Notes under the pieces: generated by a model
What the model saw: the letters and a program-made list of their open reading frames with translations, nothing else
Told to the model about the DNA's origin: nothing
The model's database searches: none
Shown: positions 1 through 64,000 of the stretch, piece after piece
How positions within the stretch are numbered: position 1 is the first letter of the stretch
Layout of the letters: the number at the start of each line of letters is the position of its first letter
Position numbers and translations under genes: made by a program
Assembly (NCBI RefSeq): GCF_032444005.1
Contig: NC_091291.1
Location: 7,998,001-8,062,000, forward strand
Length of the DNA: 64,000 nt
From: Ranitomeya imitator
Taxonomy: Eukaryota
Direction of reading: 5' to 3'

Positions 1-2497
1 CCACCCATCTGCATGAAGAGAGCGGCCATCGATGCCGCCAGCACCTCTGCCAGCAAGAAGCTCAAAGTTGACTGGTGTGATAAACTGAAAATACCGAACT
101 CGCAGGCGTTAACGCAGGCCGTGATCATGAATTACAACTGCGCATTTGAGAAGACGAGAAACACAAGGTACGTGACCGATGGTAAAGCGTTACACTCCAG
201 AGCTGCACTCACTATTCTTCAGGTTTCAGCTCCTGAATACTTTCAGTTGAGGGTTTGTTACCGTGTATCGGTGCAGGTAATCTCCTCCTGGCTTCACTGA
301 TACACTGTAACGAGTCTTCAGCAGGTTTGAGGTATATTTTGCATTCACTACTGGTTTCTTTTACAGACCAAAGCGTAAGATGAGTGAAGCGTTCGTGCAG
401 GAGATTGTGGACCTGGACTTGGTGGATAATGAAGATCCCTTTATGATCATGAATGGGTGAGTCCTGCTGCTCAGGGTCGGGGTTGTGCTGCCTCGGGGTC
501 GGGTCGGGGCCACTTGTTTGGGTCTGAACTTTTATTTTTTTTCACCATGGTTTAGGCTTCTTCTTGACCTCACTGTGGATGTGAAAACCGAATTTCCAAT
601 GTCAGAATCGGCAAGAGAGTCTCCGGTCTCCGATCACGCGGAAGGTAACGGGGAGTGCGGGGTCCCCAATATCCAGCACCGTCCTCTCCTGTAACTGATA
701 AGTCTGGTTCTGGGAAAGCTGGATGACAGGATAGCTGAGGTCATCTCTCTTAGAAGAGTTGTCGCTGCCACCACTTTGCTGGAGTTATTGGGGGTCTTCT
801 GTCTCCATCTTTACAGATTTCTCCCCCAATTTTGACAACTTTGAGGACCGATTTCTGGAGGAGAAGGAGAAACTGTTAGTGAAGAGAGGCAGCCCGCACC
901 TGCGCTTCGAGATCATCAGCGAGGACGGCTTTTACACCCAGTCCGACAGCGCTGAAGGTACGGGCAGCGATGAGACCACCCATAATGCTGAGCTTAAGGG
1001 GGTCCCCAGCCCAGCCCCCTCTTAGACTTCTTCCGCTGTCCATGGCTGAGCAGTGATCTGCTGACTGTTCTGTAATTTTCAGTCACTGACAACTTCCTCC
1101 ATAAATTGCATTGGTGACACCTGCAGGGAGTTGTCAGACCCCGCGCCCCTCCATAGTTTGAGCTGCTGAATAGAGATGGAGGATTTTGGTTTTCAGATTT
1201 GACTTCTTCCCATTCAGATGCGTGGAGGAGGGTGGTGGAGAAGGTGCAGGAGGCGCGAGGTGTCGGGAGGCTCCGGCAGCTGTCATTCTACGGTGAGAGG
1301 GGGTGGTTGTCAGGCTGGGGTCGCCATCATGGGACCAGCGGTGCCCTTTGTACTGAGCGTTCCTCCTCTAGGTCTGAGCGGATCACGGATGCTGGGAGTT
1401 CAGCACGACGCCGTCCTCTTCCTCCTGGAGCAGCTCATCGGAGCCGAGCGCTGCCGCGGGTACAAATTCCTCTTCCATCCGCAGGAGGTAGAGGAGGAAG
1501 AGCTGCTGATCAACGCGTCTGGGTGCGCGCGGAGCGAGTTCTATGTCCGGTACGTGCAGGCGCCGCTGATCTCCCCCATACTTGGTGCGTTGGTCTATTT
1601 AGATTTTTCTCATTTTATATTTTTTCCGGACAGGAAGAGCACATTTGACATGTTCAATTTCCTGGCGTCGCAGCACCGTAACTTGCCGGAGCTGTATGCA
1701 AACGAGGAAGAGGAGGAAGAGGTGCAGCTGAAGTCCACCAGGTACTAGGATGGCGCCGCTCTGCCGGGAAGGGGGTCACTTGTTTTTGTACGCACACCTT
1801 AACCTTTTGAATGCTGTATTTTCAGACGAGCAACGAGTCTGGATCTCCCCATGGCGATGAGGTTCAGGCACCTGAAGAAAACGTCCAAAGAAGCGGTGGG
1901 GGTCTACAGGTAAGTGGGGGTCCGGCTGTCTGCACCACGCGACCTCGCCGTGTCCTGACAGTCTCCTCCTTCAGGTCCGCCATTCACGGCCGGGGGCTGT
2001 TTTGTAAAAGGAACATCGATGCCGGCGAAATGGTCATTGAGTATTCCGGCAACGTGATCCGCGCCGTCCTGACCGACAAGCGGGAGAAGTACTACGATAG
2101 CAAGGTAAAGCAGCAGCGCCAATATGGCGGCTTTCCTGTTTCCTGTCAATGGAAGCATAAATGTTCACGAACGTCGAGAGGATCGCGGCGGCGGAGACTG
2201 ACCCGCTACCTTCTGTTCCAGGGCATCGGCTGTTACATGTTCCGCATCGATGACTTTGACGTGGTGGACGCCACGATGCACGGGAATGCGGCGAGATTCA
2301 TCAACCACTCGTGCGAGCCCAACTGCTACTCCAGGGTGATCCATGTGGAAGGCCAGAAGCACATCGTCATCTTCGCCCTCCGGAGCATTTACCGCGGCGA
2401 GGAGCTGACCTACGACTACAAGTTCCCCATCGAGGATGCCAGCAGCAAGCTGCACTGTAACTGCGGTGCCAAGAAGTGTCGCCGATTCCTCAACTGA
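1..2497 (+). CDS. KMT2B: Histone-lysine N-methyltransferase 2B, 3' part (FYRC, SET, post-SET); 5'-partial
   Basis: GT-AG exons in frame: <1-167 (tentative), 367-456, 556-644, 817-957, 1218-1292, 1372-1549, 1634-1741, 1826-1909, 1975-2104, 2222-2497. FYRC motif [15 protein letters not shown] motifs [10 protein letters not shown]...[13 protein letters not shown]...EELTYDY, post-[11 protein letters not shown]. Residues SAIHG/YSG/DDFDVVD/VIHVEG and synteny with U2AF1L4/PSENEN favour KMT2B over KMT2A. Confidence 0.93.
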
Positions 2498-3187
2498 GGC
2501 CAGCCGGCTGCGGAGGTGCTGGCACTTCCCATGGCGGACCACCACCGAGCCTCCCTGACCGGGCTGAGAAAGATCAATGGTGCTTCTCTCTGCGCAGAGG
2601 CGAGCAGCACTGGAAACCGCACTTTACCCTCTGTCCTGAAGGGCAGCTCCTCTCCTTCCTCTCAGGGTCCTCTCTAGATTCCTCCCTCGCTCGCTGCTGC
2701 TTCCAGGTTGTTGGCCCTCCTCTCCCCCGAATGGCGTCTCACAGCTAGGGGGCAGTAGGTGGTCTCTCTCTTTTTAACCAGTGCTTTTTCTTAGATCACT
2801 CCCATCGGATGATGACCGATCCAAATGTCGGGGAGCCAAGGAACAAACACGAGTTCCTGTTTTTTGGGGGTGACAATCATTTTTTATTCCTTTTGCTGCT
2901 AATGACCTTCCCAGACCTGAAAAGGTTAACGTCCCCCGATTTTCCCATCTGCATTGTATCATGGCGTTCTCTTGATTTTTTTTTTTTCTTTTCTCTCTTC
3001 CGGGGGGACGAGCGGCGATCGTGACGCCGTCCTGAGAATATCAGCTGCGGACGGCGTGCGCAGACTTGTACATACTTGTATAAAGATTTGTAAGGACGGT
3101 GTTTTGTTTTTTTTTTTCTATGCACTTTTTTTTATTTAAGGACTTGCTGGAGAACAATGGTTCATGTCTCACCTGTTTAGCGTTTTA

Positions 3188-3193
3188 AATAAA
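3188..3193 (+). terminator. Polyadenylation signal of KMT2B
   Basis: AATAAA about 690 nt after the stop codon, followed by a T/GT-rich tract. Confidence 0.6.
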
Positions 3194-3750
3194 AGGAACA
3201 TTTTGCCATTTTGGTGTTTTGGGTGAAGAAGTTTTGGGGCGTCCATCGGTGCGATGGAGGTGGGGGGATAGCGCTTGTCACCAGGTTATTTCGGATGAAC
3301 GCCGCACACATGGCCGGGGGATCGGCAGATCTAGCAGTTGAGTGTACGGAGGTGCCAGACCTTCCAGCGACCGCGTCAGTACTCGTTGCTACCATACCGG
3401 AGACCACCTGTCGGATCGCCATCTCTTGCTTTGTCGGCCTGACACTGCGTCATCCTTGTGATGTAAACATGTATCCAGTGCGGAGGCTTTACTGCAGAGC
3501 TGGGCATAGTGCGGACCACATCCGGCCGTGTGCATGCTCCAGTCTGCCCCCCCCCCCCCCCCCCCAAAAAGGCTAAAAACACCGGCCAACGGCCTGCCCA
3601 CATCTGATGGCACCACCGTCCTCAGGATGCAGACAGCGCTGAATACGTCGGTGGAGGACGGGGTCGCTGGCAGTGTGATGACGTCACTACATCGTGTCCA
3701 ATGTGTGGAGTCAGAGGGACGGGAATGGAGAAAATGTGCCTGTATATATA

Positions 3751-4220
3751 GGAGGGATGTGTTGGGGCTCGTGCTGTATATAGGAGGGATGTGTGGGGGC
3801 TCGTGCTGTATACAGGAGGGATGTGTTGGGGCTCGTGCTGTATATAGGAGGGATGTGTGGGGGCTCGTGCTGTATACAGGAGGGATGTGTGTGGGCTCTC
3901 GCTGTATACAGGAGGGATGTGTGTGGGCTCGCGCTGTATACAGGAGGGATGTGTTGGGGCTCGTGCTGTATATAGGAGGGATGTGTGGGGGCTCGTGCTG
4001 TATACAGGAGGGATGTGTGTGGGCTCTCGCTGTATACAGGAGGGATGTGTGTGGGCTCGCGCTGTATACAGGAGGGATGTGTTGGGGCTCGTGCTGTATA
4101 TAGGAGGGATGTGTGGGGGCTCGTGCTGTATACAGGAGGGATGTGTGTGGGCTCTCGCTGTATACAGGAGGGATGTGTGTGGGCTCGCGCTGTATACAGG
4201 AGGGATATGTGGGGGGCTCA
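3751..4220. repeat. Minisatellite, ~32-33 bp unit, ~14 copies
   Basis: Unit GGAGGGATGTGTKGGGGCTCGTGCTGTATAYA repeated in tandem. Confidence 0.9.
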
Positions 4221-5306
4221 TGCGGTGTGTACTGTAGGAGGGCTATGGGGGGGTCATACTTAATTTGGCTCAATATTAAGTGATCTGAACATAACTGTAT
4301 ATTGTAATAATACTGAGCAGACTTAATTTTGGCCTTCAGATCAGTCAGTCTCTCATGTGACCCCTTGCCCGCCTCTGCTCTAGAGTATTCTGGAGTCATT
4401 TTTGAACCAATATCCAGAAGACCAAAAAATTCCATTACAAGAAAAAGAAAAATTATCTAAAAAATGTTTAATTTTGATCAAGTAGTTTAAAAGCTGCCCT
4501 AACCTCCCTCTCCCCCAAAGGCTCCTATATAATCGCGGGAATACATGTACCCAAATTCTCAACAATTTTGTGATAAAGCTGTACTCCTGCAGCTAGTAAT
4601 TGCGGTTTCATAATTTAGAAGCTTACAATGTTAGAGTTGGAAGGGACCTCCGGGGTCATCGTGTCCAACCCCCGGATCAATGCAGGAGTCACTAAACCAT
4701 CTCAGACAGATGTCTGTCCAGCCTCCGAAGACTTCCATTGAAGGAGAACTCACCACCTCCGTTCATTGATCACCCTCCTAATACCTAATCTGTATCTTCT
4801 CCCTTTCAGTTTCATTCCTTTTGCTTCTCGTGCTTCCATGTGCAAATCAGGATGATCCCTCTACACTGTGACAGCCCTTCAGATATTTGTAGACGGCTAT
4901 TAAGTCTCCTCTTAGTCGTCTTTTTTTGCAGCTAAATATTCCCAGATCCTTTTACCGTTCCTCATAGGACATACTCTGCCGTCCGTTCACCATCCTGGTC
5001 GCTCTTCTCTGAGCTTGCTCCAGTTTTCAATGTATTTTTTACAATGTGGAGCCCAGAACTGGACCCAGTATCCAGATGAGGCCTGACCAAGGAGGAGTAG
5101 AGGAAGAATTACTTCACGTGATCTACATAGTGGATGCTTTCCTGAAACGGAAAGTACTTGCAAGCAGCATAATACAAAGAATAGCAGGTTTACCCAGAAT
5201 CCTTTGCAGTAGGCGGAGCTATGCAAATCATCTCTTTCCACCCGTCTAATCCACAGCGCTTGGAACCGCCAAGCGTGCAATGCTGCAGATTAGTTTCTAA
5301 ATTTAC

Positions 5307-5386
5307 ACAGCCAACCAATTCCTACCTGTGGACACGTGTTTCGGGCTTTAGGCCCTCATCAGCACAGGGCTGGAATTGGGTGGCTG
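5307..5386 (-). ncRNA. Type I hammerhead ribozyme, mirror copy on the minus strand
   Basis: Reverse complement of the 5497-5577 motif; core at 5325-5368 is identical, with one mismatch in the stem I extension. Confidence 0.9.
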
Positions 5387-5496
5387 TATGAGTGGGGCTC
5401 GGTGAGCAAGCGATACATACATGCTAGCCACCTTTTAAGCCACCTTTTAAGGTGGCTAGCATGTATGTATCGCTTGCTCACCGAGCCCCACTCCAT

Positions 5497-5577
5497 ACAG
5501 CCAACCAATTCCAGCCCTGTGCTGATGAGGGCCTAAAGCCCGAAACACGTGTCCACAGGTAGGAATTGGTTGGCTGT
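5497..5577 (+). ncRNA. Type I hammerhead ribozyme with extended stem I
   Basis: Core CTGATGA 5522-5528; stem II GGGC/GCCC with loop CTAAA; GAAAC 5542-5546; palindromic ACGT loop III; GTC cleavage triplet 5551-5553; stem I CCTGTG/CACAGG; internal loop then a 16-bp extension 5497-5512/5562-5577. Confidence 0.92.
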
Positions 5578-6131
5578 GTAAATTTAGAAACTAATCTGCA
5601 GCATTGCACGCTTGGCGGTTCCAAGCGCTGTGGATTAGACAGGGGTGGAAAGATGATTTGCATAGCTCCGCCTACTGCAAAGGATTCTGGGTAAACCTGC
5701 TATTCTTTGTATTATGCTGCTTGCAAGTACTTTCCGTTTCAGGAAAGCATCCACTATGTATTTCCTTTAAGTAGAGGGCTTTTCGGTCTCTTTTGTCCCG
5801 CTACATTTAGCCCAACTTGGGTCTCTCCCTAAGGTGGCTAGCATGTATGCTTCACGTGATCTAGACTCTATGCTTCTCTTATACATCCTAGAACTGTGTT
5901 TGCCTTATTTGCTGCTGCACCACATTGTTGATTCATGTGCAGTCTGTGATCTATTAGTATATCCAAGTCTTTTTCACACCTGCTGTTGCTTAGTTCTATT
6001 CCTCACAATTTATAGATCTTTTTGTTTTTCTTGCTCAGATATAGCATCTTGCATGTATCCCTGTTAAATACCATTCTATTAGTTGCTGCTTATTGTCTAA
6101 GATTATCTAGATCCTTCCTCTGTCTTCTCTA

Positions 6132-7680
6132 CGGGAAAGATATATATATTTGCACCGTGTTAGCCAGTAGATAGAATTGAGAATCCTCAGTGGTTGTTCC
6201 CTTTTAATGGCTAACTGAAAAGATGGTAACAAATTGCAGCTTTCGAGACAACACAGGTCTCTATCAGGAAAAGACTAAAAGAAATTCTGAAGAATCAAAT
6301 TTATGCACAACATAGCACAGAAAAAACCCCCAAAACAAACCATGGATAAGACAGGTGACATGAAGCAGAATTACCATGAGTGATAAACAGTTATGTCCAT
6401 AAATGTTGGACCGGTTCTTAGATAAGGAATGTTTTCTTGTCCTCTGATTAGGGTCTCTGTTGTGATGACCCTCATAGTCTAAGGGGCAAGTTCCTTAGTT
6501 GATGTAAAAAGACATAAATCCATGCGACACATTCATTCCTGCAGTAAGACTGTCAAAGGTCGTCATCAGTTTATATTCCCATACTGTCTCTCAGATTTGA
6601 AGCTACCTTTTAACACAAGTAATTTCATGTCCATAATGTTATGATTTGGGAGACAGAAATGTATTGCCACAGGTAGATCCATTCTTTTTTCTCTTATTGT
6701 ATGGCGATGAGAGTTCATCCTTGTTCTCAGTTTCTGCCCTGTCTCCCCCACATACAGACCCCAGTTGGACATTTAGTACAAATAGATGCATCACATTAGA
6801 ATTGACGCAGCTGAAAGTACCTGGGATCTTGTAGTCCTGATGTGAAATGGGGATCTAAGAAGCATCATTGTCAAGAGCTCCCTGTCCTCTCCAACAGCTG
6901 CAGATACCTTTCCTTGCAATCAGAAAAAAATGTAAAACCTGTCCATTTATAATGACCACGGACAAGATAAAGATCCCCAATTCACATCAAGACTACAAGA
7001 TCCCAGGTACTTTCAGCTGCGACACTTCTAATGTGGTGTACCTAATTATTTGTACTAAATGTCCAACTGGGGGTCTGTATGTGGGGGAGATAGGGCGGAA
7101 ACTGAGGACAAGGATGAATTCTCACCGCCACACAATAAGAGAAAAAAAGAATGGATCTACCTGTGGCAATACATTTCTGTCTCCCAAATCATAACATTAT
7201 GGACATGAAATTACTTGTGTTAAAAGGTAACTTCAAATCGCAGAAAGACAGGAGAGTCTGGGAATATAAACTGATGATGACCTTTGACAGTCTTAATGTA
7301 GGAATGAATGTGTCGCATGGATTTATGTCTTTTTACATCATCTAAGGAACTTGCCCCTCAGACTATGAGGGATCATCACAACAGAACCAGACCCCGACTC
7401 CAATCAGAGGACGATAAAACAATCCTTATCTAAGAACTGGTCCAACATTTATGGACATAACTGTTTATCACTCATGGTTATTCTGCTTCATGTCACCTGT
7501 CTTATCCATGGTTTGTTGTTTTTTTTCTGTGCTATTTTGTGCATAAATGTGATTCTTCAGAATTCCTTTTAGTCTTTGCCTGATAAAGAGACCGGAGTAG
7601 TCTCGAAAGCTTGCAATTTACCATCTTTTCAGTTCACCATAAAAAAGGTATCAACCACTGAGGACTCTCAAATCTAAATA
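6132..7680. mobile_element. Penelope-like element (Neptune-type GIY-YIG 3' region) with inverted duplication
   Basis: Plus copy ~6860-7680 encodes CKTCPF...NVVYLIICTKC...LYVGEIGRKLRTRMNSHR (GIY-YIG, frameshifted at the A-run near 7145). An inverted copy lies at ~6150-6858. Near-TSD GTCTTCTCTA (6122-6131) / GTCTTCGCTA (7681-7690). Degenerate minimal hammerheads at ~7576-7616 (+) and ~6234-6270 (-). Confidence 0.85.
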
Positions 7681-9218
7681 GTCTTCGCTATCCCTCCTAG
7701 CTTTACATCATCTGCAAATATGATCAGTTTACCTTCAACATTTTTATAAATGATCTAGATAAGGGAACTGAACAACACTGGAGCCAGGACAGAGCCTTGT
7801 GGTACCCCACTTGTAATGCTGGGGCCAGGACAGAGCCTTGTGGTCACAATTTGAAACACTTCCAATTGAATGTGCAACCATTTATTACCACTCTGAGTAC
7901 GATCACTGAGCCAGTTATGAATCCACCTAACCGTAGCCTTGTCAATCCTACACTTGGTCATTTTTTCAATAAGGATAGTATGAGATACTTTATCATATGC
8001 TTTGATGAAATTGAGATATACTATATCTACCACATTTCCTTTATCCACCCAGTCAGTGATTCCATCATAGAGAGATTAGTCTGGCATGACTTGTTTGGTA
8101 CAAAGCCATGCTGGCTCTGGTTAATTACTGTATTCTAACCTGCATGCTGTGTACTAATGTGTTCACAGATCTTTCCTAGTATAGAAGTAAGGCTCACGAG
8201 CCTGTAATTTCCTTGCTCCATCTTGGTCTTACCCCAGCCTATTTGCTGCTTTCATATCATACCGAACTGGAGTGCAGTGATGGGTCAGACACGGTATCAT
8301 CCCCCATAGTTGTGAAAACAATCTTCTGCATCAGCTGAGCCCTGGAGTCTGCCTGTTTACACGGACCACCAGTCCGTAAATGTTACACGCCTATTCACAG
8401 AGCAGACCGCGGAACACAATGTACAGTGAGCGATCTGTGCACACGTGCTGCCGAGAACTATGGCAGCCCAAGTCCTGTTTATATGACTATATACTGCCGA
8501 GAACAATGATTAAACCCAATGAACAAGCGCTTTACTCACAGCGGCGGCCGCCTGTTTACACCGCAAAATAATCATGAAACTACTCCATCACGATAATCTG
8601 TAAATGCAGCGTTAGTGAAACACAGGTGCTGCTCCTCCATCACTGCCATCATCTGTACTCCAAAGGAGCATGGTCTGCAAAAAATCCAGGAAATTATTAT
8701 ATAGGAATGAAGACAAATCTGATAATGATCTGTAAAAAGTTATTACTTCACCTATACTGTAAAAAAGTACCCTTTTGTGTTTTACCCTTTAGTAAAAAAA
8801 AAAAAAAAAAAAAGTACCTTTTTGTGCTTTGTATAGAATAGATGGTGGTACCGTTGCTCTCCAGTGTTACACCCCCCACCTGCTGCAGAACTACAACTCC
8901 CAGTTTTCTTAGCTGATGGTTTGTGCTTTAGGAAGCCGCTGACACAGGAGCAGTCACTTTCCGTGAATGTCATTTTTGTCTGGTGGTGATGAGAGTTTAA
9001 TGGCCGCCTACCATGCTCACCTTTCTCGACGAGGAAAGTGACTGCGCCCCTTTAATAACCACAATGCGGTGGGTCATACCGTTTTCAGAAATGTGCCCGA
9101 TCTGCCCCCTCCTCACTTATTCCGTGCTCTTTATCCAGCGACTGATAAAGAAATCTAAGCTTGGTGCCCCCGGCGTCAGTAAAGAAAAGCGCATGGCGGT
9201 GATTCTGGGGATTAACTA

Positions 9219-9224
9219 TTTATT
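9219..9224 (-). terminator. Candidate polyadenylation signal of U2AF1L4
   Basis: TTTATT on + (AATAAA on -), about 445 nt past the U2AF1L4 stop. Confidence 0.5.
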
Positions 9225-9668
9225 AAACCAATAATGTAATAAAAAGGGAGGCTGCATCATCAATGAGCACAGACATCATGGAGGACAGAGGCCGAGAGAA
9301 AGTTCAGCAAAGGAAAGAAACCTCGGATGGCTCGGTGCTTCGGACACTACGACTGGCAGACAAATACAAAAGAGGGACGGGGGGCATAAAAGGGATCTGT
9401 ACGTTAAAAAGCCGCCACAGACAGTAGTCAGGAATAGGGGTCCTCCTTGCAGAAGCCCGGGGGCCTCCCTGCTGGCTAGGCGGCATTTTTAATGTAGGAG
9501 TCCTATCCAATATGGTGGGCGATTCCTGGTCCCCTATAACTGCTGGGCAGAGACCAAGCACCGCTGCCTAAACCCCCCACACCGGGCCTGACCCCGTCTG
9601 CTGGAAGGTGAGGACTACGGACAGTTTGGTGCCAGGAGACTGTGGCTCCTCTTCATCTTCTTGACCCT

Positions 9669-12600
9669 TTAGAAGCGGCCGTGTCGGTGCCTCGGTGAGC
9701 GCGAGCGGCGGCGGCCACCAGCATCTCTGTTGTTGTGCCGAGGCCTGTCGGGGAAGCGCTTTGGCGAGTGATGTCTGGGCGGAGATCCGGCCCTGGCCCT
9801 GTAATGGAGAACACGTACAGAGGCGTGAGGTCACGAATTAGGTTATCTGCAACAAATCTCAGAATTATCTGCCGAATCCTGCGACTGGGGAGCAATCCTG
9901 ACCACAGGGTCCAAAGACATCGGCCATCAATAATCCCAGGAGTACGTGCACACTAAGGCATCAGAAGTGAAACACACAAGTTTTTGAGGGGGGACTTGGA
10001 AGAGTTTTTATAAAAAAAACAAAAACAACCCCAAACCTCAGTGTGCACGTAGCCTTAAAGGGGTTGTCTACATCCGCTCGCTCACACATTGACATTAACC
10101 CCTTCCTCATGTGTGACATTACACCCTACGTTCAGTCCTTAGGCATCTGCACTGGGCAATCATTGTGCTGGTATCGCAGGGTGCTGATGGGGGTGGTTGT
10201 TATGGCAGGCGGGGTCCTGGGGATCAGCAGCTGATTACATAAAAGGTGTTACCCCCAAATGTATATTAGTTTTCCAGCCACATGACCTCGGGAGACAACA
10301 GGTGCCAGCCATGACGTGTTGTGTATCTGCCCTGTTGACCAGAATCTGACGTGCGCACGTCCAGGCAGGCGCTTGCCAACACCATCATCAGTGACTCTCA
10401 CCGCCCGATGAATGGAGAGGCACCGGGGAGCCCTCTAAGGGCAGGGAGGAAAATAGACTTTCCCTGCTATGATGTGTCCTTTTAGGGATCTCCCCACAAA
10501 GATGGTCGGGGGACCCCTCGCAGCCAGTGACCGTATATAGGAGCTCCGCTCCCATCTATCCGCAGACGTCCATCACACAGGACGGAGCCTCGGGTCCATC
10601 CAGGTACTCACTGTCGGTTACGGGCTCGGCCGTACAGCTGCCTCCGGAGCGCGCTGGAGATCGGCTTCAAATGCATAAAGTTGCAGAATCCGCCGCGGTT
10701 ACATTCACTGTCGGGGGAGAGAAGGACAAAACGTTACGGGTCAGAACGTCGGAGGTGAAGCAGGAGACTCGAGGAGCTGGCGGCACTCACCCCATCTCAT
10801 ACTGCCGGCAGCAGGACTCCCTGAAGTCTGTGACCGGCGACAGCTCGGCGTGGATCGCCTGCCCGTTGAACCAGCGGTTGTTCAGCTCCACCAGGGCACG
10901 TTCTGCGTCTTCCTCTCGGCGAAACTGTCAGATAAAAAAAAAAAGGGCGAAAGAATCAATGAAGGAGCGAAGTGAGGAACTGTGGGAAATAGAAGAGGTG
11001 GACGAGCGTCACCTCCCCGCCGGCAGCTTAATATAGCCGTGCCTAATCCGGTTTATGGTAAATAGGATTGGACACCGAGATCTGGGGCAGATGGACGAAG
11101 GAGACGCTGGACACAAACAGGTACTGAAGCCCCCGAATACAAATCGCTGATATATAGAATATATAATGCTAGTAGTGGGGGGCACACACATACCGTATAC
11201 ACTGACCAGGGGTGGGGGGCACACTGGACACAGGGAATATACACCCCGACCAGGGGCGGCTACAGGCCTTCAAGGAAACTGACTAGTCCCAGCCCATCAC
11301 TGACACTCAGACCCGCCAACAGGACCCCCCACTATTGCCAGAAGCCGTTATTCCTGTCTACATGCCACCATACATATACATTTCTCTTATACCCACAGGC
11401 TCAATGACACGGACAGAATATCAGTGCGGTGTTCACACTCCACCATTGCCCAACTCCACAGTCAGCATCACAATGGCCGATGCGGAGGGCTGCGACACAG
11501 ACAAAGGAGGCGGCCGGGAAGCTAACGGGCTGCGTTCTGGAATGGGGCAGCCCCCCAAGCAAGTTCTGGTTTTCCTTCCCCGACCCGCCACAGACACCGG
11601 TCGGTACCGAAGCTTTCCCCAGAAGGTGAGAAGCCTAAAATATTACAAAGCGAGAGACCTCAGAAATCCTACAAGATCATAAATGTTAATTGTCTCTCTC
11701 TGCAGCCAGAATGTGTGGTGGCACCAACATGTGCAGCAGAGCCGATAGCACCGCCGGCCTCTCCGCTGACACTCCCAGATATAATGCCACGCAGCGCCTA
11801 CAAACGTCACGTGAGCACTGCCGCCGTCGGACATTCCTACCCGATGCTGCCGCGACAAAGCGTCTGCATATCGGAGGATCTTCCCAAGTACCGCCGATCG
11901 TCCCTGAGAGATGGCGGAGCAGCCAGCGCTCGCTGGTACCCTCAGCAAGCCACCAGTGTGCCCGATATCACCCATGAACCTCGATACATTAACATTCAAC
12001 CACGTGGGTCGTTTTCTGCCCCCCTGACAGGACCCGAGCGACCGGCTAAACAACGGCGTAAGCTGATGGAAGCAGAACTCCACCAAGGCAAGACATCCAC
12101 CCGGCGGGAGCGGCAGAGGTACGTGGCCAAAGATGGCAAGTGCCAGGTCAACTTGGGCCGCATTCACGAAAAGGCTCGTTTCCTATCGGACATTTTCACC
12201 ACGATCGTGGACCTGAAGTACCGCTGGTTCTTGTTCGTCTTCATGATGTGCTACGTCGTCACGTGGCTGCTCTTCGCCACCATCTACTACCTGGACGCGC
12301 TCTTGCGCCAAGATTTGCTCCACCCGGATGACAAGAACTGGGCTCCTTGCTTCCAGAACGTGGACAGCTTCACAGCAGCGCTCCTCTTCTCCGTAGAAAC
12401 CCAGCGCACCATTGGCTACGGCTCCCGAATGGTGACCACCAACTGCCAGGAAGGCGTCTATCTCATAATGGCCCAGTCCATCGTGGGCTCCATGATCGAT
12501 GCCCTCATGGTGGGCTGCATGTTTGTCAAGATCTCGCGACCAAAGAAACGCGCGCAGACGCTGATCTTCAGCCGGAACTGCGTGGTCTGCCCGCGAGATG

Positions 12601-15600
12601 AAAAGCTTTGTCTCATGTTCCGCATCGGCGACCTCCGGGACAGCCACATGGTGGACGCCAAAATAAGGGCCAAGCTCATCAAGTCACGGCAGACGTGCGA
12701 AGGGGAATTCCTTCCTCTGGAGCAGTCAGAGATCAACCTCGGCTACGACACCGGAGAAGACCGACTGTTCCTGGTGGAGCCGCAGGTCATCTGCCACCTG
12801 ATCGACCACCATAGCCCCTTCTGGGAGATGGGGCCGCAGGAGCTGCTTCAGGAGCAATTCGAGATCATCGTCATATTGGAGGGGATCGTGGAGGCCACAG
12901 GCAAGTAGACAACCCCCCTCATGTGTCCCCCAATACAACCCTGCCCTCTGGGGTGTATGCATTATATATAGCGACCCCCCAACATCCAGCTCAGTCTCCA
13001 AACTGGGCAACAACTCGTTTTAACCCTCCCACTAGATCAGAACGGTAACCCCCATTACTGCAGGCAAGTTTATATTCACAGGTTATTGGGGGTGTTATTC
13101 ATATAGACATATTCCTGAAAGATACCACCAACTATGGTTTAAAGGGGTTGTCCGGGGCGACCATTTTGAGGAACCATCCTCCGGATAGGTCATCAATATC
13201 ATACGGGTGGAAGTCTGGTGGTCTGTACACCGTGTTTTCTGTACTGCTGTCGCAGCAACGGGCACTACACAGGGTATGAGATGGTGTTTTTCGAGTATCA
13301 TGTGACCCCTAACAGGAGATTGGTGGGAGCATCTGGTTCCTGACCCCTACTGATCTGATGTGGATGATCCATCACAATAACAGGCCATCAATATCATCCC
13401 CTTTAAATGATCCCAATGTAGATCACCATTGAGATCTCTGAGGGTCAGTTCAGGGGCCCCAGTATTGTAGTTGTACTTTGTTAGGACCCCCCCGTTTCAC
13501 ACGAATCCTTCTCCCTATCCCATCGCAGGGATGACTTGTCAAGCGAAAAGCTCCTACTTGGAAAATGAGATCATCTGGGGCCATCGCTTCGAGCCCTGCA
13601 TGACCCTGGAGAAGGGGGCCTTCCGGGTGGACTACAAGCGCTTCCACAAGACGTTCGAGGTTCAGCTTCCTCGCTGCAGCGCTAAGGAGATGGAGGAGAT
13701 AAAGGAGCTGGAGGGCTCGGAGGTCAGCTTCTACTGGGAGAACGGAGACTTCTTAACCGGCCGCAGACACACGATGACGGACAAGGGCGACGACGAGGAA
13801 GATGAGGAAACCCGGGAGGAACGCAGCGGAAGACTCATCGGAAACATCACCGAAGAGCACAGCTCCGAGTTCAACGGCAGCGACTACAACCTGTGAGTCA
13901 CCCTCCCCAGCGACGAACGCTCGGCGTCAGTAATTACATAGGGTGTAATGAGCGCAGCTCCGCTATAGACCGGGCTGCGCTATGTAGATTGTGAGCAGCA
14001 GAGGACGGAGACACCGCCGCGGACTGCGATATACATGGACTGGTTAGCATCAAAAGGAAAAATAAAGAATATTTTTTAATTAACTCTTAAATTTCTAGCA
14101 GGAGTGCAGTGTAGATCCCGACATCAACATTTGTGCAGCAGAATCTGGGGGTGTCCCATGCCACAGCGCTCACTAGGTCCCTTACTTTTTTTTTGTATTG
14201 GGTCTCCACCGTCCCATTTGCATGCCTAGTCCCCCCTCCAGTCCCTTCCCAAGCAGCAGCGAGACGTTACCTTGACGTAGACGTTTCCCACCAGGTGATC
14301 GCCGAGGTTGTCGCAGATATTCATCTCCTCGATCTCTCCGTATTTCTGCTCCACTTCGGTGAACACTTCCTGCGAGAGTGGAGAAATAATCAGACAAGGT
14401 CACGAAGCTGCAACTCCCCTGGCTTATACAGATAGTCGCTGACCGGACATGCTGGGAGCAGTAGTGTCACCAGCCTTAGATTACATGCACACACAAAGGC
14501 TTTTTCAGGCTGTTCTACTGTGTAACCTGCCTGAAAACGCGCATTAAAAAAAAAAAATGCTAAAAAAAATGGACATGTGCACTGCGACGTAAGAACGGCC
14601 CGCTGCTCATATGTCCAGGCTTCCAGTGAATAAGTGATCGGACCGATGTTCAGGCGGCTTCAGACCCCAATAGTTTATGATTAACACTAGGACTACTGGT
14701 ATAGTGATTTTGACTACTTACTTGCAGTAGTTCTAGTCAGGGTTCACGAGTCCAGTAGTCCTAGTGTTAAAAAACCCAAAACAATGAAAAGTTGCCGGCA
14801 TGCCCACAGGAGTCCTCCTCAGCCATAACTCAGTGGGTATAAAGCCTTAAGAAGGTCCCACTCACCTCAAAGAAGTCATCGTAATGTTCCTGCACCTCCA
14901 CATCACTGACGAGCGCTGCTTAAGAGAGAAGAGATGGAAATCATTGTCACTGCACACAAGGGGACGACACACCCAGAGACTACACAGATGGACGACCATC
15001 ACCGATCTATCCACAGGATAATTAATATTGGGAGACCCCTTTAAGAGTCAGGCCTGCAGAATATAAACTAAGTGACCCCCAGTTAGTGGGGTAGATGCAA
15101 CACTATTCTGCTTGTCCCTCGTAGTCGTGGCTGCAATTGCCCCCTCTACGTCAGCATTATTGGAGCCCACGTGGTCGGTCCCAGCCGCATTGGTTGCTGG
15201 GAGAGGCAATTCTTGTGGCCCCTTTCAGAGCAGGTACATTAGTATTATGATGGCGGGACTCACAGTGGGAGCCGTTGGCGCTCTGTGCCGTGTTCTGCGG
15301 GTTCCGGTAAAGGTTCAAGAGGACGATCGTCTGAAAGACAAAACTAAACAGTCAGCCGAGAAGATGCATTGTGTCTGAAATCACATCCTTATGCCGATGA
15401 GGGGCCAGAATGCCCCCGCTACCTCATCTTAAGGCACTACTTATTAAAGGGGAAGTCTATACACACTATTGCTGGGGTCCTAAAATGAAGCAACCACTGC
15501 GCTGTGTAAGACGCCCGAGCTCCTTTGTTGCTGCTCGGAGCTTTCTGAGTCCTGGGATTGTTCTTCATTCTGACCGACGTCTTCACTGTCGAGGGGGAAT

Positions 15601-18600
15601 CTCAGCTCAAATGTGACCGGATGTTACCAAACAAAGACCCCAAAACTACCACAGATGCCACCCTGCTATATACAGGTCCTTCTCAAAAAATTAGCATATA
15701 GTGTTAAATTTCATTATTTACCATAATGTAATGATTACAATTAAACTTTCATATATTATAGATTCATTATCCACCAACTGAAATTTGTCAGGTCTTTTAT
15801 TGTTTTAATACTGATGATTTTGGAATACAACTCCTGATAACCCAAAAAACCTGTCTCAAAAAATTAGCATATCAAGAAAAGGTTCTCTAAACGACCTATT
15901 ACCCTAATCTTCTGAATCAACTAATTAACTCTAAACACATGCAAAAGATACCTGAGGCTTTTATAAACTCCCTGCCTGGTTCATAACTCAAAACCCCCAT
16001 CATGGGTAAGACTAGCGACCTGACAGATGTCAAGAAGGCCATCATTGACACCCTCAAGCAAGAGGGTAAGACCCAGAAAGAAATTTCTCAACAAATAGGC
16101 TGTTCCCAGAGTGCTGTATCAAGGCACCTCAATGGTAAGTCTGTTGGAAGGAAACAATGTGGCAGAAAACGCTGTACAACGAGAAGAGGAGACCGGACCC
16201 TGAGGAAGATTGTGGAGAAGGAGCGATTCCAGACCTTGGGGAACCTGAGGAAGCAGTGGACTGAGTCTGGTGTGGAAACATCCAGAGCCACCGTGCACAG
16301 GCGTGTGCAGGAAATGGGCTACAGGTGCCGCATTCCCCAGGTAAAGCCACTTTTGAACCATAAACAGCGGCAGAGGCGCCTGACCTGGGCTACAGAGAAG
16401 CAGCACTGGACTGGTGCTAAGTGGTCCCAAGTACTTTTTTCTGATGAAAGCAAATTTTGCATGTCATTCGGAAATCAAGGTGCCAGAGTCTGGAGGAAGA
16501 CTGGGGAGAAGGAAATGCCAAAATGCCTGAAGTCCAGTGTCAAGTACCCACAGTCAGTGATGGTGTGGGGTGCCATGTCAGCTGCTGGTGTTGGTCCACT
16601 GTGTTTCATCAAGGGCAGGGTCAATGCAGCTAGCTATCAGGAGATTTTGGAGCACTTCATGCTTCCATCGGCTGAAATGCTTTATGGAGATGAAGATTTC
16701 ATTTTTCAGCACGACCTGGCACCTGCTCACAGTGCCAAAACCACTGGTAAATGGTTTACTGACCATGGTATTACTGTGCTCAATTGGCCTGCCAACTCTC
16801 CTGACCTGAACCCCATAGAGAATCTGTGGGATATTGTGAAGAGAAAGTTGAGAGACGCAAGACCCAACACTCTGGATGAGCTTAAGGCCGCTATTGAAGC
16901 ATCCTGGGCCTCCATAACATCTCAGCAGTGTCACAGGCTGATTGCCTCCATGCCACGCCGCATTGAAGCAGTCATTTCTGCCAAAGGATTCCCCACCAAG
17001 TATTGAGTGCATAACTGAACATTATTATTTGATGGGTTTTTTGTTTGTTATTAAAAAACACTTTTATTTGATTGGATGGGTGAAATATGCTAATTTATTG
17101 AGACAGGTTTTTTGGGTTATCAGGAGTTGTATGCCAAAATCATCAGTATTAAAACAATAAAAGACCTGACAAATTTCAGTTGGTGGATAATGAATCTATA
17201 ATATATGAAAGTTTAATTGTAATCATTACATTATGGGAAATAATGAAATTTAACACTATATGCTAATTTTTTGAGAAGGACCTGTACAACCCTGACTAAT
17301 ACACTGCTAAGTATGCATGAAAGTGATCACATGATCTCAGCCGCCCCACGATGCACAGAGCGTCCGCAGGTCGTCCGACCTGAACATCACAACCTCAGGA
17401 GGAGACCTGGGACCGATCCGTAATCGGGTGAGTGAGACCGACCTCAGAAGAGCAGAGATTTCTGAATTTTAGAGTTTTTAATTTTAAATGTACTATAGAG
17501 ACACCTATAGAAACCCACCACATATATAGCACCCCCCCCCCCCCAAATTCAGGGGGATTGTCCAGGTATGAGAGCAGGGTCCGCAATCACTGTCAAACCG
17601 GCGGTAACACCAGCCACCGTCACACCGGCAGTCACATGGCGGCACGCCTGCCACCGTCACACCGGCGGTCACATGGCGGCACGCCTGCCACCGTCACACC
17701 GGCGGTCACACGGCGGCACGCTTGCCACCGTCACACCGGCGGTCACACGGCGGCACGCTTGCCACCGTCACACCGGCGGTCACATGGCGGCACGCCTGCC
17801 ACCGTCACACCGGCGGTCACACGGCGGCACGCTTGCCACCGTCACACCGGCGGTCACACGGCGGCACGCTTGCCACCGTCACACCGGCGGTCACACGGCG
17901 GCACGCTGACTGGATGCAATAAATTTCTTTCCAGTCTGTTCTATAGGATGAAGCCAGAGGAGAAATTCACCCAGTAAAGCATTGGACGCCACGATTATGA
18001 CCCCATAATAGTCAGTAGGGTCCATCAGGTGCATCTGTGATATCTGTTGCCTAGGAACAAACACAAAGCCTAATTCCCTGCTGCAGACATGACTGGAGCC
18101 TAAAGCCCCAATGTGGGGGGCCGCATGGTGAGGTCGGGGAGAGAAGGATCAGATGTCTCCAATCTCTGAGTGACGATCCTGCTGCTCTCCAGGAGACAAG
18201 AAATGTCCGTTGTTGGCTCTCGTACAGAACACAGGAGCCGAGCGATCGCTTGACTGCTATCTGCTGTGTATGGGGCCCGCAGGTCACCTCCAGAAGAAAG
18301 TGTGCGGCCCCCAGGGTCCTCACCTGGCTGAAGGTGGGTTTGTTGTGGAGGCGGGAACAGCGGTCTCCGTGGCGACACGCTCCGATCTTGAAGTAAAAGG
18401 AACAGTTGACCCTGAAGAACAGACAAAGGGGAGACGGTTATAAAAAGGCCCAAATATCCAACTAATCCATCACTGGCCACAACACACAGGCGCTCCATAT
18501 ACTGAGTCTTGTCCTGGGCCCCGTGTCATCAGTGGCCTCTCTGTAGCCCACTCCCTCGCTCCTCAGGGGCCCCGTGCCAGCAGTGGCCCCCGTGCAGCTC

Positions 18601-21600
18601 ATTCTTGCCCTCCTCTGGGGTCCCGTGTCCTCAGTGGCCTCTCTGTAGCCCACTCTCTCCCTCCTCAGGGCCCCGTGTCATCAGTGGCCCCTCTGTAGCC
18701 CACTCTCTCCCTCCTCAGGGCCCCGTGTCATCAGTGGCCCCTCTGTAGCCCACTCTCTCCCTTCTCAGGGCCACGTGCCATCAGTGGCCCCTCTGTAGGC
18801 CGCTCTCTCCCTTCTCAGGGCCCCGTGCCATCAGTGGCCCCTCTGTAGGCCGCTCCCTCCCTCCTCCGGGGCCCCGTGTCATCAGTGGCCCCTCTGTAGC
18901 CCACTCTCTCCCTTCTCAGGGCCCCGTGTCATCAGTGGCCCCTCTGTAGCCCACTTTCTCCCTCCTCTGGGGTCCCGTGCCATCAGTGGCCCCTCTGTAG
19001 GCCGCTCCCTCCCTCCTCAGGGGCCCCGTGCCATCAGTGGCCCCTCTGTAGCCCACTCTCTCCCTCCTCTGGGGTCCCGTGTCCTCAGTGGCCCCTCTGT
19101 AGCCCACTCTCTCCCTCCTCCGGGGTCCCGTGTCCTCAGTGGCCCCTCTGTAGCCCACTCTCTCCCTCCTCTGGGGTCCCGTGTCATCAGTGGCCCCTCT
19201 GTAGCCCACTCTCTCCCTCCTCCGGGGCCCCGTGTCCTCAGTGGCCCCTCTGTAGCCCACTCTCTCCCTCCTCCGGGGCCCCGTGTCCTCAGTGGCCCCT
19301 CTGTAGCCCACTCTCTCCCTCCTCTGGGGTCCCGTGTCATCAGTGGCCCCTCTGTAGCCCACTCTCTCCCTCCTCAGGGGTCCCGTGTTCTCAGTGGCCC
19401 CTCTGTAGGCCGCTCCCTCCCTCCTCCGGGGTCCCGTGTCATCAGTGGCCCCTCTGTAGCCCACTCTCTCCCTCCTCAGGGGTCCCGTGTTCTCAGTGGC
19501 CCCTCTGTAGGCCGCTCCCTCCCTCCTCCGGGGCCCCGTGTCATCAGTGGCCCCCGTGCAGCTCATTCTCGCCGCCCTCCGGGCTCCCGTGCACTAAGTG
19601 GCCCCCGTGCAGCTCACTCTCGCCCACAGTGGCCCCTCTGCAGCCCACTCTCGCCCTCCTCTGGGGTCCCGTGTCATCAGTGGCCCCTCTGTAGCCCACT
19701 CTCTCCCTCCTCCGGGGCCCCGTGTCATCAGTGGCCCCTCTGTAGCCCACTCTCTCCCTCCTCAGGGGTCCCGTGTCATCAGTGGCCCCTCTGTAGCCCA
19801 CTCTCTCCCTCCTCAGGGGTCCCGTGTCCTCAGTGGCCCCTCTGTAGCCCACTCTCTCCCTCCTCAGGGGTCCCGTGTCCTCAGTGGCCCCTCTGTAGGC
19901 CGCTCCCTCCCTCCTCAGGGGTCCCGTGTCATCAGTGGCCCCTCTGTAGCCCACTCTCTCCCTCCTCAGGGGTCCCGTGTCATCAGTGGCCCCTCTGTAG
20001 CCCACTCTCTCCCTCCTCTGGGGTCCCGTGTCATCAGTGGCCCCTCTGTAGCCCACTCTCTCCCTCCTCAGGGGTCCCGTGTCATCAGTGGCCCCTCTGT
20101 AGCCCACTCTCTCCCTCCTCAGGGGTCCCTTGTCCTCAGTGGCCCCTCTGTAGCCCACTCTCTCCCTCCTCTGGGGTCCCGTGTCATCAGTGGCCCCTCT
20201 GTAGCCCACTCTCTCCCTCCTCAGGGGTCCCGTGTCATCAGTGGCCCCTCTGTAGCCCACTCTCTCCCTCCTCAGGGGTCCCGTGTCCTCAGTGGCCCCT
20301 CTGTAGCCCACTCTCTCCCTCCTCAGGGGTCCAGTGTCATTAGTGGCCCCTCTGTAGCCCACTCTCTCCCTCCTCAGGGGTCCCGTGTCCTCAGTGGCCC
20401 CTCTGTAGCCCACTCTCTCCCTCCTCAGGGGTCCCGTGTCCTCAGTGGCCCCTCTGTAGGCCGCTCCCTCCCTCCTCAGGGGTCCCGTGTCCTCAGTGGC
20501 CCCTCTGTAGGCCGCTCCCTCCCTCCTCAGGGGTCCCGTGTCCTCAGTGGCTCCTCTGTAGGCCGCTCCCTCCCTCCTCAGTGGCCCCTCTGTAGCCCAC
20601 TCTCTCCCTCCTCAGGGGTCCCGTGTCCTCAGTGGCCCCTCTGTAGGCCGCTCCCTCCCTCCTCAGGGGTCCCGTGTCCTCAGTGGCCCCTCTGTAGGCC
20701 GCTCCCTCCCTCCTCAGGGGTCCCGTGTCCTCAGTGGCCCCTCTGTAGGCCGCTCCCTCCCTCCTCAGGGGTCCCGTGTCCTCAGTGGCCCCTCTGTAGC
20801 CCACTCTCTCCCTTCTCAGGGGTCCCGTGTCCTCAGTGGCCCCTCTGTAGGCCGCTCCCTCCCTCCTCAGGGGTCCCGTGTCATCAGTGGCCCCTCTGTA
20901 GCCCGCTCTCTCCCTGCTCAGGGGTCCCGTGCCATCAGTGGCCCCTCTGTAGCCCACTCTCTCCCTCCTCCGGGGCCCCGTGTTCTCAGTGGCCCCTCTG
21001 TAGCCCACTCTCTCCCTCCTCAGGGGTCCCGTGTTCTCAGTGGCCCCTCTGTAGCCCACTCTCTCCCTCCTCTGGGGTCCCGTGTCATCAGTGGCCCCTC
21101 TGTAGCCCACTCTCTCCCTCCTCTGGGGTCCCGTGTCATCAGTGGCCCCTCTGTAGCCCGCTCTCTCCCTCCTCAGGGGTCCCGTGCCATCAGTGGCCCC
21201 TCTGTAGCCCACTCTCTCCCTCCTCCGGGGCCCCGTGTTCTCAGTGGCCCCTCTGTAGCCCACTCTCTCCCTCCTCAGGGGTCCCGTGTTCTCAGTGGCC
21301 CCTCTGTAGCCCACTCTCTCCCTCCTCAGGGGTCCCGTGTCCTCAGTGGCCCCTCTGTAGGCCGCTCCCTCCCTCCTCCGGGGCCCCGTGTCATCAGTGG
21401 CCCCTCTGTAGGCCGCTCCCTCCCTCCTCCGGGGTCCCGTGTCATCAGTGGCCCCTCTGTAGCCCGCTCTCTCCCTCCTCTGGGGTCCCGTGTCATCAGT
21501 GGCCCCTCTGTAGCCCACTCTCTCCCTCCTCAGGGGTCCCGTGTCATCAGTGGCCCCTCTGTAGCCCACTCTCTCCCTCCTCAGGGGTCCCGTGTCCTCA

Positions 21601-23611
21601 GTGGCCCCTCTGTAGCCCACTCTCTCCCTCCTCAGGGGTCCCGTGTCCTCAGTGGCCCCTCTGTAGGCCGCTCCCTCCCTCCTCAGGGGTCCCGTGTCCT
21701 CAGTGGCCCCTCTGTAGGCCGCTCCCTCCCTCCTCCGGGGCCCCGTGTCATCAGTGGCCCCTCTGTAGCCCACTCTCTCCCTCCTCAGGGGTCCCGTGTC
21801 CTCAGTGGCCCCTCTGTAGGCCGCTCCCTCCCTCCTCAGGGGTCCCGTGTCCTCAGTGGCCCCTCTGTAGCCCACTCTCTCCCTCCTCAGGGGTCCCGTG
21901 CCATCAGTGGCCCCTCTGTAGCCCACTCTCTCCCTCCTCAGGGGTCCCGTGCCATCAGTGGCCCCTCTGTAGCCCACTCTCTCCCTCCTCAGGGGTCCCG
22001 TGTCCTCAGTGGCCCCTCTGTAGGCCGCTCCCTCCCTCCTCAGGGGTCCCGTGTCCTCAGTGGCCCCTCTGTAGCCCACTCTCTCCCTCCTCAGGGGTCC
22101 CGTGCCATCAGTGGCCCCTCTGTAGCCCACTCTCTCCCTCCTCCGGGGCCCCGTGTTCTCAGTGGCCCCTCTGTAGCCCACTCTCTCCCTCCTCAGGGGT
22201 CCCGTGTTCTCAGTGGCCCCTCTGTAGCCCACTCTCTCCCTCCTCAGGGGTCCCGTGTCCTCAGTGGCCCCTCTGTAGGCCGCTCCCTCCCTCCTCCGGG
22301 GCCCCGTGTCATCAGTGGCCCCTCTGTAGGCCGCTCCCTCCCTCCTCCGGGGTCCCGTGTCATCAGTGGCCCCTCTGTAGCCCACTCTCTCCCTCCTCAG
22401 GGGTCCCGTGTCATCAGTGGCCCCTCTGTAGCCCACTCTCTCCCTCCTCTGGGGTCCCGTGTCATCAGTGGCCCCTCTGTAGCCCACTCTCTCCCTCCTC
22501 TGGGGTCCCGTGTCATCAGTGGCCCCTCTGTAGCCCACTCTCTCCCTCCTCAGGGGTCCCGTGTCATCAGTGGCCCCTCTGTAGCCCACTCTCTCCCTCC
22601 TCTGGGGTCCCGTGTCATCAGTGGCCCCTCTGTAGCCCACTCTCTCCCTCCTCAGGGGTCCCGTGTCCTCAGTGGCCCCTCTGTAGCCCACTCTCTCCCT
22701 CCTCAGGGGCCCCGTGTCATCAGTGGCCCCTCTGTAGGCCGCTCCCTCCCTCCTCAGGGGCCCCGTGTCATCAGTGGCCCCTCTGTAGGCCGCTCCCTCC
22801 CTCCTCCGGGGCCCCGTGTCCTCAGTGGCCCCTCTGTAGGCCGCTCCCTCCCTCCTCCGGGGCCCCGTGTCCTCAGTGGCCCCTCTGTAGCCCACTCTCT
22901 CCCTCCTCAGGGGCCCCGTGTCATCAGTGGCCCCTCTGTAGGCCGCTCCCTCCCTCCTCAGGGGTCCCGTGTCCTCAGTGGCCCCTCTGTAGGCCGCTCC
23001 CTCCCTCCTCAGGGGTCCCGTGTCCTCAGTGGCCCCTCTGTAGGCCACTCTCTCCCTCCTCAGGGGTCCCGTGTCCTCAGTGGCCCCTCTGTAGGCCGCT
23101 CTCTCCCTCCTCAGGGGTCCCGTGTCCTCAGTGGCCCCTCTGTAGGCCGCTCCCTCCCTCCTCAGGGGTCCCGTGTCCTCAGTGGCCCCTCTGTAGGCCA
23201 CTCTCTCCCTCCTCAGGGGTCCCGTGTCCTCAGTGGCCCCTCTGTAGGCCGCTCCCTCCCTCCTCAGGGGTCCCGTGTCCTCAGTGGCCCCTCTGTAGCC
23301 CACTCTCTCCCTCCTCAGGGGTCCCGTGTCCTCAGTGGCCCCTCTGTAGCCCACTCTCTCCCTCCTCAGGGGTCCCGTGTCCTCAGTGGCCCCTCTGTAG
23401 GCCGCTCCCTCCCTCCTCCGGGGCCCCGTGTCATCAGTGGCCCCGTGCAGCTCATTCTCGCCCTCCTCCGGGCTCCCGTGCACTAAGTGGCCCCCGTGCA
23501 GCTCACTCTCGCCCCCAGTGGCCCCTCTGCAGCCCACTCTCGCCCTCCTCTGGGGCCCCATGCTTACTTATCCTTCTCAGTCCCGAAAATCGAGGCCAAG
23601 TATTCCGCCAT
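9669..23611 (-). CDS. U2AF1L4: Splicing factor U2AF 26/35-kDa subunit-like, 235 aa
   Basis: Eight exons: 23568-23611, 18324-18411, 15264-15330, 14866-14915, 14271-14369, 10791-10924, 10612-10707, 9669-9798. Translation [33 protein letters not shown]...[15 protein letters not shown]...CCRQYEM...RHGRF. The first six exon sizes (44/88/67/50/99/134) match the U2AF1 family; head-to-head with PSENEN as in human. Confidence 0.93.
11404..13896 (+). CDS. Inward-rectifier K+ channel, Kir3/GIRK-like, nested in U2AF1L4 intron 5
   Basis: Exons 11404-11625 (tentative first coding exon), 11706-12900, 13529-13896. Motifs [28 protein letters not shown] filter, [29 protein letters not shown]|MTCQAKSSY. An intron at ATG|MTCQ is typical of Kir3 genes, whereas Kir2 coding regions are intronless. 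AATAAA at 14061-14066. Confidence 0.9.
13139..13406. mobile_element. T2/Kolobok-type MITE
   Basis: TTAA-AGGGG...CCCCT-TTAA termini. Similar half-ends occur at ~10055, ~15040, ~40470 and ~43140. Confidence 0.6.
14681..14770. mobile_element. Tiny TTAA-flanked MITE (piggyBac-like ends)
   Basis: Perfect 19-bp inverted repeat TTAACACTAGGACTACTGG (14681-14699) / CCAGTAGTCCTAGTGTTAA (14752-14770). Confidence 0.6.
15673..17284 (+). mobile_element. Full-length Tc1 DNA transposon (IR/DR type) in U2AF1L4 intron 2
   Basis: TA target duplication (15671-72, 17285-86). 199-bp TIRs (15673-15871, 17086-17284) with ~3 mismatches, each with inner and outer TCTCAAAAAATTAGCATA direct repeats. Confidence 0.96.
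16002..17006 (+). CDS. Tc1 transposase, 334 aa, DD34E
   Basis: Uninterrupted ORF with an HTH N-terminus, GRKR motif, [16 protein letters not shown] and [11 protein letters not shown]; 34 residues between the second D and E. Confidence 0.95.
   Translation: MGKTSDLTDVKKAIIDTLKQEGKTQKEISQQIGCSQSAVSRHLNGKSVGRKQCGRKRCTTRRGDRTLRKIVEKERFQTLGNLRKQWTESGVETSRATVHRRVQEMGYRCRIPQVKPLLNHKQRQRRLTWATEKQHWTGAKWSQVLFSDESKFCMSFGNQGARVWRKTGEKEMPKCLKSSVKYPQSVMVWGAMSAAGVGPLCFIKGRVNAASYQEILEHFMLPSAEMLYGDEDFIFQHDLAPAHSAKTTGKWFTDHGITVLNWPANSPDLNPIENLWDIVKRKLRDARPNTLDELKAAIEASWASITSQQCHRLIASMPRRIEAVISAKGFPTKY
17600..17906. repeat. GC-rich minisatellite, 37 bp unit, ~8 copies
   Basis: Unit GCCACCGTCACACCGGCGGTCACAYGGCGGCACGCYT. 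Confidence 0.9.
18510..23558. repeat. 51-bp minisatellite (~99 copies) filling U2AF1L4 intron 1
   Basis: Unit CAGTGGCCCCTCTGTAGCCCACTCTCTCCCTCCTCAGGGGTCCCGTGTCCT. It explains the 1397-aa and 1005-aa repetitive ORFs. Confidence 0.95.
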
Positions 23612-24025
23612 CTTCCACGGATTGTCTCCTCCCCCTTCTCACCCACCGACTTCCTGTTTATGGAGACGTCACTTCCGCTTCCGCTTCCCGCCTCTTTCTC
23701 CGCCGCCGTCCGCGGATTCCGCTTAGATACGGAACATTTCACATTTTCCCTCCGCGGACTCCGTGTACCGCTCCCTCGCGCTGCGCTCTGAATATCTTCA
23801 CTCCACTTCATAATATCTGGATAAAACTACAACTCCCGATAGGCTTTGCAGCTGTTTTCCGGTTGCGCATGCGCACTCAATTCTGACGCTTTCCGAGACT
23901 ACATTTCCCGACATTCTCGAGGCCTGGGTCTGGAGAAAGAGGATAATAGGAGGGTGAGCGGAGAGCTATCGTGTAATATCGACGATAATCGCGGGGGGGG
24001 GGGGACTACAGTTCCCAGCATGCCC
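23605..24025. promoter_or_regulatory. Bidirectional housekeeping promoter U2AF1L4/PSENEN
   Basis: YY1 CCGCCATCTT over the U2AF1L4 ATG, tandem ETS ACTTCCGCTTCCG (~23671), ZNF143-type ACTACA.NTCCC (23826, ~23899, 24005) and NRF1 TGCGCATGCGCA (23864-23875). Candidate PSENEN non-coding exon donor near 23952. Confidence 0.75.
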
Positions 24026-24682
24026 CAGCAGACAGTGTCCACATTAGCTGTTGGCACCTTATGGGTCATTGTTGCCGTGGTAACGCTTGTCCCAGGAGCT
24101 GACAGTTCACTGCTGCCTTCTATGGGGCCATGTGCCGGTCTCTCCCTGTTATTGTGTCCACAGCCCTCGTTGTACCGCTGCTTGCTGTCAGTGAGTGGCA
24201 GCCTCCCGGATTGCGCTGGGCCGCGTCTCTCGAGGTGATGTGACCCCCAGGGACACGTTTTGTGCGTCCGTCCGTGGTGACGCTGAGCGCAGGGCACAGA
24301 CGAGCCCATTGTAACTATTCACCGTCCAGGACCCCCGAATCCCCCCATCCTGCGCTCCAGGACCGGCCATCGATGAATGCGGCTCCACTGAGGGACGCGG
24401 GGACTCGCCGGTCCCTACCGCTGCCTCAAACTGCTGTACTCCGGGGTTACAGGGGTTAAAATTGCAAAGTGCTTGGAAAAACTACAAAGTTTCTCCATTC
24501 TCAAGAACAGAAGGAATTTTAATTCTATAATTTACTGCTCGTTGCCCAGGTTACCAGCCACCGCTGCGGTCTATCAAAAGAGGTCGGTTTCCAAGGTAAT
24601 AGGGTAGAGCTTACCAGCTATTTGCTCTAAAGCTTGAAAGTGCTGCTCTGAAGGTCCCCTACCCATCCCGACAGGTTCTGAG

Positions 24683-25620
24683 CCCATGCGCTCCTCCGAT
24701 GCTGCAGAATGTGATCAACAATGTGATCAACAGCTCAACCGTGCTGCCGGCCACAAACCATCAGTCATCAGAGGCACAGTTCTCCTCCAGCAAGCAGGAG
24801 GCAGAGGAGCAGTGCGCTTACAATCTGTTTATTATAGAGTTTACAAACGCTGTTCTGAAGATCCGGCCGGCTTCTGGGCCCCTGCGCTCCTCCGATACTG
24901 CAACAGTGTCAGGACCAGGTTAACCGTGCTGCCGGCCACAAACCATCAGTCATCAGAATCAGAGTTCTCCAGCAAGCAGGAGGCAGAGGAGCAGAGCGCT
25001 TACAAACTGTTTATTATAGAGTTTACAAACGCTGTTCTGAAGATCCAGCCGGCTTCTGGGCCCCTGCGATCCTCCGATACTGCAACAGTGTCCGGACCAG
25101 GTCAACCGTGCTGCCAGCCAAAACCGTCAGTCATCAGAGACACAGTTCTCCAACAAGCAGGAGGCAGAGGAGCAGTGCGCTTACAATGTTTATTATAGAC
25201 TTTATAAACGCTGTTCTGAAGATCCGGACAGCTTCTGGGCCCCTGCGCTCCTCCGATACTGCAACAGTGTCCGGACCCGGTTAACTGTGCTGCCGGCCAC
25301 AAACCATCAGTTATCAAAGGCACAGTTCTCCAGCAAGCAGGAGGCAGAGGAGCAGTGAGCTTACAATGTTTATTATAGACTTTATAAACGCTGTTCTGAA
25401 GATCCGGCCGGTTTCTGGGCCCCTGCGCTCCTCCGATACTGCAACAGTGTCCGGACCAGGTTAACCATGCTGCCGGCCACAAACCGTCAGTCATCAAAGG
25501 CACAGTTCTCCAGCAAGCAGGAGGCAGAGGAGCAGTGCGCTTACAATCTATTATAGAGTTTATAAACGCTGTTCAGGAGATCTGGCCGGCTTCTGGGTCC
25601 CTGCGCTCCTCCGATACTGC
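24683..25620. repeat. ~180-185 bp tandem repeat, ~5 copies, PSENEN 5' intron
   Basis: The motif CCCCTGCGCTCCTCCGATACTGCAACAGTG recurs about every 180 bp. Confidence 0.88.
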
Positions 25621-26567
25621 AGAGGTAAAGCTGCTGTTGCAGGTTCAGAGCGCGCACAGTTCGGACCAATGGTGCAGCCATGCCGACAGCTCGTCAGTGG
25701 ACCACTAGAATTCAGCCCATCGGCGGGCGCCCAGAACACACAGCATTAGATCTCGTTATGATGGATGCATTTTGGCATCCCCTTTACAGCTGTACGGTTT
25801 CTGAGAAGAGGAGAGAGGTTGATATTGTTGACAGTTCCCCTTAAAGGGCTGGGATATCTGCCCGATGCACCTGTCGACGGGCTGCGTCCTGGGGGCCGCT
25901 GGCGGCATTGCTGCACCATTGGCCCGAATTGTGGTCGTCTACTTTCTATTGCATCCTCCAACTTCCTCCAATTCTATCTGATACATTTCGCCAGACTGAT
26001 CTTGACAGTGGAGATGAGTATCGATGACAGAAGGGTTAATCCCGCAGGCGCGCTGTGCCCGAGATTCTCCGACATTGAACCGTATCTTAAACATTGCCAA
26101 ATACGGCCCTGGGAAGAACGGGGGACCGAGCGGCAAATACCTCAGTGCACAGACGCGGCCTCTTCCTCATCCACTCTGCGCTAAATCATTACCGGCCTTT
26201 CATATCTGGGTGGTCTCAGACGCTTTTAACCCCTTGTGTCTCAGGTCCATTATTGCAGGCGACGCTGAGGAATATTCAGATCTATTTCTCGGAGATGAAC
26301 TTCTACCGGCCACCACCCGGCTTCTACAAGCCCAAAGGCACGAGAGACGGCCTTATTATGGCTGGACAGTTCGAGATTTCAGTTTATGAACCAGGTGGCT
26401 CAGGATGAGCAGTTTGTACCGAATCCTGAGGCATCATGGACTTGTGGGAGGCCCAGCAGAAATAGAATACAAATCTGTATAGATATAAGTGCCCATGTTC
26501 TCATCTCTTCCCTTTAGAGGCGACATCGTGACCAAACGTGTGAAGATCCGATCTCTCCGACAGCACA

Positions 26568-28341
26568 ATGAACCTGGAGCGCGTCCCCAACGAGGAGAAG
26601 CTGCAGCTGTGCCGAAAATATTACCTGGGTGAGATCAAAGCTGCACAATACACAAGTCTATACGTTTTCCTGGTGGCCTTTGGTTTACTGTTCAGTCCCC
26701 GGCTGCCGGAGGTTGAGGGTCTAGTCTTCGGCGGCCGGAGGTTGAGCGTCCCGTCCCCTGTGGCCAGAGAGTGAGGGTCCAGTCCCTGGCAGCTGAAGGT
26801 TGAGGGTCTAGTTCCCGGCAGCCGGAGGTTGAGCGTCCAGTCCCAGGTGGCTGGAGGGTGAGCGTCTAGTCCCCAGTGGCCGGAGGTTGACCGTCCAGTC
26901 CCTGGCGGCCAGCAGGTAAGTGTCCTGTAGCTGGAGGTTGAGCGTCAAGTCCCCGGCTGCCGAAGGTTGAGGGTTCAGTCCTGTAGCTGGAGGTTGAGCG
27001 TCCAGTCCCCAGCAGCCTTAGGTTGAGTGTCCAGTAGTTGGAAGTTGAGGGTCCAGTCCCCGGCGGCCAGAGGTTGAGCGTCCAGTAGCCGGCGCCCGGA
27101 GGTTAAGCGTCCAGTCTCCGGCAGCTAGAGGTTGAGAGTCTAGTCCCTGGCGGCCGGAGGTTGAGGGTCCAGTCTCCGGCGGCCAGAGGTTGAGCGTCCA
27201 GTAGCCGGCCGCCGGAAGTTGAGAGTCCAGTCTCCGGTGGCTGGAGGTTGAGAGTCTAGTCTCCGGCGGCCAGAGGTTGAGCGTCCAGTCCCCGGCGGCC
27301 GGAGGTTGAGGGTCCAGTAGCTGGAGGTTGAGCATCCGATGGCCGGAAGTTGAGCGGCCAGAGGTTGAGCGTTCAGTCCCCGGCGGCCGGAGGTTGAGCG
27401 TCCAGAAGCCGGCGGCCGGAAGTTGAGGGTCCAGTCCCCGGTGGCCAGAGGTTGAGGGTCCAGTCTCCGGTGGCTGAGGTTGAGAGTCTAGTCTCCGGCG
27501 GCCGGAAGTTGAGAGTCCAGTCCCCGGTGGCCGGAGGTTAAGCGTCCAGTCACCGGCAGCTGGAGGTTGAGGGTATAGTCCCTGGCGGCCGGAGGTTGAG
27601 GGTCCAGTCTCCGGTGGCTGGAGGTTGAGAGTCTAGTCTCCGGCGGCCAGAGGTTGAGCGTCCAGTCCCTGGCGGCCGGAGGTTGAGCGTCCAGTTCTTG
27701 GTGCTTGGTCCTCTTTGTCCTGGGACCAGGTGTCAGGTGGTCTATTCTCTGCTTTCTCCCCTTGGCACCATCACATGCCTCCAGCGGGGTCCTGGTACTG
27801 ACGGACACTGTTAACCCTTTCACCTTGTCTCTGCAGGGGGCTTTGCTCTGCTGCCGTTCCTGTGGCTCGTTAACGTCACGTGGTTCTTTAAGGAAGCGTT
27901 CTTGAAGCCGGAGTACACGGAGCAGCCGCAGATCCAGAGCTGTGAGTGTCGGGCTGTGACCATAAGGGGGCTGTTTTTTAGTAACTATTTCCTGGGGGTC
28001 CATTATCGCTCCCCCAGATGTTGTCACTTCACTTTTGAATGAGCGGCAAATCCTCTGATGTATCCAGTAATATTAAGGAATTGCGGAATGATTAGGTAGA
28101 TGCACCATCCAGGACCCTGGGGGGCCGGTGTTCACTCCTGCGGGGGGTTTAGTGTTGGCTGTACTGGTGGTCTCCCCGCTTATCCTCTGTTCCCCCTGCA
28201 GATGTGAAGCGCTCGGCCTTTGGCCTCATGGTGTGGGTGGCCATCCTCACCACATGGATCAGCATCTACCAGACACATCGGGCCAGCTGGGGCGCCACCG
28301 GTGACTACCTGTCCTTCACTATACCCCTGGGCATCCCCTGA
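26568..28341 (+). CDS. PSENEN: Gamma-secretase subunit PEN-2, 101 aa
   Basis: Exons 26568-26628, 27837-27941, 28202-28341: [33 protein letters not shown]...[18 protein letters not shown] at 28486-28491. Confidence 0.97.
26700..27700. repeat. Degenerate ~21-29 bp minisatellite inside the first coding intron of PSENEN
   Basis: Recurring GGCCGGAGGTTGAGCGTCCAGTCCCCGGC variants. Confidence 0.85.
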
Positions 28342-28914
28342 CGTCCACACCCGGGACCACCGGAACCACGCGGATCTACTCTCTCCTGCTCCGGACCTCG
28401 CTCTCCACTGCATTAACAGAGACCAATGAAGCAGCTCCGGACCCGGGGCTTGACCTTCCCCGGAGCCAATCTGTTATATTTCTCCAATAAAATGTTCAGT
28501 CCGATGGTCGGTGTTCTTCATAATGTTTGTAGCAGTGAGCGGAGGACGCGGGGGGCTTTATACATTCTGGAAGGGTCTCTACTCGCGCTCCCCCCACAGG
28601 TGCCGCTCTGGAGGCAGCGATCAGCTCAGATCCTATAAATGACCACAGGAGAGGTCACTGCAGATTATCGCTAATCCCCCATATGTCTGTGCCTGTACTG
28701 CCCCCTACAGGCAGAATCGCAGCTCAGGAGAAGGGGCTCATGAAATGTGACTGGCAATGGAAACATCGTCAACGGCTATAAATAATCTGCAGCGTCCTCC
28801 GGGGTCCATGATATCTGATAGGTCACAAAGCGGAAAAGATACACAGATCTCACAGCTGCTCTGAAGGTGACAACACAGACATCTAAACAGCGGAGTCACT
28901 ATATACATCACCTG

Positions 28915-31900
28915 ACATTATACCCCAGAGCTGCACTCACTATTCTGCTGGTGCAGTCACTGTGTACATACATTACATTACTGATCCTGAGTTACCTCCT
29001 GTATTATACCCCAGAGCTGCACTCACTATTCTGCTGGTGCAGTCACTGTGTACATACATTACATTACTGATCCTGAGTTACATCCTGTATTATACTCCAG
29101 AGCTGCACTCACTATTCTGCTGGTGCAGTCACTGTGTACATACATTACATTACTGATCCTGAGTTACATCCTGTATTATACCCCAGAGCTGCACTCACTA
29201 TTCTGCTGGTGCAGTCACTGTGTACATACATTACATTACTGATCCTGAGTTACATCCTGTATTATACCCCAGAGCTGCACTCACTATTCTGCTGGTGCAG
29301 TCACTGTATACATACATTACATTACTGATCCTGAGTTACATCCTGTATTATACCCCAGAGCGGCACTCACTATTCTGCTGGTGCAGTCACTGTGTACATA
29401 CATTACTGATCCTGAGTTACATCCTGTATTATACCCCAGAGCTGCACTCACTATTCTGCTGGTGCAGTCACTGTGTACATACATTACATTACTGATCCTG
29501 AGTTACATCCTGTATTATACCCCAGAGCGGCACTCACTATTCTGCTGGTGCAGTCACTGTGTACATACATTACTGATCCTGAGTTACATCCTGTATTATA
29601 CCCCAGAGCTGCACTCACTATTCTGCTGGTGCAGTCACTGTGTACATACATTACATTACTGATCCTGAGTTACATCCTGTATTATACCCCAGAGCGGCAC
29701 TCACTATTCTGGTGCAGTCACTGTGTACATACATTACTGATCCTGAGTTACATCCTGTATTATACCCCAGAGCTGCACTCACTATTCTGCTGGTGCAGTC
29801 ACTGTGTACATACATTACTGATCCTGTGTTACATCCTGTATTATACCCCAGAGCGGCACTCACTATTCTGCTGGTGCAGTCACTGTGTACATACATTACA
29901 TTACTGATCCTGAGTTACATCCTGTATTATACCCCAGAGCTGCACTCACTATTCTGCTGGTGCAGTCACTGTGTACATACATTACATTACTGATCCTGAG
30001 TTACATCCTGTATTATACACCAGAGCTGCACTCACTATTCTGCTGGTGCAGTCACTGTGTACATACATTACATTACTGATCCTGAGTTACATCCTGTATT
30101 ATACTCTAGAGCTGCACTCACTATTCTGCTGGTGCAGTCGCTGTGTACATACATTACATTACTGATCCTGAGTTACATCCAGTATTATACTCCAGAGCTG
30201 CTCTCACTATTCTGCTGGTGCAGTCACTGTGCACATACATTACTGATCCTGAGTTACATCCTGTATTATCCTCCAGAGCTGCACTCACTATTCTGCTGGT
30301 GCAGTGACTGAGTATATACATTATATTACTGATCCTGAGTTACATCCTGTATTATCCTCCAGAGCTGCACTCCCTATTCTGCTGGTGCAGTCACTGTGTA
30401 CATACATTACATTACTGATCCTGAGTTACATCCTGTATTATACCCCAGAGCGGCACTCACTATTCTGCTGGTGCAGTCACTGTGTACATACATTACATTA
30501 CTGATCCTGTATTATAACCCAGGGCTGCACTCACTATTCTGCTGGTGCAGTCACTGTGCACATACATTACATTGCTGATCCTGAGTTACCTCCTGTATTA
30601 TACCCCAGAGCTGCACTCACTATTCTGCTGGTGCAGTCACTGTGTACATACATTACATTACTGATCCTGAGTTACCTCCTGTATTATACCACAGAGCTGC
30701 ACTCACTATTCTGCTGGTGCAGTCACTGTGTACATACATTACATTACTGATCCTGAGTTACCTCCTGTATTATCCTCCAGAGCTGCACTCACTATTCTGC
30801 TGGTGCAGTCACTGTGCACATACATTACTGATCCTGAGTTACATCCTGTATTATCCTCCAGAGCTGCACTCACTATTCTGCTGGTGCAGTGACTGAGTAT
30901 ATACATTATATTACTGATCCTGAGTTACATCCTGTATTATCCTCCAGAGCTGCACTCACTACTCTGCTGGTGCAGTCACTGTGTACATACATTACATTAC
31001 TGATCCTGAGGTACCTCCTGTATTATAGCCCAGAGCTGCACTCACTATTCTGCTGGTGCAGTCACTGTGTACATACATTACATTACTGATCCTGAGTTAC
31101 ATCCTGTATTATACTCCAGAGCTGCACTCACTATTCTGCTGGTGCAGTCACTGTGTACATACATTACATTACTGATCCTGAGTTACATCCTGTATTATAC
31201 CCCAGAGCTGCACTCACTATTCTGCTGGTGCAGTCACTGTGTACATACATTACATTACTGATCCTGAGTTACATCCTGTATTATACCCCAGAGCTGCACT
31301 CACTATTCTGCTGGTGCAGTCACTGTGTACATACATTACTGATCCTGTGTTACATCCTGTATTATACCCCAGAGCGGCACTCACTATTCTGCTGGTGCAG
31401 TCACTGTGTATATACATTACTGATCCTGTGTTACATCCTGTATTATACCCCAGAGCTGCACTCACTATTCTGCTGGTGCAGTCACTGTGCACATACATTG
31501 CATTACTGATCCTGAGTTACATCCTGTATTATACCCCAGAGCTGCACTCACTATTCTGCTGGTGCAGTCACTGTGTACATACATTACATTGCTGATCCTG
31601 AGTTACCTCCTGTATTATACCCCAGAGCTGCACTCACTATTCTGCTGGTGCAGTCACTGTGCACATACATTACATTGCTGATCCTGAGTTACCTCCTGTA
31701 TTATACCACAGAGCTGCACTCACTATTCTGCTGGTGCAGTCACTGTGCACATACATTACATTGCTGATTCTGAGTTACCTCCTGTATTATACCCCAGAGC
31801 TGCACTCACTATTCTGCTGGTGCAGTCACTGTGTACATACATTACATTACTGATCCTGAGTTACCTCCTGTATTATCCTCCAGAGCTGCACTCACTATTC

Positions 31901-33395
31901 TGCTGGTGCAGTCACTGTGTACATACATTACTGATCCTGAGTTACATCCTGTATTATACTCCAGAGCTGCACTCACTATTCTGCTGGTGCAGTCACTGTG
32001 CACATACATTACTGATCCTGAGTTACATCCTGTATTATCCTCCAGAGCTGCACTCACTACTCTGCTGGTGCAGTCACTGTGTACATACATTACATTACTG
32101 ATCCTGAGTTACCTCCTGTATTATACCCCAGAGCTGCACTCACTATTCTGCTGGTGCAGTCACTGTGTACATACATTACATTACTGATCCTGAGTTACAT
32201 CCTGTATTATACTCCAGAGCTGCACTCACTATTCTGCTGGTGCAGTCACTGTGTACATACATTACATTACTGATCCTGAGTTACCTCCTGTATTATACCC
32301 CAGAGCTGCACTCACTATTCTGCTGGTGCAGTCACTGTGTACATACATTACTGATCCTGAGTTACATCCTGTATTATACTCCAGAGCTGCACTCACTATT
32401 CTGCTGGTGCAGTCACTGTGTACATACATTACTGATCCTGAGTTACATCCTGTATTATACCCCAGAGCTGCACTCACTATTCTGCTGGTGCAGTCACTGT
32501 GTACATACATTACATTACTGATCCTGAGTTACATCCTGTATTATACCCCAGAGCTGCACTCACTATTCTGCTGGTGCAGTCACTGTGTACATACATTACT
32601 GATCCTGAGTTACCTCCTGTATTATACTCCAGAGCTGCACTCACTATTCTGCTGGTGCAGTCACTGTGTACATACATTACTGATCCTGAGTTACCTCCTG
32701 TATTATACCCCAGAGCTGCACTCACTATTCTGCTGGTGCAGTCACTGTGTACATACATTACATTACTGATCCGGAGTTACATCCTGTATTATTCTCCAGA
32801 GCTGCACTCACTATTCTGCTGGTGCAGTCGCTGTGTACATACATTACTGATCCTGAGTTACCTCCTGTATTATACTCCAGAGCTGCACTCACTATTCTGT
32901 TGGTGCAGTCACTGTGCACATACATTACTGATCCTGAGTTACATCCTGTATTATACTCCAGAGCTGCACTCACTATTCTGCTGGTGCAGTCACTGTATAC
33001 ATACATTACTGATCCTGAGTTACATCCTGTATTATCCTCCAGAGCTGTGCTCACTATTCTGCTGGTGCAGTCATTGTGTACATACATTACATTACTGATC
33101 CTGAGTTACCTCCTGTATTATCCTCCAGAGCTGTGCTCACTATTCTGCTGGTGCAGTCACTGTGTACATACATTACTGATCCTGAGTTACATCCTGTATT
33201 ATACCCCAGAGCTGCACTCACTATTCTGCTGGTGCAGTCACTGTGCACATACATTACATTACTGATCCTGAGTTACATCCTGTATTATACTCCAGAGCTG
33301 CACTCACTATTCTGCTGGTGCAGTCACTGTGTACATACATTACATTACTGATCCTGAGTTACCTCCTGTATTATACTCCAGAGCTGCACTCACTA
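28915..33395 (+). repeat. 86/81-bp satellite array between PSENEN and HSPB6
   Basis: Unit CCAGAGCTGCACTCACTATTCTGCTGGTGCAGTCACTGTGTACATACAT(TACAT)TACTGATCCTGAGTTACATCCTGTATTATACC; about 53 copies. Confidence 0.96.
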
Positions 33396-33731
33396 AATCA
33401 GAATTTAAAGGGCCAGTAACACTTTACGGTGGCAGTTATGAGGATATTGGTATGATCGGGTTTTCCGCACTGTGAATAAGCTGATAACAGAGAGTAATAG
33501 ACGATGCAGCAGTCGGGATGGTCTGATCCTCTGCGCTGGGGATGAGTCACTGTTTCTGTGGCTATTTTTGCAGTTGTCGTTCCCGGCTCCTGGATACTTT
33601 CCATGGTCCTGTCGGTGTCAGTGATGCTCCGGATAATTCCAGCACGTTCTTTGTGTCCGCGGGGGGGGGCAGGTATATATATATATATATAGAGCCGCCG
33701 GCGTCTCCGGGGCTCAGTCTGGACCGCACTC

Positions 33732-36700
33732 ATGGACATCACCATCCATCACCCCTGGATGCGCCGGCCCCTCGTGGCTGCGCCGCTCTTCCCCAGCCGC
33801 ATCCTGGGACAGAGGTTCGGGGAAGGCGTCCTGGAGTCCGATCTGTTCACCTCTATGATCAGTCCGTATTATCTCCGCTCCCCCAGCGTCCCCCCGACCG
33901 AAGCCAGGCTGTCCGAGGTCAGTGGGGTCACTGACTACAGGGTCCGACGGCGACCATTCTAGTGGAGGACACACTGTTATGGGGGATCTGTGGATAACGC
34001 ACTGTTATGGGTGATCTGTGGATGACACACTGTTATGGGGGATCTGTGGATGACACACTGTTATGGGGGATCTGTGGATAACGCACTTTTATGGGGGATC
34101 TGTGGATGACGCACTGTTATTGGGGATCTGTGGATGACACACTTATGGGGGATCTGTGGATAACGCACTGTTATGGGGGATCTGTGGATGACACACTGTT
34201 ATGGGGAATCTGTGGATGACACTTATGGGAATCTGTGGATGATGCACTGTTATGGGGGATCTGTGGATGACACACTGTTATGGGGAATCTGTGGATGACA
34301 CTTATGTGAATCTGTGGATGATGCACTGTTATGGGGGATCTGTGGGTGACGCACTGTTATGGGGATCTGTGGATGACGCACTGTTATGGGGGATCTGTGG
34401 ATGACGCACTGTTATGGGGATCTGGGGATCATGCACTTATGGGGGATCTGTGGATGATGCACTGTTATGGGGGATCTGTGGATGACGCACTGTTATGGGG
34501 GATCTGTGGATGACGCACTGTTATGGGGGAGCTGGGGATCATGCACTGTTATGGGGGGATCTGTGGATGACGTACTGTTATGGGGGATCTGGTTATCATG
34601 CAGTTATGGCGGATCTGTGGATGACGCACTGTTATGGGGGATCTGTGGATGACACACTGTTATTGGGGATCTGTGGATGACGCACTGTTATGGGGGATAT
34701 GTGGATGAAGCACTGTTATGGGGGATCTGTGAAGCACTGTTATGGGGGATCTGTGGATGATGCACTGTTATGGGGGATATGTGGATGAAGCACTGTTATG
34801 GGGAATCTGTGGATGATGCACTGTTATGGGGGATCTGTGGATGAAGCACTGTTATGGGGGATCTGTGGATGACGCACTGTTATGGGGGATCTGTGGATGG
34901 CACAGTTATGGGGGATCTGTGGATGGCACTGTTATGGAGGATCTGTGGATGACGCACTGTTATGGAGGATCTGTGGATGACGCACGGTTATGGGGGGGAT
35001 CTGTGGATGACACTGTTATGGAGGATCTATGGATGACGCACTGTTATGGGGGAGCTGTGGATGGCACGGTTATGGGGGATCTGTGGATGACGCACTGTTA
35101 TGGGGGATCTGTGGATGACGCACTGTTATAGGGGATCTGTGGATGACGCACTGTTATGGAGGATCTGTGGATGGCACTGTTATGGAGGATCTGTGGATGA
35201 AGCGCTGTTATGGGGGATCTGTGGCTGGCGCACTGTTATGGGGGATCTGTGGATGACACTGTTATGGGGGATCTGTGGATGACGCAGTTATGGGGATCTG
35301 TGGATAACGCACTGTTATGGGGGATCTGTGGATGACGCACTGTTATGGGGGATCTGTGGATGACACCGTTATGGGGGATCTGTGGATGACGCACTGTTAT
35401 GGAGGATCTGTGGATGATGCACTGCTATGGGGGATCTGTGGATGACGCACTGTTATGGAGGATCTGTGGATGACGCACTGCTATGGGGGATCTGTGGATG
35501 ATACTGTTATGTGGGATCTGTGGATGACGCACTGTTATGGGGATCTGTGGATAACGCACTGTTATGGGGGATCTGTGGATGACGCAGTTATAGGGGATCT
35601 GTGGATGACACCGTTATGGGGGATCTGTGGATGACACGGTTATGGGGATCTGTGGATGACGCGCTGTTATGGGGGATCTGTGGATGACGCGCTGTTATGG
35701 GGGATCTGTGGATGACGCGCTGTTATGGGGGATCTGTGGATGACGCGCTGTTATGGGGGATCTGTGGATGACGCACTGTTATGGGGGATCTGTGGATGAC
35801 GCACTGTTATGGGGGATCTGTGGATGACGCACTGTTATGGAGGATCTGTGGATGACGCACTGTTATGGAGGATCTGTGGATGACGCACGGTTATGGGGGG
35901 GATCTGTGGATGACACTGTTATGGAGGATCTATGGATGACGCACTGTTATGGGGGAGCTGTGGATGGCACGGTTATGGGGGATCTGTGGATGGCACTGTT
36001 ATGGGGGATCTGTGGATGACGCACTGTTATAGGGGATCTGTGGATGACGCACTGTTATGGAGGATCTGTGGATGGCACTGTTATGGAGGATCTGTGGATG
36101 AAGCGCTGTTATGGGGGATCTGTGGCTGGCGCACTGTTATGGGGGATCTGTGGATGACACTGTTATGGGGGATCTGTGGATGACGCAGTTATGGGGATCT
36201 GTGGATAACGCACTGTTATGGGGGATCTGTGGATGACGCACTGTTATGGGGGATCTGTGGATGACACCGTTATGGGGGATCTGTGGATGACGCACTGTTA
36301 TGGAGGATCTGTGGATGACGCACTGCTATGGGGGATCTGTGGATGACGCACTGTTATGGAGGATCTGTGGATGACGCACTGCTATGGGGGATCTGTGGAT
36401 GATACTGTTATGTGGGATCTGTGGATGACGCACTGTTATGGGGATCTGTGGATAACGCACTGTTATGGGGGATCTGTGGATGACGCAGTTATAGGGGATC
36501 TGTGGATGACACCGTTATGGGGGATCTGTGGATGACACGGTTATGGGGATCTGTGGATGACGCGCTGTTATGGGGGATCTGTGGATGACGCGCTGTTATG
36601 GGGGATCTGTGGATGACGCGCTGTTATGGGGGATCTGTGGATGACGCGCTGTTATGGGGGATCTGTGGATGACGCACTGTTATGGGGGATCTGTGGATGA

Positions 36701-39377
36701 CGCACTGTTATGGGGGATCTGTGGATGACGCACTGTTATGGGGATCTGTGGATGACACACTGTTATGGGGGATCTGTGGATGACTCACTGTTATGGGGGA
36801 TCTGTGGATGACGCGCTGTTATGGGGGATCTGTGGATGACGCGCTGTTATGGGGGATCTGTGGATGACGCACTGTTATGGGGGATCTGTGGATGACGCGC
36901 TGTTATGGGGGATCTGTGGATGACGCACTGTTATGGGGAATCTGTGGATGACTCACTGTTATGGGGGATCTGTGGATGACGCACTGTTATTGGGGATCTG
37001 TGGATGACGCACTGTTATGGGGGATCTGTGGATGGCACACTGTTATGGGGGATCTGTGGATGACGCACTGTTATGGGGATCTGTGGATAACGCACTGTTA
37101 TGGGGATCTGTGGATGACACACTGTTATGGGGATCTGTGGATGACGCACTGTTATGGGGGATCTGTGGATGACGCACTGTTATGGGGGATCTGTGGATGG
37201 CACACTGTTATGGGGATCTGTGGATGGCACACTGTTATGGGGATCTGTGGATGACGCACTGTTATGGGGATCTGTGGATAACGCACTGTTATGGGGATCT
37301 GTGGATGACACACTGTTATGGGGATCTGTGGATGACGCACTGTTATGGGGATCTGTGGATAACGCACTGTTATGGGGATCTGTGGATGACACACTGTTAT
37401 GGGGATCTGTGGATGACACCATTATAGGGGATCTGTGGATGGCACACTGTTATGGGGATCTGTGGATGACACCATTATAGGGGATCTGTGGATGGCACAC
37501 TGTTATGGGGATCTGTGGATGACACCATTATAGGGGATCTGTGGATGGCACACTGTTATGGGGATCTGTGGATGACACACTGTTATGGGGGATCTGTGGA
37601 TGACACACTGTTATGGGGGATCTGTGGATGACGCACTGTTATGGGGATCTGTGGATAACGCACTGTTATGGGGATCTGTGGATGACGCACTGTTATGGGG
37701 AATCTGTGGATGACGCACTGTTATGGGGGATCTGTGGATGACGCACTGTTATGGGGAATCTGTGGATGACTCACTGTTATGGGGGATCTGTGGATGACGC
37801 ACTGTTATGGGGATCTGTGGATAACGCACTTATGGGGGATCTGGGGATGACGCACTGTTATGGGGGATCTGTGGATGACGCACTGTTATGGGGATCTGTG
37901 GATGGCACACTGTTATGGGGGATCTGTGGATAACGCACTGTTATGGGGATCTGTGGATAACGCACTTATGGGGGATCTGTGGATGACGCACTGTTATGGG
38001 GGATCTGTGGATGACGCGCTGTTATGGGGGATCTGTGGATGGCACTGTTATGGGGGATCTGTGGATGACGCACTGTTATGGGGATCTGTGGATAACGCAC
38101 TTATGGGGGATCTGTGGATGACGCACTGTTATGGGGGATCTGTGGATGACGCACTGTTATGGGGGATCTGTGGATGGCACTGTTATGGGGATCTGTGGAT
38201 GACGCACTGTTATTGGGGATCTGTGGATGACACACTGTTATGGGGGATCTGTGGATGACGCACTGTTATGGGGATCTGTGGATAACGCACTGTTATGGGG
38301 ATCTGTGGATGACGCACTGTTATGGGGAATCTGTGGATGACGCACTGTTATGGGGGATCTGTGGATGACGCACTGTTATGGGGATCTGTGGATGACTCAC
38401 TGTTATGGGGGATCTGTGGATGACGCACTGTTATGGGGATCTGTGGATAACGCACTTATGGGGGATCTGGGGATGACGCACTGTTATGGGGGATCTGTGG
38501 ATGACGCACTGTTATGGGGATCTGTGGATGGCACACTGTTATGGGGGATCTGTGGATAACGCACTGTTATGGGGATCTGTGGATAACGCACTTATGGGGG
38601 ATCTGTGGATGACGCACTGTTATGGGGGATCTGTGGATGACGCGCTGTTATGGGGGATCTGTGGATGGCACTGTTATGGGGGATCTGTGGATGACGCACT
38701 GTTATGGGGATCTGTGGATAACGCACTTATGGGGGATCTGTGGATGACGCACTGTTATGGGGGATCTGTGGATGACGCACTGTTATGGGGGATCTGTGGA
38801 TGGCACTGTTATGGGGGTACACGGATGACGCAGTTTCTCCCTCAGGTGACGCTGGACAAGGACCAGTTCTCGGTTCTTCTGGATGTGAAGCATTTCTCCC
38901 CGGAGGAGCTGACGGTGAAGGTGGTGGGAGATTACGTGGAGGTTCACGCCCGGCACGAGGAGCGACAGGTAACATTTCCGCTGACCACTACAATCCCCAC
39001 CATTTTCAGGTTGCCCCATCCTCCTCGGCTGGTGGAGGCCAATGATGATTGCGTCCTGACCTCACAGCTGGAGCTTTGTTACATTGTAGACATTCCCTCC
39101 AGAGCAGAACTCTCTCCTCTCCTGGACACCGACCCAGTGTAACAAACCTTCAGCTGTGACGATACCACAGCCCCGAGCACTAAATGCCTCTTCTGTCTCG
39201 CAGGATGAACACGGCTTCATCTCCCGGGAGTTTCACCGACGCTACAAGGTCCCGGCGACCGTCAACCCTGCGGCCATAAGCTCCGCGCTCTCTGCGGAGG
39301 GTCTGCTCTCCATCCAGGCCCCCGTGACTGACAGCAGCAAGACGGAGGAGAGGAGCATACCCATCGCCAGGCAGTGA
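33732..39377 (+). CDS. HSPB6: Small heat shock protein HSPB6 (Hsp20), 160 aa
   Basis: Exons 33732-33917, 38846-38968, 39204-39377. N-terminal QRFGEG and SPYYLR motifs; alpha-crystallin domain [14 protein letters not shown]...[19 protein letters not shown]; synteny with LIN37/PROSER3. Confidence 0.9.
33972..38816. repeat. 27-28 bp minisatellite (~170 copies) filling HSPB6 intron 1
   Basis: Unit GATCTGTGGATGACGCACTGTTATGGG(G). Confidence 0.96.
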
Positions 39378-40805
39378 GAGCTGCACCGCCGCCGCCGCCA
39401 GCGCCCTCTGCTGGTCAAAAGTGTGTCTGCACCCCAAATTAACAGATGCCCTCGCGCCTGTGGCTTTAAGGCTAGAAATTCCCAGCATGCTTTACATACA
39501 CAGCCGCCAAACACGGAGGCGACGGAGAAGGCTCTACTGCCCGCTGTCCGGTGAAGAAGTAAATTAAAGGGGTCGTCCGGGACTAAATTTGTAATAATAA
39601 TAATGGTTAGTGATGGATGATGGAGCCGCCGGCCGCCATCTTGGTACACCCGACAGACTTAGTGACTTTCACAAACACTGCTGTATCAAGGTAGAGCGAT
39701 AAAAAGAAATTGATTAATAAAATGTAACAACATATACCGTATATATAATATATAAAAATATGTAAAAAAAAGTTTTTCAAACTTTGTAAACAAAAATTTG
39801 CTCATAGAAGTTAAATTAAAGCTTAAAAACGCCATTAAGAAAAATTGAAACGACTGCACCTCCCCCCCAAAAAAAATGTAAGAAGTGATCAAAAAGTCTT
39901 ATGTGCCCCAAACCGGTATCAATAAAAACTACATCTGGGCACGAAAATAAAACAAAACATATGCAGTAATAATAAAGTTACGAGAGGAGGGAAAAACGGA
40001 AGCGCAAAACTTTCAACTTAAGGGGTTAAATTGTGTAAGATAAACTTAGTCCTGGACGATCTCTTTAATCCCAGAAGAGGTTAGCGGGTGGGCCGTCCGA
40101 AATAAAGATGTAAAAAAAATACCGCTACGGTGGTCAGAAATAAAGGGTTAATCGCGGCGGAGTCATTTGCTTCTTTGAGGTTTGGTTCCGGGAAGGACGG
40201 CGGCGCCCCCCGGTGGTGAACGCAGGAATGAAGGCGGCTTTACAGGGTTTCTCCATCAGGATCTGGGCCGCCGCGGACCCCAACGATCCGTGTTTGGGCC
40301 AAATCGTAATCCACAACGTAGGAGAACCGCCGAGAACGACGCCAGCAACGCGGACTCCAGGACGGTCGGATTCAGTATTTTATCACATTCCGTACAAAGA
40401 AGCAGAAAAACAACAAAACAACACAAAAGAAAGAGATAAGGGGACTAACATCCAAATTTGAGACTACCCCTTTAAGGGGGTCATCCGTTACCTTCTTAGT
40501 GTCTCCGCTAAATAAAATAAACCGCCATCTTTACCCCCCCCGGATCGGCGCGGCCTCGTCTGGTTTCTCTATTCGGGCAGATGAACGTCCCCAATGACGG
40601 AATAGAGAAGGGCTGACGATCTGATCGGCTGCAGCGGTCACCTGAGTGGTGGGAGACACAGCGCTGGTCCGGAGGGGGTAATCATTTTAGGTTTGGCGCA
40701 GCAGATTAGAAAAGGTAAGAAGTTCCACACATGGCTGCAGCGGCGGATTCAGACCAACATCGTCTCTGCCAGCGATGGACCGTCGGGGGAGGGGGTGCCG
40801 CCGCG

Positions 40806-43397
40806 TCACTGCCGCTCGTACATCTCCTTCAGGATCTTCATGCTCTGGGCGTAGCGCTGCTGGTTTCGATAGGACCCTTCCTTCCACCTGGCGCATACAA
40901 ATAAAGTTTATTATCTCTGAATACGGACGGAGGGGTCCGGGGAGCGCAGCGATATTTCCGCCTCCTCTTACCTCTGCCGGATCTTCTTCCAGTGGTGCAT
41001 GTTTTGGTAGATGAGCGCTGACATGCTGGGGGTCCCATCTTCGTTCTGAGATATGAGGGGAGACAGTAAAGCGGGTGGGAGCGCTGCCGCTGGTCTGCAT
41101 TTCCTGCAGCCGCCACTAGAGGGAGCTCCGGGGAGAAGGGATTATTATGGAGTCCTGCGTGTGCCGTGAGCTCCCCCTGCTGGCCGCTAATATGTGTCCT
41201 GATAACGCCCGCCAATACGCCCCTTACTCCGGCCTGTGTAGGATCAGCCCCCCAAAAATAGTTAATAAGTACTTGTAATTCTCCTGAAGGGTACCAATGG
41301 GGCCCCCACTCTCCTTGGGTAGGGCATTAGTTCTGTCCATCTCTACGTATGGAAACAACGGAGTCCTGACGTGTGGTGTACGGACCCCCGCCATACTGGC
41401 CGCACTCACCAGTTCCATTATGGGGGGCACCTCTTGAAAGGGAAGGGGCGACGGTATCCGCAGGTTGATGGGTTCTCCGCTTTCTTTCACCGGGCAGGAG
41501 GACGGTGCCGGCATCTGGTAGATGTTCTGAGCGCTGCCGTTTACTACGTCGCCCTGAAGGTTTGAGAAAGGATCCGATAAGTCTGTGGAAGAACTACAAC
41601 TCCCAGCAGGGAGACACCCACCCCCCCTCCCCCTGCGGCCAGTACCTCCTCTGATGGCGGTGGAGTCAGCGGTGGCTCGGGGACTTTGCTCCCTGGAGAA
41701 TTGCGGAGCCAGGCTCGGCACACGGGGTACAGCGGCGTGTCTTCCGAGAACTGCGCCAAATCCACGCTACGGTCAAAGAGGCGGATGACGAACGTGTCTG
41801 CGAGAGAGAGAGAGGAGATAAAGGGGTTAATGTCGTCTACCAGCGCTGGCCACCGGGGGGCGCCCTTCCCGACTCACTGCTCCTGGGGAGCGTCGCCTCC
41901 GGGAGTCCGTCCTCCTCTTTTCGCTTCTTCCGGCGATGGTGCGAGGGGCGCACGGACGACCTGGTGACCACAGGACGAAATGAACAGAGAGCATAAACCA
42001 CGAGGGGTTAATACTGAGGGCCCCCCCAATATCCTGCTATAGTGGGGGCAGAACACTGTGCTTAGACCCCAATATATCGCACCCTTCTATATTATATATA
42101 TCCGCCCGGTCTAGGGTTCTTCTGAAAAGGACATTACGAGCACAGCCACGCCCATCAGCTCCTCTCCTCCAATCAGCACTGTGGAGAACACTGCGGATTG
42201 GCTGAGAAGCTCTCCGCTCTAATGTCCTTTCCAGCAGGATGCCGGCCGCAGTGACGGAGCCCCAGACGCTGCACAAGGACGCAGGAGAATTACCTCTTTC
42301 CGGCAGCAGATGGAGAAGAGTCTCTGGAAAAGACAAAAAACAAAAGAGGAACCCGATCACGAGACAATTGTGAAACGCCAAGAGGAAGCGCCGACTGTGC
42401 CACTCTATGAACGCCTCCGCCTGTCCGTGCGGAGGGTGGGAAAAAGAAGCAGAAGTGTCCGGGGTGAGAGCCGCAGCGGAGGAGGGGAGTCACACCGCTC
42501 TATTTTATTTACCCTTTAAAGGGAATCGGACCATATATATATCTTTTTTTTTTTAAATGTCCAATTTGTGACTTTTTGCTGCTCGATTTACCGCAATCAG
42601 CGCTGACTGACGCAGCGGTGCGTGTAGATGGCGTCGCTTACTTGCACTGGGGGTCTGCAGATGATTTTCCACTTTCATCTTCCATCTGTTCTCTGCAAAT
42701 CACAAAAAAGATCACAAGTTTACGTCACAATGACGCTCGGCTCTATAGAAGCGAATGGGGCTGAGCTGCAGTACCGCACACGGCCTGCGGACAGGGAGGG
42801 GGCGCTGTGTTCTTTTAGAGTAGCAGCCATGTTTTACATAATCCTGGCAGATATTGAGGACGTGTGCTGTCATCAGTCATCCCCAGAAGATGAGGACCCC
42901 CAAAAAGCTAATCTGCAGAGCATCCAGGTGATAAAAGCCATAAATGTGGTAAACCCCTTTAATATCACAGTAATAGAATCCTATAATGAAGGCACCCCCC
43001 TTACCTGTCCACCTCACTTCTGTCCAGGAGCCCCTTTAAGACGGCATCGAGGCGACTGCGGGCGCTCGCCGCCTCCAGATCTGACGGAGGAGGAAGACAC
43101 ATATCACAATTACAGCAACAAGCCAGAGACAGGTGGACATCCCCTTTAAGAAATTTACCAGCTCATCGCCAAGCCTCGTCCTGCTCTTAACTCATGTATC
43201 GAGGCTTTGGCGGTGATGGCGGAGCTCAGAGGGGGCATGACACGAAAAATAAATGACAATCTTCTGTCCCGCAGCTGCAGACTTGTCACAATGTGTCATT
43301 GTATAGGGAGGCGTCACAGCCGAGGGAATGGGAATTGGGGAAAAGAAGGAGCAGCGTCCTCACCTGTCTTCTCCACCTTCACCTTGGCCAGAGACAT
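40806..43397 (-). CDS. LIN37: MuvB/DREAM subunit LIN37, 241 aa
   Basis: Exons 43364-43397, 43005-43080, 42642-42692, 42294-42323, 41878-41960, 41646-41797, 41410-41553, 40972-41045, 40806-40887. Motifs [45 protein letters not shown]...[11 protein letters not shown]. Probable non-coding first exon with donor at 50132/50133 and acceptor near 43417. Confidence 0.94.
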
Positions 43398-43509
43398 GGC
43401 GGCCGGCAGCGCTCGTCCTGGGGCGTCAGATTCTACAGAGGAGAACAATGGAAATATTCAGATTCAGCAGAGAACGTCTCTCCTGACTGTTCCCCGTCAG
43501 CAGCAGAGT

Positions 43510-43911
43510 CTTCAGGATTGCATAGACCCCTCTGGCTGTTATAACCTGCTGCACACGGGATGTCACCAGACACCGGCTTGTGGCCGCTCCTGAGGAATCC
43601 GAGCCCAGCCCTCATGGCGTTGGCCCCCAGGTCACTAATATTCTTAGGTCCACTGCCTTCTTCACATCTGACCAAAGTTTCTCCTTCAGGTCCACACTAG
43701 GCCCCCACTCCAGAATCTTCTGTGATGTCTTCTGGCACCAAACATCGCTGGACTGTGAGGCGCTGGAATCATTGCTAGATGGAAAGTTCCATTACCCCAG
43801 AGCATCAGCTCCGCACACAAGGAAGGCATTCTCCTAGGATTTCTGACATTCTAATCCATTGTCACATTCAGATTTCCAGTATCCAAAGAAGCAAAACTAT
43901 TGAGTATCGCT
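43510..43911 (-). pseudogene. Fossil Tc1 transposase 3' half
   Basis: Degenerate KHGGGS..SFASLDTGNL..MD, KILEW, LWSDVKKAV, PKNISDL, IPQER and QQVITARG segments in Tc1 order, with frameshifts. Confidence 0.8.
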
Positions 43912-46900
43912 GAGCCTCCACCATGCTTCACTGTATACATCACAGAGCCTCCACCATGCTTCACTGTATACATCACAAGGCCTCCACCATGCTTCACTGT
44001 ATACATCACAGAGCCTCCACCATGCTTCACTGTATACATCACAAGGCCTCCACCATGCTTCACTGTATATATCAGAGCCTCATCCATGCTTCACTGTACA
44101 CATCACAGAGCCTCCACCATGCTTCACTGTATACATCACAGAGCCTCCACCATGCTTCACTGTATACATCACAGAGCCTCCACCATGCTTCACTGTATAT
44201 ATCACAGAGCCTCCACCATGCTTCACTGTATACATCACAGAGCCTCCACCATGCTTCACTGTATACATCACAGAGCCTCCACCATGCTTCACTGTATACA
44301 TCACAGAGCCTCCACCATGCTTCACTGTATACATCACAGAGCCTCCACCATGCTTCACTGTATACATCACAGAGCCTCCACCATGCTTCACTGTATACAT
44401 CACAGAGCCTCCACCATGCTTCACTGTATATATCACAGAGCCTCCACCATGCTTCACTGTATACATCACAGGGCCTCCACCATGCTTCACTGTATACATC
44501 ACAGAGCCTCCACCATGCTTCACTGTATACATCACAGAGCCTCCACCATGCTTCACTGTATACATCACAGGGCCTCCACCATGCTTTACTGTATACATCA
44601 CAGAACCTCCATCATGCTTCACTGTATACATCACAGAACCTCCATCATGCTTCACTGTATACATCACAGGGCCTCCACCATGCTTCACTGTATACATCAC
44701 AGGGCCTCATCCATGCTTCACTGTATACATCACAGGGCCTCCACCACGCTTCACTGTATACATCACAGAGCCTCCACCATGCTTCACTATATACATCACA
44801 GGGCCTCCACCATGCTTCACTATATACATCACAGGGCCTCCACCATGCTTCACTATACATATCAGAGTTTCCCCCATGCTTCACTGTATACATCTCATAC
44901 ACGCTTCACTGTATGTACCACAGAGCCTCCACCATGCTTCACAGTACACATCACAGAGCTTCTACCATGCTCCACTGTACACATCAGAGCTTCCCCCATG
45001 CTTCACTGTATGCATCACAAAGCCTCCGCCATGCTTCACTGTATACATTCACAAAGCCTCATCCATGCTTCACTGTACATATCCCAGAGCTTCCACTATG
45101 CTTCACTGTATACATCACAGAGCCTCATCCATGCTTCACTGTATACATCAGAGCTTCCACCATGCTGCCCTGTACACACAGAACCTCCGCCATGCAGCCC
45201 TGTATACATCACACAGCTCCACCATGCTTAACTGTATACATCACAGGGCCTCCGCCATACTTCACTGTATATATCACTGATCCTCCACCATGCTTGACTG
45301 TATATATCACTGATCCTCTGCCATGCTTCACTGTATACATCACAGAGCCTCCACCATGCTTCACTGTATATATCACAGAGCCTCCGCCATGCTTTACTGT
45401 ATACATCACAGAACCTCCATCATGCTTCACTGTATACATCACAGAGCCTCTACCATGCTTTACTGTATATATCACTGATCCTCCGTTATGCTTCACTGTA
45501 TACATCACTGATCCTCCGCCATGCTTCACTGTATACATCACAGGGCCTCCACCATGCTTCACTGTATACATCACAGAGCCTCATCCATGCTTTACTGTAT
45601 ATATCACTGATCCTCCGCCATACTTCACTGTATACATCACTGATCCTCCGCCATGCTTCACTGTATACATCACAGGGCCTCCACCATGCTTCACTGTATA
45701 TATCACAGAGCCTCATCCATGCTTTACTGTATATATCACAGAACCTCTACCATACTTCACTGTATATTGTGAGCCTCCGCCATGCTTCACTGTATACATC
45801 ACACAACCTCCACCATACTTCACTGTATATTGTGATCCTCTGCCATGATTCACTGTATATATCACAGAGCCTCCACCATGCTTCACTGCATACATCACAG
45901 GGCCTCCACCATGCTTCACTGTATACATCACTGATCCTCCACCATGCTTCACTGTATATATCACTGATCCTCCGCCATGCTTCACTGTATATATCACAGA
46001 GCCTCCACCATGCTTCACTGCATACATCACAGAGCCTCCACCATGCTTCACTGTATACATCACTGATCCTCCACCATGCTTCACTGTATATATCACTGAT
46101 CCTCCGCCATGCTTCACTGTATACATCACTGATCCTCCACCATGCTTCACTGTATATATCACTGATCCTCCGCCATGCTTCACTGTATATATCACAGAGC
46201 CTCCACCATGCTTCACTGCATACATCACAGGGCCTCCACCATGCTTCACTGTATACATCACTGATCCTCCACCATGCTTCACTGTATATATCACTGATCC
46301 TCCGCCATGCTTCACTGTATACATCACTGATCCTCCACCATGCTTCACTGTATATATCACTGATCCTCCGCCATGCTTCACTGTATATATCACAGAGCCT
46401 CCACCATGCTTCACTGCATACATCACAGGGCCTCCACCATACTTCACTGTAAACATCACTGATCCTCCACCATGCTTCACTGTATATATCACTGATCCTC
46501 CGCCATGCTTCACTGTATATATCACTGATCCTCCGCCATGCTTCACTGTATATATCACAGAGCCTCCATCATACTTCACTGTATACATCACTGATCCTCC
46601 ACCATGCTTCACTGTATACATCACTGATCCTCCACCATGCTTCACTGTATACATCACTGATCCTCCACCATGCTTCACTGTATATATCACAGAGCCTCCA
46701 CCATGCTTCACTGTATATATCACAGAGCCTCCACCATGCTTCACTGCATACATCACAGGGCCTCCACCATGCTTCACTGCATACATCACAGGGCCTCCAC
46801 CATGCTTCACTGTATACATCACAGGGCCTCCACCATGCTTCACTGCATACATCACTGATCCTCCACCATGCTTCACTGTATATATCACAGAGCCTCCACC

Positions 46901-49771
46901 ATGCTTCACTGTATACATCACTGATCCTCCACCATGCTTCACTGTATATATCACAGAGCCTCCACCATGCTTCACTGTATATATCACTGATCCTCCGCCA
47001 TGCTTCACTGTATATATCACAGAGCCTCCACCATGCTTCACTGCATACATCACAGGGCCTCCACCATACTTCACTGTAAACATCACTGATCCTCCGCCAT
47101 GCTTCACTGTATATATCACAGAGCCTCCACCATGCTTCACTGCATACATCACAGGGCCTCCACCATACTTCACTGTAAACATCACTGATCCTCCACCATG
47201 CTTCACTGTATATATCACTGATCCTCCGCCATGCTTCACTGTATACATCACTGATCCTCCACCATGCTTCACTGTATATATCACAGAGCCTCCACCATGC
47301 TTCACTGTATATATCACAGAGCCTCCACCATGCTTCACTGCATACATCACAGGGCCTCCACCATGCTTCACTGCATACATCACAGGGCCTCCACCATGCT
47401 TCACTGCATACATCACAGGGCCTCCACCATACTTCACTGTAAACATCACTGATCCTCCACCATGCTTCACTGTATATATCACTGATCCTCCGCCATGCTT
47501 CACTGTATATATCACTGATCCTCCGCCATGCTTCACTGTATATATCACAGAGCCTCCACCATGCTTCACTGCATACATCACAGGGCCTCCACCATACTTC
47601 ACTGTAAACATCACTGATCCTCCACCATGCTTCACTGTATATATCACTGATCCTCCGCCATGCTTCACTGTATATATCACTGATCCTCCGCCATGCTTCA
47701 CTGTATATATCACAGAGCCTCCATCATACTTCACTGTATACATCACTGATCCTCCACCATGCTTCACTGTATACATCACTGATCCTCCACCATGCTTCAC
47801 TGTATACATCACTGATCCTCCACCATGCTTCACTGTACATATCACAGAGCCTCCACCATGCTTCACTGTATATATCACAGAGCCTCCACCATGCTTCACT
47901 GCATACATCACAGGGCCTCCACCATGCTTCACTGCATACATCACAGGGCCTCCACCATGCTTCACTGTATACATCACAGGGCCTCCACCATGCTTCACTG
48001 CATACATCACTGATCCTCCACCATACTTCACTGTATATATCACAGAGCCTCCACCATGCTTCACTGTATACATCACTGATCCTCCACCATGCTTCACTGT
48101 ATATATCACAGAGCCTCCACCATGCTTCACTGTATATATCACTGATCCTCCGCCATGCTTCACTGTATATATCACAGAGCCTCCGCCATGCTTCACTGCA
48201 TACATCACAGGGCCTCCACCATACTTCACTGTAAACATCACTGATCCTCCACCATGCTTCACTGTATATATCACAGAGCCTCCACCATACTTCACTGTAT
48301 ACATCACTGATCCTCCACCATACTTCACTGTATACATCACTGATCCTCCACCATGCTTCACTGTATATATCACTGATCCTCCACCATGCTTCACTGTATA
48401 CATCACTGATCCTCCACCATGCTTCACTGTATATATCACTGATCCTCCGCCATGCTTCACTGTATACATCACAGGGCCTCCACCATGCTTCACTGCATAC
48501 ATCACAGGGCCTCCACCATGCTTCACTGTATACATCACAGGGCCTCCACCATGCTTCACTGCATACATCACAGGGCCTCCGCCATGCTTCACTGTATATA
48601 TCACAGAACCTCCACCATGCTTCACTGTATATATCACAGAGCCTCCACCATGCTTCACTGTATATATCACAGAGCCTCCACCATGCTTCACTGTATATAT
48701 CACAGAACCTCCATCATGCTTCACTGTATACATCACAGAGCCTCCACCATGCTTCACTGTATACATCACAGAGCCTCCACCATGCTTCACTGTATATATC
48801 ACAGAACCTCCACCATGCTTCACTGTATACATCACAGAACCTCCGCCATGCTTCACTGTATACATCACAGGGCCTCCACCATACTTCACTGTATACATCA
48901 CAGGGCCTCCACCATACTTCACTGTATACATCACAGAGCCTCCACCATGCTTCACTGTATATATCACAGAGCCTCCACCATGCTTCACTGTATATATCAC
49001 AGAACCTCCGCCATGCTTCACTGTATACATCACAGGGCCTCCACCATACTTCACTGTATACATCACAGAACCTCCACCACGCTTCACTGTATATTGTGAG
49101 CCTCCACCATGCTTCACTGTATATATCACTGATCCTCCACCATGCTTCACTGTATACATCACAGAGCCTCCACCATGCTTCACTGTATACATCACAGGGC
49201 CTCCACCATACTTCACTGTATACATCACAGAACCTCCACCACGCTTCACTGTATATTGTGAGCCTCCACCATGCTTCACTGTATATATCACTGATCCTCC
49301 ACCATGCTTCACTGTATACATCACAGGGCCTCCACCATACTTCACTGTATACATCACAGAACCTCCACCACGCTTCACTGTATATTGTGAGCCTCCACCA
49401 TGCTTCACTGTATATATCACTGATCCTCCGCCATGCTTCACTGTATACATCACAGAGCCTCCACCATGCTTCACAGTACACATCACAGGGCCTCCACCAT
49501 GCTTCACTGCATACATCACAGGGCCTCCGCCATGCTTCACTGTATATATCACAGAGCCTCCACCATGCTTCACTGCATACATCACAGGGCCTCCGCCATG
49601 CTTCACTGTATACATCACAGGGCCTCCACCATGCTTCACTGCATACATCACAGGGCCTCCACCATGCTTCACTGCATACATCACAGGGCCTCCGCCATGC
49701 TTCACTGTATACATCACAGAACCTCCACCATGCTTCACTGTATATTGTGAGCCTCCGCCATGATTCACTGT
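43912..49771. repeat. 33-bp minisatellite (~178 copies) in the LIN37 5' UTR intron
   Basis: Unit CACAGAGCCTCCACCATGCTTCACTGTATACAT; the minus strand reads YTVKHGGGSVM per unit. Confidence 0.96.
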
Positions 49772-50129
49772 AGGCTTGTGGCAGATTGGAGGTGCCTTTT
49801 CTTGCACTTTTAGGTCAGTAGACTTTATCTCTCGGAGTTCTGCAGACCTCCAGTGTTTATTATGCACCTTACTGTGAGAATTGTATCCTCAGTGCCGGCT
49901 GCCAACAAATCTTACTGCAGTCACTGAAGCCGGCGTCATCTTCTCTGCCGGTATAGCGCGTAGCAGGTTATAACAGCCAGGCGGGCTCTCCTCTGCACGA
50001 AGCTCATAGAGGACGGACACTCCTCCGCCTCCAGCGCTCAGTACAGGAGCTCGGAGACCCCCCCGTGTTACCGTGCACACCCGCGGACTCTCCTCCCGGA
50101 CTCTCCCGGTCTCCGTTACCGACTCAACT

Positions 50130-50500
50130 CACCTTAAAACCCGCTCCTGTTCTGGCCACGCCTCCCGCCCCATCATACCCCTTACTTCCAAACATAACTA
50201 TTGGTTCTCATACGTGCACGTCACAGCAATTCAGCCAATCAGAGGTGTGTAAACCATGTTACGCCTCTTGTACGTGCGTAATGACGTAGTTTGACGCAGA
50301 GTTCTGCGGAAGGCCTGACGGGTAATGTAGTTCATTGTGCCCTTTGTGAGGGACTTGGCCTCCCAGAATCCTGTGCGGCGTGGTTACAGTTGCTAAGGCG
50401 ACCCGCGGCCGGAAACGGCGGGAGGTTCGAGTGCAGGAGACCGAGGAGAGCGGATGTCAGCACGTCACATCCCGGACCCGACACGTCCTCTCGGTATTTA
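50130..50500. promoter_or_regulatory. Probable bidirectional promoter LIN37/PROSER3
   Basis: CpG-rich island between divergent genes, with CCAAT (50235-50239), CRE-like TGACGT (~50282), ETS CCGGAA (~50410), a minus-strand donor at 50132 and a candidate plus-strand donor near 50494. Confidence 0.6.
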
Positions 50501-50896
50501 TCAGCTTCTTACTCGTTAAAAGCGTGTATCTGCTGTCACCAAACGTCAACCTGAGTGACCACTGATTGTCTGCTGCGGTATCATCATAGCCATACTGCTG
50601 CTGACAATCGCTGCCATCTACAGAGCTCAGAGATTGGCTGCGGCGGTGACAGCGCTGCTGACAATCACTGCTGTCTACGGAGCTGCGAACGTCAGGGATT
50701 GGCTGCACTGGTGTCAACATAGCAATAGCGCTGCTTACAATCACTGCCATCTACAATGCAAGGGGGTCAGAGATTGCCTGCAGCGGTGATGTCATTGCGC
50801 TGCAGACAATCACTGCTGTCTACAGAGCTGCAAAGGTCAGAGATTGGCTGCACTGGTGTCAACATAGCTATACTGCTGCTGATAATAACTGCCATT

Positions 50897-53800
50897 TACA
50901 GAGCTCCGGGATTGGCTGCAGTGTTCACGTGATGGTGGTGCAGACAATCGCTGCTGTCTACAGAGCTCCGGGATTGGCTGCAGTGTTCACGTGATGGTGG
51001 TGCAGATACTCGCTGCTGTATACAGAGCTCCGGGATTGGCTGCAGTGTTCACGTGATGGTGGTGCAGACACTCGCTGCTGTATACAGAGCTCCGGGATTG
51101 GCTGCAGTGTTCACGTGATGGTGGTGCAGACAATCGCTGCTGTCTACAGAGCTCCGGGATTGGCTGCAGTGTTCACGTGATGGTGGTGCAGATACTCACT
51201 GTTGTCTACAGAGCTCCGGGATTGGCTGCAGTGTTCACGTGATGGTGATGCAGACACTCGCTGCTGTCTACAGAGCTCCGGGATTGGCTGCAGTGTTCAT
51301 GTGATGGTGGTGCAGATACTCACTGTCTACAGAGCTCCGGGATTGGCTGCAGTGTTCACGTGATGGTGGTGCAGACACTCGCTGCTGTCTACAGAGCTCC
51401 GGGATTGGCTGCAGTGTTCACGTGATGGTGGTGCAGACACTCACTGCTGTCTACAGAGCTCCGGGATTGGCTGCAGTGTTCACGTGATGGTGATGCAGAC
51501 ACTCGTTGCTGTATACAGAGCTCCGGGATTGGCTGCAGTGTTCATGTGATGGTGGTGCAGACAATCGCTGCTGTATACAGAGCTCCGGGATTGGCTGCAG
51601 TGTTCACGTGATGGTGGTGCAGACACTCGCTGCTGTCTACAGAGCTCCGGGATTGGCTGCAGTGTTCACGTGATGGTGATGTAGACAGTCGTTGCTGTAT
51701 ACAGAGCTCTGGGATTGGCTGCAGTGTTCACGTGATGGTGGTGCAGACACTCGCTGATGTCTACAGAGCTCCGGGATTGACTGCAGTGTTCACGTGATGG
51801 TGGTGCAGACAATCGCTGCTGTCTACAGAGCTCAGGGATTGGCTGCAGTGTTCACGTGATGGTGGTGCAGACACTCGCTGCTGTCTACAGAGCTCCGGGA
51901 TTGGCTGCAGTGTTCACGTGATGGTGATGCAGACACTCGCTGCTGTATACAGAGCTCCGGGATTGGCTGCAGTGTTCACGTGATGGTGGTGCAGACACTC
52001 GCTGTTGTCTACAGAGCTCTGGGATTGGCTGCAGTGTTCATGTCATGGTGGTGCAGACACTCGCTGCTGTCTACAGAGCTCCGGGATTGGCTGCAGTGTT
52101 CACGTGATGGTGGTGCAGACAATCGCTGATGTCTACAGAGCTCCGGGATTGGCTGCAGTGTTCACGTGATGGTGGTGCAGACAATCGCTGCTGTCTACAG
52201 AGCTCAGGGATTGGCTGCAGTGTTCACGTGATGGTGGTGCAGACACTCGCTGCTGTCTACAGAGCTCCGGGATTGGCTGCAGTGTTCACGTGATGGTGGT
52301 GCAGACACTCGCTGCTGTCTACAGAGCTCCGGGATTGGCTGCAGTGTTCACGTGATGGTGGTGCAGACACTCGCTGCTGTATACAGAGCTCTGGGATTGG
52401 CTGCAGTGTTCACGTGATAGTGATGCAGACACTCGTTGCTGTATACAGAGCCCCGGGATTGGCTGCAGTGTTCACGTGATGGTGGTGCAGACACTCACTG
52501 CTGTCTACAGAGCCCCGGGATTGGCTGCAGTGTTCACGTGATGGTGATGCAGACACTCGTTGCTGTATACAGAGCTCCGGGATTGGCTGCAGTGTTCACG
52601 TGATGGTGGTGCAGACACTCGCTGATGTCTACAGAGCTCCGGGATTGGCTGCAGTGTTCACGTGATGGTGGTGCCGACACTCGCTGCTGTCTACAGAGCT
52701 CCGGGATTGGCTGCAGTGTTCACGTGATGGTGGTGCAGACACTCGCTGATGTCTACAGAGCTCTAGGATTGGCTGCAGTGTTCACGTGATGGTGGTGCAG
52801 ACACTCGCTGCTGTCTACAGAGCTCCGGGATTGACTGCAGTGTTCACGTGATGGTGGTGCAGACAATCGCTGCTGTCTACAGAGCTCAGGGATTGGCTGC
52901 AGTGTTCACGTGATGGTGGTGCAGACACTCGCTGCTGTCTACAGAGCTCCGGGATTGGCTGCAGTGTTCACGTGATGGTGGTGCAGACACTCGCTGCTGT
53001 ATACAGAGCTCCGGGATTGGCTGCAGTGTTCACGTGATGGTGGTGCAGACACTCGCTGTTGTCTACAGAGCTCTGGGATTGGCTGCAGTGTTCATGTCAT
53101 GGTGGTGCAGACACTCGCTGCTGTCTACAGAGCTCCGGGATTGGCTGCAGTGTTCACGTGATGGTGGTGCAGACAATCGCTGATGTCTACAGAGCTCCGG
53201 GATTGGCTGCAGTGTTCACGTGATGGTGGTGCAGACAATCGCTGCTGTCTACAGAGCTCAGGGATTGGCTGCAGTGTTCACGTGATGGTGGTGCAGACAC
53301 TCGCTGCTGTATACAGAGCTCTAGGATTGGCTGCAGTGTTCACGTGATGGTGGTGCAGACACTCGCTGCTGTATACAGAGCTCCGGGATTGGCTGCAGTG
53401 TTCACGTGATGGTGGTGCAGACACTCGCTGCTGTATACAGAGCTCCAGGATTGGCTGCAGTGTTCACGTGATGGTGGTGCAGACACTCGCTGCTGTCTAC
53501 AGAGCTCCGGGATTGGCTGCAGTGTTCACGTGATGGTGGTGCAGACACTCGCTGATGTCTACAGAGCTCTAGGATTGGCTGCAGTGTTCACATGATGGTG
53601 GTGCAGACACTCGCTGCTGTATACAGAGCTCTAGGATTGGCTGCAGTGTTCACGTGATGGTGGTGCAGACACTCGCTGCTGTCTACAGAGCTCCGGGATT
53701 GGCTGCAGTGTTCACGTGATGGTGGTGCAGACACTCACTGCTGTCTACAGAGCTCCGGGATTGGCTGCAGTGTTCACGTGATGGTGGTGCAGACACTCGC

Positions 53801-56050
53801 TGCTGTATACAGAGCTCCGGGATTGGCTGCAGTGTTCACGTGATGGTGGTGCAGACACTCGCTGCTGTCTACAGAGCTCCGGGATTGGCTGCAGTGTTCA
53901 CGTGATGGTGGTGCAGACAATCGCTGCTGTCTACAGAGCTCAGGGATTGGCTGCAGTGTTCACGTGATGGTGGTGCAGACACTCGCTGCTGTATACAGAG
54001 CTCTAGGATTGGCTGCAGTGTTCACGTGATGGTGGTGCAGACACTCGCTGCTGTATACAGAGCTCCGGGATTGGCTGCAGTGTTCACGTGATGGTGGTGC
54101 AGACACTCGCTGCTGTATACAGAGCTCCAGGATTGGCTGCAGTGTTCACGTGATGGTGGTGCAGACACTCGCTGCTGTCTACAGAGCTCCGGGATTGGCT
54201 GCAGTGTTCACGTGATGGTGGTGCAGACACTCGCTGATGTCTACAGAGCTCTAGGATTGGCTGCAGTGTTCACGTGATGGTGGTGCAGACACTCGCTGCT
54301 GTATACAGAGCTCTAGGATTGGCTGCAGTGTTCACGTGATGGTGGTGCAGACACTCGCTGCTGTCTACAGAGCTCCGGGATTGGCTGCAGTGTTCACGTG
54401 ATGGTGGTGCAGACACTCACTGCTGTCTACAGAGCTCCGGGATTGGCTGCAGTGTTCACGTGATGGTGGTGCAGACACTCGCTGCTGTCTACAGAGCTCC
54501 GGGATTGGCTGCAGTGTTCACGTGATGGTGATGCAGACACTCGCTGCTGTATACAGAGCTCCGGGATTGGCTGCAGTGTTCACGTGATGGTGGTGCAGAC
54601 ACTCGCTGTTGTCTACAGAGCTCCGGGATTGGCTGCAGTGTTCATGTCATGGTGGTGCAGACACTCGCTGCTGTCTACAGAGCTCCGGGATTGGCTGCAG
54701 TGTTCACGTGATGGTGGTGCAGACAATCGCTGATGTCTACAGAGCTCCGGGATTGGCTGCAGTGTTCACGTGATGGTGGTGCAGACAATCGCTGCTGTCT
54801 ACAGAGCTCAGGGATTGGCTGCAGTGTTCACGTGATGGTGGTGCAGACACTCGCTGCTGTCTACAGAGCTCCGGGATTGGCTGCAGTGTTCACGTGATGG
54901 TGGTGCAGACACTCGCTGCTGTCTACAGAGCTCCGGGATTGGCTGCAGTGTTCACGTGATGGTGGTGCAGACACTCGCTGCTGTATACAGAGCTCTGGGA
55001 TTGGCTGCAGTGTTCACGTGATAGTGATGCAGACACTCGTTGCTGTATACAGAGCCCCGGGATTGGCTGCAGTGTTCACGTGATGGTGGTGCAGACACTC
55101 ACTGCTGTCTACAGAGCCCCGGGATTGGCTGCAGTGTTCACGTGATGGTGATGCAGACACTCGTTGCTGTATACAGAGCTCCGGGATTGGCTGCAGTGTT
55201 CACGTGATGGTGGTGCAGACACTCGCTGATGTCTACAGAGCTCCGGGATTGGCTGCAGTGTTCACGTGATGGTGGTGCCGACACTCGCTGCTGTCTACAG
55301 AGCTCCGGGATTGGCTGCAGTGTTCACGTGATGGTGGTGCAGACACTCGCTGATGTCTACAGAGCTCTAGGATTGGCTGCAGTGTTCACGTGATGGTGGT
55401 GCAGACACTCGCTGCTGTATACAGAGCTCCGGGATTGGCTGCAGTGTTCACGTGATGGTGGTGCAGACACTCGCTGCTGTATACAGAGCTCCAGGATTGG
55501 CTGCAGTGTTCACGTGATGGTGGTGCAGACACTCGCTGCTGTATACAGAGCTCTAGGATTGGCTGCAGTGTTCACGTGATGGTGGTGCAGACACTCGCTG
55601 CTGTATACAGAGCTCCGGGATTGGCTGCAGTGTTCACGTGATGGTGGTGCAGACACTCGCTGCTGTATACAGAGCTCCAGGATTGGCTGCAGTGTTCACG
55701 TGATGGTGGTGCAGACACTCACTGCTGTCTACAGAGCTCCGGGATTGGCTGCAGTGTTCACGTGATGGTGGTGCAGACAATCGCTGCTGTATACAGAGCT
55801 CCGGGATTGACTGCAGTGTTCACGTGATGGTGGTGCAGACACTCACTGCTGTCTACAGAGCTCCGGGATTGGCTGCAGTGTTCACGTGATGGTGGTGCAG
55901 ACACTCGCTGATGTCTACAGAGCTCTAGGATTGGCTGCAGTGTTCACGTGATGGTGGTGCAGACACTCGCTGCTGTATATAGAGCTCCAGGATTGGCTGC
56001 AGTGTTCACGTGATGGTGGTGCAGACACTCGCTGATGTCTACAGAGCTAT
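50897..56050. repeat. 62-bp satellite (~83 copies) in the PROSER3 5' intron
   Basis: Unit CTACAGAGCTCCGGGATTGGCTGCAGTGTTCACGTGATGGTGGTGCAGACACTCGCTGCTGT; degenerate relatives on both flanks. Confidence 0.96.
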
Positions 56051-56411
56051 GAAGCTCAGTAATTGTCTGCAGCGGTGACATGATGGCGATAGTGGTGCAG
56101 AAATCGCTGGCAGCTATGAAGCTCAGGGATTGGCTGCAGCGTTAATAACAGCGCTAGCATTGCATACAATCACTGCGGTCTACAGAACCATTGAGTTCTG
56201 TGATTGGTTGCAGCTCTGCCAATGTGACGTCACCGCTGCAGACAATCCCTGTGATGAGCACATCCTTCTGTGTAATGGCCACCTTAGTTGTCACCCAGCT
56301 GTCCCAATGTTTAGTAGAAGAACTGACTCCAGGACTCCTGATGATAATAATAATATTTTCCTGCAGAGATCTGAGGAATCGGGAAGGAGAAGCTGCAGGG
56401 GTCGGAGCACC

Positions 56412-59400
56412 ATGAAGAGCAGGTACACTGCGTCCCCGGGCCGTCCCTCCCCCACCTGCTGCTCACTGTGCCATGTGTGCCTCTAGGGGGCGCTGTAGAT
56501 AATACTTCCCTATGATGCGTAACCCCGGCTCCTGGGCACAGCGTGGCGCACATGTTCTGGTTCCGTGTGATCGAGCGCTCGCCTTTTTCTTCTTTTGTCC
56601 GTGTACCTGAGACTGGAAGCCGATCCGCAGCCTTAATAATGAATGAGCCCCGGGCGGCCGTCACCGATACGGCATTTTCCAGGCTGCGAGTTTTATCCAT
56701 CGCCTCTTCGTACTGATCTAATATAAACCTATAATGATGGCGTGTGATATACAGTGGGGTGTAAAAGTCTAGGCACCCCTGGTCACAATTCCTGTTGAAG
56801 GTGAAATGATTGATTAACATTTTTAAAAATTACAAAAAGGAAAATAGGCTGATGCAAAAGTCTGTGCACCCTGCATGGTTATTACCTAGTAGCGCCCCCT
56901 TTTGCAAGTATCACAGCTTGTAGATGCTTTTTGTAGCCAGACGACAGTCTTCCTATTCTTCTCTGGTGGATTTTCTCTCCAGTTCTGTGACATTCCTGGG
57001 TCGTCTTGCTTCCTCTGCTATTTTGAGGTCACAGATTTTCAATGATGATCAGATCAGGGGACTGTGAGGGCCATTGTAAAACCTTCAGCTTGCGGCTTTT
57101 GAGGTCGTTTATTGTGGATTGTGACGTGTTTAGGGTCAGTATCCATCTGTAGCAGCCATCTTCTTCCTCTCTTCACCTTCAGCTTTTTTTTACAGATGGT
57201 TTTATGTTTGCATCAAGAATTTGTTGAAATTTCATTGAATCCATTCTTCTCTCTACCCCTGAAATGTTCCTCGTGCCATTGGCTGCAACACAACCCCAAA
57301 GCATGATTGATCCACCACCATGCTTAATGGTGGGCGAGATGTTCTTTCCCTGAAAATCTGTGACCTTTTTTTCTCCACACATATGCGTGAGCATTGTGGC
57401 CACAGCGATCGATTTTTATCCTCATTGGTCCACAGAAATTGTTTCCACAATGCGTCAAGGTTATTTAGATGTTCTTTTGCATACCTCTGATGCTGCATTT
57501 TATGGTGAGGACGCAGAAGAGGTTTTCTGCTGATGACCCTTCCATTAAGGCCATATTTGTGCAGGGAATAAACAAAAAAAGTTACACTCTGTAGAACTAA
57601 GGCACGTCAATATGAAATATATTAATAGCAATACTGCCTCTGAATACTAGGAAAAAAGGAGACGCTTAGCACATAATTTGGCCAATGCTTTCCTGCCCAG
57701 CAACCAACAACAAGGTATTTTTTTGTGTTTATTGTATATGGAGATGGCTGCTCCTAGAATGCACCTGTTCACATTAGCTTAGAAGTGCCAGTCAGTCTTT
57801 TGTCACATATTTGTGCAGGGTTTCTGAACAGTCTTACTGAAGGTCTGTTGCTGTGAAGCAGGGGGTTCTGATTTGCTTCTCTATCAATCCTACGAGCAGC
57901 TCTCACTGACATTTTGCTTGGTCTTCCAGACCTTATCTTGACCTCCACTGTTCCATTTCTTAATTACATTTTGAACTGAGGAAAGGGTAACCTGTAAACG
58001 CTTTGCTTTCTTCTTATAGCTTCTCCTGCTTTGTGGCCTCCACCATTTTCAGAGTGTAGATCCCATGGGTGCGGCTTTAGGCACAATGTTGGAGGAGGCT
58101 GGGTTTTTATAAAGCTGGGAGATTAGTAAACGAGCCATAACCCTAACGGGCTAATTAAGGGCAGAAAGCTTGGACCAAGTAATCTGACCACACAGAAGTC
58201 CAGGGGCGCCCAGACTTTTGCATGCCACTGTACCGTGCATATTATATGGCCCTGTGCTGTGTTTCATCCGTCACCTCCTCGTACTGATACGATATATATT
58301 ATAATGATGCCGTGTGATATATTCTGCACGTTATATAACATTGTGCTGGGTTTTTTTTTCAGCGTTGCGGTGTTCTCCAACCAGGGCGACCCTTTCCCGA
58401 CCCAAACAAGAGCCAGGACTCACTATCGCCCGTCCGTTCCCCAAACACTTAATGATGCGCAGAAACAAACCGTAAGTGCTGCACACAACCATGTCAGTAG
58501 AGGGGGTAATGCAGGGGAACATCCGGCGGCAGAGAATCGACCATACACCACGACGTCCGACCAATCACGTGCGTCTCCTGCAGGTTCTCAGCCCGGATCG
58601 GCTCCGTTCTCTTCCTCACCACCTGTCTGACGCCCTCAGCCCCCCTGATCTCAGCTTCCTTGTGGGATCCCAGCGGCTGCTGCCCGGCCTTCCCGAGTCA
58701 GAGCCGCCCGAGCCTTGTGATGAATCGTGGCCGTCCACAGAAGGAAGCAGTAAGACCCCAGAGCGGGATGAGGGGCCGGCTGACCCCACTAGTGGAGAGA
58801 CCGATAAGCAGCGAGCCCCGGGGTCTGAGCACTCAGTGCTGGCAAGGTGACTAATAACACTGCTAATGTAATGTATGTACCAGCAGAATAGTGAGTGCAG
58901 CTCTGGGGGATAACACAGGATGTAACTCAGGATCAGTAATGTAATGTATGTACACAGTGACTGCACCAGCAGAATAGTGAGTGCAGCTCTGGGGTATAAT
59001 ACAGGATGTAACTCAGGATCAGTAATGTAATGTATGTACACAGTGACTGCACCAGCAGAATAGTGAGTGCAGCTCTGGGGTATAATACAGGATATAACTC
59101 TGGATCAGTAATGTAATGTATGTGCACAGTGACTGCACCAGCAGAATAGTGAGTGCAGCTCTGGAGTATAATACAGGAGGTAACTCAGGATCAGTAATGT
59201 AATGTATGTACACAGTGACTGCACCAGCAGAATAGTGAGTGCAGCTCTGGAGTATAATACAGGAGGTAACTCAGGATCAGTAATGTAATGTATGTACACA
59301 GTGACTGCACCAGCAGAATAGTGAGTGCAGCTCTGGAGTATAATACAGGAGGTAACTCAGGATCAGTAATGTAATGTATGTACACAGTGACTGCACCAGC

Positions 59401-62400
59401 AGAATAGTGAGTGCAGCTCTGGAGTATAATACAGGAGGTAACTCAGGATCAGTAATGTAATGTATGTACACAGTGACTGCACCAGCAGAATAGTGAGTGC
59501 AGCTCTGGAGTATAATACAGGAGGTAACTCAGGATCAGTAATGTAATGTATGTACACAGTGACTGCACCAGCAGAATAGTGAGTGCAGCTCTGGGGTATA
59601 ATACAGGATGTAACTCAGGATCAGTAATGTACTGTATGTACACAGTGACTGAACCAGCAGAATAGTGAGTGCAGCTCTGGGGTATAATACAGGATGTAAC
59701 TCAGGATCAGTAATGTAATGTATGTACACAGTGACTGCACCAGCAAAATAGTGAGTGCAGCCCTGGGGTATAATACAGGATATAACTCAGGATCAGTAAT
59801 GTAATGTATGTACACAGTGACTGCACCAGCAGAATAGTGAGTGCAGCTCTGGGGTATAATACAAGATGTAACTCAGGATCAGTATTGTTATGTATGTACA
59901 CAGTGACTGCACCAGCAGAATAGTGAGTGCAGCTCTGGAGTATAATACAGGAGGTAACTCAGGATCAGTAATGTAATATATGTACACAGTGACTGAACCA
60001 GCAGAATAGTGAGTGCAGCTCTGGGGTATAATACAGGATGTAACTCAGGATCAGTATTGTAATGTATGTGCACAGTGACTGAACCAGCAGAATAGTGAGT
60101 GCAGCTCTGGGGTATAATACAGGATGTAACTCAGGATCAGTAATGTAATGTATGTACACAGTGTCTGAATCAGCAGAATAGTGAGTGCAGCTCTGGGGTA
60201 TAATACAGGATGTAACTCAGGATCAGTAATGTATGTACACAGTGACTGCACCAGCAGAATAGTGAGTGCAGCTCTGGGGTATAATACAGGATGTAACTCA
60301 GGATCAGTAATGTAATGTATGTACACAGTGACTGCACCAGCAGAATAGTGAGTGCAGCTCTGGAGTATAATACAGGATGTATCTCAGGATCAGTAATGTA
60401 ATGTATGTACACAGTGACTGCACCAGCAGAATAGTGAGTGCAGCTCCGGAGTATAATACAGGATGTAACTCAGGATCAGTAATGTAATGTATGTACACAG
60501 TGACTGAACCAGCAGAATAGTGAGTGCAGCTCTGGGGTATAATACAGGATGTAACTCAGGATCAGTAATGTAATGTATGTACACAGTGACTGCACCAGCA
60601 AAATAGTGAGTGCAGCTCTGGGGTATAATACAGGATGTAACTCAGGATCAGTAATGTAATGTATGTACACAGTGACTGCACCAGCAGAATAGTGAGTGCA
60701 GCTCCGGAGTATAATACAGGATATAACTCAGGATCAGTAATGTAATGTATGTACACAGTGACTGCACCAGCAGAATAGTGAGTGCAGCTCTGGGGTATAA
60801 TACAAGATGTAACTCAGGATCAGTATTGTAATGTATGTACACAGTGACTGCACCAGCAGAATAGTGAGTGCAGCTCTGGGGTATAATACAGGATGTAACT
60901 CAGGATCAGTAATGTAATGTATGTACACAGTGACTGCACCAGCAGAATAGTGAGTGCAGCTCTGGGGTATAATACAAGATGTAACTCAGGATCAGTATTG
61001 TAATGTATGTACACAGTGACTGCACCAGCAGAATAGTGAGTGCAGCTCTGGGGTATAATACAGGATGTAACTCAGTATCAGTAATGTATGTACACAGTGA
61101 CTGCACCAGCAGAATAGTGAGTGCAGCTCTGGGGTATAATACAGGATGTAACTCAGGATCAGTAATGTAATGTATGTACACAGTGACTGCACCAGCAGAA
61201 TAGTGAGTGCAGCTCTGGGGTATAATACAGGATGTAACTCAGGATCAGTAATGTATGTACACAGTGACTGCACCAGCAGAATAGTGAGCGCAGCTCTGGG
61301 GTATAATACAGGATATAACTCAGGATCAGTAATGTATGTACACAGTGACTGCACCAGCAAAATAGTGAGTGCAGCTCTGGGGTATAATACAGGATATAAC
61401 TCAGGATCAGTAATTTATGTACACAGTGACTGCACCAGCAGAATAGCGAGCGCAGCTCTGGGGTATAATACAGGAGGTAACTCAGGATCAGTAATGTAAT
61501 GTATGTACACAGTGACTGCACCAGCAGAATAGTGAGTGCAGCTCTGGGGTATAATACAGGATGTAACTCAGGATCAGTAATGTATGTACACAGTGACTGC
61601 ACCAGCAGAATAGTGAGTTCAGCTCTGGAGTATAATACAGGATGTAACTCGGGATCAGTAATGTAATGTATGTACACAGAGACTGCACCAGCAGAATAGT
61701 GAGTGCAGCTCTGGAGTATAATACAGGATGTAACTCAGGATCAGTAATGTAATGTATGTACACAGTGACTGCACCAGCAGAATAGTGAGTGCAGCTCTGG
61801 GGTATAATACAGGAGGTAACTCAGGATCAGTAATGTATGTACACAGTGACTGCACCAGCAGAATAGTGAGTGCAGCTCTGGAGTATAATACAGGCTGTAA
61901 CTCAGGATCAGTAATGTATGTACACAGAGACTGCACCAGCAGAACAGTGAGTGCAGCTCTGGAGTATAATACAGGATGTAACTCAGGATCAGTAATGTAA
62001 TGTATCTACACAGTGACTGCACCAGCAGAACAGTGAGTGCAGCTCTGGAGTATAATACAGGATCAGTAATGTCCTGGGTTTTGGGCAGAGTTGCCCGTTA
62101 ACCACATTGTGATGTAACTACAGGTACATAGCCCGGTTTCGCAGTGGGGGTCCCACCAGTCGCAGGGAGCGATCTCCCCCACATTTCGGGCTGAGAGACT
62201 TTTGGTGGCTGCAGGACTCCTCTTCCAGTCCAGAGATGCCGCGGTTTCGTCCAGACTCAGGTGGGTTTCGCTCCCCGGCGTTAGTGGAGGAATGAGGACA
62301 TTAGTGGTGAGGTCGGGGTGATGACATCATATCCTTCTCCTGTAATTAATATCACTCTCCTCCGACCTTTCACGCTGTGGTTGTGGGGTCCGGAGTAGTG

Positions 62401-63913
62401 AGGGGGTCTTTGTGTGACTAGTGTCTGGGATTATTGCCTCCTGAGTACCTGGTGCTGTTGTTCTGTTGCAGGGACCTCGGCTCCTCTGGGGTCTTCTCCT
62501 CACATTCTGGAGCGGACGCCCCCTCCGGCGGTGAGTTACTGTTGTATCGTGCGATATGTCGGAGGTCGGGGGGTTTCTAAGCTTTGTCCCATATTCCCTT
62601 TTTCCCAGGACTGCTCAGTGGACGACTCCGGGCTTTGTCCTGATGACGTGGACATTGCCGGCCTCCAGCTCCGAGCAGGGAAGCTGATCCTGCAGAGGTG
62701 AGCGCCCGAGCAATCCAGAAAAAGCACTATAGTACGGTAATAAAGGCGACCCCGATATTAAGTGCACGCAACTGCGGCCCTGACTGACAGAAAAATAAAC
62801 TTTGCATAAATGAATAGTAGAACCGAATATGAGCAACTTTGTAATTTATTTTATCAGAGAAATCTGCTTCTATCTCCACTTATGAGCCACTTCTCCTCAT
62901 TCCTCACTGATAAAACTGCTAGGATCAGCAGCATGCCAACTCACTAAGGGATCTGCTTACAGCTGCCCATTGAAGTCTATGGAGAGGGCAAATGGGAAGG
63001 AGCCAAGGGAGACAGTGTTGTTGCTTTATAGGAAGAGTTTTATCTAGCCCCAAAGCTGGATTCACAGCTGTAGTTCTGTACAATGTCTTCCACAACGCTG
63101 TTTTTTTTGTTTTTAGTGTTTTATCTCACCATGGTGGAGGATATACAGATATACTGCTGTATAATTAGCTCGTTGCTGCTGCTTTTTAGTGTTTTTTTTT
63201 ATCTCACCATGGTGCAGAATACACAGTTACACTTCTCAATTCTGCTGTATAATGTCCTCCATGCTGCTTCTGGTGTAAGTGTTCCTCGCCACAGTCCTGG
63301 GATTCACATCTACACTTCTGAGTCATGTCCACCACGCTGCTGCTTTCTATTAAGGCTTTTATCTTGGCGCAGGGCTGGATTCACAGATGCATTGCTCTGT
63401 ACTGCTTCACAACCCAAAAAATTTGAGAAAGACTCTGCAGATGGGATAGGACACCGCTGGGAAAGCCATGGTCTACATATTTTTGTTGTTGTTGTCCTTT
63501 TTGTCTTGTGGCAGCGAGTCGTCCCTGAGCAGCGTGGGCCCCGTGAGCTCCGAAGGTCTGGGGTCTTCTCCGGTGTCCAATGTCTCCAGCTCAGATGGTG
63601 ACGGCAGTGGCAGGACGAGACCACCCCCGCTGGACACTGGTAATGATAGGACTAGCTCATACATGCTGGACTTCATTGGCCTGGAGAATGTAACCCCCTA
63701 TGTGTTCTGTTTTTATTCCTAATGTTAGCCCCTGTCATGCCTGTTTCACGCCCGATCCTCACTCCCATCCGAGCCCACCCTACACCGGCCCCCGAGGAAG
63801 ACATCTTATATCAGTGGCGATTGCGCAGGAAGATGGAACAAGCACGAGAAGGGACGATGCAGGTCTCCACCCGCAAGCGCAGCCCATCTCCACCCCTCCG
63901 AATTCCCAGACAG
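56412..63913 (+). CDS. PROSER3: Proline and serine-rich protein 3, 5' part; 3'-partial
   Basis: Exons 56412-56422, 58363-58471, 58584-58846, 62124-62260, 62472-62530, 62609-62697, 63515-63639, 63729-63913. Conserved blocks ESWPS, SVLARYIARFR, DFWWLQ, LQLRAGKL, PEEDILYQWRLRRKMEQA; position after HSPB6/LIN37. Confidence 0.85.
56752..58230 (-). mobile_element. Degenerate Tc1 element in a PROSER3 intron
   Basis: TA-flanked ~30-bp TIRs CAGTGG(G/C)..(T/C)AAAAGTCT(A/G)GGC.CCCCTG with ~5 mismatches. Broken transposase PTIKHGGGSIMLWGC...MDSMKFQQIL at ~57180-57500. Confidence 0.85.
58864..62072 (-). repeat. 86/81-bp satellite array (same family as 28915-33395, opposite orientation)
   Basis: Reverse complement of the same unit, ~38 copies; fills PROSER3 intron 58847-62123. 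Confidence 0.96.
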
Positions 63914-64000
63914 GTAGGTATAGCAGGGCACAAGTGGCCCTGGTGGTCTAGTATCCCTCTCATTGATCCGCTACACAATCATCAATATTCGTCTTCTGTC

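What the first reader, a model, noticed from the sequence alone, without database searches (positions are those of the whole stretch)
5112..5863. Satellite-2/retrozyme-like element: non-coding, TSD-flanked, carrying an intact extended hammerhead ribozyme
Seen: a 724-bp insert inside a CR1 fossil with a 14-bp TSD. It holds a 382-bp unit (5449-5830) plus 19 nt of terminal redundancy, and a canonical type I hammerhead (CUGAUGA, 4-bp stem II, GAAAC, GUC). Stem I has an internal loop and a 16-bp extension, and loop III is the palindrome ACGU. Known: salamander satellite 2 and metazoan non-LTR retrozymes are few-hundred-nt units with type I hammerheads; short palindromic stem III hammerheads cleave as dimers; such units are thought to make monomeric/circular RNA mobilised by Penelope-type RT. 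Inference: this is a mobile self-cleaving RNA family in a frog, and the terminal redundancy suggests reverse transcription of a circular or multimeric template.
Basis: partly seen in the sequence, partly recalled or inferred. Interest (0 to 1): 0.9.

Follow-up and report, generated by a model that had tools for sequence, protein, structure and literature searches.

The report
Fold-back hammerhead retroelement copy in frog
This is one young, probably inert copy of an abundant non-coding frog retroelement that carries a self-cleaving hammerhead RNA motif; the kind is already described in frogs, and its head-to-head shape points to Penelope-type enzymes having inserted it.

Summary
A 724-bp insert (5126-5849) splits a CR1 fossil and is flanked by an exact 14-bp duplication. 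It holds a 382-bp unit plus 19 nt of the next unit, and a complete type I hammerhead that would cut after C5553.

There are therefore two hammerheads on opposite strands, and no two on the same strand.

This layout (a shorter inverted copy head-to-head with a direct copy, an extra "tail" on one arm, a small palindrome at the junction, one duplication) is the published signature of Penelope-like element (PLE) insertions. Public-run contigs show:
- a very abundant family;
- a closed 384-nt cycle, meaning tandem or circular forms;
- uninterrupted CR1 paralogues, which serve as empty sites;
- recurrent family ends at both outer ends seen here.

Neither arm ends at the ribozyme cut site, so a cleaved linear monomer was not the template. 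A circular template is not needed to explain the structure.

This copy cannot release a unit-length RNA. A transcript of it would fold into a ~315-bp hairpin.

Frog retrozymes derived from PLE repeats are already published, and this scan has 222 hammerhead notes in the same genome. It is a new member of a known kind, of low to moderate interest.

The parts
5112..5125 (.). Left copy of the 14-bp target-site duplication, CTTCACGTGATCTA. Its last two bases (TA) also match the start of the inverted arm, a 2-nt microhomology.
   Evidence: D3; I1 starts at 5124
5126..5434 (-). Inverted arm: the reverse complement of unit positions 312 to 1. Relative to the direct arm it has private changes: C at 5380, a 1-nt deletion and a 2-nt deletion. 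It keeps the family-consensus AG at 5234-5235.
   Evidence: I1, I2
5308..5380 (-). Second hammerhead, on the minus strand. Its core is identical to the plus-strand copy. It has one C/U mismatch in the helix I extension. The predicted cut lies between 5331 and 5330 on the minus strand.
   Evidence: HH9, 30.2 bits, E 2.4e-5
5426..5451 (.). Inversion junction. AGCCACCTTTTA is repeated 2.2 times, with a 14-nt filler at 5435-5448, forming a small hairpin tip (CCACCTT-TT-AAGGTGG at 5440-5455).
   Evidence: TRF; D4
5449..5830 (+). Direct 382-bp unit. It is non-coding, 48.2% GC, and its RNA is strongly structured (MFE -141 kcal/mol, z -5.0). It differs from the family consensus at 5597 (T for C, shared with the inverted arm), at 5794 (T for C), and by lacking AG after 5650.
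5497..5577 (+). Type I hammerhead with an extended helix I. Predicted self-cleavage is after C5553.
5761..5849 (+). An 89-nt segment present only on the direct arm: unit positions 313-382 plus the 19-nt redundancy 5831-5849. It corresponds in position to the PLE "tail" lying between two alternative 3' ends. Other family copies end at 5760/5762 and at 5846-5854.
   Evidence: loose ends at 5760, 5762, 5846, 5849; PMC11167929, PMC8557442
5850..5863 (.). Right copy of the 14-bp target-site duplication.
   Evidence: D3; 58 contigs join uninterrupted CR1 sequence directly to 5850
4874..5111 (-). Host CR1 fossil, ORF2 C-terminal part, downstream of the insertion in CR1 orientation.
5864..5909 (-). 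Host CR1 fossil, the part upstream of the insertion in CR1 orientation (motif NKANTVLGCIRE). The fossil continues further to the right, but its end was not mapped.

Best explanation
This is one young retro-insertion of a non-coding, hammerhead-bearing family. The family is a metazoan non-LTR retrozyme, that is, a derivative of the terminal repeat (pLTR) of Penelope-like elements (PLEs).

Shown:
- A single 724-bp insertion with a 14-bp duplication sits in a CR1 fossil.
- It consists of an inverted copy of unit positions 1-312 joined head-to-head to a direct copy of positions 1-382 plus 19 nt.
- Each arm carries an intact type I hammerhead.

Inferred mechanism (about 0.5 for this sub-step):
- A PLE RT/GIY-YIG endonuclease, acting in trans, cut both target strands 14 bp apart.
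- Both 3' ends primed cDNA synthesis on the element's RNA at two preferred internal start sites. The bottom strand started at unit position 382+19 and the top strand at position 312, with a 2-nt TA microhomology.
- Both cDNAs ran to the same 5' point, and the two were joined at a small palindrome with a 12-nt stutter.
- The template was longer than one unit and was continuous across the ribozyme cut site, so it was not a cleaved linear monomer.

Consequences for this copy:
- Any transcript holds one sense and one antisense hammerhead.
- It has only one cut site, which would be buried in a ~315-bp duplex.
- The copy is therefore a dead end, not a source of 382-nt RNA or circles.

Family level (inferred from the literature): tandem copies are transcribed, hammerheads pair through the palindromic helix III and cut, and monomers can be circularised by a host ligase.
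For: - Anatomy.
- Both arms share the non-consensus T at 5597, so they come from one source and one event.
- Empty-site paralogues confirm the insertion and the duplication.
- Other family copies end at 5760/5762 (two X12 contigs that run on for 255 unlike letters, plus an X1 joint at 5760) and at 5846-5854 (23 X1 contigs and one X12 contig). These are the same two outer ends as here.
- A 414-nt X10 contig spans 5448-5849. That is 384 + 30, the length of a closed cycle in a k=31 graph (my reading), so tandem or circular forms exist.
- PLE hallmarks from the literature: an inverted 5' copy adjacent to the direct one, shorter than it; a tail on one end only; palindromes at the inverted junction; a duplication; pLTRs sufficient for mobilisation in trans (PMC3846280, PMC8557442). 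A PLE protein cuts and extends both strands, and starts RT at two internal RNA sites, in vitro (PMC11167929).
- Frog retrozymes are related to PLE pLTRs (bioRxiv 10.64898/2026.07.22.740005).
- The hammerhead has a complete core. Its 6-bp helix I and 4-bp helix II are the modal geometry of 41 distinct hammerheads sharing the same core, whose helices covary (mean 5.05 contiguous pairs against 1.47 with shuffled partners).
- The predicted dimer is stabilised by about 10.7 kcal/mol.
- The whole insert folds as one hairpin at -651 kcal/mol.
Against: - No PLE gene or pLTR from this genome could be compared, so homology of the unit to an autonomous PLE is untested.
- The tail here is 89 nt, against the usual 30-40 nt.
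- "Unit position 1" is defined by this copy's own junction. That both arms stop there is independent evidence for a defined RNA 5' end only under the two-primer model. Under snap-back self-priming it follows automatically.
- The recurrent ends rest on a few contigs from a truncated list (137 loose ends were not shown).
- A 14-bp duplication also fits LINE endonucleases.
- Ribozyme activity is untested, and most Xenopus retrozyme dimers tested did not cleave.
- The runs labelled "RNA?" are guesses, so expression is not shown.
Confidence: 0.72

Rival explanations
1. PLE-mediated insertion, but with one primer only. cDNA started at 5849, ran for 401 nt, then its 3' end snapped back on itself at the small palindrome and copied the nascent cDNA for 312 nt. 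It was then joined to the other target end through the TA microhomology.
For: - There is a palindromic tip and a 12-nt stutter at the junction.
- Self-priming was proposed for PLE inverted repeats that have palindromes at the junction (PMC3846280).
- It explains without further assumptions why both arms stop at the same base.
Against: - The outer end of the inverted arm (unit position 312) would then be arbitrary. Yet other family copies end at 5760/5762.
- A PLE protein extends both strands in vitro (PMC11167929).
Confidence: 0.2
2. One reading: a self-cleaved, circularised 382-nt RNA (or a rolling-circle product of it) was the template, and the 19-nt redundancy is RT running past one full turn.
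For: - The 19-nt redundancy.
- The closed 384-nt cycle contig.
- circRNA templates are proposed for metazoan retrozymes (PMC7229834).
- The cut site is continuous in both arms, as a religated circle would give.
Against: - A circle has no discontinuity at 5449 where both arms stop.
- The inverted arm and the two recurrent 3' ends are not predicted by this model.
- The cycle contig is equally explained by tandem DNA.
- HHR cleavage was not needed for PLE insertion in vitro (PMC11167929).
Confidence: 0.12
3. Mobilisation by a LINE (CR1, L1 or L2), with the inverted arm made by classical twin priming.
For: - A 14-bp duplication and 5' inversions with junction microhomology are typical of L1-type insertions (my knowledge).
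- LINE fossils are present in the window.
Against: - There is no poly(A), microsatellite or LINE-like 3' end.
- In twin priming the inverted and direct parts are adjacent pieces of one RNA. Here they duplicate the same 312 nt.
- The tail asymmetry and the hammerhead-bearing repeat match PLE architecture.
Confidence: 0.06
4. A fold-back or MITE-like DNA transposon, or an assembly artefact that created a false palindrome.
For: There are ~315-bp inverted arms flanked by a direct repeat.
Against: - The arms are unequal by 89 nt and differ at four events.
- A 14-bp duplication is atypical for DNA transposons.
- The family also exists as a 384-nt direct cycle.
- The arm end coincides with the duplication through a microhomology.
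- Run X1 holds 92% of the unit's sampled 31-mers.
Confidence: 0.03

Closest known systems
Metazoan non-LTR retrozymes (Cervera & de la Pena 2020, PMC7229834; Li, Clavereau & Pollet 2026, bioRxiv 10.64898/2026.07.22.740005)
   Same: - A non-coding unit of a few hundred nt (382), with GC below 50%.
- One canonical type I hammerhead per unit, with 6-bp helix I, 4-bp helix II and a short palindromic helix III that needs a dimer.
- A duplication longer than 4 bp.
- A structured RNA.
- Found in all seven amphibians sampled, and tied to PLE pLTRs.
   Different: - This locus is not a tandem of at least two units. It has 1.05 direct units plus 0.82 of an inverted unit.
- By the preprint's criterion it is a "monomer derivative", not an active retrozyme.
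- None of the primers for the nine Xenopus elements tested there match this unit.
Penelope-like element insertion architecture: pLTR, inverted 5' copy, tail (Arkhipova 2013 PMC3846280; Craig 2021 PMC8557442; Frangieh 2024 PMC11167929)
   Same: - A head-to-head inverted copy that is shorter than the direct one.
- An extension present on one end only.
- A palindrome at the junction and a single duplication.
- A hammerhead inside the repeat.
- Two alternative 3' ends.
   Different: - There is no RT/GIY-YIG ORF, so only the repeat is present.
- The tail is 89 nt rather than 30-40 nt.
- The hammerhead is the canonical type, not the minimal PLE variant with a long helix II (PMC4209133).
- Homology to a PLE of this genome was not tested.
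Salamander satellite 2 and other caudate "extended" hammerhead repeats
   Same: Amphibian repeat of about 330 bp, with a type I hammerhead that has a weak helix III and acts as a dimer (as summarised in PMC7229834).
   Different: - That family forms satellite arrays in Caudata. Here it is a dispersed single insertion in a frog.
- No sequence comparison was possible.
- An snRNA-type promoter is reported for newt satellite 2 (Coats 1994, cited in PMC2220036). Here only a lone octamer, ATTTGCAT at 5656, was seen.
Rfam Hammerhead_HH9 (RF02275), the conserved intronic hammerhead of amniotes
   Same: It is the best Rfam match. The alignment is end to end and all core positions are kept.
   Different: - The score is 30 bits, against a gathering score of 52.
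- Helix III is shorter and helix I has a 16-bp extension.
- It sits in a high-copy repeat, not in a conserved single-copy intronic site.

Membership tests
Hammerhead ribozyme, type I | Conserved core: C3-U4-G5-A6-N7-G8-A9, G12-A13-A14, the A15.1-U16.1 pair, and C17 at the cut site | tested here: met
   CUGAUGA at 5522-5528, GAAA at 5542-5545, GUC at 5551-5553. The core is identical on the minus strand.
Hammerhead ribozyme, type I | Three helices around the core, with helix I open (type I topology) | tested here: met
   The fold gives a 6-bp helix I plus a 16-bp extension, and a 4-bp helix II. Helix III is only 2 bp in the monomer and 8 bp in the predicted dimer. The geometry equals the mode of 41 covarying relatives.
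Hammerhead ribozyme, type I | Self-cleavage | not testable with these tools
   This needs in vitro transcription. Note that eight of nine Xenopus retrozyme dimers did not cleave (bioRxiv 10.64898/2026.07.22.740005).
Rfam Hammerhead_HH9 / Hammerhead_1 | Score at or above the curated gathering threshold | tested here: not met
   There is no hit at gathering. HH9 scores 30.1-30.2 bits against a cut-off of 52.
Metazoan non-LTR retrozyme | Short non-coding unit (about 150-450 bp), low GC, one type I hammerhead per unit | tested here: met
   382 bp, 48.2% GC, no ORF over 66 aa.
Metazoan non-LTR retrozyme | At least two consecutive direct units, each with a complete hammerhead, at the locus (the "active" criterion) | tested here: not met
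   TRF finds only the 12-nt junction repeat. There are 1.05 direct units, and the second hammerhead is on the opposite strand.
Metazoan non-LTR retrozyme | Family occurs as tandem arrays and/or unit-length circular RNA | tested here: inconclusive
   A 414-nt contig, equal to 384 + 30, indicates a closed k-mer cycle in run X10. The run type is only guessed, and DNA tandems cannot be told from circles.
PLE-type insertion (pLTR architecture) | An inverted copy immediately adjacent to the 5' end of the direct copy, within one duplication | tested here: met
   Compare PMC3846280 and PMC8557442.
PLE-type insertion (pLTR architecture) | A short "tail" on one end only, matching two alternative RT start sites | tested here: inconclusive
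   The direct arm has 89 extra nt. Other copies end at both sites. But the length exceeds the usual 30-40 nt, and only a few contigs support the recurrence.
PLE-type insertion (pLTR architecture) | Sequence homology of the repeat to the pLTR of an autonomous PLE (RT plus GIY-YIG) in the same genome | not testable with these tools
   No PLE with a hammerhead lies in this window. Other windows of the genome cannot be read.
L1-type twin priming | Inverted and direct segments are adjacent, non-overlapping parts of one RNA, with a poly(A) 3' end | tested here: not met
   The arms duplicate the same 312 nt, and there is no A-rich 3' end.

The most novel reading that the evidence does not exclude
The unequal head-to-head arms may be an in vivo footprint of the PLE mechanism so far seen only in vitro: both target strands prime, and RT starts at two internal RNA sites. 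Here it would be acting in trans on a retrozyme RNA that was linear, uncut at its hammerhead, and had a fixed 5' end. If that holds for the family as a whole, circular RNA is not the retrotransposition template of animal retrozymes, and the hammerhead serves some other step. With thousands of young copies bearing duplications, this frog genome could settle the question by a simple census of ends.
Probability: 0.3. Interest if true: 0.55.

Novelty: new member of a known kind. Interest (0 to 1): 0.3.

Why it matters
As a single locus it is ordinary. Hammerhead-bearing repeats are common in frogs, with about 9,000 minimal motifs reported in Xenopus tropicalis in 2014. Retrozymes were found in all amphibians sampled in 2026. 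This scan already holds 222 hammerhead notes for this genome.

Its value is as a clean, young example, with an exact duplication and about 1% divergence from the family consensus. Its anatomy bears on two open questions: which enzyme mobilises animal retrozymes, and from which RNA form. The layout favours PLE machinery and a linear template longer than one unit over a circle.

It is also a reminder that an intact-looking hammerhead in a fold-back copy is not a working ribozyme gene.

Tried and rejected
- Rfam at gathering thresholds gave nothing. Only sub-threshold HH9 hits appeared. The miRNA-family hits at 5387-5496 merely reflect the hairpin tip.
- No other copy of the unit or the hammerhead lies in the window.
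- An exact 33-nt core search of metagenome contigs gave 0 hits.
- A degenerate core search gave 45 loci that share only the 32-47-nt ribozyme core and nothing else of the unit. They served only for covariation.
- I tried to fetch more family copies through spurious ORFs of the unit. Two exact look-ups and one homologue search found nothing.
- The search of earlier findings by place and by sequence was blank.
- Coats et al. 1994 on the newt satellite 2 promoter is not held. The octamer ATTTGCAT at 5656 therefore stays a lead. It is one of three in the window, where about two are expected by chance.
- By eye, pol III A/B boxes and an snRNA PSE were not convincing, and I dropped them.
- Primers for the nine Xenopus retrozymes tested in the 2026 preprint do not match this unit. 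The best match is 11 of 23.
- Copy number could not be calibrated from the contig depths.
- Eight of the window's ORFs of at least 120 aa were scanned against Pfam, and none matched an RT or GIY-YIG domain.

Full report
**What is there**

The 14-mer CTTCACGTGATCTA occurs at 5112-5125 and 5850-5863 and brackets a 724-bp insert, 5126-5849. The flanks, read on the minus strand with the insert removed, give the CR1 ORF2 C-terminal motifs. NKANTVLGCIRE lies at 5874-5909. LVRPHL, QRRATRMV and [17 protein letters not shown] lie between 4874 and 5090. Recognising these as CR1 rests on my own knowledge.

In run X1, 58 contigs that match from 5850 rightwards continue leftwards as uninterrupted CR1 sequence like 5086-5111. 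Paralogous CR1 copies therefore act as empty sites, and the duplication is real.

Both are exactly as described.
- 5449-5830 is 382 bp, and 5831-5849 repeats its first 19 nt.
- The hammerhead has CUGAUGA at 5522-5528, a 4-bp helix II with loop CUAAA, GAAAC at 5542-5546, loop ACGU, and GUC at 5551-5553.
- Helix I has 6 bp, a 3x2 internal loop and a perfect 16-bp extension.
- Rfam finds nothing at gathering thresholds. In E-value mode the motif aligns end to end with Hammerhead_HH9 at 30 bits, E 2.5e-5, below the cut-off of 52.
- A loose core pattern is expected 0.2 times in the window. It occurs twice, both times in this insert.

Forty-one distinct hammerheads fetched from metagenome contigs with the same core (CUGAUGA-G...C-GAAACACGUGUC) show the same geometry, a 6-bp helix I and a 4-bp helix II. 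Their helices covary strongly: 26 different helix I 4-mers, and a mean of 5.05 contiguous pairs against 1.47 with shuffled partners. They share nothing else with the unit.

As a monomer, helix III has only two pairs. The predicted dimer forms an 8-bp ACACGUGU helix, at -95.3 against 2 x -42.3 kcal/mol. This is the known behaviour of amphibian and PLE-associated hammerheads (PMC4209133, PMC7229834).

5124-5440 is the reverse complement of 5444-5760 (I1 and I2; one search gives 98% over 314 nt). The insert is therefore made of four pieces:
- an inverted copy of unit positions 312 to 1;
- a 14-nt filler containing a 12-nt stutter, AGCCACCTTTTA x 2.2;
- the direct unit, positions 1-382;
- 19 nt of the next unit.

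A second intact hammerhead lies on the minus strand at 5308-5380.

The arms differ by one substitution (5504 A against 5380 C), one 1-nt indel and two 2-nt indels. Both carry T at 5597, where nearly all family contigs have C, so both arms come from one source and one event. The inverted arm begins with TA, which is also the end of the duplication, a 2-nt microhomology.

**The family**

The unit's 31-mers are held by 20 runs from 11 studies under six organism codes, many of them very small libraries at a constant share of 0.73. Laid on 5441-5900, run X1 gives 1,818 contigs.

The family consensus differs from the direct arm only at 5597, at 5794, and by an AG after 5650 (which the inverted arm has). 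The copy is therefore young.

A 414-nt contig in X10 covers 5448-5849. That is 384 + 30, the length a closed cycle takes in a k=31 graph by my reading, so tandem or circular forms exist. The run type is only guessed.

Other copies break off into unrelated sequence at two places. One is 5846-5854 (23 contigs in X1; the consensus continues TATCG as the unit does and then scatters). The other is 5760/5762 (two X12 contigs with 255 unlike letters, plus an X1 joint at 5760). These are the same two outer ends that the two arms of this insert have.

**How it most likely arose**

The published signature of Penelope-like element insertions has these parts (PMC3846280, PMC8557442):
- a direct repeat with an adjacent, shorter inverted copy;
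- a tail on one end only;
- palindromes at the inverted junction;
- one duplication;
- a hammerhead inside the repeat;
- the repeat alone sufficing for mobilisation in trans.

A purified PLE protein cuts and extends both target strands. It starts reverse transcription at two internal RNA sites whose spacing is the tail. Hammerhead cleavage was not needed for insertion in vitro (PMC11167929). The 2026 preprint places frog retrozymes next to PLE pLTRs (bioRxiv 10.64898/2026.07.22.740005).

My reading is that a PLE enzyme acting in trans primed on both strands, 14 bp apart, at unit positions 401 and 312. Both cDNAs ran to one 5' point and were joined at the palindrome.

A variant with one primer and a snap-back of the cDNA is not excluded. 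It explains the shared inner end automatically. It does not explain why the outer end of the inverted arm falls on a recurrent family end.

One caveat applies throughout: the unit phase (5449) is defined by this copy's own junction. What is independent is that the direct arm is almost exactly one period long, and that its start lies 19-24 nt upstream of the family's 3' end. This is the PLE logic of an RNA slightly longer than one unit.

Neither arm ends at the cut site 5553/5554, so a cleaved linear monomer was not the template. A circle is neither needed nor predicted to stop at 5449.

Classical L1 twin priming is unlikely. The arms duplicate the same 312 nt rather than being adjacent pieces of one RNA, and there is no A-rich end.

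**What this copy can do**

- It has no ORF over 66 aa.
- The unit RNA alone is strongly structured, z -5.0.
- A transcript of the whole insert folds into one ~315-bp hairpin at -651 kcal/mol, with the hammerhead buried.
- It has a single cut site per strand.

It therefore cannot release a unit-length RNA. By the preprint's criterion (two consecutive direct units with hammerheads) it is a monomer derivative, not an active retrozyme.

Activity of the motif is untested, and eight of nine Xenopus dimers failed to cleave in vitro. Primers for those nine elements do not match this unit.

**Novelty**

Type I hammerheads in frog repeats, their tie to PLEs, their action as dimers, retrozyme circles in amphibians and the pLTR origin of frog retrozymes are all published (PMC4209133, PMC7229834, bioRxiv 10.64898/2026.07.22.740005). 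Paired hammerheads on opposite strands 100-700 bp apart were already noted in 2014 (PMC4209133).

This scan holds 222 hammerhead notes and 84 Penelope notes for the same genome. They include fold-back hammerhead insertions with 14-15-bp duplications and head-to-head full-length PLE dimers. Those notes are unchecked leads that agree with my reading.

The locus is a new member of a known kind. Its modest value is as a clean case for a genome-wide census of ends, which could decide between linear and circular templates.

Noticed in passing
window 18512-23514, 28917-33395, 33962-38817, 43912-49772, 50897-56048, 58879-62063: The window is packed with long minisatellite arrays, with periods of 51, 86, 28, 33, 62 and 86 bp and 37 to 179 copies each. 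The 86-bp array at 58879-62063 is the reverse complement of the one at 28917-33395. The very long ORFs on both strands in these regions (up to 1,397 aa) are repeat artefacts with only spurious Pfam hits.
   Followed up: partly
window 11715-12908 (+): An ORF with inward-rectifier potassium channel domains: IRK at E 1e-55, and IRK_C covering 114 of the 174 profile positions. It is probably an exon of a KCNJ-type gene.
   Followed up: no
window 16002-17006 (+) and 1811-2497 (+): A Tc1/mariner-type transposase ORF (DDE_3 plus HTH_Tnp_Tc3_2) and a separate SET-domain ORF.
   Followed up: no
window 5656-5663 (mirrored at 5221-5228): A perfect octamer ATTTGCAT lies in the unit, 174 nt upstream of the next unit start. 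Newt satellite 2 is reported to use an snRNA-type promoter (Coats 1994, cited in PMC2220036). Only three octamers occur in the 64 kb, two of them here, but about two are expected by chance.
   Followed up: partly
window 5112-5125 and 5545-5552: The duplication contains the palindrome TCACGTGA. Its CACGTG core is the same hexamer as the palindromic helix III of the hammerhead (ACACGUGU). Both outer ends of the insert also lie in an ATGTAT motif (5755-5760 and 5843-5848). These were noticed after the fact and may be chance.
   Followed up: no
runs X4, X5, X8, X17, X20 (organism codes B-F), laid on window 5441-5900: Near-identical unit sequence is held under six organism codes. For example, a 251-nt contig in X20 has no substitutions and two gap positions (the AG insertion after 5650). 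This could mean close relatives, horizontal spread or cross-contamination, and the coded names do not allow a choice.
   Followed up: no

Follow-up and report, generated by a model that had tools for sequence, protein, structure and literature searches.

A third-lineage Kir3 channel gene anciently nested in intron 5 of U2AF1L4 in the frog Ranitomeya imitator

Introduction

GIRK physiology rests on four mammalian subunits. A further gene, KCNJ5/9L, located between USP28 and UBE4A/ATP5L, has been described as lost in mammals (Lovell et al. 2013, PMC3711925), and two unnamed putative GIRKs of 603 and 486 aa, absent in human, have been listed on chromosome 7 of Xenopus tropicalis (Rangel-Garcia et al. 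2021, PMC8016131, Table 1), with no name, function, synteny or nesting given for either. Nesting of a Kir gene has a precedent in kcnj1, which lies inside kcnj5 in Xenopus and chicken, an arrangement that arose as the host gained new upstream exons (PMC8016131).

Here we analyze a 64,000-nucleotide window of the Ranitomeya imitator genome in which a plus-strand Kir3-family gene fills ~93% of intron 5 of the minus-strand gene U2AF1L4. As in the kcnj1/kcnj5 case, a Kir gene takes part in a vertebrate host-guest pair on opposite strands; there, however, both partners are Kir genes, whereas here the host is an unrelated housekeeping splicing-factor gene. The channel shares with KCNJ5/9L its membership in a third Kir3 lineage, the same ~600-aa architecture, an N-terminal LAYLPRPPTDTxRYxxFPQK exon, the pore motif E(T/S)QRTIGYG and an intron after EATG. 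The published KCNJ5/9-like gene is paralogue B of this lineage, kept in sauropsids, amphibians and fish; it adjoins USP28 and UBE4A/ATP5L in birds and ZW10 in X. laevis and is not nested. The gene in the window, in contrast, is the faster-evolving paralogue A, adjacent to KMT2B/PSENEN, nested in U2AF1L4 and with no amniote representative among the annotated proteins compared. In all likelihood, the two putative Xenopus GIRKs correspond to A and B, and no nest is visible in Xenopus because the host gene is gone there. Both genes of the nest, and the channel family as well, are already present in the NCBI annotation; what is new is how old the nested pair is and what became of it afterwards.

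Results

The host gene and its splicing

NCBI's annotation of Ranitomeya imitator contains a minus-strand zf-CCCH/RRM gene whose span takes in the channel gene, with KMT2B and PSENEN on either side. It encodes an intact protein of 235 aa (236 aa in the NCBI annotation) with zf-CCCH, UHM-RRM and zf-CCCH domains, which identifies it, within the KMT2B-PSENEN interval, as the orthologue of U2AF1L4 (U2AF26). Its features are as follows.

23568..23611, minus strand: U2AF1L4 exon 1, coding part (sequence)
18324..18411, minus strand: exon 2, first CCCH finger (sequence)
15264..15330, minus strand: exon 3 (joint 14915 to 15264; a loose end at 15333 continues into exon-2 sequence)
14866..14915, minus strand: exon 4 (joints 14368/9 to 14865/6 and 14915 to 15264)
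14271..14369, minus strand: exon 5 (RNA joint; Ascaphus counterpart at 17367-17468 of locus L008)
10925..14270, minus strand: intron 5, 3,346 nt (excised from the host mRNA, joint 10924 to 14271)
10791..10924, minus strand: exon 6, RRM_1 tail (RNA joints)
10611..10707, minus strand: exon 7, second CCCH finger (joints 10707 to 10791 and 9797 to 10611; translation)
9669..9797, minus strand: exon 8, coding part with a short RS-like tail, stop codon ending at 9669 (joint, translation)

The removal of intron 5 is directly documented by Logan contigs of four R. imitator RNA libraries. In all four, exons 5 and 6 are joined (10924 to 14271, depth 97-298) over a skip of 3346 nt bordered by CT..AC, which is GT..AG when read on the minus strand. 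The same contigs contain the host joints 9797 to 10611, 10707 to 10791, 14368/9 to 14865/6 and 14915 to 15264. Exon 5 ends in ..GNVYVK and is followed by the donor GTAACG (minus strand), while a T-rich tract and CAG lie upstream of exon 6, which starts with FRREED... A reading of the locus made from the sequence alone had proposed that exons 5 (14271-14369) and 6 (10791-10924) flank a complete antisense Kir3-like channel gene, including an AATAAA at 14061, and that both genes are intact. All of these features were found at the proposed coordinates, and the joining of the two exons across the interval, on which the proposal hinged, was seen in every RNA run.

Structure of the channel gene

Inside intron 5 lie the channel coding sequence and an AATAAA signal, the parts to which the statement of nesting applies; the full transcript might overlap host exon 5 or 6.

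10979..11121, plus strand: possible channel 5' exon, probably 5' UTR (donor CAG/GTACTG at 11121/2, acceptor 11398; a weak candidate)
11404..11625, plus strand: Kir3-like coding exon 1, beginning MTRTEY, 74 codons (open frame, donor GTGAGA; absent from NCBI's 494-aa model)
11626..11705, plus strand: phase-0 intron of the channel gene, 80 nt (GT..AG)
11706..12900, plus strand: main coding exon with the N-terminal extension, M1, pore, M2 and first part of the cytoplasmic domain (domains, frame)
13529..13896, plus strand: last coding exon, (G)MTCQAK...DYNL and stop (IRK_C positions 113-173, frame)
14061..14066, plus strand: AATAAA, putative poly(A) signal of the channel, with host exon 5 starting 205 nt further on (sequence)

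Joining 11404-11625, 11706-12900 and 13529-13896 yields an open frame of 594 codons, with plus-strand matches to IRK (PF01007) at 1e-55 and then to IRK_C (PF17655) at 9e-46 and 2e-20 across two exons. The channel protein shows 100% identity to an NCBI Ranitomeya imitator protein and 87-89% identity to that of Phyllobates. The 494-aa NCBI channel model is probably N-terminally short: coding exon 1 is 85% identical to Phyllobates and ~60% identical to the N-termini of Xenopus, Ascaphus and Pleurodeles, and the gar protein likewise begins MTRKDF..GVHTPPL. The segment 11626..11705 is treated as an intron because the frame needs its removal, and Xenopus, Nanorana, Ascaphus, Mantella and paralogue B all share its FPQK/GT donor. 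The main coding exon ends in ..EAT+G at a GC donor (GCAAGT at 12901), which makes the second coding intron GC-AG; Xenopus laevis has the same GC donor at this intron, and AG/GCAAGT is a standard functional donor of this type. The splice sites of the channel gene are conserved between species and all acceptors are intact. The sequence-only reading required revision in two details: the coding start (11404) is further upstream than the large ORF had implied, and the second coding intron has a GC donor. The possible 5' exon matches the initial 48 residues of the Phyllobates model at 86%; no RNA joint for it was seen in the four libraries.

The contigs of the four RNA runs contained no spliced channel mRNA. 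Over the channel region the depth is only 2-10 and the contigs run unspliced through both channel introns, so that this cover looks like host pre-mRNA or DNA. The word share of the channel exon alone was no higher than that of the whole stretch in three of the four runs.

A third Kir3 lineage

In a careful IQ-TREE analysis, GIRK1, GIRK2/3/4 and the new lineage form a Kir3 clade (100/100), with four more remote Kir representatives as the outgroup. The Ranitomeya channel belongs to a third Kir3 lineage with a stem support of 100/99, outside both GIRK1 and GIRK2/3/4, and within it to clade A (100/100), which unites amphibians, coelacanth, gar and teleosts. This topology is matched by a quick IQ-TREE and by a FastTree built from 223 sequences. 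The stem of the third lineage is long (0.53-0.99 substitutions per site), and paralogue A evolves faster than B (stem 0.17). Paralogue B does not resolve as a clade, and the shark sequences are unplaced in the careful tree. Among the 223 family members (annotated proteins, best 120 matches listed), clade A contained no amniotes and the third lineage no mammals.

Genomic context is in line with this assignment. KMT2B lies upstream of paralogue A in Ranitomeya, X. laevis, Nanorana and Mantella, and in the first three of these PEN-2 follows downstream; paralogue B adjoins ZW10 in X. laevis, where the genes for the two proteins (P0018 for A, P0059 for B) are on one chromosome. By both clade A membership and KMT2B-PSENEN synteny, the channel in the window is paralogue A, one of two ancient paralogues of a third Kir3 lineage that mammals appear to lack. 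Judged from the annotated sequences among the matches listed, paralogue A appears to be missing from amniotes and to persist in amphibians, coelacanth and ray-finned fish. This bears out the earlier suggestion of a GIRK-related paralogue retained in fish and amphibians and lost in mammals. An orthologue of KCNJ9 (GIRK3) or KCNJ5 (GIRK4) was considered and rejected: the gene falls outside the GIRK2/3/4 clade (99/95) in its separate lineage, and the KMT2B/PSENEN synteny likewise contradicts this identity (KCNJ5 synteny according to PMC8016131).

Constraint and key residues

The channel is under strong constraint, with a dN/dS of 0.05-0.08 overall and 0.06-0.15 for the N-terminal extension, values well away from the vicinity of 1. 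Its best solved relative is mammalian GIRK2 (Kir3.2, KCNJ6; PDB 3SYA, 4KFM) with 368 bits, compared with about 295 for Kir2 and about 250 for Kir6.2; together with the placement inside the Kir3 clade, this upholds its description as Kir3-like. The two proteins share the fold family and, in the alignment, ~75% identity over the cytoplasmic beta-sheet region. The selectivity filter ETQRTIGYG is encoded at 12395-12421, with TIGYG invariant in all aligned A and B sequences. The four lysines K64, K194, K199 and K200 (GIRK2 numbering), which form the PIP2 site in GIRK2 structures, are conserved in the channel protein and across A and B. The same holds for D228, the Na+-site residue, and the gate residue F192 is also conserved in the channel. 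Beyond belonging to another Kir3 lineage, the frog protein differs from GIRK2 in its N-terminal extension of ~190 aa and in Kir2-like and lineage-specific residues of the pore region: ahead of TIGYG it has Q and R (GIRK2 positions 152 and 153) where GIRK2 has E and T, and the rectification site in M2 (184) carries D rather than N.

Age and dissolution of the nest

The sequence-only reading called for a look at the same intron elsewhere, which revealed both the nest and its loss. In Ascaphus, the channel gene lies between host exons 5 and 6, in the same intron, and in Bombina and Pleurodeles the U2AF gene spans the channel gene; intron-5 nesting is therefore older than the frog-salamander split, an arrangement roughly 300 My old. 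The guest is only 2.6-3.3 kb long, even in the giant-genome salamander. At the X. laevis (L001) and Mantella (L009) loci, both free of gaps, no host exons were found within 10 kb on either side of the channel, by the same searches that recovered all 8 host exons in Ascaphus. X. laevis has a single decayed relic of host exon 2 with the zinc-finger cysteines lost. Nanorana is uninformative with respect to the host, as assembly gaps fall at the expected positions of exons 5 and 6. Despite the host loss, the channel genes of X. laevis and Mantella are intact, with the same dN/dS. The nest has thus been dissolved in two ways, by loss of the host in Xenopus laevis and Mantella and by apparent loss of the guest in amniotes, and U2AF1L4 is dispensable in some frogs. 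Mammals keep the host.

Discussion

We consider it very likely that the locus is an ordinary host-guest pair of ancient origin, with a functional third-lineage Kir3 paralogue A gene in U2AF1L4 intron 5. On this reading, intron 5 of frog U2AF1L4 (minus strand) holds a complete, functional gene (plus strand) for a 594-aa inward-rectifier K+ channel subunit. Host and guest would most likely be driven by independent promoters. The host shows strong expression and clean splicing across the guest, and the guest is probably tissue-restricted in its expression. The subunit may form PIP2- and Na+-dependent, G-beta-gamma-gated, strongly rectifying tetramers, where we infer G-protein gating from family membership only, and the conserved ~190-residue N-terminal extension could be regulatory.

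The identity and state of both genes can be read in other ways. The host protein is very near the U2AF35 consensus and carries an RS-like tail, so that U2AF1 (U2AF35) itself might come to mind; given the KMT2B - U2AF (minus strand) - PSENEN synteny, which we take to be that of human U2AF1L4 at 19q13.12, this is very improbable, and the host gene is U2AF1L4 by synteny. We give no more credence to the channel being a silent relic in R. imitator, heading to pseudogenisation as in amniotes. Such a relic would fit four libraries with no spliced channel RNA and a main intron donor of GC instead of GT, but it would not be expected to maintain an open 594-codon frame, 87-89% identity to Phyllobates, a dN/dS of 0.07-0.08 for Ranitomeya branch pairs, intact acceptors throughout and a donor of a standard functional type shared with X. 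laevis. A more serious, albeit doubtful, alternative concerns gating: the protein could descend from the Kir3 stem without being G-protein gated, acting instead as a Kir2-like channel with constitutive activity and strong rectification, or as a modulatory subunit. The pore helix ETQ as in Kir2 (rather than ETE), the D at the rectification site (Kir2.1 D172, GIRK1 D173; N in GIRK2/3), the lineage-specific R directly before TIGYG and the long stem of the lineage (0.53-0.99 substitutions per site) point this way. On the other hand, the channel falls with Kir3 in the tree (100/100), reaches 368 bits against GIRK2 versus about 295 against Kir2, is about 75% identical to GIRK2 over the cytoplasmic beta-sheet region, and has kept all four PIP2 lysines and the GIRK Na+-site Asp, which GIRK1 itself does not have.

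The relation between the two genes may also be closer than that of an ordinary pair. Antisense transcription of the channel, or its chromatin, might modulate U2AF1L4 splicing or elongation, or the host might gate the channel, with the nest under selection; inclusion of host exons 6 and 7 is one example of what could be affected. The guest occupies some 93% of the intron, and its promoter has to be located no more than a few hundred nt away from host exons 6 and 7. The arrangement is roughly 300 My old, with the guest in the same intron in Ascaphus and spanned by U2AF in Bombina and Pleurodeles, and the guest has stayed at 2.6-3.3 kb even in a giant salamander genome. We nevertheless regard such coupling as quite unlikely. 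The loss of the host with no change in the guest, as seen in X. laevis and Mantella, argues against dependence of the channel on the host; the guest is gone from amniotes, of which mammals retain the host; and all four runs show plentiful host mRNA with clean joints across the guest. A bolder scenario, which we hold to be unlikely, is that the nest, at least ~300 My old, possibly dates from the vertebrate genome duplications that made KMT2A/KMT2B, and that mutual interference was resolved by repeated loss of one partner, with pipid and ranoid frogs shedding the host and amniotes the guest; the channel would then represent a functionally distinct third G-protein-gated class, marked by a Kir2-like pore and an extended N-terminus of regulatory function, never sampled by mammalian physiology.

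As an ordinary host-guest pair, the locus is of interest on two counts. The third Kir3 lineage, retained in most non-mammalian vertebrates, is strongly constrained and combines its own pore signature, ETQRTIGYG, with a Kir2-like rectification residue and a ~190-residue N-terminal extension. The nest, kept in Ascaphus, Bombina, Ranitomeya and Pleurodeles, whereas Xenopus and Mantella have lost the host and amniotes the guest, offers a dated, multi-lineage case for neutral versus antagonistic host-guest gene pairs. Both the 494-aa model for Ranitomeya and the NCBI names 'GIRK3-like' and 'GIRK4-like' are misleading, and they could be corrected.

A Kir3-like gene nested in U2AF1L4

The sequence-only reading, which placed a complete Kir3-like channel gene antisense within intron 5 of the U2AF1L4 orthologue, proved correct as a whole: the nested gene is real, and its identity and architecture are, with high confidence, best read as those of an ordinary host-guest pair, whose two members would be driven by independent promoters. 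Both genes had been annotated before and are not in themselves new. What is new is that the window gene is assigned to a third Kir3 lineage, of which it is the KMT2B-linked paralogue, that the channel gene model is corrected, that the nest is given an age, and that host and guest are found to have been lost reciprocally.

The host is a U2AF35-type gene on the minus strand, intact as had been claimed, with eight coding exons that yield a protein of 235 aa:

Coding exons of the host gene
23611-23568, minus strand, exon 1
18411-18324, minus strand, exon 2
15330-15264, minus strand, exon 3
14915-14866, minus strand, exon 4
14369-14271, minus strand, exon 5
10924-10791, minus strand, exon 6
10707-10611, minus strand, exon 7
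9797-9669, minus strand, exon 8

It sits between the 3' end of KMT2B (FYRC/SET exons, 1359-2512, plus strand, the SET domain ending near 2512) and PSENEN (three coding exons, 26568-28341, plus strand), a gene order of the 19q13.12 type. As this interval is what we take to be the site of human U2AF1L4, we accept the host as U2AF1L4 on synteny. In the NCBI annotation, too, the channel gene lies within the span of a zf-CCCH/RRM gene encoding 236 aa. The joining of exons 5 and 6 across the channel gene, on which the nested arrangement depends, is borne out by RNA, since host joints were found in the Logan contigs of four RNA libraries (X1, X5, X6 and X7), at a depth of 97-298 and all of the form CT..AC on the plus strand:

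Host joints in RNA contigs
9797 to 10611, exons 8 and 7
10707 to 10791, exons 7 and 6
10924 to 14271, exons 6 and 5, skipping 3346 nt, in all four libraries
14368/9 to 14865/6, exons 5 and 4
14915 to 15264, exons 4 and 3

A loose contig end at 15333 runs on into the sequence of exon 2. Host intron 4 also holds a piece of ~90 nt (14681-14770) with an RNA contig depth of up to ~260; its continuations are many and varied on both sides, which suggests a short interspersed repeat shared by a large number of transcripts. Intron 1 is nearly all taken up by a 5-kb minisatellite (18516-23514; 51-nt unit, ~98 copies, 88% match, G+C 64-67%, strong strand skew), and smaller arrays lie at 17613-17907 (37 nt x 8) and 24737-25621 (180 nt x 4.9).

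Structure of the channel gene and its coverage by RNA contigs

The Kir channel is encoded by 11404-13896 on the plus strand. Its large ORF is 100% identical to a 494-aa NCBI protein of Ranitomeya imitator named 'G protein-activated inward rectifier potassium channel 3-like'; the main exon matches Pfam IRK (1e-55) and IRK_C (9e-46), and the last exon carries the remainder of IRK_C (2e-20). Joined as follows, the three coding exons read through 594 codons in a single open frame:

Features of the channel gene
11404-11625, plus strand, coding exon 1, donor GTGAGA
between coding exons 1 and 2, plus strand, intron 1, 80 nt, phase 0
11706-12900, plus strand, main coding exon, ending EAT+G, GC donor GCAAGT
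13529-13896, plus strand, last coding exon
14061, plus strand, AATAAA, 205 nt before host exon 5

The NCBI model begins at Met 11784 and leaves out coding exon 1. This exon is conserved (85% identity with Phyllobates, ~60% with X. laevis, Ascaphus and Pleurodeles), the gar protein likewise begins MTRKDF..GVHTPPL, and the motif LPRPPTDTxRYxxFPQK is common to paralogue B, the KCNJ5/9-like gene beside ZW10 and USP28 (as opposed to A, the KMT2B/PSENEN-linked gene of the window); the 494-aa model is thus probably short at its N-terminus. An extra upstream exon at ~10979-11121 is pointed to by the Phyllobates model only. Origin of the channel gene as a retrocopy was ruled out, since its intron positions are common to paralogue B.

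In the contigs of the four RNA libraries the channel region has a depth of 2-10, and the contigs pass unspliced through both channel introns (e.g. 10899-12541, 12517-14210, 11561-11838 and 13444-13959), with neither the 11625 to 11706 nor the 12900 to 13529 joint present among them. Word shares in X5-X7 were equal for the channel exon alone (0.26-0.30) and the whole stretch (0.24-0.32), so this search gave no exon enrichment in those three runs. The low coverage resembles that expected of host pre-mRNA or DNA.

A third Kir3 lineage

The best solved relative of the channel is GIRK2 (368 bits, against ~295 for Kir2.x and ~250 for Kir6.2). The matches listed in two homologue searches, which the third lineage filled, are non-mammalian proteins of ~600 aa automatically named GIRK3-like, GIRK4-like or 'KCNJ5 partial', with no mammal among them. 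For the tree, outgroups were 50%-identity representatives named through cluster look-up (GIRK1, GIRK2, GIRK3 and GIRK4-like). Branching within the GIRK2/3/4 clade is not to be trusted, because this set lacks mammalian KCNJ5 and KCNJ3 and a representative carrying the label GIRK4-like falls within the GIRK2 sequences. In the careful IQ-TREE analysis Kir3 as a whole was recovered at 100/100, confirming the Kir3-like assignment; GIRK1 and GIRK2/3/4 grouped at 96/93, and the window gene fell in a separate lineage (100/99, stem 0.53). Within it, clade A (100/100) unites all amphibian orthologues of the window gene with a coelacanth protein, gar and teleosts, one of the latter bearing the zebrafish-derived name si:ch211-113j13.2. 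Group B (sauropsids, a second amphibian gene, a second coelacanth gene, lungfish, sturgeon and teleosts) forms an unresolved comb with shark sequences. A quick IQ-TREE and a FastTree of 223 family members concur, and neither places any amniote in clade A. The suggestion that this is a GIRK-related gene of fish and amphibians lost in mammals therefore holds.

Since both A and B occur in coelacanth, in teleosts and in amphibians, the split between them is older than the bony vertebrates. A adjoins KMT2B, and UBE4A and ATP5L, genes of the B locus, presumably adjoin KMT2A on the human map, so that A and B probably go back to the vertebrate genome duplications. In X. laevis B adjoins ZW10, in agreement with the 'KCNJ5/9L' locus between USP28 and UBE4A/ATP5L, a gene lost in mammals with orthologues in chicken, lizard and frog (Lovell et al. 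2013; PMC3711925). Two unnamed putative GIRKs of 603 and 486 aa on X. tropicalis chromosome 7, entered as absent in human (Rangel-Garcia et al. 2021, Table 1; PMC8016131), very probably correspond to A and B. The family was thus already known, but unnamed. Xenopus GIRK5/XIR was ruled out as the identity of the channel, being the KCNJ5 orthologue (PMC8016131). We found no literature tying KCNJ genes to U2AF1L4 in any relevant way.

Constraint, splice sites and key residues

The channel gene is intact, as had been claimed, and strongly constrained. Pairwise Nei-Gojobori comparisons among Ranitomeya, X. laevis, Nanorana, Ascaphus and Mantella gave overall dN/dS values of 0.05-0.08, far from 1, with dS saturated in many pairs; the least saturated pair, Nanorana-Mantella, had a dN of 0.045 and a dS of 0.65 (ratio 0.069). 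The N-terminal extension gave 0.06-0.15.

Splice sites are conserved across the species compared. The main intron has a GC-AG donor (G/GCAAGT) in Ranitomeya (12901-12906) and X. laevis (12007-12012 of the X. laevis locus) and a GT donor in Nanorana, Ascaphus, Mantella, teleosts and paralogue B, the GC change reflecting either independent origins or an old polymorphism. In Mantella aurantiaca, intron 1 of the channel gene (10240-12661 of the Mantella locus) repeats the end of coding exon 1, together with its donor (..SFPQK followed by GTAAGC or GTGAGC), in four degenerate tandem copies, which end at 10862, 11201, 11580 and 12661; several of them contain stop codons.

In an alignment numbered on GIRK2 (first G of GYG as residue 156), T154-G158, F192, K64, K194, K199, K200 and D228 are conserved, and E152Q, T153R, N184D (which puts D at the M2 rectification site) and E236D are changes found throughout the lineage. 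With the roles that we take the aligned GIRK2 residues to have, this pattern is compatible with a PIP2- and Na+-sensitive, strongly rectifying Kir3 channel, which may be gated by G-beta-gamma. The pore signature ETQRTIGYG (12395-12430), with R just before the filter threonine, is invariant in both paralogues from teleosts to birds and is no peculiarity of Ranitomeya.

Age of the nest and loss of either partner

An opposite-strand U2AF gene spans the channel gene in Pleurodeles waltl (host of 232 aa, channel gene of just 3.2 kb), Bombina bombina (channel gene of 2.6 kb) and Ascaphus truei. In the Ascaphus DNA the channel coding exons (12898-15612) lie between host exons 5 (17468-17367) and 6 (9414-9274), placing the guest in intron 5 as in Ranitomeya. 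The nest is therefore older than the frog-salamander split.

Neither tblastn nor sensitive blastn found host exons in the gap-free X. laevis and Mantella loci, the same searches recovering all eight in Ascaphus at 80-88% nucleotide identity. The gene order in X. laevis is KMT2B - channel - PEN-2, and the sole host trace there is a relic of exon 2 (15920-15825 of that locus, minus strand, FKTGAHEHRDRRSRLHPEPISSQ) in the expected place and orientation, 2.5 kb past the channel stop, with zinc-finger cysteines lost or replaced. Nanorana was set aside as a third case of host loss; it shows no host exons, but has gaps at the expected exons 5/6. Two teleost A-type Logan contigs are genomic, their ORFs stopping at the EATG donor, and have no U2AF exon within their flanks, but these are just 0.7-2.9 kb long. 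At least two frog lineages have thus kept the guest after losing the host, and mammals have kept the host after losing the guest.

The sequence-only reading had further proposed that channel expression might be coupled to, or interfere with, splicing of the host. Two observations make this idea less likely: the channel is under equal constraint in species that have lost the host, and in the presence of the guest the host is spliced cleanly. In a small sample the guest is 2.6-3.3 kb long in nested species versus 9.8-13.3 kb for paralogue B, a compactness which hints that the host intron limits guest size.
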